Assembly: GCA_040954595.2 (NCBI GenBank)
Contig: CM082596.2
Coordinates: forward strand, 1,090,736 to 1,154,735
Origin: Balanoglossus misakiensis
Lineage: Eukaryota > Animalia > Hemichordata
Direction of reading: 5' to 3'
DNA length: 64,000 nucleotides
Position 1 is the stretch's first letter, and each line of letters starts with the position of its first letter. A model generated the notes under the pieces. That model was not told where the DNA came from. It made no database searches and saw nothing but the letters and a program-made list of their open reading frames with translations. The position numbers and the translations under genes were made by a program. Positions 1 to 64,000 of the stretch are shown one piece after another.

Positions 1-3000
1 ACTGATACTGATCGGTGATTTAGTGGCTGGTGATTTCACCATCAGTGGAGATTTGGCCACTACTCCTAGTGGGGACTGCGCCATCACGCTGCGCGGTGAC
101 TTGATTTCAGTTTCTGTCTGGGTGTCGCTGCTCTTGGATTCCAGCTTTGTCTGTGGTGCTCCGTCATCGATGACAAGACCGTCTTCATCGCTTTCATTGC
201 CGGGACTTGGTTGTGCTTTCTTGAGGGAATCTGTGGCTGAACTCAGAGGTGGTGGCAATTTGAAACTGCTGTTTTTCTCTGTGTCGGTGCTAGCATCTAC
301 AGTCAGAGTACTTGACTCTCCATGCATCTGAGGTTTTGACGATGATTCTGTTTCTATCAAGTAGGGCAAGTCTTCATCATCATCACTTTCTCCGCTGAAC
401 AAATCATCCTTCTGCTGGTGGTCCATTCTGAATGCTGATCTTTCTCGATTTTCAGCAGTGCCTGGTTTCGACAGTGTGTATTTTCTGTCATCCCGATCAG
501 AAAGACTGTTCCCATTTTTCGTTGGTTTATTATTCTCCTTCTTTCGATCCCCTGCTTGATGGCTTGTCTTCTCGTCCTGTGCTTCCAGTGGTATAACCGG
601 AACAAACTGGTCAGTCACCATGGCAACATCTGGGCTTGCTGGTGTGGCAATCTTGCTTGTGAGATCGTCATGCTTTTTGACTTCCTCAGGGCTTTCTGGA
701 CTCTCCCTTTCCTCCACAACTGGTTCAGAGCTCACCTTGCTCTCGGATTTACTCTTTGTTACAGAGCTTCCTGATGAGGAGACGGACAGAACTGTAGTGG
801 GTGGGGTCATAGCCAGTGTTGTCACGGCAACAGTTCTTACCACAAGGATGGGCTTCACTTGTATAGAAGGTGGTTTTGAACTTGTACTGCCGATGTTCTG
901 TGCTGTCACAATTTTCTGTGTTGGCTGTTTGCTGGCAGTATGTTTGGAATCACCTTTCTTTTCTGAAGGTTCCGGCGATTTCTTGTCTCGTTTGACGGTT
1001 CTCTCGGGCCCTCCTTCTTCTTTCTCACCACCTGCATCCAACCAGCTGGGCGTACCAATACTGCTCTTCACATTAACACTGCTGGCAGACTCCTTCAGTT
1101 TATCAATAACAGCTGACAGCGACCCCTTTCTTGATCTGATCGGAGATTTGGATTTGTTACCAAACAATGGCGAAGTCACCGTTTGGGTCTTTGTTGGTGA
1201 GATGACCGGAGTAGTTGGTGTTGTAGCTGTCGTCCCTGATGAAGTCGTTGTTGCAGCACCGGTTGATGTCGCAGTACTAGCCATAGAAGCAGCAGTTGTA
1301 GTGGCAGTTGTAGGCGTGGCAGACGATGGCCCCATAGAGCTGGCAGTGCTCAACAGAACTGGTTCCGGAGTTTGAGGAACTAATTTCAAAGGCGGTGGTT
1401 GAGGTCTTTTCAGTGGCTTGATTGTGACTGTTTTTGTGGAGCTTTTACTGTTAGATGAAGCATCAGTGCCGCGCTGACTTGGTGATGATTTGCCTTGACT
1501 TGAAGAACTGGACTTTATTGCTGGTTTGCTGTGACTGGGTTTGCCTGAAGGTGGTGCAACCGGTTTGACAATCATTGGCTTTTTAATCCTGGTTCCATCC
1601 TCGGATGTAATGAACACAGTTCTGATTGTTGTCTTCAGTGGTGCTGTCTGTTTTGCTGTCAGAGTGACTGTGGTGGTGGGTGTTCCCAGCTTGGGAAGAG
1701 TAACAGTGACTGGTGGTAGGCCACCAAGAGGTGGGGACTTTGATCTACTGCCATCTCCTTTGCGTCGTTTGCTACTGCGTTCTCGTTTTGAATCCTGTTT
1801 GCGCTTACTTGAACTTTCACCATCATGTTCACCTTTACGTGATTCTCTTTTCTTTCCTTTCTTCTTTCCACTCTCATACTCTGAAGATCTCTTGATTTTT
1901 ATCTCCAGCGGAGGATCAGGATGTTTCAGAACGACCGGTTTTGCCGCGCTCACTTCCTTTTCTCTACTTTCATGTGGTGACTTGATTCGAGGTGGCATGC
2001 TTAGATCCAAGACTTCATCACTTAGGGCCATTATGGCTGGAATCAGACCTTCGGTACTCAGCGATGGACGCCGCTCTTTGTCATCTGTCTTCTCAGTATC
2101 TGTCTTCACAGAGCTCAAAGTAGTCTTGGAAGGGCTGCTGCTCACTGCTGCAGTTGTACTTGCAGGTGTTGCACTGCTGCTGCTGCTGGATGCAGTGCTC
2201 ACAGGATGAGGTTTACTGCTGGCTGTTGGCACTGCCCCGAACGTGAAAACATCACTTGCAGCATCAACATCACCGCTGCTGCCCTCGCTCTTCTGATCAG
2301 CAAACTGGGTGCCGAAGTTGGCATCTGGATTGAGAGCATCCGTGTTGAATTCCAGTGGCTCTGTGAAATCATGATCCATGGCTTCAGAAGTGTTCGCTGC
2401 TTGACCGTCTGTGATCAAATCAGCAGCTGTGAAAATATCACCCTCATGGTGACCGGGACTATCTGGGTGGGGAAAGTGATCATGATGTCCGCCTGCTTCT
2501 GATGAAGCAGAGGCAGGATAGGGATCTCCATGGCTGGACATAACATGCTCTGGTGTGTTCATTGCACTCAGTTTTGGAGGCCCTGCATCCGTGGGAGTGC
2601 TGACTCTCTTTGGTGAATGCCCGGGACGACCACTGCCGCTGCTGTCCGCACGTTTCGAGGTCCGCTTGTTGAATTTCGCGTTCTGTTCCATGATGTCAGA
2701 CAGCATGGCAGAGACCTCGGCCGACTCAATGCTCTTGGAGTGGTCAGATTTGGCTTCTCGGAATGGCGAACTTGACTGTGTGGTCAGACTTTGCATTTTG
2801 ACTGTGTCAGACACAGCTGGGGCTGGTGCTTCTGCATGATGGATGCCCATTTCATACGACATACTATCCAGCTCCATGGCTGATAATTCTTTGGTGAACT
2901 CCTCCTCGCTCTGTTGTCGTTTGGGCGATCGGTCGGTGGTTGATTTGCGCTTTCTCTTCCTGGTGGGTTTGATCTGCTGTGGTTGAGTCACATTGGATGG

Positions 3001-6000
3001 TAGTGGTGTTCCTTGATCTTGGAGTAAGTTCATCAACATAGGGTTTCTTCCTTTGCCTTCTCCAACCACTCCAACGAGTTCACCTTGATTTGCACCGGTG
3101 GTTTGAAGTAAGGTGGCCAGCATTGGATTTTGGGAGATCTTGGAATCGTCAGAGAGCAGTCCCATCACTCCTACAGGTCCCAGTAAACCTTCCTGGTCGA
3201 CTGTGACATTAGTATTGGCGATGCTTCTTCCAAAAGGACTGCTTCCAAGAGCGCCGCTCGGAAGCTCATTCAAGACTCCTTTGTAACGCTGTACACTTAT
3301 GGATTTATCCATTGGCAATCCACTGGAACTGCTGACAGCCACTCTTCCCTGGGAACCACTAGTTGATGAGTGTTCATTCTTCCCACCAATTCCCAAGCTC
3401 ATTCCGGTGTTCAGTCTTCCAGCATTTGGGATGAATCCTGATATATCTCCTCCACCGGAATACTGGTAGGAGGAATATCCGGATGTCCCTACTCGCTGCA
3501 GACCATCCATCTGTTTTTGTTGGTCTGCCACTTTCTTGAGAATGGATCGCATTGTGACGGGGATTGACATGCATCTGTGGATTGGTCAGATAACAGAAAT
3601 CAAGTCAACGTTGTGTTATTAGAGGGCACCACACTACATTCATACTTCATAGACCACGCCATTTTCTCATATGATAAATATAATGGTGTACTTACTTTTG
3701 TAACACTTTAGTGGCATACTCATCAGAGCACAGTGGCTGCTCACCAGGTGGTGTGTGTAATTTGCATTTTACATTCACAATATCGGATAGGTCAAATTCA
3801 ACTGCAGAAAAAGAACAAAGTCAAATCTAAATATGTAAAGTTAAAAGGCTGATGAAATATCAAGATAGTGTGCACATCATAGATCAGAAGTTGTGTTACC
3901 CTAGTGTTTCATCCATATAGTGGTACTCCCCAGATCATAGCAAAGAGAGATTAACATTTAAGTGCTTACCACAAGCCATGCCTTCATGGACTGGGTGTTC
4001 AAATGACACAGAGATCCTCTGTGGGGTTACAGGTGTCACATCAAATAATATGGAGTTTTCATTGACTGAAAAGGAAACAGATCATAAACATCAATTCAAG
4101 GAAGTGTAGTTACTGAGCTGTGTTAGTCTTAACAGCAAGTGTGTATTCTGAATGAACATCATATACTGGTAGACATCATGTACAAACTTGAGTGATGAAC
4201 ACAAATATCTCACCTTGTTTGCCGCTGTTTCTCACACAGCTAGAGATGAGTGTATTGTACACAGCCTGCTGTCTGACATGCATCAGTATCTGAGGTATAT
4301 GAGCCGGATGTACGAAGGCTATTTTGGATACAATAACACCTTTCACTTCAGGTCCACAACTGCATTCGTTGATGAAGTAGCAATGGTGCTGATCTGGCAG
4401 GGTCTGAGATGAGGAAAAGAATGGTGGTTAGACTTGTGCACCTGGGTTGGGTACACCTGGGTTGATTGAATTGGTGTATGTCAGACTCGCATCTATTTCC
4501 CACATATGTAGTTAGTTGGTCTGTCATAGATAATTTATTGCATACTGTGTTTTGTGGCTTTTGGCTTTGTCATGAGAGCTTAGCAACTGGTATTAACTTA
4601 CCACATAGAATGTATTGTAGTTGGTTGCTTTGTCATGAGGGCTGGGTGACTGGTTATTTGAACTATAATGTTTGCAGATCAGACTGTTCAGTGGAATTGC
4701 TTGATTGACATCCACAAAATGCATACCTATGGATGAATAAAAAGACATTCATAACTGCACTAAACCATCTCTTAATTTTAGAATACCCAACATCTTATTG
4801 TATTGTACTGAATGAGTACTTGTACATACCAGTGTGTAACTGTATCTGTCTAATACTGCTTGTTGACAATGGCATAGGTTTGTTGAGTTTGACCACAAAG
4901 GATGCTGGGAGTGTTGTACTGTTCGGGTTTCCGAGTGGAATGAAAGCCGGTTGTCTGAAAAGGTATGGAAGGTTTTTGTCAATGTCTTGAAAGATTGATC
5001 AACTTGCCCAATAGAAATGATCCATGTATTCCCAATTCATGGAGGACATGAAATCAACTTACCCAATTGGTCTCTTCCCATCAGGTGACATGGGTATGCT
5101 GAGCAATGGAGTTGTTTGTAGTTTATGCAGTGGTGCACTCTCTATGGTTATGCACACTGAAAAACCTAGAGACCGTGGTACTGGCTCTGTAATACAAATT
5201 ATTGTATCTATGTTATTCTTGTGACATTGGTGGCTATAGAATTTACTCTACATGTACATGACGAGAATCTGCTAGGTACTCATGATAGGCGTGAGACAAG
5301 CTGCAATCTCCTTTCAAATTCTTCTTTCCTTATGATCACACCCATCTTACCTTTCATACTGAGTGTTGTAGTGGTGCCAGTTTCCACATTCAGCAAATCA
5401 TATGGAGACACGTAATAAGTTAATTGCGCTGGACGACCTGTAAAAGAGAACATAACAGCTTTATAAACCACTTTCAATATTCTACCAACTTTTTATCTGT
5501 GTCAATCAGCTGAACACTGTTCCCCTTTGGCATAAAACTCAGAATTATAGCAAAGATCATTTGATCTAAACTTACCACCTGATCTTGGTGTAAGATAGCC
5601 AACTGGTCCTTTCAAAATGATCATCAACGGATTATTGGCAAATGAGCTGTAAAATGAAATGACAAATCAATTAATCATTCTCTTATGACTATTCTTACAA
5701 TATTATGATTTGTTATTATCTAAACAATGTCATGTCAATTGTACTGAGAGAAAAGTATGTGAATGATGTAAAAAATCCTCAACTTACCCCTGCATTTGAA
5801 AGAGAGTTGTGACATCACTTTCCAATGCCTGCAGAGACATGAAGGCTCTTGTCTTCTGAGAACTGCAAATGTCAACATCAATGATCAATATGTGAGACAA
5901 GCAAGTGATCAAAGAACCTCTAGTTTGATTTGAATTATTTATTTCTTTACATGTTGAAACTTAAACACATCATTTGAGACTGCTACTAGAGAAGAAATCT

Positions 6001-7703
6001 GACTTACTTATCCCCTGCAAACAGATAAAGTTGGTTGAGTTCTCGGAGATGTTCAGCAAACTCTTTGAAATCATTCTTTTTCAGTGCAATTTTCAATTCA
6101 AGACAACTCTGTATGAAAAAGAATAAGTGACATAAAAGTAGAGTTATTAAGACACTTTGTTTTGTGTACCTACAGATGTCTTGCCAGTCAAGCCAATATA
6201 AGTTGACGACCATTTTTAATACATGTACAAAGCGCGGTATTCATGAACAGGTTGTAGTATACAATATATACCTTAGAGCTACTGTTTTGATGTGTGCATC
6301 TCTGACACTTCTACTGAATACAAACCTGAGGGTCACTGTTATGATGTGCAACTTTTACATCTTTAACATTCCCGCTGTTGTCCATCATGACTTCGACATA
6401 AAACATGTCAGAACTGATGAACACATCTGTGCCTGTCCCTGCAGGTCCTGGACTGTACTTCAAACTGTAAAGAAACACAACGTTTAGACCATATGAAAGT
6501 TAACATTATTAACATTACTAACCCCTGAAGACAAATATATCTATACTCTATTTATGACGTTTTGTAGAAATGCCAACTGACACTTACCCACACTGCCTTG
6601 CCAAAGCTTCTAATCTCTCTCCCATTGAAATCAGCGATGACCCTGAAAATGAAATTCAGAAATAAATAAAAACACAGTCCATACTAAAAGAAGGGCTACA
6701 TCAAAGTAAAGAAAACTTCAAACTTCAAAGCTTATTCTCTGAATACAAACCTTTGATCGCCCTCTTCAGTCCATCCAAACATTTTTGTAGTCTACTGGGA
6801 TCTACCGCATCTGGTTCTTTGAATTTAGCCTGTAAATAGATCAACATAAGCTAAGCAGACCATAGCCAATATGAGTAAACTACAGCCAGTCAGTTTTCCA
6901 GACAGTAAAAGACCTATTTAATCTTAGACACCTGGACTTTTCTCATAACAAGCCCGTTTATGATAAGTCACAGTGTGAAGTTTTGTGATATCACTTACCA
7001 CAGCCTGTCTGAGTTTTTTGCTAGTTTCTGACCAGGTCTTTACTTGATCACTTGCAGTTTTTAATCTCTGCATCAACACTGTCAGGATAGCCTCTTTTCC
7101 TACTGATGGAGAATCTTTAGAAAGATGGAAGGGTGCAGGGTGCCCGTTTAATATATAATTTTGATAATCGAGACTTGTAAAGACAATCAATTATTGCCAA
7201 TAACGGTAACTGTGAAAAATACTGTAATGTACATGTTGTAGACTTCATTACACGTACGTGTACACCAGAAAGAAATCAACATCTGAAACCAGCATCTATC
7301 CAGCCTAGTTACAACGAAGGAGCCGCCTGTAATGCCTTTCAACCTCCGGTACCGCGCTAAACCCCGAACTACCGAACGTAGCCTGATGCCTAGCTGGGGA
7401 TCTGAACCCACGATCTAGGCACTAGACTACCAGAGTACAGCACCACAAGAATTTATATACACAGCCATAGCATGCATATGAGTTGTGTCTGTCGGCCTCT
7501 TTATGTTTACATCCGTCTCGCGCTGGATAATTCTCCCCGATTGCGTTTTATCGTACCCATATCAAACACACAGCTTTCTAAGAGTAAGAAATGAACTAAT
7601 CACATGTATCGATCTCACATATGTCCAAGAAATTACCTGCATTCGGGAGATTCGGGCCGTTCATTGTTGTAGCCACACGCATCGCCCCATCGGACGACGC
7701 CAT
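1..7703 (-). CDS. MED1: Mediator complex subunit 1 (multi-exon; terminal exon open to the window edge, so C-terminus is not in view)
   Basis: Exons 7637-7703 (ATG in AAGATGGCG), 6999-7102, 6751-6829, 6588-6642, 6326-6464, ~6008-6108, further small exons ~3695-5862, then a long exon from 3574 to the edge. Translations match the Med1 domain: WSETSKKLRQ, RLEALARQCG, SSDMFYVEV, KKNDFKEFAEHLREL, YYVSPYDLL, RCMSIPVTMRSI. Two NR boxes follow (SQNPMLATLL, NPMLMNLL), then a Ser/Lys/Thr-rich tail. Confidence 0.96.
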
Positions 7704-7746
7704 CTTGATTCCCCCTTATTTGCATATGCGTAGAGCTGATTTGCAT
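7698..7746 (-). promoter_or_regulatory. MED1 proximal region: YY1-like motif over the start codon and two octamer motifs
   Basis: AAGATGGCG on minus strand spanning the ATG; ATTTGCAT at 7718-7725 and 7739-7746; locally CpG-richer sequence. Confidence 0.5.
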
Positions 7747-8064
7747 ATGTAGCACATAATGTGAGTTTCATAATTCAGGGGGCCACAGTCCTAGACTTGC
7801 TCCAAGTCTATGCGCTTCATTATTTCATAATATTAAATACATTTAAAAACTTGTTCCGAATTTCTCTATGTACCGTGTGTGGAGTAAAAGTCACCGAGTG
7901 TGAGCGCGCATGTATGTCAAGGGAACGCGGGCGTTTCTGGGACCGCTTTTCTGACCCTTTTTTCGATGTTTTTTTTTTCTCGATAAAAATTACCAAAAGC
8001 TATTTATGTTTACTCCAATATATAAGGTGATAGGCAAAACACATGTCATTACTTAAAAAGTATT

Positions 8065-8070
8065 CTTTAT
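8065..8070 (-). terminator. Probable poly(A) signal of the MPP7-like gene
   Basis: AATAAA on minus strand at the end of a ~1.7 kb AT-rich tract after the stop codon, just before the MED1 promoter region. Confidence 0.4.
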
Positions 8071-9754
8071 TACTTTGTTTTGTAAAATAAAATCATAAAA
8101 AATGCAAGAATACAAAACTTGTTGGCAATAAAATAATAAAGAAAAGGAAATATACCATGATACAATGCAACTGTGATAAATTAAACTACAGTAGCAAAAG
8201 CATGTAAGATTAAATAACTTACTATATTTACGTCTAAGTTGGTGTAACATGCATCTCTATGTGAGAATGGCTAAAATGTTACTTACATGTATTTAAATTG
8301 CATGAGATAAAAACTTAAATGTGTGTTTTTCATAAATTTCAAATACACTTTGATGTTTCATAGATAGACTATCCCTACAATCTATCTGAAACCTTTTTAC
8401 ATACAGATAGCATTGTTGGCTGGACCACCAATCATGAGTTGGTTCTCAAAATCAAGAACTTTTGCACTAATATGTGGAGTTGAGAAAGCACCAATGAACA
8501 AACAGTGTCACATGTTACATCAAAATGTTAAATGACAGAAGTTGTTTTTTGACAATGCAGAGTCATTTCAAACACTTATTTTTATAGTCATAAGTGCCTT
8601 GCTTGGTGGAAAAGGATGCTTCCTAAACTACATACACTTACAAACGGAAATATCATCTTCCTAGTTCACTAGTCACTATTATTTCTGAATAAAAGCAAAA
8701 CTTATCAAAATGAATAAAATATATTTCAGTAAACTGAAAGAAATCCAACACAATCTTCAACATACAAGTAAAAGTTTTACACATTGCATTGCCAAATTTG
8801 GATGAAATATTTGTCTGTTCTGGATAGATCATCAACAACATTTTCTATAGTAGCTGGTAACTATTGCAGTTTACATCATGGAAAAGTCAATAATTTATCA
8901 TATAAATTAAAAGTTAGCAATCCAACAAACTTTGATAGTTCAACATACTTTTTGTTAATAATACATTTGTTTATGTCCTTAAAAAGTAATAAAATGAGAT
9001 TGGCCATCATTTATATCATCAGTTTAGGTATATGTTAGTTAACATACAAATCATCAAATATGACATCCTATTTCAAGAATATAGTTATCGTTTGGCATCA
9101 AATCCAGTAGCCTAAATCCCTAACCCCAATCAGCTCTGTTGAATTACAGATGAACATGCTTTAGAAAAAACACTAATTCTAAGGTTTTTTGTTTGACATA
9201 TACAACAAATATATATACACATATATAACTGTTTTGTACAGACTTTTGATATGACGATGTTTGCAGATGTTAGCATGTAACTTTAAGATGTTGAACACTG
9301 ACTAGGTTGGGCGAGAAAGAGTGAATTCGCCCTAGTGAGGTAAAAGTTAACAGTACAGCACTATGATGTTTAATACAGACCAGTGGCATGGCTGGCATGG
9401 AAACAACAAAACATTTTCACCAGAAAGACATCACATCTACTCAATGTCAACAAGATATTGTCTATTTCAGTGTGATTCAAAAGATTGTTCTGTTGTATAA
9501 GTGGTGATACGACTTGTGTCATGTGCTCTTTTTTTGATAGCCATGTAGGAAATGACGTTCTGATAGAGAAACAGAACGAAAATGGAATGATAGATCTGTG
9601 AAATCAGGACATGTGAATGTTTTTCAGCTCCTATCTAACCCAGACTATGAGTGAGTTCCATATACTTGTCCACTATCACTAACTGACCCTAAACTGGCCA
9701 AATTTTGACCCAGACAGTGACATGTAATTAACTGACCAAGAGTGACCATTGTCA

Positions 9755-12700
9755 CTATCTAACCCACACCAAGGGAACCCATTGGGATTCATTCTCTATC
9801 TTGTAGGCTACCACCCGTAATTCACTATATGCAACTTGTAAATCATCGTTGACCAAAACATAGTCGAAGTAATGACTGTACACTGATTCTATGCGTTGAC
9901 TTGTCAAGAGCATTTCTTGTAATTCTTCATCCTGCAAAAATGAGATCAGAGATGGTTTAAAACACACAGAAACTTTTTAGCTTCAAAAGATTTAAATAAC
10001 TTCCGTTTTCTATAACTAAATTGACCCAACCTAAAGTGTTCATCACCAAAACACAATATATAATGTGTTTGGAAAATTATACTCACAGTAAATGTTCTTG
10101 TCAATGTTTCATCTAATGTTGACTTCGCATTACTTATAAGTCTTGTCACACGTAGCCTTTCTAATGACGGTGGTTTGACATATACAACATAGGGTTTGAC
10201 ATCTGACGTCTTCAACATCTTTAGGGCCTGGAATAAAGTTTACAAACATCACGAATCAAGTATTTTTCAGGGTTTATGTTTTGGATATCAACAGCTATCA
10301 GGAGTAGAGCCTGCAGAAAATAAGTGTTGTTTCTAGGAAATCTTACCTGTGGATGAACATTGAGTATACAGACTTTAGCAGAATTGATGACATCATAAAT
10401 GGAATCCAATGAAGTCCCATACAAGTTGCCCTTGTACTCTCCGTGTTCGATGTATTTATTGAGTTGGATATCAGCGTCCATTTGTTGTCGTGATAAAAAA
10501 TGATACTCTTTACTTTCGACTTCTGTGGGTTTCTTGGGCCTGGATGTGTCTGTCAAAAGAAAGCAATCATTGAAATATACAACTGAGACCAAACGTAGAC
10601 ACATACAGATACACACTGGATCCATTCCAATGTTTGTTCAACTTAAGCTACTCCTGCTATACTGAACAACATGGACCCACATGTAGTATCAATGGCTTTA
10701 CTCTTATGACTTGACTCAGATCAACTTACGAGGTATTGTTGTCTTGAAATGAATTGGATCACTTGCAATTAATCTTCGCTTGAGTTCATTTCTACCAATG
10801 CCTGGTGCACCTGAAATGAACAATGGAAAGTGTGTTTATAGATGTGTAACCCACATTCAGCCACAGGAAAGATTGTTGGCTACTGTATTACACACATGTT
10901 GTCACTTAAAATGTATTGACTCACCTATAAGAACTATGGGTCTATATCTACTTGGTGGTGGTAAATACCTAGTCACTTCTTCATAGACCAAGATTTCTTC
11001 ACCATCATACTCTGAAATAAGAAAATGAACATGCCTGTTTCAGAAGTCTCTTCCGTGAAGACTGAGTACTTTGTATTGTGGCAAAGATATCTCACAAACT
11101 CAAACTGAAGCATGTATAATTTCTGTTGTACTTACCATCATTTTCTTTGGTGTGATACATTATTTTTCTAGTTTTACGTTTACTACTTCTAAGAGTACTT
11201 CCTCTACCAGATCCTCTGAGGTTTGGTGACCCTAAAACAAACAAAAATCAAACAAGACAAATTTATAAAAGTCATCTATGATGTACTACAAATGTTTCTG
11301 TTGGGTTATGGATAATAGTCAGAAAGTTTAATTTGAAGAAGGAATATTACCTGTCTCCCTCAGTAATGGACTTGCCGGTGTTGATCTCTTCAATGCTTCC
11401 CTCCTTTCCTGCAACTGTTTTCCGGGAATGAGACCAGCTCTTTGATTTCTATCCCCTTCTATCCTGGCCTGCCACCAGCTGGGATCTTCTTGATTCACGA
11501 TGTGTAGAACGTCACCCTTTTCGAACGGCAGACCAGCTTCTTTGCATGGGATGAGACGATCCTCTCTTGGATTGTAGTCGAAGTGCGCTCTCACTCGAAC
11601 CTGGTGGAAAGGATGGCTGGTGTGATGAGTATTTGGACTTCACATATCCCTCACTGTAATTTGCTCCAATCTCATATAAATGATGGGGTTAAAACACATG
11701 CTAGGAAGTGATTTATAATTGGCATACTGAAAAAAACTAGGTATATTTTCCCTGTAAACATCAGTTTAATTTAACCCTTTTGACTTCCTAACATCCTTTA
11801 CCTGACTTTCTCTGCATGGTCTATTTTCCATCTCCGCTGGTACCAGTTTGAATGTTATCGTGCCGTTGATACCAGACTGTAAAAAAGAATAGAGTGGAGC
11901 TCAGATAAAAAACAGGTTCAGAGTTCAACGGTTAACCAACATTATTCACTTAACCACAATATCCAAACCTTCAGAGTCACATTTGACTTGCGAAGTTCAA
12001 CTCTGACATGCCAATGCTAGTGTGAAATTGGACTTACCAGAATCCCAACGACATCATCTGGTTCTTTGCCTCTGACTGGGATACCATTCACTTCATGGAC
12101 TTCATCACCCACATGAATGACTCCACTTCTATCAGCTGCACCACCATGCATTATACGGGCTATCACTATCATACCGGTCTCTTCATCACATTTGATGGTG
12201 GCTCCCTGGCATGGAAAGAATAGAGGGAATGTTACAGTGAGGATAAAGAAAAGTTTGACAACATTTCTCAAGTCCTGGTACCCTTTTCTTGTACGTGAAC
12301 AGTTTCTTCTGTTTTTTCGTGTCCGGTTTTACTACACATTGTGTTATACGTTCACTTCCAACCAGCAGACCCTAGAGTAGGACATTGCTACCAACTTACC
12401 AGTGGTTCATTGCTTTTGACAAGTCTGACAATCTTCACAGACGGTTCTCCTTCATCTAAATCTGTCAAGTCGGGGAGCTTTGGCAGGAAGTCTTTGTTTG
12501 CGATGGTGTCATGAGCTTCTAGAAGGGTCTGGAAAAATACATGGATAGGAAACATCATTATTATAATCAATGAAGCTTCATGATTTAAAACACACAACCC
12601 AAACATCATGGCAGTTTGACACAAAAGTGTTGGTACATAGGCATCTTCTCTATCTTGGGCATCTTCTCTATCTTGTCTTCAAGTCTACAAGTACAAGTAG

Positions 12701-15700
12701 ATTGATATCTTACCCTGATGAAGGGACTTGCCAAGATCTGAGAAAGTTCTTTGGCGTCGGAATTTGAGGGTCGATTGCGCAAGTCATCTGCAAGCTGAAA
12801 AATGTTAAGGCATCATCAAGGTTAGATGAACATTTCTAGTCTGGTTTTTGGCAGGTGTATTGATTGTTTTTGCTTCTAAGAATCTGCTAATAGCAGTCAT
12901 CATTACTTACATCATAAGCTGTTTGGGAGGCATTTCCAACTACAGGGCATGGTTCTATTGTTTCATGTGATGAAACTTTACTGTGGATCTGAAATTAGAA
13001 TGGAAGACAGATACCTTAAAACGAAAGTTCAAATTTCTCCGAGTCCTATGTGGGGGCGCTGTGTTATCATGAAAAATTGGCCGTGTGGTTTAATATATAC
13101 AAAGCAATCTGGAATTCACAATAAATTAATTATGACTAATTTTGATTAATCATGCCACTGGAGTCACAGCTCAGCTACTAAATACATATATTTATATTAC
13201 TGCCGTGCATATAGGGTAATTTACATGGCCAAACTATTTTTTATTCATTTCGTTTTCTAATTTTAACCATATGTGACTGTAAATTATCATACTTGTATCA
13301 ACATACAATTCAATATTGAGTCATAAATTATATCTTCATACGAGGAAAGGACTTAAAATTCTCATGATTCCATCCTCTATGGAGATATGCCATCTGTATT
13401 GACATTTGCCATCTCCAACAGTAATAACTGAATATTTCTGATGAATTCCGTGAATAGTCCCTCGTAACATTCACAAACAGAAACTATAATTTGATCCAAT
13501 TTAAATCCAGTATTCCCTGCTCAATAGGAATCCAGTGTATCATTATCTCCAGAATTGATTACAATGTCCGGTTCGAAAAGAACCTCTCACAAAATTCCTT
13601 AAAGACAGTCCCTGAGTGACAGTGTGTGACACAGAAACGCAAGTCTGAAAAGACTGTCCGCTCTAATTTTAATAATTCTAACCTTTCTGTCTTTTTCTGT
13701 CAACCTTCGAACACTTTAATCAACATCATGACAATTCAGAGTCTAACATTTACAGATAACATCTTCTTTCACAGTGATTCATGAAATGCAATTATTTCTC
13801 AGGGTTTTCCCGCGGGAATTCCATGCAGTTGAGGGCAAGGAAACATGGCAAACACTTCCCAGGGTAATTTATCCAGAATAACTGTCCCGTAATAAGACTA
13901 TTTGAACTACAATTTGTATTAATGTAAAACACCCAACATTTCATTGAATATACTCTCAGACAAAGAAGGCTTCAAATGCACATCTTTGAACAAACAAATC
14001 CACATAACAAATGAATGAAATTGGAGAGACTATGATTGACATTCTTACCTTAAGCAATGCTTGAATATCCTGACTGTGAAATAAATGTTTGAGAAATATC
14101 AAATCATCTTCTCGGCCGTCGACTTTGTTCTGAAGCTGGTCTAATGATGCAAGTAATCTCTGTAAGCCTGCAATTGAAGAATGAATGATCATCAGGGCTT
14201 ATGTTTCCATGGAGAATAAGATAAACTGAGCATAACATAAATCTAGTCTTGCAGAAAATACCACCATTTTCACTGAACAACACACCCATACTCACTTGAA
14301 CTTGTCTGGCACTTTGTTGAATATTCCATAGCAACTGAGAATTATCAGAACTGAACACACACAGTAGAGAATGCCAATCAGCCACACCTTGTATTGCCCC
14401 TCATATGCAACTAATTGAATTCTAATTGAATATTTGTTAATACTTTATCCCAGTCCTTTAAGTCTCCTTAAATACCTCAAGAGTGCAGCTCTTATCAGAC
14501 ATGGATATAAATTATCATTGTCATGCTGAATTATGTACACCTTCCTTGTGAACCAGTCTGGCAGACAAAATATCGTTTTCTGAACATTTTATTGATCTTT
14601 GAGATATCTTATGTACATTGTTTAGAAATCACTTACAAGTGGAATAAGATTTTTACAGTGTAGAAGTAATATTGGGGTCAGTTTTGTTTCACAATGAGAA
14701 GGCAAAACAGCTTAGTCATAAAAAATGATCAAATTATATGAACTTGACATCACCAGTTGGTACTAGTAAATCATTTCTTAGGGCTTTACTGCAATTACTG
14801 TGAGGCTGGTAATGAATCTTGCATCGACCTGTACTGGCAATCCATCTCACTAAATTTTGGTCAGGAAAATTGATGTTTTACAGTAAACCACCCTGCAAAT
14901 TGCTTACTTCCTGTACAGAAATGAACCTTAATGGACCGAATTTTACAAAATCTAGAGTACAAATGATTTCTAAAACCAGTTCTGATGAACAGAAGGTTTC
15001 GGCAGCAATTGCACAGACATTTAGAAGCTATCTGCAGGCAATTTGCATCTGAAGTCAGTGGATTGTAAAGTTGCAAAATGTCAAATTTCTACGGCTGATA
15101 AAAAGTGAAGTCAGTGAATCAGAATTGAACTTTGGAGTTCTTCCGTAGCTCATGTTATATGTTCAGCTTTTAGTGGTTTCTGTCTTTGGATTTTTCTAAG
15201 GCTTCCAAGATGGCCGACATTTTGATGTAGACGTATTGCATGTGTCCAAGTCACACACATGATGCATGTATTCTTCCGGTCAGAGAATACGTACATGATG
15301 CAAAATACTGATTTTCAGAGAGACTGACGGTGAATGAATTGACATAACTGTTAAAAGAGGTCAAAGGTGACCCAGGCAAGCTTTTCTCTGCAGACTTTTA
15401 ATGATTTCATGGTTCACAAATTCAAAGGAATACATGAATGTTTTTGAACCACTCTTCTCGGGAAGATTACAGATGTGTCATCACTGAGAATGGGCAGATG
15501 ATCCTCTTGGGAATGGGGTCATCACAATGTAAGCCATCAGGGTACAATTTTGTGAATTCTACTAGAATACAGTTACACGTTTTCATTAAATTACCAGGTG
15601 AGAAACCCTGAGTGACCATCTTGATATCATGTTTTTCATTGATGTGAGTTACTAATGACAGGTGGACTCATTTTTCAAATGTCAGAGTTTCTGAATTTCA

Positions 15701-17005
15701 ACTACTTGCCATTCTGGAAGTACAATTCTCCAGAATATTTATTGACCTGATCACATATCAAGATCTCCACACAGCTTGACCAAATTTATTCTCCGAGTCT
15801 CCAATCAGAAGGCGGCAATGCAATTAAAGAAAAAACAACTGCTTGAAGCCAACATGCACTCTCATTGAGGAAACTATATCAGGGTGTTAATCAAGCTAAG
15901 AGGAAACCGTCTCAGAAACACGGCTAGAGTACCAACAAACATCACAAATCTCTAGCATCCCGTTAGGCAATCAGTCTAAAATATACTGCCTGCGTTTTAA
16001 ACTCACAGGGTGCCTTTTTAGCTAAATTTGAAAACTTTCTGATTAGATAGACATTCAGGTACTGAGTATATCAGTGATAAACAGAACAGTTGCCATGGGC
16101 ATTAATGCTAACATAAACTCCTGAATGTCAATCCGTTATTTCTTATTCATGCAATCAATAAAAGTTTGATTTTGTTAACGGGACCACTTTAATGTCAACC
16201 ATGCAACCATAAATAAAACTGGAAAACATTAAGTGTGCACACTAATCCTTTAGTGCGTAAAATTTTGATTGAAATTTTTTTGGGATATTTTGTACAATTT
16301 CTTGGTTCCATAAAATAGTGTGTGGTTAAAATTCAAGCGATATTCTCAAAGTTAAATGTCTTCGTTCTAATGTAGTTCCTGGCTCACCATTCAAGGGACT
16401 AATGAGAAAACAGTGACAGTTGTGAATGGGCGAAAAACAGCCAAGCCATATCCTGGGAATTTCACTGTAATGGAATGGCTGACAGGTTGTGTGTGATGGA
16501 ACCTGTTGAATAACTGTGGCACCATGGGAATCAAACCACGCTCTCCGTGATAATGAATGCAATGATTACAAGTGAAAGGAGCTAATTAGGACAGAATTCA
16601 CAGGGGATATTCGTCAACCAACCTTTTCTAACCTTATTACCTTACTGCTTTCAATGCTTTGCAAGTCAGAAAACATGAAGCATATTACTGTAAAAAGCTT
16701 CAACCTAGAGGTGTATAAGCGGTGTTGTGATTCATGGAGATTGACTGTAAATGCTCGTATGCCTACATTGTTTATGGTGATCTTATTAAATTCCAAAATA
16801 TTATTATAATTATTTGAAAATTGAAAGACTAATCTGCACATAGGTTATCAAGAAATTATAGGGGCATTTTTGGGTGATACTACACAGACAGTAAAATAAG
16901 TAGCCATGACAAATCCTGCATATGATGCAATAATTAGAACTTACCAGGATCATGTTTTGATGGTGTGGGTGATGATGGTGTTGAACTAGCAGCCAATGCT
17001 GGCAT
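9755..17005 (-). CDS. MPP7: MAGUK p55 subfamily member, MPP7/MPP3-type (L27-L27-PDZ-SH3-HOOK-guanylate kinase-like)
   Basis: Start MPALAASS at 17005 (vertebrate MPP7 begins MPALS). Coding exons ~16945-17005, 14049-14167, 12911-12988, 12714-12794, 12400-12528, 12039-12206 ([31 protein letters not shown]), 11802-11876, 11352-11600 (SH3 [18 protein letters not shown]), GuK exons ~10088-11231 ([13 protein letters not shown]), last exon 9755-9931 ending WVPLVWVR*. Confidence 0.93.
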
Positions 17006-20000
17006 ATTAGGTGAAGGATAGATAGGATACCGGGTTGAACTGTTTGGAGAGGGTTCTAAATCTGCTCTTAGTGACGTTGAATACTCCAGGGTGGTTTTCC
17101 AGTGGGATTTACATCATAATGTGGGGGGGGAGCTAGAGTTGTCTTTGATTGCACAGATATCTGAAGAGAGAACAAAATAAGATTATTGTTAGTATTTATA
17201 GAAATTTGGACATATTGCAGAAATTGCAGAATTGCTGAAACGCATTAATCATGGTAGTGACTGCTTTCTAAGCAACACACTGCCACATTCTCTGATGTGG
17301 GCAGGACAAGAAACATGCACCATCTACCCAGGTTATCTGTTTTACTGGAAATTACTGGAAAGAAAGTCACGCTCGTAACATCAAACGATTTTACCTGCTG
17401 GCACTTAAAACATTCTGATTACACTACAGAGCTGAAAGTCTCTTTCACTACCTGCAAAGCTTTCCTGAGCTGACCCTGTTAGGAATCTTTCATGTGTGTG
17501 AACAGCCCACATACATCCATGGTACAGCCATCTCAACTGCTTTCTACTGACTTGTGGTTTTGATCACTCAAGATTCCAAGAAATGATCAGATGAATAATC
17601 AGAGAAACAGTCCTTCCATTGGTAATCAATATCCATTTAAACAGTAATATGCTAATGATGTACGATAGCACAGACCCGACTATTTATGGTACTCCCTAAC
17701 AAGCTGCTATTTCTGCAGATGAATACATAACTGAGCTGAAACTGCCCGAATCATTTCAATGCTTACTTTAATATATCATTATATCAAGTTTGACACTGTA
17801 GCATTTCTTAACAATGAAAAATGATTCAAATCTTGCAGCAAGATGAAATATTAACACTAAGGAGTCCCTGGAAAGACAGTTTCAGCAGAATGGTGAATAC
17901 CAGAGTCTCTGGGGATTGGACTTCAACTTATTGTTGCTATTCAACTGTGCTGATTCCATATGCAGTCACAGTCACAGCTCCTAACAGTCACAATTTCGTA
18001 TTCTTGCTGCAGTATGTGCATTCATTTGCAACTTCTCGCTCCAATGAGACATGTCAAGCTCGTGTTTAACACTGCATGAAAAAACACTTTACAACTCTTC
18101 AGGTAGGATGCGATGTTCATAAATTAGTCGGAAGATTTTTCTGAATATTTTGTGATGTACAATAGAGGGGCTATAATTGTCCCTTGTCAAGCATTGTAAC
18201 AGTCACATCGCCCAGTTCACTCTCATATTTTCTCTTCAAACCGTGCCCCAATCAATGTATGATTTCACGACACACAGTAAAAAGCTTGTGTTCCTGCAAT
18301 TGTAAACATATTCATTCATCTTGAATATCACTCTCCATTGTGCATACATGTAAAGAGCCTCCAACAGCTTGTTCTACTTCCTCCAATACAAATATTGCTA
18401 ATAGACACAGCTGCTCACAGTCACATCTCCACAGATTCCCACTAGAAATTGAATTACTCTCAATTTCCTGCTGTAGTACAAGACGATCTCTGATAAGTCT
18501 TTTAAGATATATATGACTGGCATCTATGCCTTTAATTCAAGACGGCTATGATGAAGATACGTGTTACGATTAAATTCCCAGATAATTCATATTCTGTCAC
18601 TACATGCAAGTTACATCATACACATGTATGTATCGCAACATACATAGGCAATCACAGAAACTCATTCAGTAATCCCAATACATCTGAACATGAACACAAA
18701 CGGCATATCTAATGAATCAACCATGTTCAGTACAGTAGGCTAGTTCCATTAAACACAGACTTTACCCGATTATTCATCAGAAATCTTACATGCGACTTAG
18801 GGTGCCAGGATTACCCAAGGAAATCCTAAGAAAATTGGCCTGTCACTGTACCCCCTAGATGAATCACTAATAAGAACTCGGATCGATCATTGTATGACTG
18901 TATGGTGACAGTTGTATTCAAGTTATACTCGGGTGTAATTTGGATTGATTTGTTCAAAATCTTGCGTAAACTTGTAAAATTTGTTGTTCAATAAGCTCTC
19001 ATTATTTGCTGGCAAGCAAAGATCTACATTTTCATTTCATATAATTAGTAAAATGTGGCTATTTCAGCAACTTGTTTCACATCTTTCTAAAAATAAAAAT
19101 ATGACCCGATTTATTTTACAGAAACATAAAACAGGCAACAAAATGAATATAAAACAGCACCTATTTATAGCTGTCTGCTAACAGAACATTGGAACAAGCT
19201 ACACCCTGGATGGAACAATTAAGCCCTGCACTCCTTCGCTGACTTTCAAACCTTGATATATCCATTGTGACATTTCCTATCTTCTCATGCACTGTCGCTA
19301 TTCTCACAGGATTCAAAAAGGTCAATCAAATTCTCAAAAGACAACCCCTCAAGAAAGATGACTAATATCACAGAATATCAACTAGGGTCACCAAAAAATA
19401 CTCCCTTATAAAATGTTATTTGAGTCAGACTTATTTTTAAAAATTACATTCCCTGCATGTGCTTGTCTCCACAGTTTATCCATAACTCTACGTTCTTGAA
19501 TTTAATTATCTCGCATTGTTTTATTGCTATAATCAAATTAATTTTTAAATTAAAACTACCAGTAAATAAATTACACATCCTCAATGAAACACAACCCAAA
19601 GTGTAACTGTAAATGCAGATTATCACGGTTATCATGAGGGGTCTTTTTCAAGCAATGTCCAAACAACCCTCTTCACTTCAGTCAGATGAGGCTTGGTTCA
19701 GACAGGTGTTGATAAGACTAGTACTCATGTTATCGCTCTCCTTGATGAGATGTTTATGTAGTATTCGCTTATCCAATAGAAAATGGTTTAACATACTGTA
19801 GATGAAATGGCAATTGTCCATGCACCTCTGAAATCCTAGTGTCATAGGGCAATTTCATGTTTTGGTGTTTAAAATAAATGAAGACCTTCCCATTCATAGT
19901 ACTGTGTCAGTTGTTGACAGTTGTGCTGCTCATCAACCATCAGTTGTGGAAGTATAAAGTGCATCCTGTATACTGATGTCTTGATCTCACATCGTCAACC

Positions 20001-23000
20001 ATTAATATCACAAAGAGAATAAGTGATGTACAAATAATCTGCAAATAACCTTTTGAACTCTTCATTATACACTGATGAATTGTTCTGACATCTGAGGCTA
20101 AGAGTAGTAATTGGTTGAACACATTTTAAATTAGGATCTCCCAACTGAGAATCAGCCATTGGGCACATTTACAAGCATTTACATTTGACCCAGTCACTTT
20201 CTTACATAAAGTCTCTTTTTAGTTCAAGAAAATTCAATTGGAATGCAAGTACGGCTGTGTTTACAAAGGTACTGATGATTCAAAACAAATGTGCCATTAA
20301 GGTAGCCATGTATCAATCTGCTGTTTGCAAGCGCAATGCACAGTGACACAACAGCTCATCCAATCCATCAATGATGAATGAGGGTTTGATCTGCGTGACC
20401 TCACCTGTCATTGCTGGTGTGTACTGATGAAGCAACAATGAACTTGAAGATATAAACAGTGTTTGTATTTGAAATTTTAACATCATCATAGGCACAAGCA
20501 AGGAAGAAAGTAAATATCTTTTATTCCAAACCTGTAAATTTATCTTGCCATAATATCACTGACTATTCATCTGTTGCAATGATTGGTTTTTATGTGCACA
20601 TATGGTACCATGACCCAAAGTTTCAACTAGCTTATCAGTGTCTAGAATCCCGCATTACGTCAGTGGTAAGACTTAATGTGATGTTGGATCTTTGTTTCTA
20701 ATCTTCTACATACTTTACTACTTAAGTGATTCTGTTCATCTGTGTGTAGATGGGCCATATGGTCAGTCTGAAGTCGATGATTACCAGTACTCAGACAAGC
20801 CTGAATTTACAATGCCCAAATGAAAGAAGTCTTCAAGAGTACTGGAATGACATAAGACACTGGTCAGCCAACCTGATCAGATGTCAAACTTTTGTTGACC
20901 GTGGCCTGTTTGCAGGAGACAAAGAACATTGTGTCGCTAAACAATGAAAGCTGTTTAATCTGCAACATGATGATGCAATCCTATGAAGTGGGTACATCAA
21001 TTCTATGGTGTGTGTAACAAAACACATATTGACTGGATATATTCAGGTAACAGCATGAAGTCTTCCCTTGGTCATGTGAGTCACCCACAAATGTCTATTT
21101 CCCTAGGAAACAGACTCTTTTGGAGAGACTCAACTTTCCTTTGACTAGACTGATGATCTGTCCCCAGACATTCTCCCTGACCACATCTGTAGGAACACTT
21201 GTGGTGGAAGGAACATTAAATCTTAGTGTGAAACGAAACTCTTGTACCAGTTGATATCAGGAAATTGGGCGTCTCGTAGAACACTTGTGATGAAGACCTA
21301 CAAGTGCAATGTACAGTCATGGTACCAGTGAAATGAAAGCCTGCTGGTACTGACCTGCGGCAACAGGAAGTTGGGTGCCTCCATATGTCAAACCTCGAGA
21401 TATATTTAACAGATGTACTGGTATACACATGGACAGGCTCTTAATTTATGTACACTGGCTGAAACAAATGCATGTATGACTGGCGTATTCAGTTTCGATC
21501 ATAGTGGCACACCCATGTACAGAGTAGTTTACCATGGCACTTTCATGTATGTGTTTGTGCACATGTTGAAAATGTAACTACGTGTACACACACACTAACC
21601 TGATTTGTATGCATGAGACAGATGCATGAATATCTATATTGAATTTTACTAACATCTCCACAATCTCAAAATAGATATCATCTACGGTGGTATTATCGTA
21701 ACTAGGTTGACCCATGGCAGGTGCAGGAATGTCTAAGGACAATACAAACACAAATTTTCAGCCTTCTAGATTTATATTTTTGTTTTGTAGGGCAAGTGTG
21801 GCGTAAACAAAGTGTATACTTACTGTGATACTAGTACAAGGTACATGGATATGGTCACTCAAAGGGTCTGCTGTTTGGATCTGCTGGTACCTCAGTACCG
21901 GCCAGTACAATCACAACTCTATACAAGACTCACCATATATATTAGTAACTTCACCAACAGAATACACTATCACTTTCAGCACAAACTGTAAACCAGACTT
22001 TCCCTGTATCCATTTCTTTGACTCGATCGTTACAAACAAGTTGATATCTCCATAACAAAGCTTTGCAGTGACCACAGTCGCTGGGCTTAAGGGTGGTAGA
22101 ATTGAGAAAGTGTAACGCTGCGCAAACACATGAACACAAGCCTGTATTACATGCACATGTCAACACGATCTAAGGTTTCCTTTGTGTGCTTCCAGAAGTA
22201 TACATTGCTGACCTTTATCTATCCTGTGATGAATCACTATACTGGTTGTGGCTTCAAGGCTGCTATGTGAATATGATCTCTCTATGCCATAATGATCAAC
22301 AAAAACAGTCCAGATCATGATTCTTTCTATCCCAGTTGAAAGACCACTTTGGGAAGCTCAGCACGAATAGAAATACTGATGTATGTGTTCTGCACATAAT
22401 ATATCACATCTCTAGAAACTCTTACTTCATTTCATCGACGGCTGAAATAATTCACAATTGGCAGTAATGGTTCTCATATTTCCCCTGCATCAGGATATTA
22501 CACATATAACATTTCAGCTTGTCACTGTAGCCTGTCCTTTCTCATTTTTCATAACATACCTCACCACACTTGCTTAATTACATTACCCACTGAAGCACGG
22601 TGTTTGTAATGTTTGCAGTTTTATGAGCGAGCTTCGACAGGTTATCAACACACAGTCCAATTACACATTAATTTTTCACTTACTAATCCATCAGTAAATT
22701 TTTCTGGCATTCACCTGCTGTAGTCACGAACGCCGCATAGACAGCTTTTCTGAGAAAATCGCTCTGAATCATTACAGGGCATCAAAATTCCAGTATTTTG
22801 AATAATGTATATTTCTAAGTATGAATATTCATGATCATTTTAACAATATTCAGGATATTGAGATTCAGAGTTGTGGACCTCATCTTTGATTAAGATGAAT
22901 GTATAAATGCATTTTCTTACAGCAATAAATTAATGTACAGAATATTGTGATGCTGTGTTCTCCTGAGTTGAGGATTTGAGTAAATATCTGTCAGGTCAAC

Positions 23001-25547
23001 CAGGCCTATAGAACATAAGGTACAGTTGTTCCCTAGTCTTGTCTTTGTCCTGATGAATTTTCAGAATTTTTATTCTACAGTAATATTCTTTGTAAAATGG
23101 ACATGCTCCAAAAAGTGCGAAACAAACCAAACACATCTCATACATGAAGTCAGCTGAAGTTCTTTCATCAGAAATTCCATCTGAAAGGGACACAGTAATT
23201 CAATAAAAGCAACAAAACACACACACACAAACCAAAGTGATATCAGCTACCTCTCATGCAGAAATCAAGATCTGACTACAGCCATTTATCTCGCAGAACT
23301 TTTATTAGCATCTAACACAATATCTGCAACAATCACCTAATCTTGTGTAATTATCTGACTCATAATTCCAATCGATATTTCATCCTAAATCATTTACGAT
23401 AAAACCGAACAAATTGCTTCCTCAAAGACTGATTAGCAGTGCTTACCAAGAAATGCTATTTATCATATTTGCAAATTAATGTTCTCAAGAATTTTCAGGC
23501 CAGTGTAATTTTTCACCCAGACCTTATCTATGACAGGAGTCGGACCGTATCGATCGTAAAGAGAACCCTGGGAGATTCACTTGCAAGGCAGACCTGTAGG
23601 GTTTCAATGCAAAGATTATAAAATGACATAATACAGATAATACAGCCACCTACAGAGGAAATGTCAAGTCACTTCCTGGATTTCACTGAAGCGGAAAATT
23701 GCCACAACTAGAAACATGACACCTTTGCTTTGAAATTGTGAGTCATGAAATACATCAGGAACAATGAGGTTCTTTCAGTTTCAGCATTCACTGGGTGTGC
23801 CGATAACATAAAATATTTCAAGGCGAGTAAATTCTGCTTTCGCCATAATACTGGTAATGCTAATTTCGCAAGAGCCAGGCATTTGCTAAGAATAAGATAC
23901 AGCTTACTCAAAACTGACATTTATTTATTTTCTTCATTTGTAAATTGTGTCTGCAAACATTTGCTGGTAAAATGTTGATACCAGCCCCACTTACAGCAAC
24001 ATAAAAGTCAGTCAAAACCATTCAGGTCTAATGGATCTTGCTGCTTGTATCAAGTTATCATTGAGCCTACATAAATGTACAATATCACAAGCCGCATCAC
24101 ACAATCATTACTGCAGCTTTATCAGTAAGTATCTCCAAATAACCCTGATATGCTCTGATGGAGTATTATAAGCACACCACTTACATTTTCCACCCTGATA
24201 TCATGACTAATAAATCTAGAAATCAGACAAAAAGCAAATATATTACAGCTAATGTCTCTAGAAATTTAAGGTATTTCCATTTAATCTGCCTGGAAAATCA
24301 GATATATTACGATAATTTCCCAAGCAATCAAAGATCAAATGATTTTTATGATTTGGAGAACTAGTCTAATAGGAAAAGAAAAATAATATTCAGATACATA
24401 ATTAAATCATAGACACTATGATTAAATGAACTCGTTTTTTCAATAATTGAGAAAGAATAAGACTATCCGCTTTCAGTGATATTGTGGAAAGCGAAGACTA
24501 AAATTGACTAAAAGTAAAAAAAAAATTTAGCTCACAATATTGAGGAAAGAGTTTTTATGTATTAAATTTACATAATTATGGTCATGACCTTATCAATGGT
24601 TTACAAGCTAGGATCACTCTAGGGGTCATGACCTTGACTCAGCCTTGGACTTGGGGTCACACACCACTTGTAGTTTGGAATCCAGACTGGCAAACACGTC
24701 CGGATTCCAGACTGCACCACTTGTGAATTAAGAATTTCAGCTGCTATAACCAAAGATCATATGAAACACTGACAGTTGAAAAGGAAAAAAGAAAAAAGGA
24801 GAATCTAGAAATATGAAATAAACATCAATTCTGGCAACATTTCATTATAGTTACATATACACATCCCCGTGGGTTTTTAAATCTATACAGATCTAAATTG
24901 GACTCATCAAATGATCAATGGGTGTAAAAAAAATATTTAAAATAACAATAATTACAGAAATATTATACAAACAAACAAAGGCAATGATTTGCTTTACCAT
25001 CTAAAGACTTGCAAGTGTGAAATTAATTTTTAAAGTACACTTTTGCTGTACAATCGCAAGTAAATTTGTACATAGCAGAAATATACAGTACTAGCACAAC
25101 AGAAAGTGTCTACCTCCAATGTATGTCCTTTTCAAGAAATTAATCATTATTGAATGATTCACTAGTGAATCACAATCCAAGCAAACTGATAAATTACTAC
25201 AGGATATAAACATTAAGAAACTATGTGTTGTGTATAATGTACACTCTCTTTTATTTTGACACACACACTTTGATCCGCGGAGGCAGATCGTAAAATCCAC
25301 TTGCTTCGATCATGGAGGTAGTAACCGAGTGTACGTGTGATCAAAGTGTCCATACACTAACACTATTGCCGAAACAATAACATACAATGTAGCACTGTCT
25401 TCACTCAGTGCTGTGTGACGATCGCGTGTACTTTGAGTCAATCAAATAATACATTTCGTTGAACACTACCCAAACATTGCTCATTCGCTTGTGCGATCTT
25501 AAAATTAAACTTTGTAATAGCACGAAAATGTAAAAAAATCCACTCAC

Positions 25548-25899
25548 CTACAGCCTGATAGATCCTTGATCATGTCAGTTTCGCTCCATCTTGAATTAGA
25601 AAATCACGTGACTAGGAATCCTTATTGGACGCGACCATTTTGTGTCAGGTGGTTGCAGGTTGCTAAGGGATTCCGATCTCGTTCCGAACGGTAAAAGGAC
25701 TTTTCGGCTGCACTCGGGACTAGCCGAACGAAGTCGAACGTATCCGAACTATTTCGATTTCCTGCAGCGGTTCCCGTATGTGTCATGGCGTCCTCCCCAC
25801 CTTGTTGAGATGCACTGTGTTGTGGAGTCGAATAGTTAAAATTTTCACGATTTGTTAGGCGCATTTGCCCTGAAATCGACTCCATATATACTAGCATTA
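25548..25899. promoter_or_regulatory. Putative bidirectional promoter of MPP7-like (non-coding first exon) and WAC
   Basis: Minus-strand donor AG|GTGAGT at ~25547; E-box TCACGTGA 25604-25611; ATTGG (CCAAT box) 25624-25628; CpG-rich; WAC ATG at 25900. Confidence 0.6.
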
Positions 25900-28800
25900 A
25901 TGGTAATGCATGCAAGCAAACATCCAAGGCTCCATGATGGGTAAAGATTGATCAATTTCTCGATGAACTGTGTTGACTGACCGTGACACCATCCGCCATA
26001 TTTGTTTCGGGATTCCGAAATAAAATCTGGATTTGTGGTCTGTTTCCCGGTCTTGTTTCTCCGAGATCTGCACCAGAAATCTAATCCATGTCTTTCTTGT
26101 ATATTTTCAGGTATTATGACAGAAACCGCACCCATCCATACCAGGTTTGTAGGAGTGGAAGCTTGGGATAGCAGCGATCAAATGACGGAATCCAGTCACA
26201 AGATCGTCCATAAATTAATCGATACATTTCGAAAGATCTGGCGAAATTCCCTGATTTTACTTACACCAGACCACATATTAACAGTGTCTTCGATACTACA
26301 TTGGCGTAGCAGTCTATCAAGAATGATAACGTCGTCCCCAAACGTCTAATTTGATTTTTGTTTTTGAAGGGTTTCAATCAGGATCCCATATCAATATTTA
26401 TCCAAATTGTTTGTTTTGATTTCTGGTATAAAACTTCAAGTTGTGGACAATAACACTTTTCTGGTTCCTGTCCAGATTTGAAGGGATTCTAGGAAGGACA
26501 AAAACCTTGACATTTGAACATGCATGGCAGCAGTGTCTGGTACTTCCCAAAATACATCTCAAATGTGTTTACATGTTGTGAACACAACTGTTTTGTGACC
26601 ATAAGCTTGGATTCAACAAAATGGGAGCTGGATCATTAGTATAGAACTCAAAATTCTGAAATGTACCGTGTAATGGTCAGCTTATTCTTAGTATTTAACA
26701 TCTGATTGAGATAGTTTTGAATTTTGACATTTCAAGTTTGCTTGTTCAAATATAGGTCACCAGGAAGTGGATATGGTCAAATGCAGATATTGTTCTGATA
26801 ATGTTGACCATCAGAAATATGACCTTACTGAGAAGATGCCTACATGAGGTTGATTTGACGTGATAGGGTTGGTCTCACCTGTGACATTAACATGTGTTTT
26901 CCTTTTGGTTTTCCGCAGACGGTTGGGAAATACCCATCCAAGAGTCAACAGGGGAACTACAACGAAAATAAACGTAAGGATTCTCCGAGTGTTCGACAGA
27001 CAGACTCTCCGAGCAGTCGACATAGCAGTAACAGTGGAAGTCCACGAATGCCTCATCAAGGAAAAGTTGCATCTAATGTGCAAAGGACTAAAGACAGACA
27101 GAGAGGTAAATACTGACAGGCTTGTTGTCAGTATACCATCACTCAATGCAAAGTGATGTGCCACACACATATAAAATCATCTGTCAATGTGACAGATACA
27201 TGTAGTAAATCTGTGTGTGGGTCAAAACACTTCTGACAAATCTGGTGGTGCCTGGTAAAGGATAAACTTATGTAAGGGATTTACAAAGGATGGACGCATG
27301 TTTATTTCAAGGGAATGATTGTCAACAACATTTCCTTTACTGATTCCTGGTCAAAGCCGTCCTCTTTAGAGTCTTCAGCCACACTTACATGGGTGTCTTC
27401 GTGGATGTGAATCCTCCACTGTGTTGATCAGTGGTCCCTGGGCAAAACCACAACAAAAAGACAACATCTGGTCAAGTGTTGTGTTTTCCCACAGGAAACT
27501 GTCCAGCACAGGCAGGGGTTAAAATTTTCTGATACAAGCTACTAGCCCAGGACTAGTATAGGCCCTTCTGATTATAGGCTACCCGGATCATAGGCACCCT
27601 GGAAATCAAACCAGTTTCAACTGACTTGGTAGCGTTAGGGTTAAGTTTAGTCTTTCAAGAGCATTCAACAATGTCAGCCTAACAGTCTGTTATTGAGGTT
27701 ATAGTACATTTCTCCAACAATGCTGTGTTTACTATACATCATATGTGTACATTGCACATGTAAGAGCAGTATTGTGATTGTCCTGGCAACAAGTAACATT
27801 TTGATATCCAAAGTCCAAGTTGAAGTGTCATGTGCAGATAACATTGGAATTCTAGTTGTTCTTTCACAACCAAATGTCAATGATCAAGATTTCTTGGAAT
27901 CTGAAGTCAGTTTGACAATGTGAATTCCATGTGTAAGTGATGAAACAATTATGTTCTTGTGTTTTATACAGGTTCAAGTGTTTCACCATCCGAAAACACA
28001 GTTAATCATCAGTCTGGTACAAATTCAAATAGCAGTGATCGTCGTAGTAACAATGATAGAAATCTTACAGAGGTAAGATGTTTATTTTTGTCAAACCTGG
28101 TACATCCCCTTCCTTGTACTGAATACAACGTTATCTTTGTCTCCTTTTGATGAGATGCACAACAACCATGATTTCAGATTGTAATTGTTGTCTTTATTTT
28201 CTTGACAGACTTTGGAGAAGCTTAATAAGGTTTGTACAGAATGGTCTGAACACATCAGCTCGTCGGGGAAAAAATATTTTTATAACCTTCGAACAGAGGT
28301 TTCACAGTGGGAAAAACCAAAGGAGTGGGGACAAAGGTAAGACCATGATCGTTGTAAGACTGTATACATTCATAGGTTCCTTACTTTAGCTTAGAGTATC
28401 TGTTTGATGGGCTGTGGAGCTATTCACTCACAATATTGACTTTGCTTTCTACAGGGAATTATTACTCAAAGAATTACAAAAACTCAAGGAAAGAAGAGAA
28501 TCTGGTAGTAACAGATCAAAAGAAAAACATGTCAGCAGAGAATCTTCACATACCAGCAGTAGTAGCACTAGTACAAAAGGTAAGAATGTTTTCTTTTATT
28601 GACTTTCATTATTTTCAGTGTCTTGTTATTCAAAGACTTAGACGTACCATTAGGACTGTATATGGGCATAGGGAAATTGTATTCCTTTATCAGAGGGGAG
28701 TGTTTATATGAGCGTGTTGTCTGATGTGACTGCAATCTGTTGTTGTTTACAGGAGAGCAGAAGCATTCCAATGATCCGAGTAGATCTAATGTACAACAGT

Positions 28801-31422
28801 CTGGCAGTAGACAACACGAAAGACAACACAGCAGTAGCAGTAGTAGCACTAGTCAGTTCCAACATAAACCAACAACGTCAGCATTACAAAGAGGTGTGGC
28901 CGATTCACCGCAGCAGAAAAATTCCATGGGGAGATATGACATGGTGCGATCGAGTGGCACCCCTTCAATGGACACAACTAAGACGTTAAACAGGCATAAT
29001 ATGGGTAAGTATAGAACAATCCTTGTCACTTTGTCATGATGTGTGCCTCAAATGGATTCTTCAAGATTAATCATGGATGATATGATAATGCAATGATATG
29101 TGAAATTGTTCATCTGTCAGGATCACACATGAAAACATCTCTGGCATAAATTGGACAACTTATGGTCAAATTTCAATCTTTTTTTCCACTGTTAGAATCA
29201 CCTCTTGTACAAGAGATGTCATCACCAACTACCCCACAGTCTACAAGCTCAAGACATTCACAACATCCACTAAGATCACCTCTTCTACAGAAACATTCAT
29301 CAAAGTCTCCAATTGTTGTAAATACGAGTAATCAACAGGGTCCAAGAAGCGAGGAATATTCATACAATAGTAAGAAATAAATTCATGTGTTACTCTTTGG
29401 TTATCAATATGTTACCGTGGAAGTCACTGAGCTCAACCACACTCTCAACCAACAGACAAAAAGACTCGGCCCAGTGTTTCAAACCTGGTTGTGTGTGTGT
29501 CACTGTATGTGATGATTATTAACATTCATGTGAATGTTGGCCAATCCTGAAAAATCTGATTCAATTTCTGATATTGTTCTACTTCCAGACCAATCACTGC
29601 AGCAGAGATTGAACCAAGTTGAAAAGAATATTACAAGTGGTGAGTAATCAATTCTTTAAGGCCTAACTTTAATGCCCAGGGTTACTATTCTGATATTTAG
29701 TAAAATGTCAGCTGTACATTCAAGTGTGGTGCATGGTTAAAGAAAAGTCTTGATTAGCAGTTCAAAATCTTACTTCTTTTTCTTGTTGTTAATTACAGTG
29801 TTAGCTGCCAGCCAAGCATCGCCCATGTCTCTAGCGTCAGCTACGTCTGACTTATCGTCACCACAGTTCTCACCCCAGTCGACCTCGCATGTGACGACAC
29901 CTACAGTGAATTCTGCAAAAGCGAAACAAACAGTGGAGGAAGGAAGTCCCTCATCCCCTGCCCTCAGTCATAAATCATCATGGTGAGTCTTTTAAACCTT
30001 TCACCCCCAGTTCCCTCTTTAGTGTTATAGCCAGATCTGCTAATTATTGATTTGATTTTTTCTCCGTTTCATTCACAGTCAAGGCAGCCCTACACATAGT
30101 GTAAGCAGTTCCACGTCAGGTATACGTCACAGTAACCAGACCACCACACCATGTGTACCCCCAGCAGTTACACTTACACCCACTCTAATACAACACTATA
30201 ATGAATCTTTGACTACACACGTCACTGGATGGCCATCTGAACATTTTGAGAGACAGGTTAGTGCATCATTCACTTGTCTTCTGCTTTGCAAAAACTTGGA
30301 AAGAGATCAAAGTCACATTGAGCAATTTTTATCAAGCACCTGTTGAAGTGTCCATACTGGATGTATTGAGGATTGCATTTGAATGACTTAGTTGCTTGGT
30401 GTTTGTTTGTAAATAAATAAACTAAGTTTGTCTTGTGGTTGTATCTTTGCAGGCACAGAGGTATGGGGATGAGGCACATCAATTAGGAAGTCACTGTGGT
30501 GCACAGATATCAGTAGATTTAAAATTTGCTAGGTCATTAGTCCGGGTTTCAGAAATACAGACAACTTTGCAGGAACAAAGGTGAGTACATTATTCCATTG
30601 AGAGACACCTCATTCGAATTTGTATGATTCCCCCCGCCAACAAATCTGCATTCTAAGGTGTCTGTCTACTATTCAATTGAGAGACACCTCATTCAAATTT
30701 GTATGATTCTCCCCGCCAACAAATCTGCATTCTAAGGTGTCTGCCTGTAAAAGGCCACGTATGTCAAGGTCACTGTCATGTTTCCTGAAAGTATCCTGTG
30801 GGGGCGCTATTCTCCATAAGATGATAGAAGCAAGAGCTCTTGGATGCGTCGATATCTTTAACTCATGCCCAGTACTACCGTTATCATTTTAGCGTCCCGA
30901 AACACTGATAAGAACTCCAATATAATTAGCCAGAGTAAACTGAGATTTTTATGCTGAAGTCGGCATATGATTACATTTGCAATGATCATTATAACTGATT
31001 ACATAGCTCTGTATCAACATGTACCACAGGGGGCATCCTGCTTCAAAACTGACACTGTGTAAAATCTCTTTACAAATGTGTACACCTGTGTTTTAGACAT
31101 GTTCCAAGCAGGACACCCCCCAGAGTGTGTTGATACAGAACTGCTCTAATCAGTTCTAATGATCAAAACGAACGTAACCAGATGCCGACTTCAGCATAGC
31201 AATCTCAGTGTACTCTGGCTAATTATATTGGAGTTCTTATCAGTGTTTTGGGACGCTTAAATGATAACGGTATTATTTGTATCAGTCACAACATGTTTAT
31301 CCAAGTGATGTTTGTTTAGTAACATGATTTCCATTTCTCTTCTCCTTTTCAGGGTTCTATTCCTCCAGCAGCAAATTCGAGAACTAGATAAGCTTAAGAA
31401 TGAAAGCAATGCAAGTACGTAG
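25900..31422 (+). CDS. WAC: WW domain-containing adapter with coiled-coil
   Basis: Exon 1 25900-25940 [14 protein letters not shown] (human MVMYARKQQRLSDG); 26111-26144; 26919-27105; ~27972-28072; ~28209-28336 WW domain [29 protein letters not shown]; Ser-rich exons ~28455-30256; ~30452-30580 [18 protein letters not shown]; last exon 31353-31422 [16 protein letters not shown]...TAG. Confidence 0.95.
27418..27511. repeat. Degenerate foldback (inverted repeat) in a WAC intron
   Basis: ctgtgttga..tgggcaaaaccacaaca pairs imperfectly with tgttgtgttttccca..tccagcacag. Confidence 0.45.
30591..30743. repeat. Two-copy tandem repeat, 79-bp period, in the last WAC intron
   Basis: Near-identical units start at 30591 and 30670 (ttgagagacacctcattcRaatttgtatgattc..ccgccaacaaatctgcattctaaggtgtctg). 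Confidence 0.9.
30878..31270. mobile_element. MITE, Tc1/mariner(pogo)-like, long imperfect TIRs, TA target duplication
   Basis: TA|CCGTTATCATTTTAGCGTCCCGAAACACTGATAAGAACTCC... at left and its reverse complement ...GGGACGCTTAAATGATAACGG|TA at right; pairing extends for more than 100 bp; no ORF. Confidence 0.85.
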
Positions 31423-32134
31423 CAGATCTTCAAGCATAGCATTACTATTGTATTAATTTATATGTCACTAAGTACAGCAATGAAGAGTGAGAGCAGAAGA
31501 TGTATTATAGCAGCAAAGCGGACATTGTAGCTGGCAAAAAATAGGATCTCTGTTTTGTTTTTTGATGCCGACTTTCAGAGCCCCTTTTAAGAAGGTGTAT
31601 CTTTTTTTTTAAATCCCTGGAGTAGTAAAGCTATGTGCATACAATGAAGCTATTGTAGTGATGATTTCTTGATGGTGGTCCCCAGCCAGGATTTTATCGT
31701 GTACATTGGAGTACCGCAGTCGCAGAAACCCATTCTCGTCAAAAGAATTGTGACAGTATACAAGCCACAGTGTGCTTTGCTTTGTTTCTCGACATGTAAA
31801 TTTCTTAAATTTCAATTTTTTTTTTTTAAATATCAGATTGGATTTTCCTTAGCAAGCAAGATAAAAATGACCACAAGCTGTACTCTGGACCATGTTCATT
31901 GTGCAGTTGTTTATGAGTAGTCAAATGTTTTTCTTCAGTAGATATAATTTTTACCTCTTTTAGGGGGGTTATCCACTTGGTAGCAAAGGACATTAAATGT
32001 GTATAAAAAAAGAAAAGTGAAATTATGATTGTCCTCTTTTCTCATGATGTGTATGCCCTGAAAGTAAAGTATAAAGCTGCCACCCTGTGAAACAAACAAT
32101 TTTTTTCTGTAGAGGGATTGCAGATTTTTTTCTT

Positions 32135-32153
32135 GGGGGGGGGGGGGGGGGGG
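32135..32153 (+). repeat. G19 homopolymer in the presumed WAC 3' UTR
   Basis: Direct read of the sequence. Confidence 0.9.
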
Positions 32154-33471
32154 TTCAGCTGATATGGAATGAAAACTTCTCTCAATGCTCAAATCTTTTC
32201 CCACATTCCCTCACACTGATCTGTTTTTTCAAAGTACATATCTCAGAAATGTTCTTTGTTTAAGGTGCTATTGAAAGTTTACAGCAGGTCCTTGAGTTAG
32301 TTTTGTCTATATTCTGGGATCTTACCGGTAATTCTCCCCACATTTCAAATTTTAGGCTATTCCTATTTATCATATCCATTTGTGATAAATGCTCTCGAGA
32401 TCCTTCAAACCAGTTGAGGGAGGGGAATACCAGTCTGTCCACCCCTTGCTTGCTTTTTGAATTGGTATCACCTTATTGTCTGCCAGGGTTTAGCCACTTT
32501 CAATGCGAGAAAGTGGAGTGAATGAAATCGGATGGGAAAAAATGTATTTTTCTTCATGTATTTGAATAGTATATTGCAACATGTGTGGCATACTGTCAAT
32601 TTAAAAAAAAAATATTTTATAGTCATGAATTCATCACTGAATTGTGATATTTCCCCCAGACATTTAAACAGAGACGCACTGATGGGCATATTTATTGAAA
32701 TGCACCCTGCTGACACCTAGTTGTCTGAAGGTACAAATTTGCTGTTATAAACCATATCCAATATGGGACTTCAGGATATGAAAAAAAAATTGTATAGGAG
32801 GTGGTGCATGTAGAAAGAAGGGGTTAGCAGTTTTTAACAACTTGGTTGGTGTTATTAAGTTTTACTTTTTTGGGGGAAATTGCTAAAAGAAAGTTTCTTA
32901 ATTTCGAAGTTGGTGTTCCAGGCCACGTTCATGAATTTATTGCTTTGTTTCCCAAACACAATCAGATAACGTTACGTGTAGATTTTACAAGTTGTACTTA
33001 CACAGTTCTCACTGCCACGCTGTGGTTCTTTTGACCTTCCTTTTCCTCGGTTGACGTTGGCTGTGTTGTGTATTTTACAGAGACGATGATGAAACACACA
33101 AGATGGGGGGAAAAACTCCACTGTACAGTAGAAGTGTCCGAAGTAAACTCTGTCATTTTGCTAGTTGCCCAGGTTTATTTTCTTGTACAGTATCATATAA
33201 TTGTTTTCTTTTTTTTGAAATAGAAAAATGGTGGAGTTTACGGATACACTTAGTAGTTGTAGTCCATCTTTTGGACTCGTGTGTTTGTTTTGTGTAAGTT
33301 TCATACCATCTTTAATTCCTATGTACTGTGTTTATAGCTTCAGTGATGTGATTTTGTACAAGAACTTCAAGCACAGACACTTGATCTGGGGAGAGTCATG
33401 CCACACCTCTCAGTCTGAAATGATTTCATTGTTTTGTCAGCGTAACAACTACATTTTATTGTGCTACATGT

Positions 33472-33502
33472 TTAACCCTTTCACCACCATGGTTTGGTCA
33501 AA
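33472..33502 (+). mobile_element. piggyBac-like terminal remnant (TTAA-CCCT...)
   Basis: TTAACCCTTTCACCACCATGGTT; related copies at ~48706-48737 (-), 29992-30021 (+), 51876-51904 (-), and TTAACCCTTTTGACT at 11771-11785 (+) and 50385-50399 (-). Confidence 0.5.
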
Positions 33503-34151
33503 ATCCATATTGAATTAATACCTCGTACTTGCCTAATATTCCATGCCACGCCTTTGCTGAAGCATTTGGTTGGGTATTCGAAATATGCTCATAGGATAGT
33601 TGTTAGTGGCAGTATATTGCTCATTTTCTACTTTGTTTTTCCTACCTCAAATGATGAATAATGAGACCAACATTTTCCTATGTTGCTGTGTGATATTGAA
33701 CTGCATTTTGTGAACAGGTGAAGTGAGGGCAAGGCAGTTGCATTCAAGTTCAAATGTGAATCGACATCATATTTGATCACAGGATTCCATCTGACCATAA
33801 GTCAGCAAAACAGCCATAGAGATATGGACTTGTTGAGGGAAAAATTGTATTGGACCACAGCAGAATATATTTCTATTTGAAAGTTGAAATATCATGAACT
33901 GTGCAGCCTCCAGCCCTCTCACAGATTCTAAGGTGTGGCGATCTACCCATGATCATTGCTACTGGCAAACTCAACTTAGACTGATGTCTATCCATGAAAC
34001 ACAGTTTGCTTGAAATTCTTGTGCGTGCATATCTGTTAAAATCGTTTTTAATACGTTGTTGAATTCTATCAGTTCACATTGGGAGACCATTTTTTCCTGG
34101 CTTTAGTTCCTCTTACGAACACTGTAAGCTATAGTTATAACTATAAAATAC

Positions 34152-34157
34152 AATAAA
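34152..34157 (+). terminator. Probable distal poly(A) signal of WAC
   Basis: AATAAA followed by a GT-rich tract (gttgtgtgtattttgttg) about 30-45 nt downstream. Confidence 0.5.
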
Positions 34158-35299
34158 GTGTAATATTGACTTGGTATAAACAGTTGTGTGTATTTTGTTG
34201 CTGTTTATTACTAAATGAAAAAGACTGATGAAAGGTCTCATTTAGCTTGTAAGCATGTGTGTGCTCATTCCAGAAAAAATGGTGAAACTTTCCGATAGAC
34301 TTCAAGATCTCTGCTTCATTTAAGCATACATCTCCCTCTTTTGAGAGTTTGAAAAGAAAGTTTGTTCAACCATGTCTCTCCACTTCATTGGCCACTGATG
34401 TCACTCTAGTATTCTGACACCACTGATCTCAAACGCACCATTGCCAAAACACCTGAAGTAGCTATTAATAAAGACCTGGCCAATCTCATGAACCACTCAC
34501 TAGACCCACAAGCTGACAAAGTGTTCTTTAACACCTGGAATTAAAAACACTTTGCATGATAAATGATGGGGGAAACTTACTAACACTAATTACTCTGAAG
34601 TGACCAGATGATACCTTAATAATATGCAAATCATTAATGATCAGTATTGATTTCTAGCTAAGGTCAAACACTGGAACAAAGAGCATATCCTTGTCTGGAA
34701 CCCAAGGAATATCTCCAGATCATTTTGGATGTGTTACAGATCCAGTGGTTCCTTTTACAAAATGACTGCACGATTTGGACCATAAACACTACGCCTTGGA
34801 AGTTTCAGGATTACAATTGCTCCTGAGTCTTGGTCAATATCTATCACATACTGAGAAAAAATAAGAGTCAAGTAATAATTGGAACATAGGCTTGAACTCC
34901 AATCACTGAAGCATTGGCTTTGTTGATGGGTTCCTGCAGCATTCAGACATGCTAGGTTGTTGTCAAGGTAAGTCACCCATTGTTATTTCATGAATACTAG
35001 TACCTAAAATTGGGAATGGTGCTGGGAAACAGCGGCATGTATATGGAAATTTAGTACAACATTGGCAAAACTCATCCTGAATGTTCCTGGTCAAAATCTT
35101 ATCACAGACAAGGAGAAAAAAACAGACTTGCAATTTTGTAAATGTGTGAAATGATGCCCCTGAGGCTGATAGTCGCATCTACACAAAAAACTAATGGAAT
35201 TTTAAATGTATGATACATATCTCTTCAAACTCTACAGTGATTTGTCGACCCTTTTACCCACAATGCAACAACAACAATAATATTATGATTTGACCCCCC

Positions 35300-36200
35300 A
35301 GCATGGACTAAAACCTATTGGAGGAAGCAAGAATGAAGATGCGACGCGGAAGTGTTGTCATGGAAGTTCGTGTTATTGCCATGGATGGAAGTGTGTGTTT
35401 TTGTGAAAGTAGGAGTTTTGCTAACGGAAGTGTGGAGTGTGTTACGAAAATTTGGACGAAAACAGGAGAAAAATTGGACCACGGGAAGCCTGGATACTGG
35501 GGGTGAGTTACCGTTTTCAACGGCGTTTATGAATATATAATTAGTAATTTTATAGCATGTTTTGTATGAAATATGACGGACTTTGCTCAATGCCGTCACA
35601 TTTCACACAATACCCAATAGCTTGGGGTCTGTCGTATCAATTCTGTAGTATCGTTTGTTTGGGAAACAGCGTATATCTTCTTGCGAGTTGCGTGAAGCCA
35701 GTCACAGCTGCGTACGAAACAGGTTGAGAAGCAGCGGGCGCGGGTAGGTTTTTGCCCCCTCCAGAGTCCGAAAACAATCTTCCAGAAATGTAATTTGTTC
35801 AAAAAACTTTTCGGGCTTGAGTAATGTCAAAGCCGGGACGTTCTATTGTTCGGTTTGCAACAAAATGCCGTCGGAAACACGCCCACAAAACTTTTGGCAA
35901 ATGGCAGCCGGCTAGGCATGCCCCCTGCAGCTGGAGTGACGTCATCATGTGTCTCCGTCATGTTCGTTTCAATACATGCGCAGATGATGGCGAGGAATAG
36001 CTGTGCCTCACGCATCTTTTCCACTCATAGGAAATGCCTTTTGTTTATTACTTTTAAGCGACGAGGCTCGATTCAATTATGGATTTTTTTGTCGGTGCGT
36101 TTATGACGACAGGCCTACGATCCATAGGCCCTGCTTGTCTCCTGAACGTCGAGGGCGCACATATGTCGAGTCCACTTTTTTTGCAACTAAAATAAGCAAC
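35300..36200. promoter_or_regulatory. CpG-rich promoter-like island with no adjacent recognisable protein-coding 5' end
   Basis: Several GGAAGT ETS-like cores at ~35347-35432, CACGCCC at ~35878, CRE TGACGTCA at 35937-35944, splice-donor-like sites on both strands at ~35503-35511. Confidence 0.45.
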
Positions 36201-37179
36201 ATGTTGCAGGTCAATGATTATAATTTCTAATGAAATGGACAGACACTCAGAGTCTGCATGTCTACATTTGTAAAGGGTTAGCGGTTTTAATAAAAGACAC
36301 AACACTGATAGATTTTTGTCGCAAAGCTCAGTATATATTGTCTGTATATATATTTTCCATACAAAGTCTGAAAAAAGTGCCAAGCACATAAGCGCTTGGC
36401 ACATATCCAAATTATATATCACGTTTTCATTAAAATGTATAAATCTTATAGTAAACAAGATCAGTCCAGACTGAATTTAAAACAAGTAAATTTAAAACAG
36501 GTAAAAACTTAAACAGCAGTAATTCAAAGGTAGTAGTTATCCAATATGTACTGAATAGTGTTAGTTTCATAGGTGAAATGAACTTCCATCTCAAAATCTA
36601 CTTTTCTCCATTAATCTAAAACTTAAAATACAGTACTTCACTATTCTTTAATATCAATCATGTAATTAAGCTAAACAAAATTGTATGGAATGTCATATGG
36701 AATGATTTGGGTTCATTAAAATGTTTACTGCGATCAATTTCAAATCAAGAGACACATTGCGCAGTTTGATAAAATAATAAAGCATGTCGCTAATGTATGC
36801 ATGCAATGACTCTTAAGTTTTCATGATATGTTTTCATTCTAAACTTTACATTTGGTCCGAATATCCTACTTTCTAAAAAAACAGAGAAATTTATGTCGCT
36901 ATTTATGTAACAGTACTGAATCAAAAATTGGAATGTGCCAAACAAAGAATATATTTTAAACAAACATCGGAGATGCAAATACAAGTTTTATATTTGATAA
37001 GTAGAATACTTTTGGGGAATCAAACAGAGCTGTTGTCACTGTAATACAAACGGGGAACAAATATATGCACTTTGCAAAAAACAAGTAAACTTCAATTTCT
37101 ATACAACACTATAACACTTCTGGTTTCATGGTCAGATTTATCATGTTAGTTGTCATGGAGACTCCACTGGTTGATTCTC

Positions 37180-40100
37180 TTACTGCATTGGTAGCTGTAA
37201 AAACTCTCTGGCTTCTACAAGGCAGCCATCTTGTTCGTACTTTTGTAGCAAGTGTTTCCACATGTTGTGAGTTCCAAGCAATTCCTTGTTTCCTGTAAAT
37301 AAATGTCAAATTGTGAACTTTGCTCATAAACTGATTGTATCAATTAAGGTAGTTGTGAGTCTAACAGTCACATAGGGAAAGTTAAGGATTGTCAAAGTTA
37401 CTTACCTACGATGACCAATCCACGTTTCGCTCTGGTTATTGCTACGTTGATCTGATGTTCATCTGTGATGAATCCGAGGTTGCTTAGCAACCATCCCTGG
37501 GATGGCTTCTCCTCAATTTCTATTCTCGGAAGGGATCTCACAGTGGAAAAGATGACATAATCCCATTCGCTTCCTGTATAGTGAGACAAACACGTATTTG
37601 TGGTTTTAGTTTTTGTATTGATTTCATCTTCATGATGACATGGTGCGGACTGACAGAAAGATAAGATAAAACATTTCTTTGCTTTACCTTGACTTATGAT
37701 AACTGTACTGACAGCTATATCTTGGCGACCTTTGGCCTCTAACCTCTTTGTTATTTCTGAACACTGCGCTCTGTACTGAGACAGGATGATGATGGAGGCA
37801 GGGTTGACATGGTAACGGATCACTAATGTCAGGGCCATGCGCACCTGTGGAGAGGAATGGAGAAAAAAGCATTGGGTTTACTGAGTGCAATTATAAATTT
37901 TTCAATGGTAGCATAATTCACTGATTATTGACTTATAACTTTATAAACCCTGTGTATACCCTGAAATGCTAATTAAAGCTAGATTAGTTAACTGCTTTGA
38001 AGTGAAGAGAAGTGAATAAATTCAGTTTCCCCTGCCAGCATGAACTTACAACTTGCTCAACTTCTTCCAGATTACTTCTAGACTGTTCGCTGCCTTCTGC
38101 AGTCGACACTGTTAGCTTTTCCTCAGTGCCAACAATGTGACAAAACAGAGTTGGGTTTTGTTCGCCACCTGGCCAAACGTCAAGACCACGTGGTCGTTGT
38201 AGCACCTGTACTGCCGTCTCGAGCCTGCGATCGTAGAAATGGTCAGACGGAAATTGGCATATACCTGGATGCTGTGGAGGTTCAAAGACATTAACATGTA
38301 TTTCAGTAAGATCACATGTGGCTGAAGTGATATTTCTGTATTTTTATTGAGTTTGTCACCATTATAAAATGAGTGAACTGAAGCAATATTTGTCGAAATT
38401 TATCTGCCAAGAAGCATAACTTTTCTTCAACCTATATGTTGTACTGATAGTCCATATCCTACCATTCTGTACTGCAATGTTAGCATCATAGCTTTCTTTT
38501 CGTATCTCTCGAGCATTGATATCTCCATGCCTGCTTTCTTTGCGATGTCTTCGGTGACGATTGGACGGAGTTGCTTGTGGTCTCCGATCAGTACTATCTG
38601 TTTCGGCTCGGTCGTTACCAAGGGAATGATCGTTTCCGGTTCGGTGCACATGCCACACTCGTCCACAATGCATTGGTGGATTTGTGTTCCTTCTGCAATA
38701 CGCCGCCCTCCTGATGTCACACATGTACATAAGATGATATCATTTCGCTGAAGTTCCAACTTCTCTGCTTCCCTGACGATGTTGCGATAGCTCAACTCGT
38801 CTGTGCGGTCGTATGAATATGCCGGATCGCGGAACAAATCGTCGTAATACTTCAACTGTTGGTGGTAGGGGTTTGATGACTTTCGTATCAAATAGTGCAG
38901 AGAAACATCTCTGTGTTCAGGTGCCATGGTAACCTCACTTCCTTTTGCTCTCAGTGGATACTCTGGCATGCCTGGAACTGGGAAGGTCTGTCGTTCTATG
39001 CTTTCACTGTACACTCGAACGATTCTGAGGTGGGCAATCTTCTTCAAGTATGCTAAAAATAGAAAAATAGAACAGCATTTATATATATAGGACTACTGTA
39101 AACTCAAAGAACATTTCACAGTCAAATTAATTTATCATCTTTACCTGTAACGACGTCGATCGACTTGTTAGATGGCCCACAATACAAAACCTGCTTGTGA
39201 CCATAGTGCTGTACCAGCTGATTTAGATGTACAAACCAGAACGCTATGTGTACACCAGTCACCGTTTTGCCAGTTCCTGAAATAAACAAGGAAGTTCAAA
39301 TATCATCTTCATAAAAGTCATCTGGTGATAAACTTGTTATAAAAACAGATATCAACCAACAGTTTAATAGTTACATTTGTAGTTTCATGATCAATCATTG
39401 AGGCTCGGAAATAGTGCAACCAGTGTGATTACCTGGTGGTCCTTGAATCAGCATAAATGACTGGCTCAAAGCTGTCCTGACTGCCTTATCTTGGACAGAG
39501 TTCAGTTTGTAGAATGGTCGCGGGTGTGTCTTGATCTCAGTGTCACGAACTGTAAGAGCTAGTGCGTTGTCTGTATAGAAAATATATCATGTTTATTTAA
39601 ATGGCAATTTAGAGAAGTTGCTGTTCAAAGGGAATATAAAATGAGAAATTGTCAATAAATTCCAGCATGTTCTTACCGCCCATAGTTATCTTTCGTCCAA
39701 GGCAGATATCTTGAACAAACTTAGATGCATTTCCCAAGGCGTTCATAGCATCTTTTACTCGTCTGAAACAAACAGACAGATACAGAAAAGTGTTATTCAA
39801 TCTCCAGAATGAATTGGTTACAAGATTTCTCAATTTTCTTGATATCATTCCTTCTAAGATTCAGCTGTGAATTTTACCACTTTGATGTACTAATCACGTG
39901 ATGGCTGGTTATTTGTGACTGTACGGTCCTCGCACAATAATTACATCCAATATATATTAACAGTTGGCTTACTCTGAAACAAAAATGTGAAACAACTGGT
40001 TAATAAGCATTGAAGTATGCATACCTGTCGGGCATAGTCTGTGGAATCCATTCAACAGTACATGGCAGAAGATGATTTGGTTGTTGCTGAAGAAGTCTGT

Positions 40101-43100
40101 CCGGTATCTGATTTGTACCCTGGTTCAGTTTGATATGAACCTCTGTGAATTCCTGGTTTCGTTCCACGGCCGTACTCACGCAATGACCAATCCAACGGAA
40201 ACCAACTGGTCTATCAGCCACCTCAACACTGCCTTTCTTTTTGCTTGCCACCTTTCCATCTTTCATCTGGTAACGCACACACAAGAAGCCATAGTGCCTG
40301 TTGGGGTTTTTGTCTTCAACTTTGCAGCCGTCAAACTTTATTTGTCTGCTCATACAGAAAGCAGATGACAACCGGAAGATGCCTTCATATGCATCAGTGC
40401 CTTCTTCACACTGAGACCATTGGATTCCCACATCATGGATTGTGACAGTTTCACCAGCTGTAACCGCACTGTACGCTGAAACCATGGCGAGAAGTCTCCT
40501 CCAAACTCTCTGATAATCTGCGATGTTCCGCTTGTTTCTCAAGATAGCCGTTCTTTCGCTGGCAATCTCTGCGAAACAGTGAATGGGGTTGCTGCGATGC
40601 TCGACACAGAAATCCAGCTTTGGTGTGAGGTTAAACAACTGAACAACTGGCGTTAATGTGCCTTTCTTCATGCTAATAGACAACTGGACTTCAGCGACAT
40701 CACCGCAGGTATAGGTACGCTGAAACTGACAGAAATGCTTGCTGCTATCCCCAGAATCTGGACCAACTCCTTCTGATGTTACTTCTGTGCAGTAACTGGG
40801 TTGGTAACTGAGTTCTGGAGGTAACCCACTCATTGGATTGTTGAGGATGATGCTGATTCTGTGGTACACTGTTTGGAGTTTTGGTCGGTTTTCTGTGATC
40901 AGATATCTCATCATCTCCTGCCACAGACTACCAGGGATGTGCTTGACAAATCTGTCTGGTGAAAGAACAGCAGTTTCTGTACGCCTGACAGAGGGTTGGT
41001 CACTCTCTACATCTTGGTCTGCTTTATTCTCGTATATTCGTCCTTTCCACTTCAGAGTCACAGGACCATTTTCACCCAAGATGACTGGTTTCTCACACGG
41101 CTGCAGTGCACTGAACTTGAGAATGCGCTCTTCAGAAGGAATGTGTCGGTTGTGTTCACGAGTGTGTAGTTCGACATCCCCGTCTGATGTTGATGCGATG
41201 AATGCAAGACTTCGCACTGGTTCCTCTTTTAGTGTGGTCGCTATGTGTAGTGCCACTGTAGCCCGTTCGAACTCTTTCGCAAAAGCAGCCTGTTGATTGC
41301 AATTCTTGCATATATCCATGATGTCAGCACCACTGTATGGTGCCTCTTGCGATGAGAGGTATGCGTACACCAGTCGATGGACAACCAGATCAATATATCT
41401 CCTTATCGGCGATGTGAAATGAGTATATTCAGGCACATTCAGTGAAAAGTGTGAGGTTTCTTCATTTGTATGGCTAGAAGATATGTAGATGGATCGTTCT
41501 TGTATCCTCAAGTAACTGGCCAACATCACTGCTAACTGTGGATGATTCTGATCACTGAGAAGAAACTTCTGTAGCCGAGCCGTGTCCCCGAACTGAATGG
41601 CCTTCACTATTTCTTCCCATACTGTATTCAGAACATCAACATCAGCCCCTTGTCCAGGTCGCAGGAATTCTTGCAACTGAAGTAGCTCTGACTTCGCTAC
41701 CATATTCAGGCTGTTTGGAATCTGACTGCTGTGTTTTGCCTTCCACTCGCTGAGCTTTTCTGACTGAGGAGATTTCTGTCGACGAAGGGGTGTACAGTCA
41801 GGAAAGACACGAACAAGAAGATTTGCTACGTGCATATTAGCGAGTAACATTAATTCTTCGATCATTGAGTGTGCTTGTTGCGAGGTTGTATCATCATCAC
41901 TTTCATAGCTGCAGCAAAACCTTCCATCACCAAGACGACTGGTGCGAACTTTATCTGTCAACTTGTGCAAAATCTGGATACTTTCCTTGATGTTATCAGA
42001 GATGCCTTCAATTTCACCACCATCGATCACCTCCTCTGCTTGTTCATACGACAGTTTGGCCTTTGATCGAATAACTGAACAGCAAAGTTCAGGACTTGAT
42101 ATTTCTGCATCTTCTGTGAATGTCAGGAACAGAGTCAGAGCAAGTCGTGGTTTGCCAGGAAGTAAACTGCATAGCTTGGTGCTAAGCTGTGGTGGAAGCA
42201 TGTGTATTGGCGTCTGTTTCCATGGATAATGAGAAGTTGCTCTCCGACGAGCTTCTTTATCCAATTCACTGTCAGGATGCACAAAGAATGAAACATCAGC
42301 TATGTGGATGCCCACTCTGTATTGGTCATCTTCAAGCACTTCCACACTCAGAGCATCATCAAGGTCCGTTGACTCTGCTGGGTCTACAGTGAACACATCC
42401 AAGTCTTGTAGATTCTCTCGATTCTCGACTTCTGATGATGGAATTGTCCAGTTATCAGGATACTTCTGTGCTATTTCTTGCTTTGTTGCTATCTTGTACA
42501 CTGCTTTCACCCCATACACTGTTTTCAGTATGGCAGTGCCAGTTGCCAGAGTGTCTCCATAGGGAAGGACATCAACAGCCACGCATATTGGATAGCGATA
42601 ACGTGGATTCCAGTGCAAGAACCTCACCAGGAACACTTTATTCGGGCGTTCTTTGTTGGTCACTTTCTCATGACGTTTGACCTTCAAATCACCCGCTTTA
42701 GTGAAGGTACAGATGGGAATGGAGTATGGTGATCGAGATGCTGTATCGTCCCGCGGCTGAATCCAGATCATCTTAGGAAGGCTTCTGTTGAGGGGTGCCA
42801 TAAGATTTGGAGCATATTCATCCAGCACACACGCTATCTTCTGCAGTCTGGGTTCTACAGCTCGCTCTAAAATACCAATAACTCTGCCGTACGTTTTGTC
42901 CCTCCTTTCATCTCCTTCAGGGAAGTCATTTTCACTGTTGAGGATTTCAACAACAACTTCGTCGTTATTGAGAGCTCTGCCTCGCTTGATCTTGGTCGTG
43001 ATTTCAATCTCCTGACCTTCGGTTTCATCAAGAGTGACAGCATATGTTCTGCTGGGTTCTATGTACAGTTTACACCTCTTGTAGACATTTGGATTTGATG

Positions 43101-46100
43101 ACATCATATCTTCGAGATCTTCTTTACCATATTCTTTGATTAGAGTACTTTCATCTGTTTCAAGGGTTTCATTTTCATAGGGATCCCACATATACTCATC
43201 AGTGTCAGAATCATAATCTTCATCATGGTCAGTACCAAGTTGACGTCGGTATTGATTGCGTTGGCTGGACACAGATTGAAAATTGCCTTGGTGTGATACT
43301 CTCTGACCACCGATGATTCTCTCCCTTGATGCCACACCCACTTCTTCATCACTATCTTCAACATCTTCAAAAGCTCTTCCTTCTTCAATCTTTCGTCTGG
43401 TCTCATCTAACTGACGGGCCAACTCTTGCAATATCTCATCTATATCCAGTGACTCTAAGACATCGCCTTCATCATCTGATTCCCACTCGTCATATGTTTG
43501 AATGTTGTCATCAAAGTAACTGCTTTCTTCATCAGCACTGGTGTGTTTTGCCGCAAATGTAGGCACCGTCTTCTTTGTATGTTCAACAGTTTGATCATCT
43601 CGTTGATTCTGACATTTGATATCTGCTGCAGTATCTGCGGTAATCTCAGTCACTTCACAAAGCTGTTGGGATTCTGACTTGACAACATCAGTAGATGTTG
43701 GATGCCATGATGGTAGATAAGTAGAGGTTGGTTGCCATGGCAATAGATCAGCGGATATCGGTGGTTGCAATGCTGGTAGATCGGTAGATAATGGTGGCCA
43801 TGATGGTGCTCTACTTGCTGTACCTGGATCTGGAGGTTTTGCAGCCATCAGTTTACTGACTTCAGAGTATAATGCTTTAGGTTTTGGTGCATCATTCTTG
43901 CTAACAGAACTGCCCTCTCTAGCAGTTTTTGCATCATTCCTGCTGATGGGACTGTCTTCTTTTGTCAGTTTCGTCTTCGACCCTTGTTGTGTCGATGTAC
44001 CATCTGACTCTCTGGGAGTGAACTCTTTAGCTCTTGGGTCAAGTTCATTGTGAGTTGACAGGACCTGTTGTTCGATACTTTCGATTGTCAGCGTGTCAGG
44101 ATGCACACTCTGGTTCTTCTCACATTCAGATATGTAGCTTCGCCAGTTGTTCGAACATTTCCCCATAGAGCACAAGGCTATCGGATCGCCAATCACAGCG
44201 ACTAAGGACTGGGCACGCGTCAGTGCTGTGTTCAACAATTTTCTGTCTGATAGAAATCCAAGATTTAAGCTTTCGATATCGACGTCATCACCTTCTGCAA
44301 CTTTCCGTGTTCGAACAGTGCTTATGAATAGAGCACGGAATTCTTTACCTGTAGAAAATAATTTACAAAAAGAACATACATACATCCATTCAATGTCAGG
44401 TATCTTGTGTTCAGCATCAATCCTTTCATTGGTGGTGACTAATGTCACATCTCAAGAAAACCAAAGCATGAATTAAAAGGCTAATTTTTATGACTTTTGA
44501 ATTAAAAGTACCAATGGCATACATGCATGTATCTCAGCATCACAAGTCACCTTAATAAAGGTTGTCTTACCTTGAACGTTTAACACACGTTCAACAGTTA
44601 CTGCCCCAAGGCCCTTCTTGCGAAGGTTATTTCGAATCTGCTGGACCTGCCATTGGTGATTACAAAAGGAGATGTTTAAGTAAAACGCTCAAATAATAAT
44701 TAAACTTCAGAATGATTACCAATTCACCACAGTATCTTAGGGACGAAGCAACATACTTTTCAGTGAAGTGAATATAACCTGAAAGGCAACTTGATCATGA
44801 TTTCTCAGAGTGAATGTTTGGAAAGTTATTGAGATGTTGTTGATATTTTTCTTACCTGAGAGGAATATGGGGACACCACTCCAACTGTCCTTAAATCCTT
44901 CTTACCCCAATCCTTTGGCCAATCACGGCATAATGCCTCAACTCGGTACGAAATCTCCAAAACCTAAAAGTGAAAGAAAGAAAACTACATGATCAAATAC
45001 AAGATACACCTGAACAGAGGCTTGTACTTTTTTCTGAATCTTCACATGAAGTTGAACTTGAGACATTTTGATGGTCTTACCTCTGCCTTATTGTAGTAAG
45101 ATGTTCCCATTTTCTCCTCCTCTCCATTGGCACTGTAAAATGCCAGAGGATAAATTTCTGGGTGTCGTTTCTGAGGTGGATCAGAAGATGCGATCAACGC
45201 CTTGCCATAAAATAAGACGGAGATGAATTTCAGGATCTGTTCTTGACATCTGTAATTTTCATCCAGCATGATTCGATGGGGTTGGCTTGATTCTCCTTCT
45301 CTGATGTAGACTTTGAAAAGTCGTGTGAGGAGAGACTGGTCGAATCTGTGTCTCTTTGCATGGTCTGAATGCACCTGTAGAAACACGGAGATCAAAAATG
45401 TTAGTCCAAATGAACTTCTAACTATAAGCTTACCTCATACTGACAAACATATGTGTTGTTATTGGTGATGTGTTCGAGTACATGAAGCACTTTCAATATG
45501 GCATACGGTGATGTCACATTAGTTTTCGCGCCACTTTGCCATTGTTCCTTGTAAGTGCTTGCCCTACACTCTTGATGGCTAGATGTATGAAGTGACCATC
45601 CAGACCGAATAAAGTTCATGTGTTCATTCATTTGCTTCAAGAGTTAAGTCAGTTATAGCATAACACCAAATGAAACTGACAAATGTGAACTTGGTGACAC
45701 ATTCAGAATATTAATACAAACCTCTGGGCTCATCTGTTGGTGGTCTCCAGCGAGTATGATCTTGGTATTTCGACCAGCCAGGGTTATTGGCATGATGGCT
45801 TCTGTCTCCAGTGCTTGCCCCGCCTCATCGATGAAGACATGCGTGAAATGACCTTCTAACCCGATCCTCTGCAACACCACAGATGTCGTAAGTGTCGTCA
45901 CGACAACAGAATACTTCTTGACTTCTGTGATGTCATCATCTGTGGGCATACGTACTTGCTGCACGCCTCTTTTGGCTTCTTGAAGAGGGCAGTACTTGGC
46001 GACTGTTTGGTGTATGGTTTCTAAACGACGGATTCCAGCGTATATACGGAGAGGTCGTATCTGTGTGCACCCTTCCTTAACCATGTCATCAAAGTATTCT

Positions 46101-49100
46101 GTTATGTACAAGTCTGCAGCGCTGCAGTCAATAGAAAGATGTGAATGGTCAAAAGATGTATACGATCGAATCAAGTGAATATGTAACAGCATAAATTGTC
46201 ATGTTTATGTTAATAATAACGTACTGGTTAAATTGCTGAAGACATATCTCAAAGGTATATTATTTTTGACATGCACTTATATGAATAATCCTCATCTCAC
46301 CTGTTTGATATGGTACATAACAATATCCTTGCATCCGGTCGCTTGGTTACCAGCTGCTTAATAGACATCGCCATTGTATACGTCTTACCAGTACCAAATG
46401 GTCCATAGATAATCAAAGGAGTCGTGCTATCTCCATCAGTTGCTGAGATTGCCGCTACAGCTCGTAGTTGGTTGCTGTTCATCTTCAGCCCCGGTATCTT
46501 CTTGATTTTTCTCTTGTCTACAACCAGAGACTTGAATGATGGAAAGATGCATTTGAGCTTTTCAGTGGCCAGACCATCAATGGCGTAGTGTTGACGACAG
46601 AATGGTAGACGATTCATGCGAAACTGGATCTCAATTTCAATCTTCTGCTCGGCTTGAAGCTTGAGGTCCTTACAGCACTTCTGCCCAAGTTGAATGAATA
46701 TTGCTTGCTTGTCAACACCACTGAAGTCGCGGTCACTCACAATCTTTGCTTCATACACCTCTCGTGACTTTGACTGGCATGGCTTTATCAAGACGGAAGT
46801 GACACTTCTGAGAACAATCCTGCCTGCTTCGTAGTCATCTGAAAGTTCTTGTTGGAGTTGAACTTGGCTGAAAAGTTCACCTTCTTTAGTGTAGTGAGTC
46901 GTTGGTCCAACAGTTGACTCCACTGAGATGGACTTCAGCAGTGTTATGCTGGTTTTACAGTTCAATCTATGAACAGAAAAATGAAGCCATTACAATTAAA
47001 CAGAAGGCTTGATGTTGTACATGACATTAGGTCTATTTGCTATCAGTGGAGGTGTAATGTGACAGTACCCCATTTCTTCTTGCAATGCGACATGTATTCT
47101 ATGAAGAACTCACCCTTCCAGTATTTTCATCTGAGAAAGCTCTTCCAGATACAGTAGACGATGCATTTGATGTGTGTAGTTATTCTTCGTTATATCAAAC
47201 TCTCGTACTTGTAGCATTTGTTGCTGGAATATGGAGGGATCTTTGTACTTCTGCAAAAGCTCGCCATCAAACTGACACGGCTCAAATTCTTGGAATGGTA
47301 CGATGACACTATTATCTGAGTTCCAGACTGTGACAGCTGTTTGACTCTTCACATCACGGATGGATTCCAGTGCCTGGGAACTGCCAACATGGACAGTCAG
47401 CTTCTTCACCAACGCTGGTTCAGATCCAAAGTCAAACACTACCCATTGATGAAAGCTTCCGAATATTTGAGATTCAAAGCTTACTGGGACTTCAAAGTTG
47501 TAATCTTCTGTGGTAAACTTGCTGCCAGAAGCGATTTGGACCAGTTTCTTTCCATCCATCAAATGAAAATGTTGGCGACTAAGATCGTACAATAATCCCA
47601 CTCGGATAAGTTGCATCTGAAAGGCAATGGTATATTTTGTATATTAGTAATTCATAGTTTTTTAAAATTGAGATAATAAAAAGCTGAAGTTGCCTTTAGC
47701 AAAATATGGAAACACTTTACGACTAAATGTTACCTACCGTGTTTGAAGACAGCTTGAACCGCCACTGGTGATGCATCTTCTCAGTGCTGTCATCCTTCAA
47801 TAATGGAACTACTGTGTCTGAATCACACGTTATGTCCACATCTTCAATGAATTCACTCAACTACAAAATAATAATAGGGGGAGGTACTTTGTATTATCAA
47901 AGACAACATGCATTGAACGAGGATGAAAATAATGTTTGGAATCCACAGGAAAAATACACACCACTCTGTCACTTGATCGTTGGTTATGATACTTTTCAAT
48001 TAAAGTATCCATGAATGAAAACAGGTGTCGTTCTCTCGCAAACTTCCTTTTCATTTGACGATAGCCTGCTCTTTCCTTCCACTCTTCCAATTCTTCCTCA
48101 CTGTGTGCATACGTACATTCACCGTATGGGCAAGATTTGGCTTGGGCCGACTCCCTGAAAGACAACCAATAATACATGTATTAAACCTAAGAACATGTAT
48201 TCCAAATTTCAAAGTAATTGGACAAGTGCTTTCCAAAACAGGTAATTCCAAATGGCTGTTTTTGCCTTGGAGAAGATCTTACCTTGGACACATTCTAAGC
48301 CTGTCTTCATGCACATTCCAAGGTGGTGGTCTGTAATTCCACTCTCTATCTTTATCTGAAATCACCCTCATCCTATGGCTTGACGAAGTGAAGTGTTGCT
48401 GCAGCTGAATTCTTGAATTGCAACGTTTGTTGCAGTAGTCGCAGTAGAATTCATTCTGTCGGAAACGTGCCAGGTCAAGAGGAGTCCGGATTGGGGTATC
48501 ACCGATATGTTGTGGCTGTGGTCGAAGGGTTGGTTCCACAGGTGCTTTGGGTTGTGCTTTCTGTTTTAAAATCTTTACAAGATCTTTGAAAGTTGACACT
48601 GTGCAAAAGAAGATTTCACTGACATGAGTACCATAAATGATTGTGCAAAATGTAGGATGAAATGTGATTAATATTTAGCTTGGCAACTTCGGCCAATTAT
48701 CATGCTTTGGACTGAACCATAGTGGTGAAAGGGTTAAAATGATCATTACCTTTTCGCAGGGACTGCCACCTCCATAGCATCATCTCCTCTGGGGAATGAG
48801 GGTTTGCACAATCTCTTCCCATAAGCTGTTTGTAGTGGTCTTTCCCCCTCCACTTATGACTACACATTTTGAAGTTAGTCTGGTTTCTGTCAAGAAGGAA
48901 TTGAGGGATGCTGTTGACATCAACCCAACGCTTGGTTTGCTCGGAGAATATCATAATTTCTTGGTTGTCTTCCTTCCATTCATGGGAACCCTTGGCACAC
49001 TTCCCGTTTTGCTGAGGATTTTCTTCGACTAACTGTCTTGTACGAATCCAGCACCCTTTGCAGGCTACCTTTATTTTGAATGGAATTTGATGTACCACTG

Positions 49101-52100
49101 GGTCTGGTGCCTTCGGTTTTGGTTGAGTACCGGTATCTGTGGTGGAAGGGGTGGCTGCTGTTGTTGTTGTCATCGTTGTTGTTTGATGTATGGCAACTGG
49201 TTGGGTCACATAATATGTTGAAGCAGCTACAATCTGATTTCTAGTGATGCTCGTAACAGCTTCCAGTTCCCAGACTGCCTTCTCTGCTTCTGAGTGAGGG
49301 AATGTACACCTTTCGCGTAATGCAGGGATGTTGATATGGAATGCGTGGATACACCTTACGAACCGCGTACGATTGGCAACTTTGGGAGGAACCTCTCCAA
49401 TTCTGCCGACCATCAGATCCTTTCCATTCTGCACAACATGCATCATCATTTCATTTGTCTTCCATGGATGTTTATCATCACCACTGCAAAACATCCCATC
49501 AACGGGGGTCTTCACTATAATTCTTGAAGATTTCAGGAAGCAGTCTTTGCAGCACATGACAAACTGCCCACCACAATCAATAAGTAGTTTTGTGAGCTGC
49601 TCTGGTTTGGCGGGTGCTTTACCTGATGAGATGACTGGGGACTGGGCACGTTGTGGAGTTTCTGTTCTGGGAATGTAACTAACTCCGACATCAGTTGGAG
49701 CAACTTCTACTGATATTGGATATGCAGAAGGTTTAGGTGATAAGACTCTTGGTTCTGAGTCTTGGGGAACTTCCCTTGTCAGCTTCCCAGTTGTGACATC
49801 ACCATTATCTTCTCCACCAATGGCACGACTTGTATCACAGCCAGGTAATTGCTTCAAGTATGACACCAGACGTTGTCTGTTTGATACATTCTGCCTGTCA
49901 ATCGTCCAAAACTCAACTTCTTCCTCGCTGTGACAGAAGTAACAATTCTCCTCCCACACAGCACATTTTTCTTCACTGTCAAACTCGTTGCAAAGTCGGT
50001 ACTTGCCGGTGTAATTCTTCTTTGTACGAGATCTGATTTTCTTCCAAGCGAATACCCTCGCCGATTTCTTGGCGCACAGCAATATGTCTGCCCAACAGCT
50101 GTGTTCCAGACTTGAATTAAACCTGTAACTTCCTTGACCAAACTGTCTAGGTGTCTGAGTGTAACACTGTTTGCAGGCAAGGCGGAACTCATGGGTCTTG
50201 AGCATATTCTGAATGGCTGCTGGGAGACCGTTAACACTACATCGGTTGGATTTATCTGGAATTCCTACTGTCTCTTGAGGTGTAGGTCGTTTGGAGACTG
50301 TTGAAATCTGTATAATGGAGTGGGTTGGAGCTTCCTGTTGCAACACATTGGACCTGTTATTGACTAGAAACAAGCGATAATGATAGTCAAAAGGGTTAAT
50401 TCTGTCTTACTCTGATATGAACTATACAATGTAGTGTTTACCAAATCAGGCCTCACCTGTGTTTTCTGTGTTTTCGAAGGTGTCCAGTCCAGTTTGTGTT
50501 TCTCTGGTTTTCTCTAACATTTTCTTCGACTGCTAAATGAAAAAACATGTCTATATGAAAAGTCTTTGATACAGTTTGATGGCAATCATTTATAAATTTC
50601 ACTCTATCACAATACCACTGATATTTCTTGAGATTGGTTTTACCTTTTTCAGTTGAACTGTGGTCCACTCCGTAGTCTCATTATGTTCTGTGATGTCTGT
50701 CAGCGCTGAGAACATATTTTGATTCGATTGGATGCCAGGTATTTCCATTATCAGGTTTTCTTCCTCATTGTCAGATCCTCCGTCAGAGCCTGATTCATCT
50801 GTGTTCAAAGAAAAATATCATTTTCAATCTTTGGATATTATACTTGTGCGAGAATGTGAGAGTCAACCAAATATTTAAGGTATTATTGTGCAAATACGTG
50901 GTGCTTAGAGAACACTGAAAAACTGTGCTTATCAATCTGTGACATAAACAACACTGGTGCTTGTTCAACACGGTTACTTCATACAAAGATGCAATAGACA
51001 TTTCCCTACTTATTAAACTATTCCAAAATTCCCCCGGTATAAAAGTCGAGAGTTTGATGTAAATGATGTTGATGTACAAACTTTCATTTCTGAGCTAAGA
51101 CCATAGAGAGACCGACAGCACCAGCAAAAACCTCATCAATGTTCACAGCAGATTTTGAACAGGATGACATTGGTTTCTTGCCTTGCATATTGACAGTGGA
51201 CTCACTATCGTTACCATCATCTGCTGCCTCTTCAAGCGATGTAATTGCTCTTCCAGACAAATCTTGCTTTCCATTCTCCACATTTTCACTGCTTGCATTT
51301 CCTTAAACATGATTAAGGTTGGTGATTTTTGTGGACAAAGATGAATGTGTTTTATATTTATATTTAAATAGGTAATATAATTTTGTACGCTTTCCGACCT
51401 TGACAGCTGAACATAATAAACACATTTACAATATACCATGATCCTTTTGGAAAATGGGTTAGTATTGCACGTTAATAGGTTTAATTATTTTAACACAAAT
51501 CAGATTGAGAGTGTTAGTGTGGTTAAGTGCAATTAAAGTAGAGTTAGGTGTTATTGCAATGACCATGCTATTTGAAATTAGGGATTTGAACAGACAACGT
51601 GAAAATTTCTTACTGTTATTGGACGCTGAACTTGAGCGTGACTTTTGCTTTTTCTTCTTTTTCTTTTTCTTCTTCCTTTTCCCTTTGTTGTCAGCCGTCT
51701 AAAATGAGAAATCACTTGTAAGGTAAATGGTATGAGCAATCATAATCGTTACTGGCTCTGATAAGTATATCAGCACTCGAAGGGGATGACAAACGGTCCT
51801 GACTGAAGGGTTGGGTCCTTCCAACATACTGTACAACAAAGGTGCCAAAATACATGGTAAAGTTGGACCTCTAATTAAAGAGGGAACTGGGGTGAAAGGG
51901 TTAAATCTATCCCTTACCTGTGTGTTAGACTTGACTTCTTTTGGAAGCCATGACTTGTCCACTTCACTGTCATCTGCAGTAGGTTCCTCAGCCTTGAAAG
52001 TATCTAGTGCATCTGCCTTTGATCCCATGATATCACTGTAGTGTGTGACCTTTCCTTCTGATCCTGGAATTGGTGTGTCCTGCACTTGATTTGCTCCAAA

Positions 52101-54720
52101 CGGCGACTGTTGGCTGGTGCTTAACTTCCCTTTAAATTGGCTAAAGAAACTTTCATCGCAATTGGATTCCACATCTGGTCGTTTACCAGGTGCAACCGTC
52201 GGACTTTCAGGGGGCATGGGGGGAAACATCCCTTGGTGTAAGAGCAATGATGAATGCATATGTAGATCAAAATCTTCGTCCTCCTCCTCCTCCTCCTTAA
52301 AGTCTTGGTCTGTGATCCAAGGCGTATACAAAGTTTGCTGGCAAGGAAAGATAAAGCATGATTTTAAGTTCAAGTTTGACCTATCTGAAAAATTTCCACT
52401 CCTAAACACAACGATCAGACCATTTCCTTAGAACATAAATGTATTTGAGTACAATCCAGTTGACTCACCTTAACTGAATGACCATTTGTGGGAGCATTAT
52501 GTTGCCTAATTCGTTCAGTCTTCTCTTCAATAAGTCTCTCTATTTCTCTTGCCAACTCTGAGACTTTTGCATCCTAGTATAACAGAAACCAAGCAGTATT
52601 GTGTATTATTGGAAACAGTGGACAAGAGAACAAGATCTATTGCCTATTGACACAGCAAAACTGCAGGCAAAATGTACCTTGCAACTGACAAGATACGCAA
52701 CAAAAATTATATTTCATATGAATTAAAAAGTCTGCTTACTTTTCTAATCATTTGCAAGTCTCTGACAGTGATGAGTGCTTCGGTTAGAAATCCTAATTTT
52801 TTCATCGCCTTGGCTTTTCTAAACATTGCTTTCTCATTGTGAGGATTTATCATTTTGAGTACTGCAATGATATTAAGATCAAAAGGTTACAGAATATGAA
52901 ACAGAAAGGTATAATAAGCAAATAATAAATACATACATACATACATACATACATACATACATACATACATACATACATACATACATACATACATACATAC
53001 ATACATACATACATACATACATACAGTGCAGCTTAGGAATAGCTTTCCAACTGCACCAACACTGGGTCAGCTCTGTTTAAACACTGGGTCAACTCTGGGT
53101 TGGCACCCTATTGGCGCTCTAATTAGCACCTATTGGGCTTGTGTTTAACTGGGGTGTTCCAAAACAATAGGGTGCGCCAAGGTGCTAACACTGAACAATG
53201 CCAAGTGCCAGGGCCAACAGATTCACACCTTTGTAACACTTGGAACACACAGGCTAACACTGTGTGCCAAAACAATAGGGTGCGCCAAGGTTTAACACCT
53301 TTGTAGCACATGCTAACACTGAACAATGCCAAGTGCCAGGGCCAACAGATTCACACCTTTGTAACACTTGGAACACACAGGCTAACACTGTGTTGGCTCA
53401 TTATAAACACCGTGTCAGCAAGTTGTTAGCAAATTGGAAAGCTATTCCTAAGCTGCACTGTACATACATACATACATACATACATACATACATACATACA
53501 TACATACATACATACATACATACATACATACATACATACAGATTAATGACAAGATTATTATTAGTTAAGTTAATAATCTAGTACTTACTGTAGTCACAGT
53601 CATCTAGCACCTGACGGGCACTGTCTTTGTCCTGTTTGTGAAATAAATATGAATCCACATCTATATTAATTTCACCAAACATTCAAACTTGTCAATGACA
53701 GGTGTTTTGAAGCACACAGCAGACAGCAAGATCTAATATGCCAAGCTTAATGTAAGATATGTTCATTCATGTATGATGTTTGAAAGACAAGTAAATGTAA
53801 AACTTTACGAGTTACTCACCCCAAAACGAAGGAGGCACTCAGCACGATTACAAAGCACAGTCTCTTCCATTGACCAATCTTTTCCTAAGCCTTCTTCACA
53901 CTGTAGGGTCATTAGATTGAGAACTTCATTGTAGCAGATGCAAGCTTTACTAATTTCCTTCTCGCAGAAGAGTGCATTACCTTCGGCTTTTAGATCCAAT
54001 TCAAGTTTTACAATGAATTCCTTGAGCTGAAACGAACATAGGGAGTTCATGTTTGGTACACTGTTATGGACTAAAATAGGTAGAAAGTTTGCCCAAAGTT
54101 TATTACGAAATAGGATCGTGCATTGCAATTTGTCATCTTGCTGAGGTGTTACAATAAGGTATAAAATGACTACCATAAATAATCAAATAAACTAGCAAGT
54201 TTACATGTTTTATTGCGTCATAAAGCATATTATTAACATTAATGACATCTTACCTGTTGTAGGGGTATAGCTTTCCTCTTTGGAGATCTGAAAACGAATC
54301 AAAAATAATTGTTCAGTTTAGCCACTGTCCGTTGAGATTAGAGACATTGCCCGACTTTACTTGATGGTATGGAGAGAGAAAAATAACTTCAGACTCACTT
54401 TGCAACTTTGAGAGTCTCCGTGATTCTTCTCTGTCGTTTGGAACGACTTTCTCCCTCTGGTGGCCATTGGATTTCTGTATTACCATTAGGCCAGTTTGAT
54501 AAGTTGTGATAGACAAGATTCTTAATTGCCCTTTCCCGATCCATCTTCTTAGGGAAAGTTACGACTTCTTCTGCAAAAATAAATTAGCGATATTGGCGAA
54601 CGAAAAGGGATGGCCGCGTAAAGCAAACATTTTCATAAGCAAGATGTTCATTTCACTTCGTTCATTTCAGCATGATGGATAGTACTGACCAATCACAGCC
54701 CTTTCTAGTCTGATCCTCAT
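37180..54720 (-). CDS. HELZ2: Giant ZC3H7/RoXaN-HELZ2-like protein: TPR + CCCH/C2H2 zinc fingers + SF1 (UPF1-like) helicase + PAM2 + RNB exoribonuclease + second SF1 helicase (~3,900 aa, ~31 exons)
   Basis: Phase-consistent exons from ATG 54720 (or the ATG in exon 54399-54570) through TPR exons (53820-54026 [15 protein letters not shown]; ~52740-52862 KAMFRKAKA), zinc-finger exons (48750-50363, 48283-48598, ~47961-48154), helicase 1 (GPFGTGKT ~46380-46404; FIDEAGQ), a 4.3-kb exon with RNB motifs [12 protein letters not shown] and HFTSPIRRY, helicase 2 ([31 protein letters not shown]), stop TAA 37180-37182. The symbol denotes the closest family only. Confidence 0.9.
52930..53023. repeat. (TACA)n microsatellite, left of MITE
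   Basis: Perfect tetranucleotide run of ~94 bp. Confidence 0.97.
53024..53460. mobile_element. MITE, Tc1/mariner-like, 27-bp perfect TIRs, inserted at a TA within a (TACA)n tract
   Basis: CAGTGCAGCTTAGGAATAGCTTTCCAA at 53024 and its exact reverse complement ending at 53460; TA on both flanks; internal direct repeats (~83 bp at 53183 and 53311; 25 bp at 53159 and 53267). Confidence 0.9.
53461..53540. repeat. (TACA)n microsatellite, right of MITE
   Basis: Perfect tetranucleotide run of ~80 bp. Confidence 0.97.
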
Positions 54721-54789
54721 TTCCACCGCCTGGCTGCGCTGCCGATGTTTACAAAGGCATTGTACAAATAGTTTGTCCAAACAAAAATT

Positions 54790-55072
54790 ACTTTCGTTTC
54801 ACCTTCGTGTTAAGCAATAAGCGTGACCAGTAAAGATTGTCTTTCAAAGAGTTGACCGCCCATGGCCATTTGGTCAGTTTCGGCCAATAACACATGGTCA
54901 ACACATTCTGAAAACGGCGTCGTCATCTGCAGTGACGTCGTTGTTGGATGCAATACCTATGCTAACCCAAGACAAATGTGAAAGTGACTCCAGATTTCTA
55001 TAAGATCGACAGGCACACACAACTGCTTCCAAGAACTGCAGTTGGAATATTTTGACCAGCCACTTCCGAGAA
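54790..55072 (-). promoter_or_regulatory. Upstream region of the helicase-RNase gene with ISRE/IRF-like and GAS-like motifs
   Basis: ACTTTCGTTTCACCTTC 54790-54806; TTCCAAGAA 55027-55035; TTCCGAGAA 55064-55072. Confidence 0.55.
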
Positions 55073-57375
55073 ATCGTCATTAAGTAGCTAGGTTTTTTTC
55101 AACTCTTTGCAATTTTATCCTCCGTCAAAAGTTTAAAGTTTTTGTTAATACATCTCATACAAAGCCATTAATTTGTGATGACAGGAAAAAAAATCAACGG
55201 CATAGGCCTAAATATGATTGAAATCCATGCTAGTGAAAATGCGCTGTAGTCTCCATATGAAACGCGGCGATTGCGATGTTGTCAGTGACATCATCGGGAT
55301 TGCGATATTGTGACGTCATCAGTAGTCGTTTATCCCAAACTGACGCACGTGTCAGGCTGTTACCATACAAGTAAAGAAAATAGAGGATAATACTTAAAAG
55401 AGAAAGGTCTGGGTTCAGACGAATGTGATACAAACGTGTTTTATTTCCATTTCATTTAATGTAATTGTGAACTGTTGTAGCGACGTGGACTTTAGTCCGG
55501 ACTACGTGGAATTATAAGTTATGTTGTAGGTCTGTTTCCGGTAATAGCAAAACGAAAGCTGCACAAACTTGAAACCGCCATGTTGTTTGCATTAAATGAG
55601 AATTTACTGCTCACCGCACAGCATGTGTTAATAAATGATCAACTTTATGACTCCAACAAAAACGTGGTTCTTCCATAAAAATGCTTTTACGGTATATGGT
55701 ATACAATTTCTAACTTCTGACTCCGAGACAGGTACTCGAGATGTGCATTAGCCTTGAAAATCTTATACAGAATGTAAGTATAAAACGGGTTATTGTCCCG
55801 GGATATTGTGTTCAATATATCGGTAGCTATGGAGATCGGACGGCACTGAAGATCACGCGTGCGCATACCGGTTAAATATAGCTAGACTAGTGTTAAATTA
55901 TGTCATGGACGAAGTAGTACATGCACAATTGTGTTTGGCAGCGATGGAAGTTAGTATGCGTCAGTGATAATAATCTGGTAATACCTGTCATCGCAGGTGT
56001 CACATACGTATGTATGTAGGTGTCTGTCTGTCTGTATGTCAGTCTACCACAGCCTAGAAACACATCAATGTCAACTATTTTTAAACAACACAATATTTAA
56101 CAGCAATTGTTGACACAGTGTGCCCTTAAAATTCATGAGTCCAAAGTGTTTCCTGTATGCCTACGTGTTTATTTTTACTGCAGAACACAAGCTGAAACAG
56201 GCAAGGAAGTCCATACCCTTAAGACTATGGTCACATCAAACCGAAAGTCATGGCATTGTCAGTCCTTAACAGACTGTATAGGCCTACAAGCTTATGCGTT
56301 GAAATTGATTTCAGGATAAACTTGGAAATCAACAACATACACTCTGATTGTATATTTCGTTCAAACATGGCATTTTAAACACAAATGACGACAGCCTACG
56401 CGCCTATGTCATGTATGTAGCTTTATAGCGTACCAGTGCAATATATTACAGTACTTCCGTGTTCAAGATCCCCCATTGCAATCACCAAACCACTTAATAT
56501 TATAATCCATTCAGTAAAGTTCACGGGCGCTATTGTAGCTTAACTCGACTCACCTAGTTTTAAGTCATCCAGGCCCGTAAGGCGGGCGCCGTTGCGTTTA
56601 CCGCCGCCACGACCCACCGTATATGCACAAACGCTAGTCCCGTGACGTGAAGTACACAAACAAACGCAATCGTGTAACCTTAGATGACCTATCTATTTTG
56701 AAGAAATCATGTGACAGCGTTTTTCAACGAAACTGGGAGTCACGTGACTTCTTTCTACGAACTCGCCTGTCCAGGTCGAAACATAGCACACGTCTCTCAA
56801 ACCTTTGTCTATTTTCAGTCATTTTAATTTGTTCTGCACAACAGCAGCTTGTTGTAGATGATTTATTGGAAACTCAAAATAAGTACATTTTTGGCACAAA
56901 GTTCATTTCTAGTGTTGCATCATTAAAACATTCTAAAAATTGAAAGCAAATTGTAAAAGAGAATGATTGATTTAAAATTGCACCAATATGAATAACTGGC
57001 AACTTGCCCAATCGAGCTCCGATTGTCATTCACCAGTATCAGTACATGGTAGTACAATGTATGTACTTATTAAATATTTTAATATAAAACTTGACATTAT
57101 TCCTTTGGAATAATTGTCTATATATACCCTCCTCATAGGAGACAATATTAGTAACTATTTTTTCAAACTGAAATAAACAATTAGTCCGACCACATAATTC
57201 GTGGCACCATTGAAGGAGTACTGCTCAATATTATTCAGGATATTAATCCTGTCTACAAGCGCCTGGGAGTAATTCTTTAAATTGTCTGGATCGCCCACAG
57301 AAGATCAGTTTCTATGGTTACCATGAACTCGATCCATGTAAGGCTCAAGTTCTCGTCTTCGCAAAATATTGTCTT

Positions 57376-59785
57376 CTACTTTTTTGATTGTTTTCGCTTT
57401 TGTTCTTCAAAGATTTCCGTTGCCTTTTGGTAAATTCGCACATCGTAGTACAAAGCCTCTGAAACTTTCGGGTCTGATTGAAGTGTCGACTTCAACTCTT
57501 TGACAATTTCTGATCTGTTTCGCTTTGTCACTTCGCCTTCTTCTGTGTAAGCATGATAATTCCACGATTGGGTGGAGCACGTGGAAAAAGGTAATTGAAA
57601 TGCGCCCTCTAGCAATTGAAGGGTGGTGGTGTATTCAGTGTTCAGTCCTATCACAGCAAACCAGTCCTCGAGGTTTTCCAGAACGTATTGTAAAATTTCC
57701 TCTTTATCGTATTTGCTCATGGTGGATTCAAATACCAGTTCGTTTCTATACCAACAAGGGATCATGTTTGGTTCTTCCGGCAAACCCTTCTTTTTGCGGA
57801 GCTCGTCGACGACGTCATCGTATTCGTGAGTGCAGAAACGGGGGTTATACAGTAACTGGCGGAAGAAAAAACTGCCTTGGAACATTGCCCACTCGTTGAC
57901 AGAAACCTTATTGGCGTCTTTTATAACGCAGTGGTATTCATTTCTTACTTTGCAATATTCGTATGACGATATGGCTCTCTCGTAAGGATCTCTCAGTACT
58001 GTTATATATGCACAGTTGGTCTGCAAATAGTCACAATTTCCGAATATGTGGCCCCCAGTGTAGAACTTGTGAAACACCTTGTGAGTTGGTGATCTCTTCA
58101 TACCTTCGTAATAATCGCCAGAATTTATATCACAAACCACGAACGGCTGATCAAAATTAAATCTTTTTGCAATGTTTTCCATACAAATCTTCAAAGTGGT
58201 TCCACCCGATTTCTGGTTATGTACAAATACAATATTACTTGAGGTGTATTCATCACCCGTTCTTTTACCTTTAGTGTAAAAGTTCGGCAAGAAATTTTGT
58301 TTGTCCAGCCATGGAAATTCTTCCAAAATTCTCCTATATTTGGATGATGTTGTATTTCTGTTTTTGGTCATTTGGTCTTTGGCATTGGTCGCTACATTTG
58401 CCCTAGCTGGTTGAGCTACTGCAATTGCTGGTTGGCCTGCCACATTCACTGGTTGGCCTGCCACATTCACTGGTTGGCCTGCCACACCCACTGGTTGGCC
58501 CGCCACCTTTACTGGTTGGCCTGCCACGTACACTGGTTGGCCAGCCACATTCACTGGTTGGCCTACAACGTTCACTGGTTGGCCGGGTTGGCTCCCAAAT
58601 CGAGCCTCTGGATTTACAGGGGCTGCCACCTGTGGAGCTGCCATATTCACTGGTTGACCTGCCATGTTAAATGGGTGACCGACCATATTTACTGGTTGAC
58701 CGACCATGTTTACTGGTGGACCGACCACATTCACTGGTTGACCAACCATGTTCACTGGTTGCATTCCTACATTCACTGGTTGGTGTCCCGCATCTACTGG
58801 TTGGCCCACCCCGTTCACTGGATTGTTGGCCGCTATGTTTAATTGGACGGCCATATTTTCGGGCTGGTTTCCCTGGTTGGGTAACTGAGCTGCCGGGTTC
58901 GCTGATTGGACGGGTTCGTTTACTGACTTAGCTGTCAAGCCTGGTGATTGGCCAGCTGCATTCACTGGTTGTGGCACAACGTTTTGTGGCTGAACAGCCG
59001 GATTTACTGGTCTTCCAACTATTGGCCCAACAATCACATCATCAGACTGCACATTGTTTTGTTTATTCCCCGCTTCTTGTCCGAAATTCGGTTTCGTCAT
59101 CTCTTCTCTTCTCAGTGGGTTTTCGTGTCTGTTGTGAGGAGGAAATAGAGGATCTGGTCATAGCCTACATAAGTTATATTCAAGTCGATTACACAGCGTT
59201 CCTCTAATCCATCACCAGACTATACTGGCCGTCAGCCAACTGCTGTAAATGTGTTGTTCATTTTTTGTATACCCACGGCGAGACTTCTTTACAAACCGTT
59301 GCTTCTTTGTGTTGTCATTAAATGACAAATAGTCAGTGGCACTGGAATGACATGGCCACTATCTATAGAATGGACAATAGGGGTCCGACATGGGCCGGGG
59401 GATCCTTTCACGAGAGGGGTCTAGCATGGGAGAGAGAATCTTTTCATGATATATATTTCACATGAATTGCATAATGTAGACAGAATTTTTACTGCAGCAC
59501 ACCGCTGGCAATTGTTGATTTTTACAATGCAAATTCAAAGCCTCTTCCCCAATCCTGCTTTATGGCAGAAGATAAAATAAAATGACATCGTTTGCGTAAA
59601 GAATCATGTTTGTACGTTATGCTTATAAACAGATTATCCAGGTGGGTCACATCTACTTACCCGACTCCTGTGAAGTCTACGTGTATGGTGGGTCCCAGTG
59701 ACTTCCATGACAACAGAAGTGTTGTCAGTAGCAAGCCCACGGCAATTAACACCGTGATTTGCTTCTTTTTATGGTATATCGCCAT
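57376..59785 (-). CDS. Type II membrane (Golgi) carbohydrate sulfotransferase with repetitive stem, paralog 1
   Basis: Exon 59661-59785 MAIYHKKKQITVLIAVGLLLTTLLLSW (signal anchor, phase-2 GTAAGT donor) joins exon 57376-59128. 5'-PSB motif VFVHNQKSGGTT and 3'-PB motif LRDPYERAISSYEY. Confidence 0.88.
58428..58830 (-). repeat. Coding 21-bp minisatellite encoding (GQPVNVA/V)n
   Basis: Repeated ggttggcctgccacattcact-like units; degenerate copies extend to ~59010. Confidence 0.92.
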
Positions 59786-61104
59786 TTCTTGCTAGTCTTG
59801 AATGATAGGGACTCCCTAGACAGATAAAACAAAAATAGTAAGGTACGATTGATTTCTATGCATGTCTTCCTACCAAGAGGTACGTCGCCTTCACCAAGAT
59901 AGCTACCAGTACATGCCAACATACAATAGTGAAGTAAAGATCCTGGTCAGATTGATCAAATTCTCATTCATACAAATGTATTGAGTTCGCGCATGTCTGT
60001 GCAGAAGACTCCCCCCCCCGACCATTGCGTGTTGTCGTGGTTGGTTTGGTATGTTTGCGGGACATCCCTACGAGGTCATGCATTTCCACAAAGGCGGCTG
60101 TCGAGACTGTTGATTGTCTTCATGTAGATACCACAAGTAGCATGAGAGTAGTAATTGACCACGTCTCCTTGCTATAAATGTCTTTTACTGTGAGTGACTG
60201 CCAGTGAGTGGTCATGGCTATTTCTTTGTGTGTAGCTATAAATGTCTTTTCAATTTTCTTGTTTACACTGCAACGATGCTGAATACCCCAGGCGATCGCA
60301 GTCTCCTTTCATGAAAGTCAACGGACTGTCAAAACACCAATATTGCGTACGATTGCATGGCCTACAATGTAATTTAGGCTAGGCTTGCATCTGGACATCT
60401 TAATACAGGTGTAAATCAAGACTTTTGTTTGTTAACACTAATCGTATTTGTTCCAAGGATACCACGCCCAACTGACCAATACCTGAAAACGCTGTTGGTG
60501 TACTTTCTCCGACTTAGTATACCATTGTTGAATTCACTCAACCGCCATAAAGAGTCATTAAACAAACTAGTGGTGCACTTTGTGACACTGATTTCACAAG
60601 TCTTCTTTTTTGCGGATCAGGTGGTTCAGTCAAACTTTTATCCCTCGCAACATCATGTACATAGACTGAGAATGTTTTGTCATGAAATGTGGTAAGAGGG
60701 AGAAGGCCAACCCATAACAGTAAGGAACTTCATAACCACCTTGCGTAAAACTTCTCAGATTATTAAAAACGGTCCCCACAGCGTCATTGGCCTGGTGCCA
60801 TGCTTTTAAAACACCTCATACTGATGATATCATGAATTGGATTGACTGGTGGTTGTGGAAGGTTGTTTTCTTAAGCCCTTACTGACCTATATGCGCCGAA
60901 GGTCACAAGCAAACAAATGAAGCGTTGGACTTTCATTTTTTTCTGCCTGGCTGCCGCAACCACTGTTCAAGTACATAACCTGAAACGTCTGTCTTGAATT
61001 TTATACAGGAAATATCTTGTTATCACTGACAAGTTTATTCAACCCTGGCAGGCGAATCCGTTATTTTTACGTTAATGAAACACTTAAACGGAAAACAACC
61101 CAAC

Positions 61105-61235
61105 TTACCGTCATACACCACCAGCTACACTTCCTTGCATGCAGTAAACTCTTACACTAACACTAACAGGTGGTTGGCGCATGCGTGCTTTGGTCGGACA
61201 CGGAAGCGCACACGGGGGTGGGGGAGGGCGTGGCC
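61105..61235 (-). promoter_or_regulatory. Probable promoter and non-coding first exon of sulfotransferase paralog 1
   Basis: Minus-strand donor G|GTAAGT at ~61108; NRF1-like GCGCATGCG 61177-61185; CGGAAG 61201-61206; GC box GGGAGGGCGTGGC 61221-61233. Confidence 0.5.
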
Positions 61236-61890
61236 GTGACTAATCAACTTATCAAACGCCCGTATATGCCGTTTGCAGAAAAGTTGGCACCACAGAGGTG
61301 GAACTGATTACTCATGAGTTGCTGGTAGACGTTATCTGAATTGAATACTGAAAGTTTTGTATTGTAATATGGTTTATTAGTTTAAAAATATCCCGGAAAC
61401 AATCCCGAAGAAGCATAAAACGCCAGATGTAGCATATTTTCTGAACCAGAAATAGAATAAAGAATTAAAACATTCCATTATGATTATCAGATAATGTTAC
61501 GTTTTCCATAGGAAACATCAATAAAATAAAATAGATTATTGCATATTTACTATTCTTGCGATATGGTGGATAGTTTTCCCGTGACTTTGTACTCTCTTAG
61601 GAAAAATAAATATTATTATTATACACCTTCTGCTCCTAACGATACACTTCTCCTCGACACGAGGAGGGCAGTGGTACCGACTTGGAGAAGCCTAAACAAT
61701 ATCCTGTTGTAGGATGACCTGAACTAGTTCAGACTTTGATATACCAATTCAAACAAAGTTCCAAATTAATGTGTAAATGTGAACAGCGGTAAACAAGAAT
61801 TAGCTTAGCAGTGCCGCTGATTTTCTGGGCATTATATAGACATTCAAAACAGGCCTTTAGTCACAGTTTATTATAATATGTGAAGCATTA

Positions 61891-63184
61891 TCAATTGGTG
61901 TTTCTTTCGTATGTAGTCTTCTGTCTGTCAAAAATTTTGCGTGCTTCCTCGAATATCTTGACATCGAAATACAAAGCCTCTTGGACTTCTGGGTCCTGCA
62001 TCAGCTGCTGTTTGAGCTGGCTGACGATGTTCTTGCGTTGAACGCCGCCTCCTTCACCCTCGGCTGTGTAAACGTGGTAGTTGAGGACACTGCCTTTGCA
62101 ACGAGAGAACGGTAGTTGGAAAGCACCTTCTAACATTCCAAGGAATGTATCATAGTCGTCGTTGATTCCCATGACGGCGAACCAGTCCTCCAGGTGATCT
62201 AATACATACCGTAAAACCTTCATTTTGTCCCTCTTATTCATGACTTCACTCAAAACCAGTTCATTTCTGTACCAGCAAGGTATTTTAGCAGCCGTTTCTT
62301 TCAATCCTTTCTTTACACGTAAACTTTCTATGACTTTGTCAGATTGTTGTGTGCAAAATTCGAAGTTGTAGAGCAACTGTCTGAAGAAGAAGCTCCCTTG
62401 AAATACCGCCCAGTCATTAACAGATACCTCCTTTGCGTCATAAATCTGGCAGTGGAGTTCGTTTCGGACTTTGCAGTATTCGTACGACGATATCAGTCGT
62501 TCATAGGGATCTCTTAACACAGTGACATAAGCGCATGCTTGGGAGGCAAAATCGCAGGTCTGAAAAGAGTGACCACCAGAATGGAATTTGACAAGGTCAT
62601 GACGACCGTGCCTTGTCATGGCGCTGTAATAATCCCCCGAATTGATATCACAGACCACAGCCATTCTGTCGAAGTGGAAATCTTTGGCGATATCTTCCAT
62701 GCAAAGTTTGAGGGTGCTGCCACCTGACTTCTGGTTGTGTACAAACACCACTGAGGCCGAAGAATAATTCTTGGCAGTTTCTTCGCCTTGTTGCGACTTT
62801 CTTTTGGTGTAGAAATTTGGCATGTAATTCGGTCGGACTATCCAAGGAAATCTCTTGGTAATGTCTGCGTCGTTTGATGTTGTCGACTCGCTTTGGCGTA
62901 ATTGGTCAAGAAACCGATCAGCCTCTTTTGCATCAAAGATATTTGTTGGCAATTTACTTTCCAGTTGATTGTTGGAAAGCCCTCCTGTGTCAGCTGGTTG
63001 TTTGACATTATTAACTGCCGGCTGTCCCTCCTTTGAAGAAGTATCTGCCTTTTTTGGTTGAAGTTGCTGGGCTTGGACAGCGCCATCGTGTGGTTCGATG
63101 TATAATTTTGATTGTCCTGGTTTATGTTGAACAGGCTGTGCGTTTTCTGTTGTCTTTCCATCCCCGTTTCTTGGTGGCACGTTT
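61891..63184 (-). CDS. Carbohydrate sulfotransferase paralog 2, catalytic exon (5' exon(s) uncertain or outside window)
   Basis: VFVHNQKSGGST, LRDPYERLISSYEYCKVRNE, FQGSFFFRQLLYN and IPCWYRNELV shared with paralog 1. Phase-2 acceptor ttctcgcag at ~63185, same phase as in paralog 1. Possible small exon ~63626-63688. Confidence 0.85.
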
Positions 63185-64000
63185 CTGCGAGAATAAATTA
63201 AATGCATTAATGGCCATGAAGGAGATTATGTGAATGGTAGCCAGTGGAGCCAACACTCTGGGTATGGTCGCTATGGTAACGATTCGCGCAGTCGTACTAC
63301 GCACATTCTGAAAATACTGACGGGAAGACTATTATAGTTAATTGGAATTCTAATTGAAATGGTGCATAAAACAGCTGTTGTCATCAATTCTTCACAAAGT
63401 GATAACCACCATGCATGACATTTTGCAGAGGTTGTCTATTCAACCAGAAATGACGGGAATGTATTGTATTCTCAAAATGTAATGCGTTTTTTCTGGGACT
63501 CTGGTTGTCCGAAATTTGGTCCGACGCCAGACAGTGTTACGTCAGTGGAATCGGATTGGGTCGCGTCGAATAGTCGGACCATGACATAATAGTATACAGC
63601 AAATTATGGTCGGTCCATGAACATACCTAGACCAGACACCAAACTGATGTGTACAGTATGGTTGACTCTTTGGGGACAATACTGTCACCTATTAAATTGT
63701 AATGTATGCACTGTTTGTCAGCAAACGGCACCCTTTAGGCTATCTTTGCGTTGCAATCAATTACTCAAATGGGTGGCTTTTGTTGGAGCGTTCACGTCAG
63801 ATACTCTAAGTCCCAGGGCTCCCGGTCTGCCCATAGTCCAGCGCTATTAATAACACTATGCTAGTTGTTGCACTAAATTAAAAAGCTCATGTGACGAGGG
63901 GAGAGAGAAGCTAACAAATGCCAGCATTTCTGTCATCACATTGAATATAGTACAAATTGATAAGCTTGATTTATTAGCTTGCTCTTCTCTTCATTTTACT

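Follow-up and report, generated by a model that had tools for sequence, protein, structure and literature searches.

A single acorn-worm HELZ2-family gene carries a ZC3H7-like head in a probably ancestral bilaterian layout

A single HELZ2-family gene of the acorn worm Balanoglossus misakiensis encodes a ZC3H7-like head, two helicases and an RNB nuclease. We put the probability at about 0.8 that this is the likely ancestral bilaterian layout of the family, and that the protein picks, unwinds and degrades RNA 3' to 5' in one chain. The gene lies in the 64-kb stretch of DNA analysed here (the window), in which we found no second copy.

Results

The gene is modelled in 30 exons on the minus strand and encodes 3,931 aa (coding region 37180..54544; splice model and homology). 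All 29 introns are GT-AG with matching phases, and the only stop, at 37180, ends the frame. From high to low coordinates, exons 1-6 occupy 54544-54399, 54287-54254, 54026-53820, 53631-53589, 52861-52740 and 52573-52469; exons 7-11, 52337-51918, 51698-51614, 51301-51122, 50798-50644 and 50532-50457; exons 12-16, 50363-48750, 48598-48283, 48154-47962, 47860-47738 and 47616-47114; exons 17-22, 46966-46301, 46121-45722, 45374-45081, 44963-44856, 44646-44571 and 44348-40025; and exons 23-30, 39762-39677, 39570-39433, 39276-39145, 39052-38463, 38271-38050, 37844-37688, 37573-37406 and 37292-37180. An earlier note on this DNA had begun the gene near 54720, where the reading frame closes at 54670; we place the start at the ATG at 54544.

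Homology predicts how the exons join. A single HSP at 56% identity matches a Ptychodera flava RefSeq protein (XP_070570215.1, 3,846 aa) to residues 25-3931 of the model, which excludes chance as the source of the model. Every junction from intron 12 to intron 29 is gap-free against homologue P0003, and those of introns 12-16, at the zinc-finger/helicase boundary, are gap-free in all three homologues aligned (P0002, P0003, P0004). These boundary introns measure 101-151 nt and contain neither AATAAA nor ATTAAA. Splicing is uncertain in the linker (exons 7-11, 50457..52337), because the junctions of introns 6-11 (aa 219-524) are low-complexity and mostly gapped in homologue alignments and the exon 9 donor (51122) is weak. 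A contig of 10,340 bases, whose 3,216-aa product (P0209) carries the four zinc units, the RNB domain and both helicases, looks as a relative's spliced transcript would; the Logan member P0017 does not cross the zinc-finger/helicase boundary. The earlier note's view of one chain running from the ZC3H7-like head into the helicase part, through phase-compatible GT-AG boundary junctions with no in-frame stop, is borne out by the open 30-exon frame and the one-piece alignment, and the motifs it quoted are present in the sequence.

The chain ends in a HELZ2-type body, as had been proposed, and Pfam searches of the exons recover its helicase, OB_HELZ2, RNB and helicase domains in that order. A pre-helicase region common to HELZ2 and insect HELZ (46519..47860; all features lie on the minus strand) leads into Upf1-like SF1 helicase 1 (44095..46491; Pfam AAA_11 and AAA_12), with Walker A at aa 1629 and Walker B (DEAG) at aa 1760. 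The OB_HELZ2 domain (42859..43131; PF25049, E 1.2e-20) and the RNB 3'-5' exoribonuclease domain (41353..42420; PF00773, E 2.3e-82) are followed by a second Upf1-like SF1 helicase (37200..39514; Pfam and motif check), with Walker A at aa 3469 and Walker B (DECG) at aa 3645. The catalytic motifs are intact in both helicases and in RNB, which has all four aspartates (aa 2611-2620). A quick tree with a long-branch outgroup places helicase 1 with vertebrate HELZ2, not with HELZ (SH-aLRT 89). Directly behind helicase 1 sits a PAM2-like motif (44014..44043, aa 2058-2067), a predicted poly(A)-binding-protein site that occurs at the corresponding position in 55 of 105 proteins and in 0 of 21,000 shuffles. 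Pfam PAM2 matches there in insect HELZ and amphioxus and gives no match on the acorn-worm exon. The 3,931-aa model contains no PPG-hydrophobic motif, a GYF-binding pattern.

The head follows ZC3H7 block by block, which upholds a further claim of the note. Its N-terminal helix and TPR (aa 33-208, exons 1-6, 52502..54448) align to ZC3H7 and score 76 bits on an HMM whose training set was vertebrate ZC3H7 alone. This match is only moderately specific against generic TPRs: TPR-only proteins reach 83 bits, two likely ZC3H7 fragments (TPR-only) score 201 and 220, and echinoderm TPRs score 18-25. Pfam TPR_2 is weak on the head (E 0.008, below cutoff), and a PDB sequence search with P0001, the front half of a P. 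flava homologue, returned generic TPR proteins only.

Each of the four zinc units matches the same-numbered ZC3H7 unit by HMM and in the unit tree. They are unit 1 (C2H2-like plus CCCH; aa 576-690, 49867..50211; 81 bits on the Zn1 HMM), unit 2 (aa 786-903, 49228..49581; 26 bits on the Zn2 HMM), unit 3 (aa 949-1062, 48750..49092; 42 bits) and unit 4 (JAZ-type C2H2 plus CCCH; aa 1110-1215, exons 13-14, 48013..48458; 60 bits on the Zn4 HMM, Pfam zf-C2H2_jaz E 1.9e-7). Units 1-3 fall into position-specific clades that unite ZC3H7 with invertebrate HELZ2 (99/97, 97/94 and 100/97, respectively). In the head tree, the acorn-worm head groups with hemichordate HELZ2 heads (100/100), outside the ZC3H7 clade. 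AlphaFold predicts one compact domain for unit 1 (pLDDT 86.5, pTM 0.78); Foldseek found no PDB match to that model at E <= 0.001, its top row being the ZC3H7A CCCH structure 2d9m at a non-significant E of 1.2. A word-based search with exon 12 recovered two proteins but not vertebrate ZC3H7, and little can be read into what it failed to find.

We also considered a five-unit ancestor from which ZC3H7 and the acorn worm kept different unit-1 copies. The two copies group together within amphioxus and within lophotrochozoans in the unit tree, so a four-unit ancestor is simpler, and we rejected the five-unit scheme.

The full layout is widespread among the best 150 of 230 homologue matches, the scope of our survey, in which 20 clusters were named. 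TPR plus all four unit types occur in 24 of 100 helicase-plus-RNB proteins examined, isoforms included, and 16 named sources in five phyla have the complete arrangement: hemichordates, echinoderms (starfish), amphioxus, molluscs and a brachiopod. Within the same best 150, TPR and unit 3 are each found in 0 of 12 vertebrate HELZ2 proteins. Twenty-five proteins have unit 4 without the pre-helicase region, and 24 of them end 12-30 residues past the unit-4 match. All 20 named stand-alone ZC3H7s in this set come from vertebrates (19) or a tunicate (1). Cnidarian HELZ2s have TPR repeats and some fingers, without a clear four-unit series.

Two introns mark where relatives or their annotations break off. 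ZC3H7 proteins end about where intron 14 falls (47861..47961, 101 nt, phase 0), their C-terminus lining up with the final residues that exon 14 encodes. Intron 12 (48599..48749, 151 nt) is where the database models of two relatives end by reading into the intron, XP_070571182.1 in P. flava and XP_022112260.1-62.1 in Acanthaster. In P. flava, the annotation divides the closest match between two proteins of the same contig, P0001 (941 aa) and P0186 (2,438 aa, 70% identical), and neither covers model residues 1063-1423. Acanthaster is split at the same place (P0176 and P0188). Some invertebrate 'ZC3H7B-like' entries are likely database errors, each the N-terminal part of a HELZ2 model broken in two.

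Discussion

The split P. flava annotation could be taken to mean that two adjacent genes, ZC3H7-like and HELZ2-like, are joined by our model alone. We consider this very improbable: phases match and homology runs gap-free across the boundary, its introns, at 101-151 nt, would leave no room for both a 3' end and a promoter, and one-chain models come from 16 named sources among the best 150 of 230 matches. A fusion specific to the acorn-worm lineage, the second of two origins that the earlier note had offered, is hardly credible, since it would need every model of the same layout in five phyla to be wrong; the XP_070570215.1 alignment likewise speaks against it. The note's other option, an ancestral architecture, stands. 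A less remote, still unlikely, possibility is that the long gene is real and the locus already made a second, short ZC3H7-like product in invertebrates, with TPR and units 1-3, ending in intron 12. The two independent models that read into this intron fit such a product, but the acorn worm's intron 12 has no AATAAA or ATTAAA, and true ZC3H7 ends past unit 4, not unit 3. In Acanthaster, moreover, the two halves meet at residue 937 of the Patiria protein, which is not split, and the 3' half carries a low-quality flag, as expected of annotation breaks.

Slightly more doubtful is a history in which an old stand-alone ZC3H7 gene fused with a helicase-RNB gene in the bilaterian stem and, as a separate gene, later disappeared outside tunicates and vertebrates. 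A position of ZC3H7 outside the chordates is not rejected by the trees, and no clear series of four units is present in cnidarian HELZ2s. Yet separate losses would be needed in amphioxus, ambulacrarians and lophotrochozoans, which supply 0 of the 20 named stand-alone four-unit proteins among the best 150 of 230 matches, and TPR repeats are already present in cnidarian HELZ2s.

ZC3H7 instead likely split off from an ancestral long HELZ2 as a detached head, because starfish, amphioxus and molluscs share the long layout. The gene would have duplicated in the tunicate-vertebrate stem, with one copy then stopping right after unit 4 to become ZC3H7 and the other losing TPR and unit 3 to become vertebrate HELZ2. 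The concatenated head tree does not resolve at its base, and none of three groupings is rejected (p-AU 0.28 for ZC3H7 with vertebrate HELZ2, 0.29 for all chordates, 0.21 for ZC3H7 with lophotrochozoans). Since the head trees leave the order of events open, we read the direction of fission from distribution alone.

We lean slightly towards a broader reading, taken as a whole, in which long invertebrate HELZ2 is the parent of ZC3H7A/B, HELZ and vertebrate HELZ2. The head, severed near intron 14 in the tunicate-vertebrate stem, would have become ZC3H7A/B. HELZ would be an earlier copy truncated behind helicase 1 and the PAM2 motif, and vertebrate HELZ2 a copy that shed TPR, unit 3 and PAM2. ZC3H7 and HELZ would then have begun as targeting parts of a self-contained nuclease and now recruit CCR4-NOT instead. 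A preprint places the emergence of ZC3H7A/B in chordates, knows of no orthologues in lower eukaryotes and confines the family to chordates (bioRxiv 10.1101/2025.04.21.649502); on the broader reading this 'chordate-only' family has invertebrate counterparts hidden inside HELZ2. The layout would provide ZC3H7A/B with a definite starting point, the head that directed a helicase-exonuclease to its targets. We found no description of the full layout, or of the TPR head, PAM2 or fission reading of HELZ2, in those portions of the open-access literature that we searched.

We infer that RNA recognition, unwinding and degradation are coupled in one chain. The ZC3H7-like head likely picks RNA targets, the helicases likely unwind the chosen RNA, and the RNB nuclease likely degrades it 3' to 5'. 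In human HELZ2, ATP-driven unwinding feeds the RNB nuclease (PMC10516660); by analogy the acorn-worm protein may work in the same way, and its targets are probably viral or transposon RNA. By analogy with ZC3H7A/B and HELZ, the zinc units would bind RNA, the TPR would bind partner proteins and the PAM2-like motif would tether the enzyme to poly(A)-binding protein. We predict that the fingers of ZC3H7 and HELZ2 recognise related features in RNA, that in vertebrates these two proteins have partly shared targets or cooperate in trans, and that invertebrate HELZ2 has a link to poly(A)-binding protein.

The closest known systems are HELZ2, ZC3H7 and HELZ. Vertebrate HELZ2 (PRIC285; Huntzinger et al. 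2023, PMC10516660) has C2H2/CCCH units, pre-helicase region, Upf1-like helicase, OB, RNB and helicase 2 in the same order. Its three N-terminal units, as published, are homologous to ZC3H7's four (Supp. Fig. 3 of that study), so the acorn-worm protein, with four, is a HELZ2 with a complete head, not two unrelated families joined. The note overstated the surprise, this homology being already published. The acorn-worm protein adds the N-terminal TPR, unit 3 and the PAM2-like motif and is ~1,000 aa longer; human HELZ2 has Asn at the second of the four RNB aspartates. Activity as a 3'-5' RNase and ATPase, and immune induction, are known for human HELZ2 only. ZC3H7A and ZC3H7B (RoXaN) share helix plus TPR, disordered linker, four position-matched zinc units and the helix after unit 4, but stop 12-30 residues past that unit without enzyme domains, whereas the acorn-worm chain runs ~2,700 aa further; the spacer between units 1 and 2 is ~96 aa here against 17-44 in eight ZC3H7 proteins. 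HELZ (Hanet et al. 2019, PMC6769256), compared through two insect proteins (P0214, P0218), shares the unit-4 finger, pre-helicase region and helicase 1 and has a PAM2 motif directly behind, where the acorn-worm protein has its PAM2-like motif; it lacks RNB, the second helicase and units 1-3 and has a long low-complexity tail, and the insect proteins give a weak TPR signal. RefSeq 'HELZ2-like' models, all of them automatic (Ptychodera, Asterias, Branchiostoma, Mya, Lingula and others), have the same full layout, with unit 1 duplicated in molluscs, Lingula and amphioxus, and without the PAM2-like motif in the lophotrochozoan long forms.

Gene model and continuity of the chain

The window carries a multi-exon HELZ2-type gene on the minus strand, visible by six-frame reading. 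With exon ends picked by coordinate at AG/GT sites, our model runs from an ATG at 54544 to a stop at 37180 in 30 exons (11,796 nt, 3,931 aa), with all 29 introns GT-AG and no internal stops. Its least certain stretch is the linker, exons 7–11, where the donor of exon 9 is weak and skipping of that exon would preserve the phase. Acorn worms are the closest relatives, with P. flava P0186 70% identical across 2,511 columns, and the model falls within a hemichordate clade in the helicase-1 tree (support 100), so that an enteropneust is the probable source of the window.

As the earlier note proposed, the ZC3H7-like and helicase parts probably form one polypeptide, judging from this uninterrupted frame and from a single HSP between model residues 25–3931 and P. 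flava XP_070570215.1 (3,846 aa, 56%). Boundary introns 12, 13, 14, 15 and 16 measure 151, 128, 101, 121 and 147 nt and contain no AATAAA or ATTAAA; their junctions align without gaps in all three homologues tested, bearing out the note's claim of compatible junctions and no in-frame stop there. Another P. flava model, XP_070570216.1 (1,905 aa), likewise joins TPR, fingers and helicase 1; both are predicted models. The 10,340-base contig of P0209, whose 3,216-aa frame holds units 1–4, both helicases and RNB, fits a relative's spliced transcript. In the P. flava annotation the closest match is divided between two proteins, P0001 and P0186, with model residues 1063–1423 in neither, and the Acanthaster annotation (P0176/P0188) breaks at the same intron. 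Such agreement would suit a short isoform of the long gene, which may exist, but the Acanthaster halves abut at residue 937 of an intact Patiria protein. We read both splits as annotation breaks.

A ZC3H7-like head on a HELZ2 body

Pfam detects zf-C2H2_jaz, two AAA_11/AAA_12 pairs, OB_HELZ2 and RNB. Walker A/B and motifs III and VI are intact in both helicases and the RNB motif retains four aspartates, as judged by consensus patterns. Because the head is almost invisible to Pfam, we built HMMs from seven named vertebrate ZC3H7 proteins. Their matches run in ZC3H7 order: TPR (aa 33–208, 76 bits), Zn1 (576–690, 81 bits), Zn2 (786–903, 26 bits), Zn3 (949–1063, 42 bits) and Zn4 (1110–1215, 60 bits). 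When 96 units belonging to 31 proteins, with unit 4 left out, were placed in a tree, units 1, 2 and 3 fell into separate clades (99/97, 97/94, 100/97), each uniting ZC3H7 with invertebrate HELZ2. The head thus follows ZC3H7 block by block, as had been suggested. With a reverse TPR HMM built on 13 invertebrate heads, most full-length ZC3H7 TPRs reached 87–122 bits, in matches that took in the pre-TPR helix; longer TPR-only proteins scored 37–65 bits, mostly starting at or beyond profile position 46. Since several further TPR-only proteins reached 74–165 bits, sequence comparison makes the TPR alone suggestive of ZC3H7 kinship; the zinc units we consider decisive. Unit 1 is predicted to fold as one compact domain (pLDDT 86.5, pTM 0.78), and this predicted structure had no significant match in the PDB.

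Spread and history

The long layout, which unites TPR, four zinc units, both helicases and RNB, is widespread. In a survey covering the best 150 of 230 matches, helicase 1 and RNB occurred together in 100 proteins, 24 of which (isoforms counted) also have an N-terminal TPR and each of the four unit types. Their 16 named sources are the hemichordate Ptychodera; the echinoderms Patiria, Antedon and two Asterias; two Branchiostoma; the molluscs Mya, Sinanodonta, Saccostrea, Babylonia, Nucella, Gigantopelta and two Haliotis; and Lingula. This spread speaks against the note's alternative of a lineage-specific fusion. Echinoderm TPRs score low (18–25 bits with the ZC3H7 HMM), many invertebrate paralogues have lost units, and cnidarian HELZ2s have TPR repeats; no clear four-unit series was found in the latter. 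None of 12 named vertebrate HELZ2s has the TPR or unit 3. Unit 4 lacks a following pre-helicase region in 25 proteins of this survey, 24 of which stop 12–30 residues past it; the 20 named ones comprise 19 vertebrate and one tunicate (Styela) protein, and three of the other five fall inside the ZC3H7 clade.

Because the long layout and ZC3H7/vertebrate HELZ2 have complementary distributions, they are most simply read as the outcome of a long ancestral HELZ2 duplicating in the tunicate–vertebrate stem, with its parts shared out between the copies. Sequence trees neither show nor exclude this history: the concatenated head tree has a basal polytomy, and AU tests rejected none of three groupings (p 0.21–0.29). 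The complementary spread favours the note's ancestral-architecture option. We regard the model as a genuine and widely distributed variant within a family already known, and the evolutionary story as good but unproven.

A single P. flava contig bears at least three HELZ2-like loci (P0001, P0002, P0003, P0186). Several paralogues that differ in the units they have lost also occur in Glandiceps, Antedon, Patiria, Acanthaster and Branchiostoma; these numbers and losses suggest a fast-changing, immune-type family. Database models P0185 (Gigantopelta, 5,239 aa), P0187 and P0190 (corals) repeat finger/pre-helicase/helicase blocks internally, either as tandem genes merged by annotation or as real duplications. 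P0088 (1,574 aa), an unexplained unit relative, matches the zinc unit five times and matches neither a helicase nor the ZC3H7-type TPR.

Other features of the window

Intron 4 contains a 441-nt element (53022–53462) that looks like a MITE and is embedded in a (TACA)n microsatellite. Its terminal inverted repeats, 29 nt long, are perfect, and it has an 83-nt direct repeat inside. The minus strand further carries a multi-exon MAGUK-type gene with PDZ, SH3 and guanylate kinase exons (5283–14400), a 1,195-codon open frame continuing past the window edge (1–3585; no Pfam match), and two mutually similar long open frames (57379–59157 and 61894–63225) with weak, below-cutoff Sulfotransfer_2 matches, the former with a repetitive Pro/Val/Asn/Gln-rich stem.

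Motif, proposed mechanism and known systems

A PAM2-like motif lies behind helicase 1 (aa 2058–2067). Its consensus pattern, sought up to 70 residues from the end of the helicase, occurs in 55 of 105 proteins, with isoforms counted, against 0 of 21,000 shuffles. HELZ2s of cnidarians, ambulacrarians and amphioxus have it, as do two insect HELZ-type proteins, where Pfam calls PAM2 as well; among proteins scanned, vertebrate and long lophotrochozoan HELZ2s lack it.

Published work describes human HELZ2 as an interferon-induced, active 3'-5' RNase whose helicases permit duplex-RNA degradation (PMC10516660), ZC3H7A/B as mRNA-binding recruiters of CCR4-NOT and GIGYF2/4EHP (bioRxiv 10.1101/2025.04.21.649502), and human HELZ as binding PABPC1 via its PAM2 (PMC6769256). 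By analogy, the head would pick RNA and partners, and the PAM2-like motif would tether the protein to poly(A)-binding protein, with unwinding and degradation of the RNA falling to the helicases and RNB; we infer this whole mechanism for the model protein.

Homology of three HELZ2 units to the four of ZC3H7 has been published for vertebrates only (PMC10516660, Supp. Fig. 3). That paper mentions invertebrate HELZ2 in corals and molluscs and no TPR head of HELZ2, its sole 'TPR' being in a reference title. RefSeq lists the long-layout models as HELZ2-like, and literature searches found no description of the layout.

In a quick helicase-1 tree, whose outgroup is long-branched and which holds no vertebrate HELZ, RNB-less insect and Mya proteins cluster (97) inside outer branches of RNB-bearing cnidarian and sponge proteins; a nesting of HELZ-type proteins among RNB-bearing ones is a lead only. 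These insect proteins carry PAM2 behind the helicase, as the model carries its PAM2-like motif. The last ZC3H7 residues align with the helix at the end of exon 14, so ZC3H7 stops within a few codons of the phase-0 intron 14 position. ZC3H7 thus ends at the equivalent of exon 14, whereas the chain of the model runs on through helicases and RNB.
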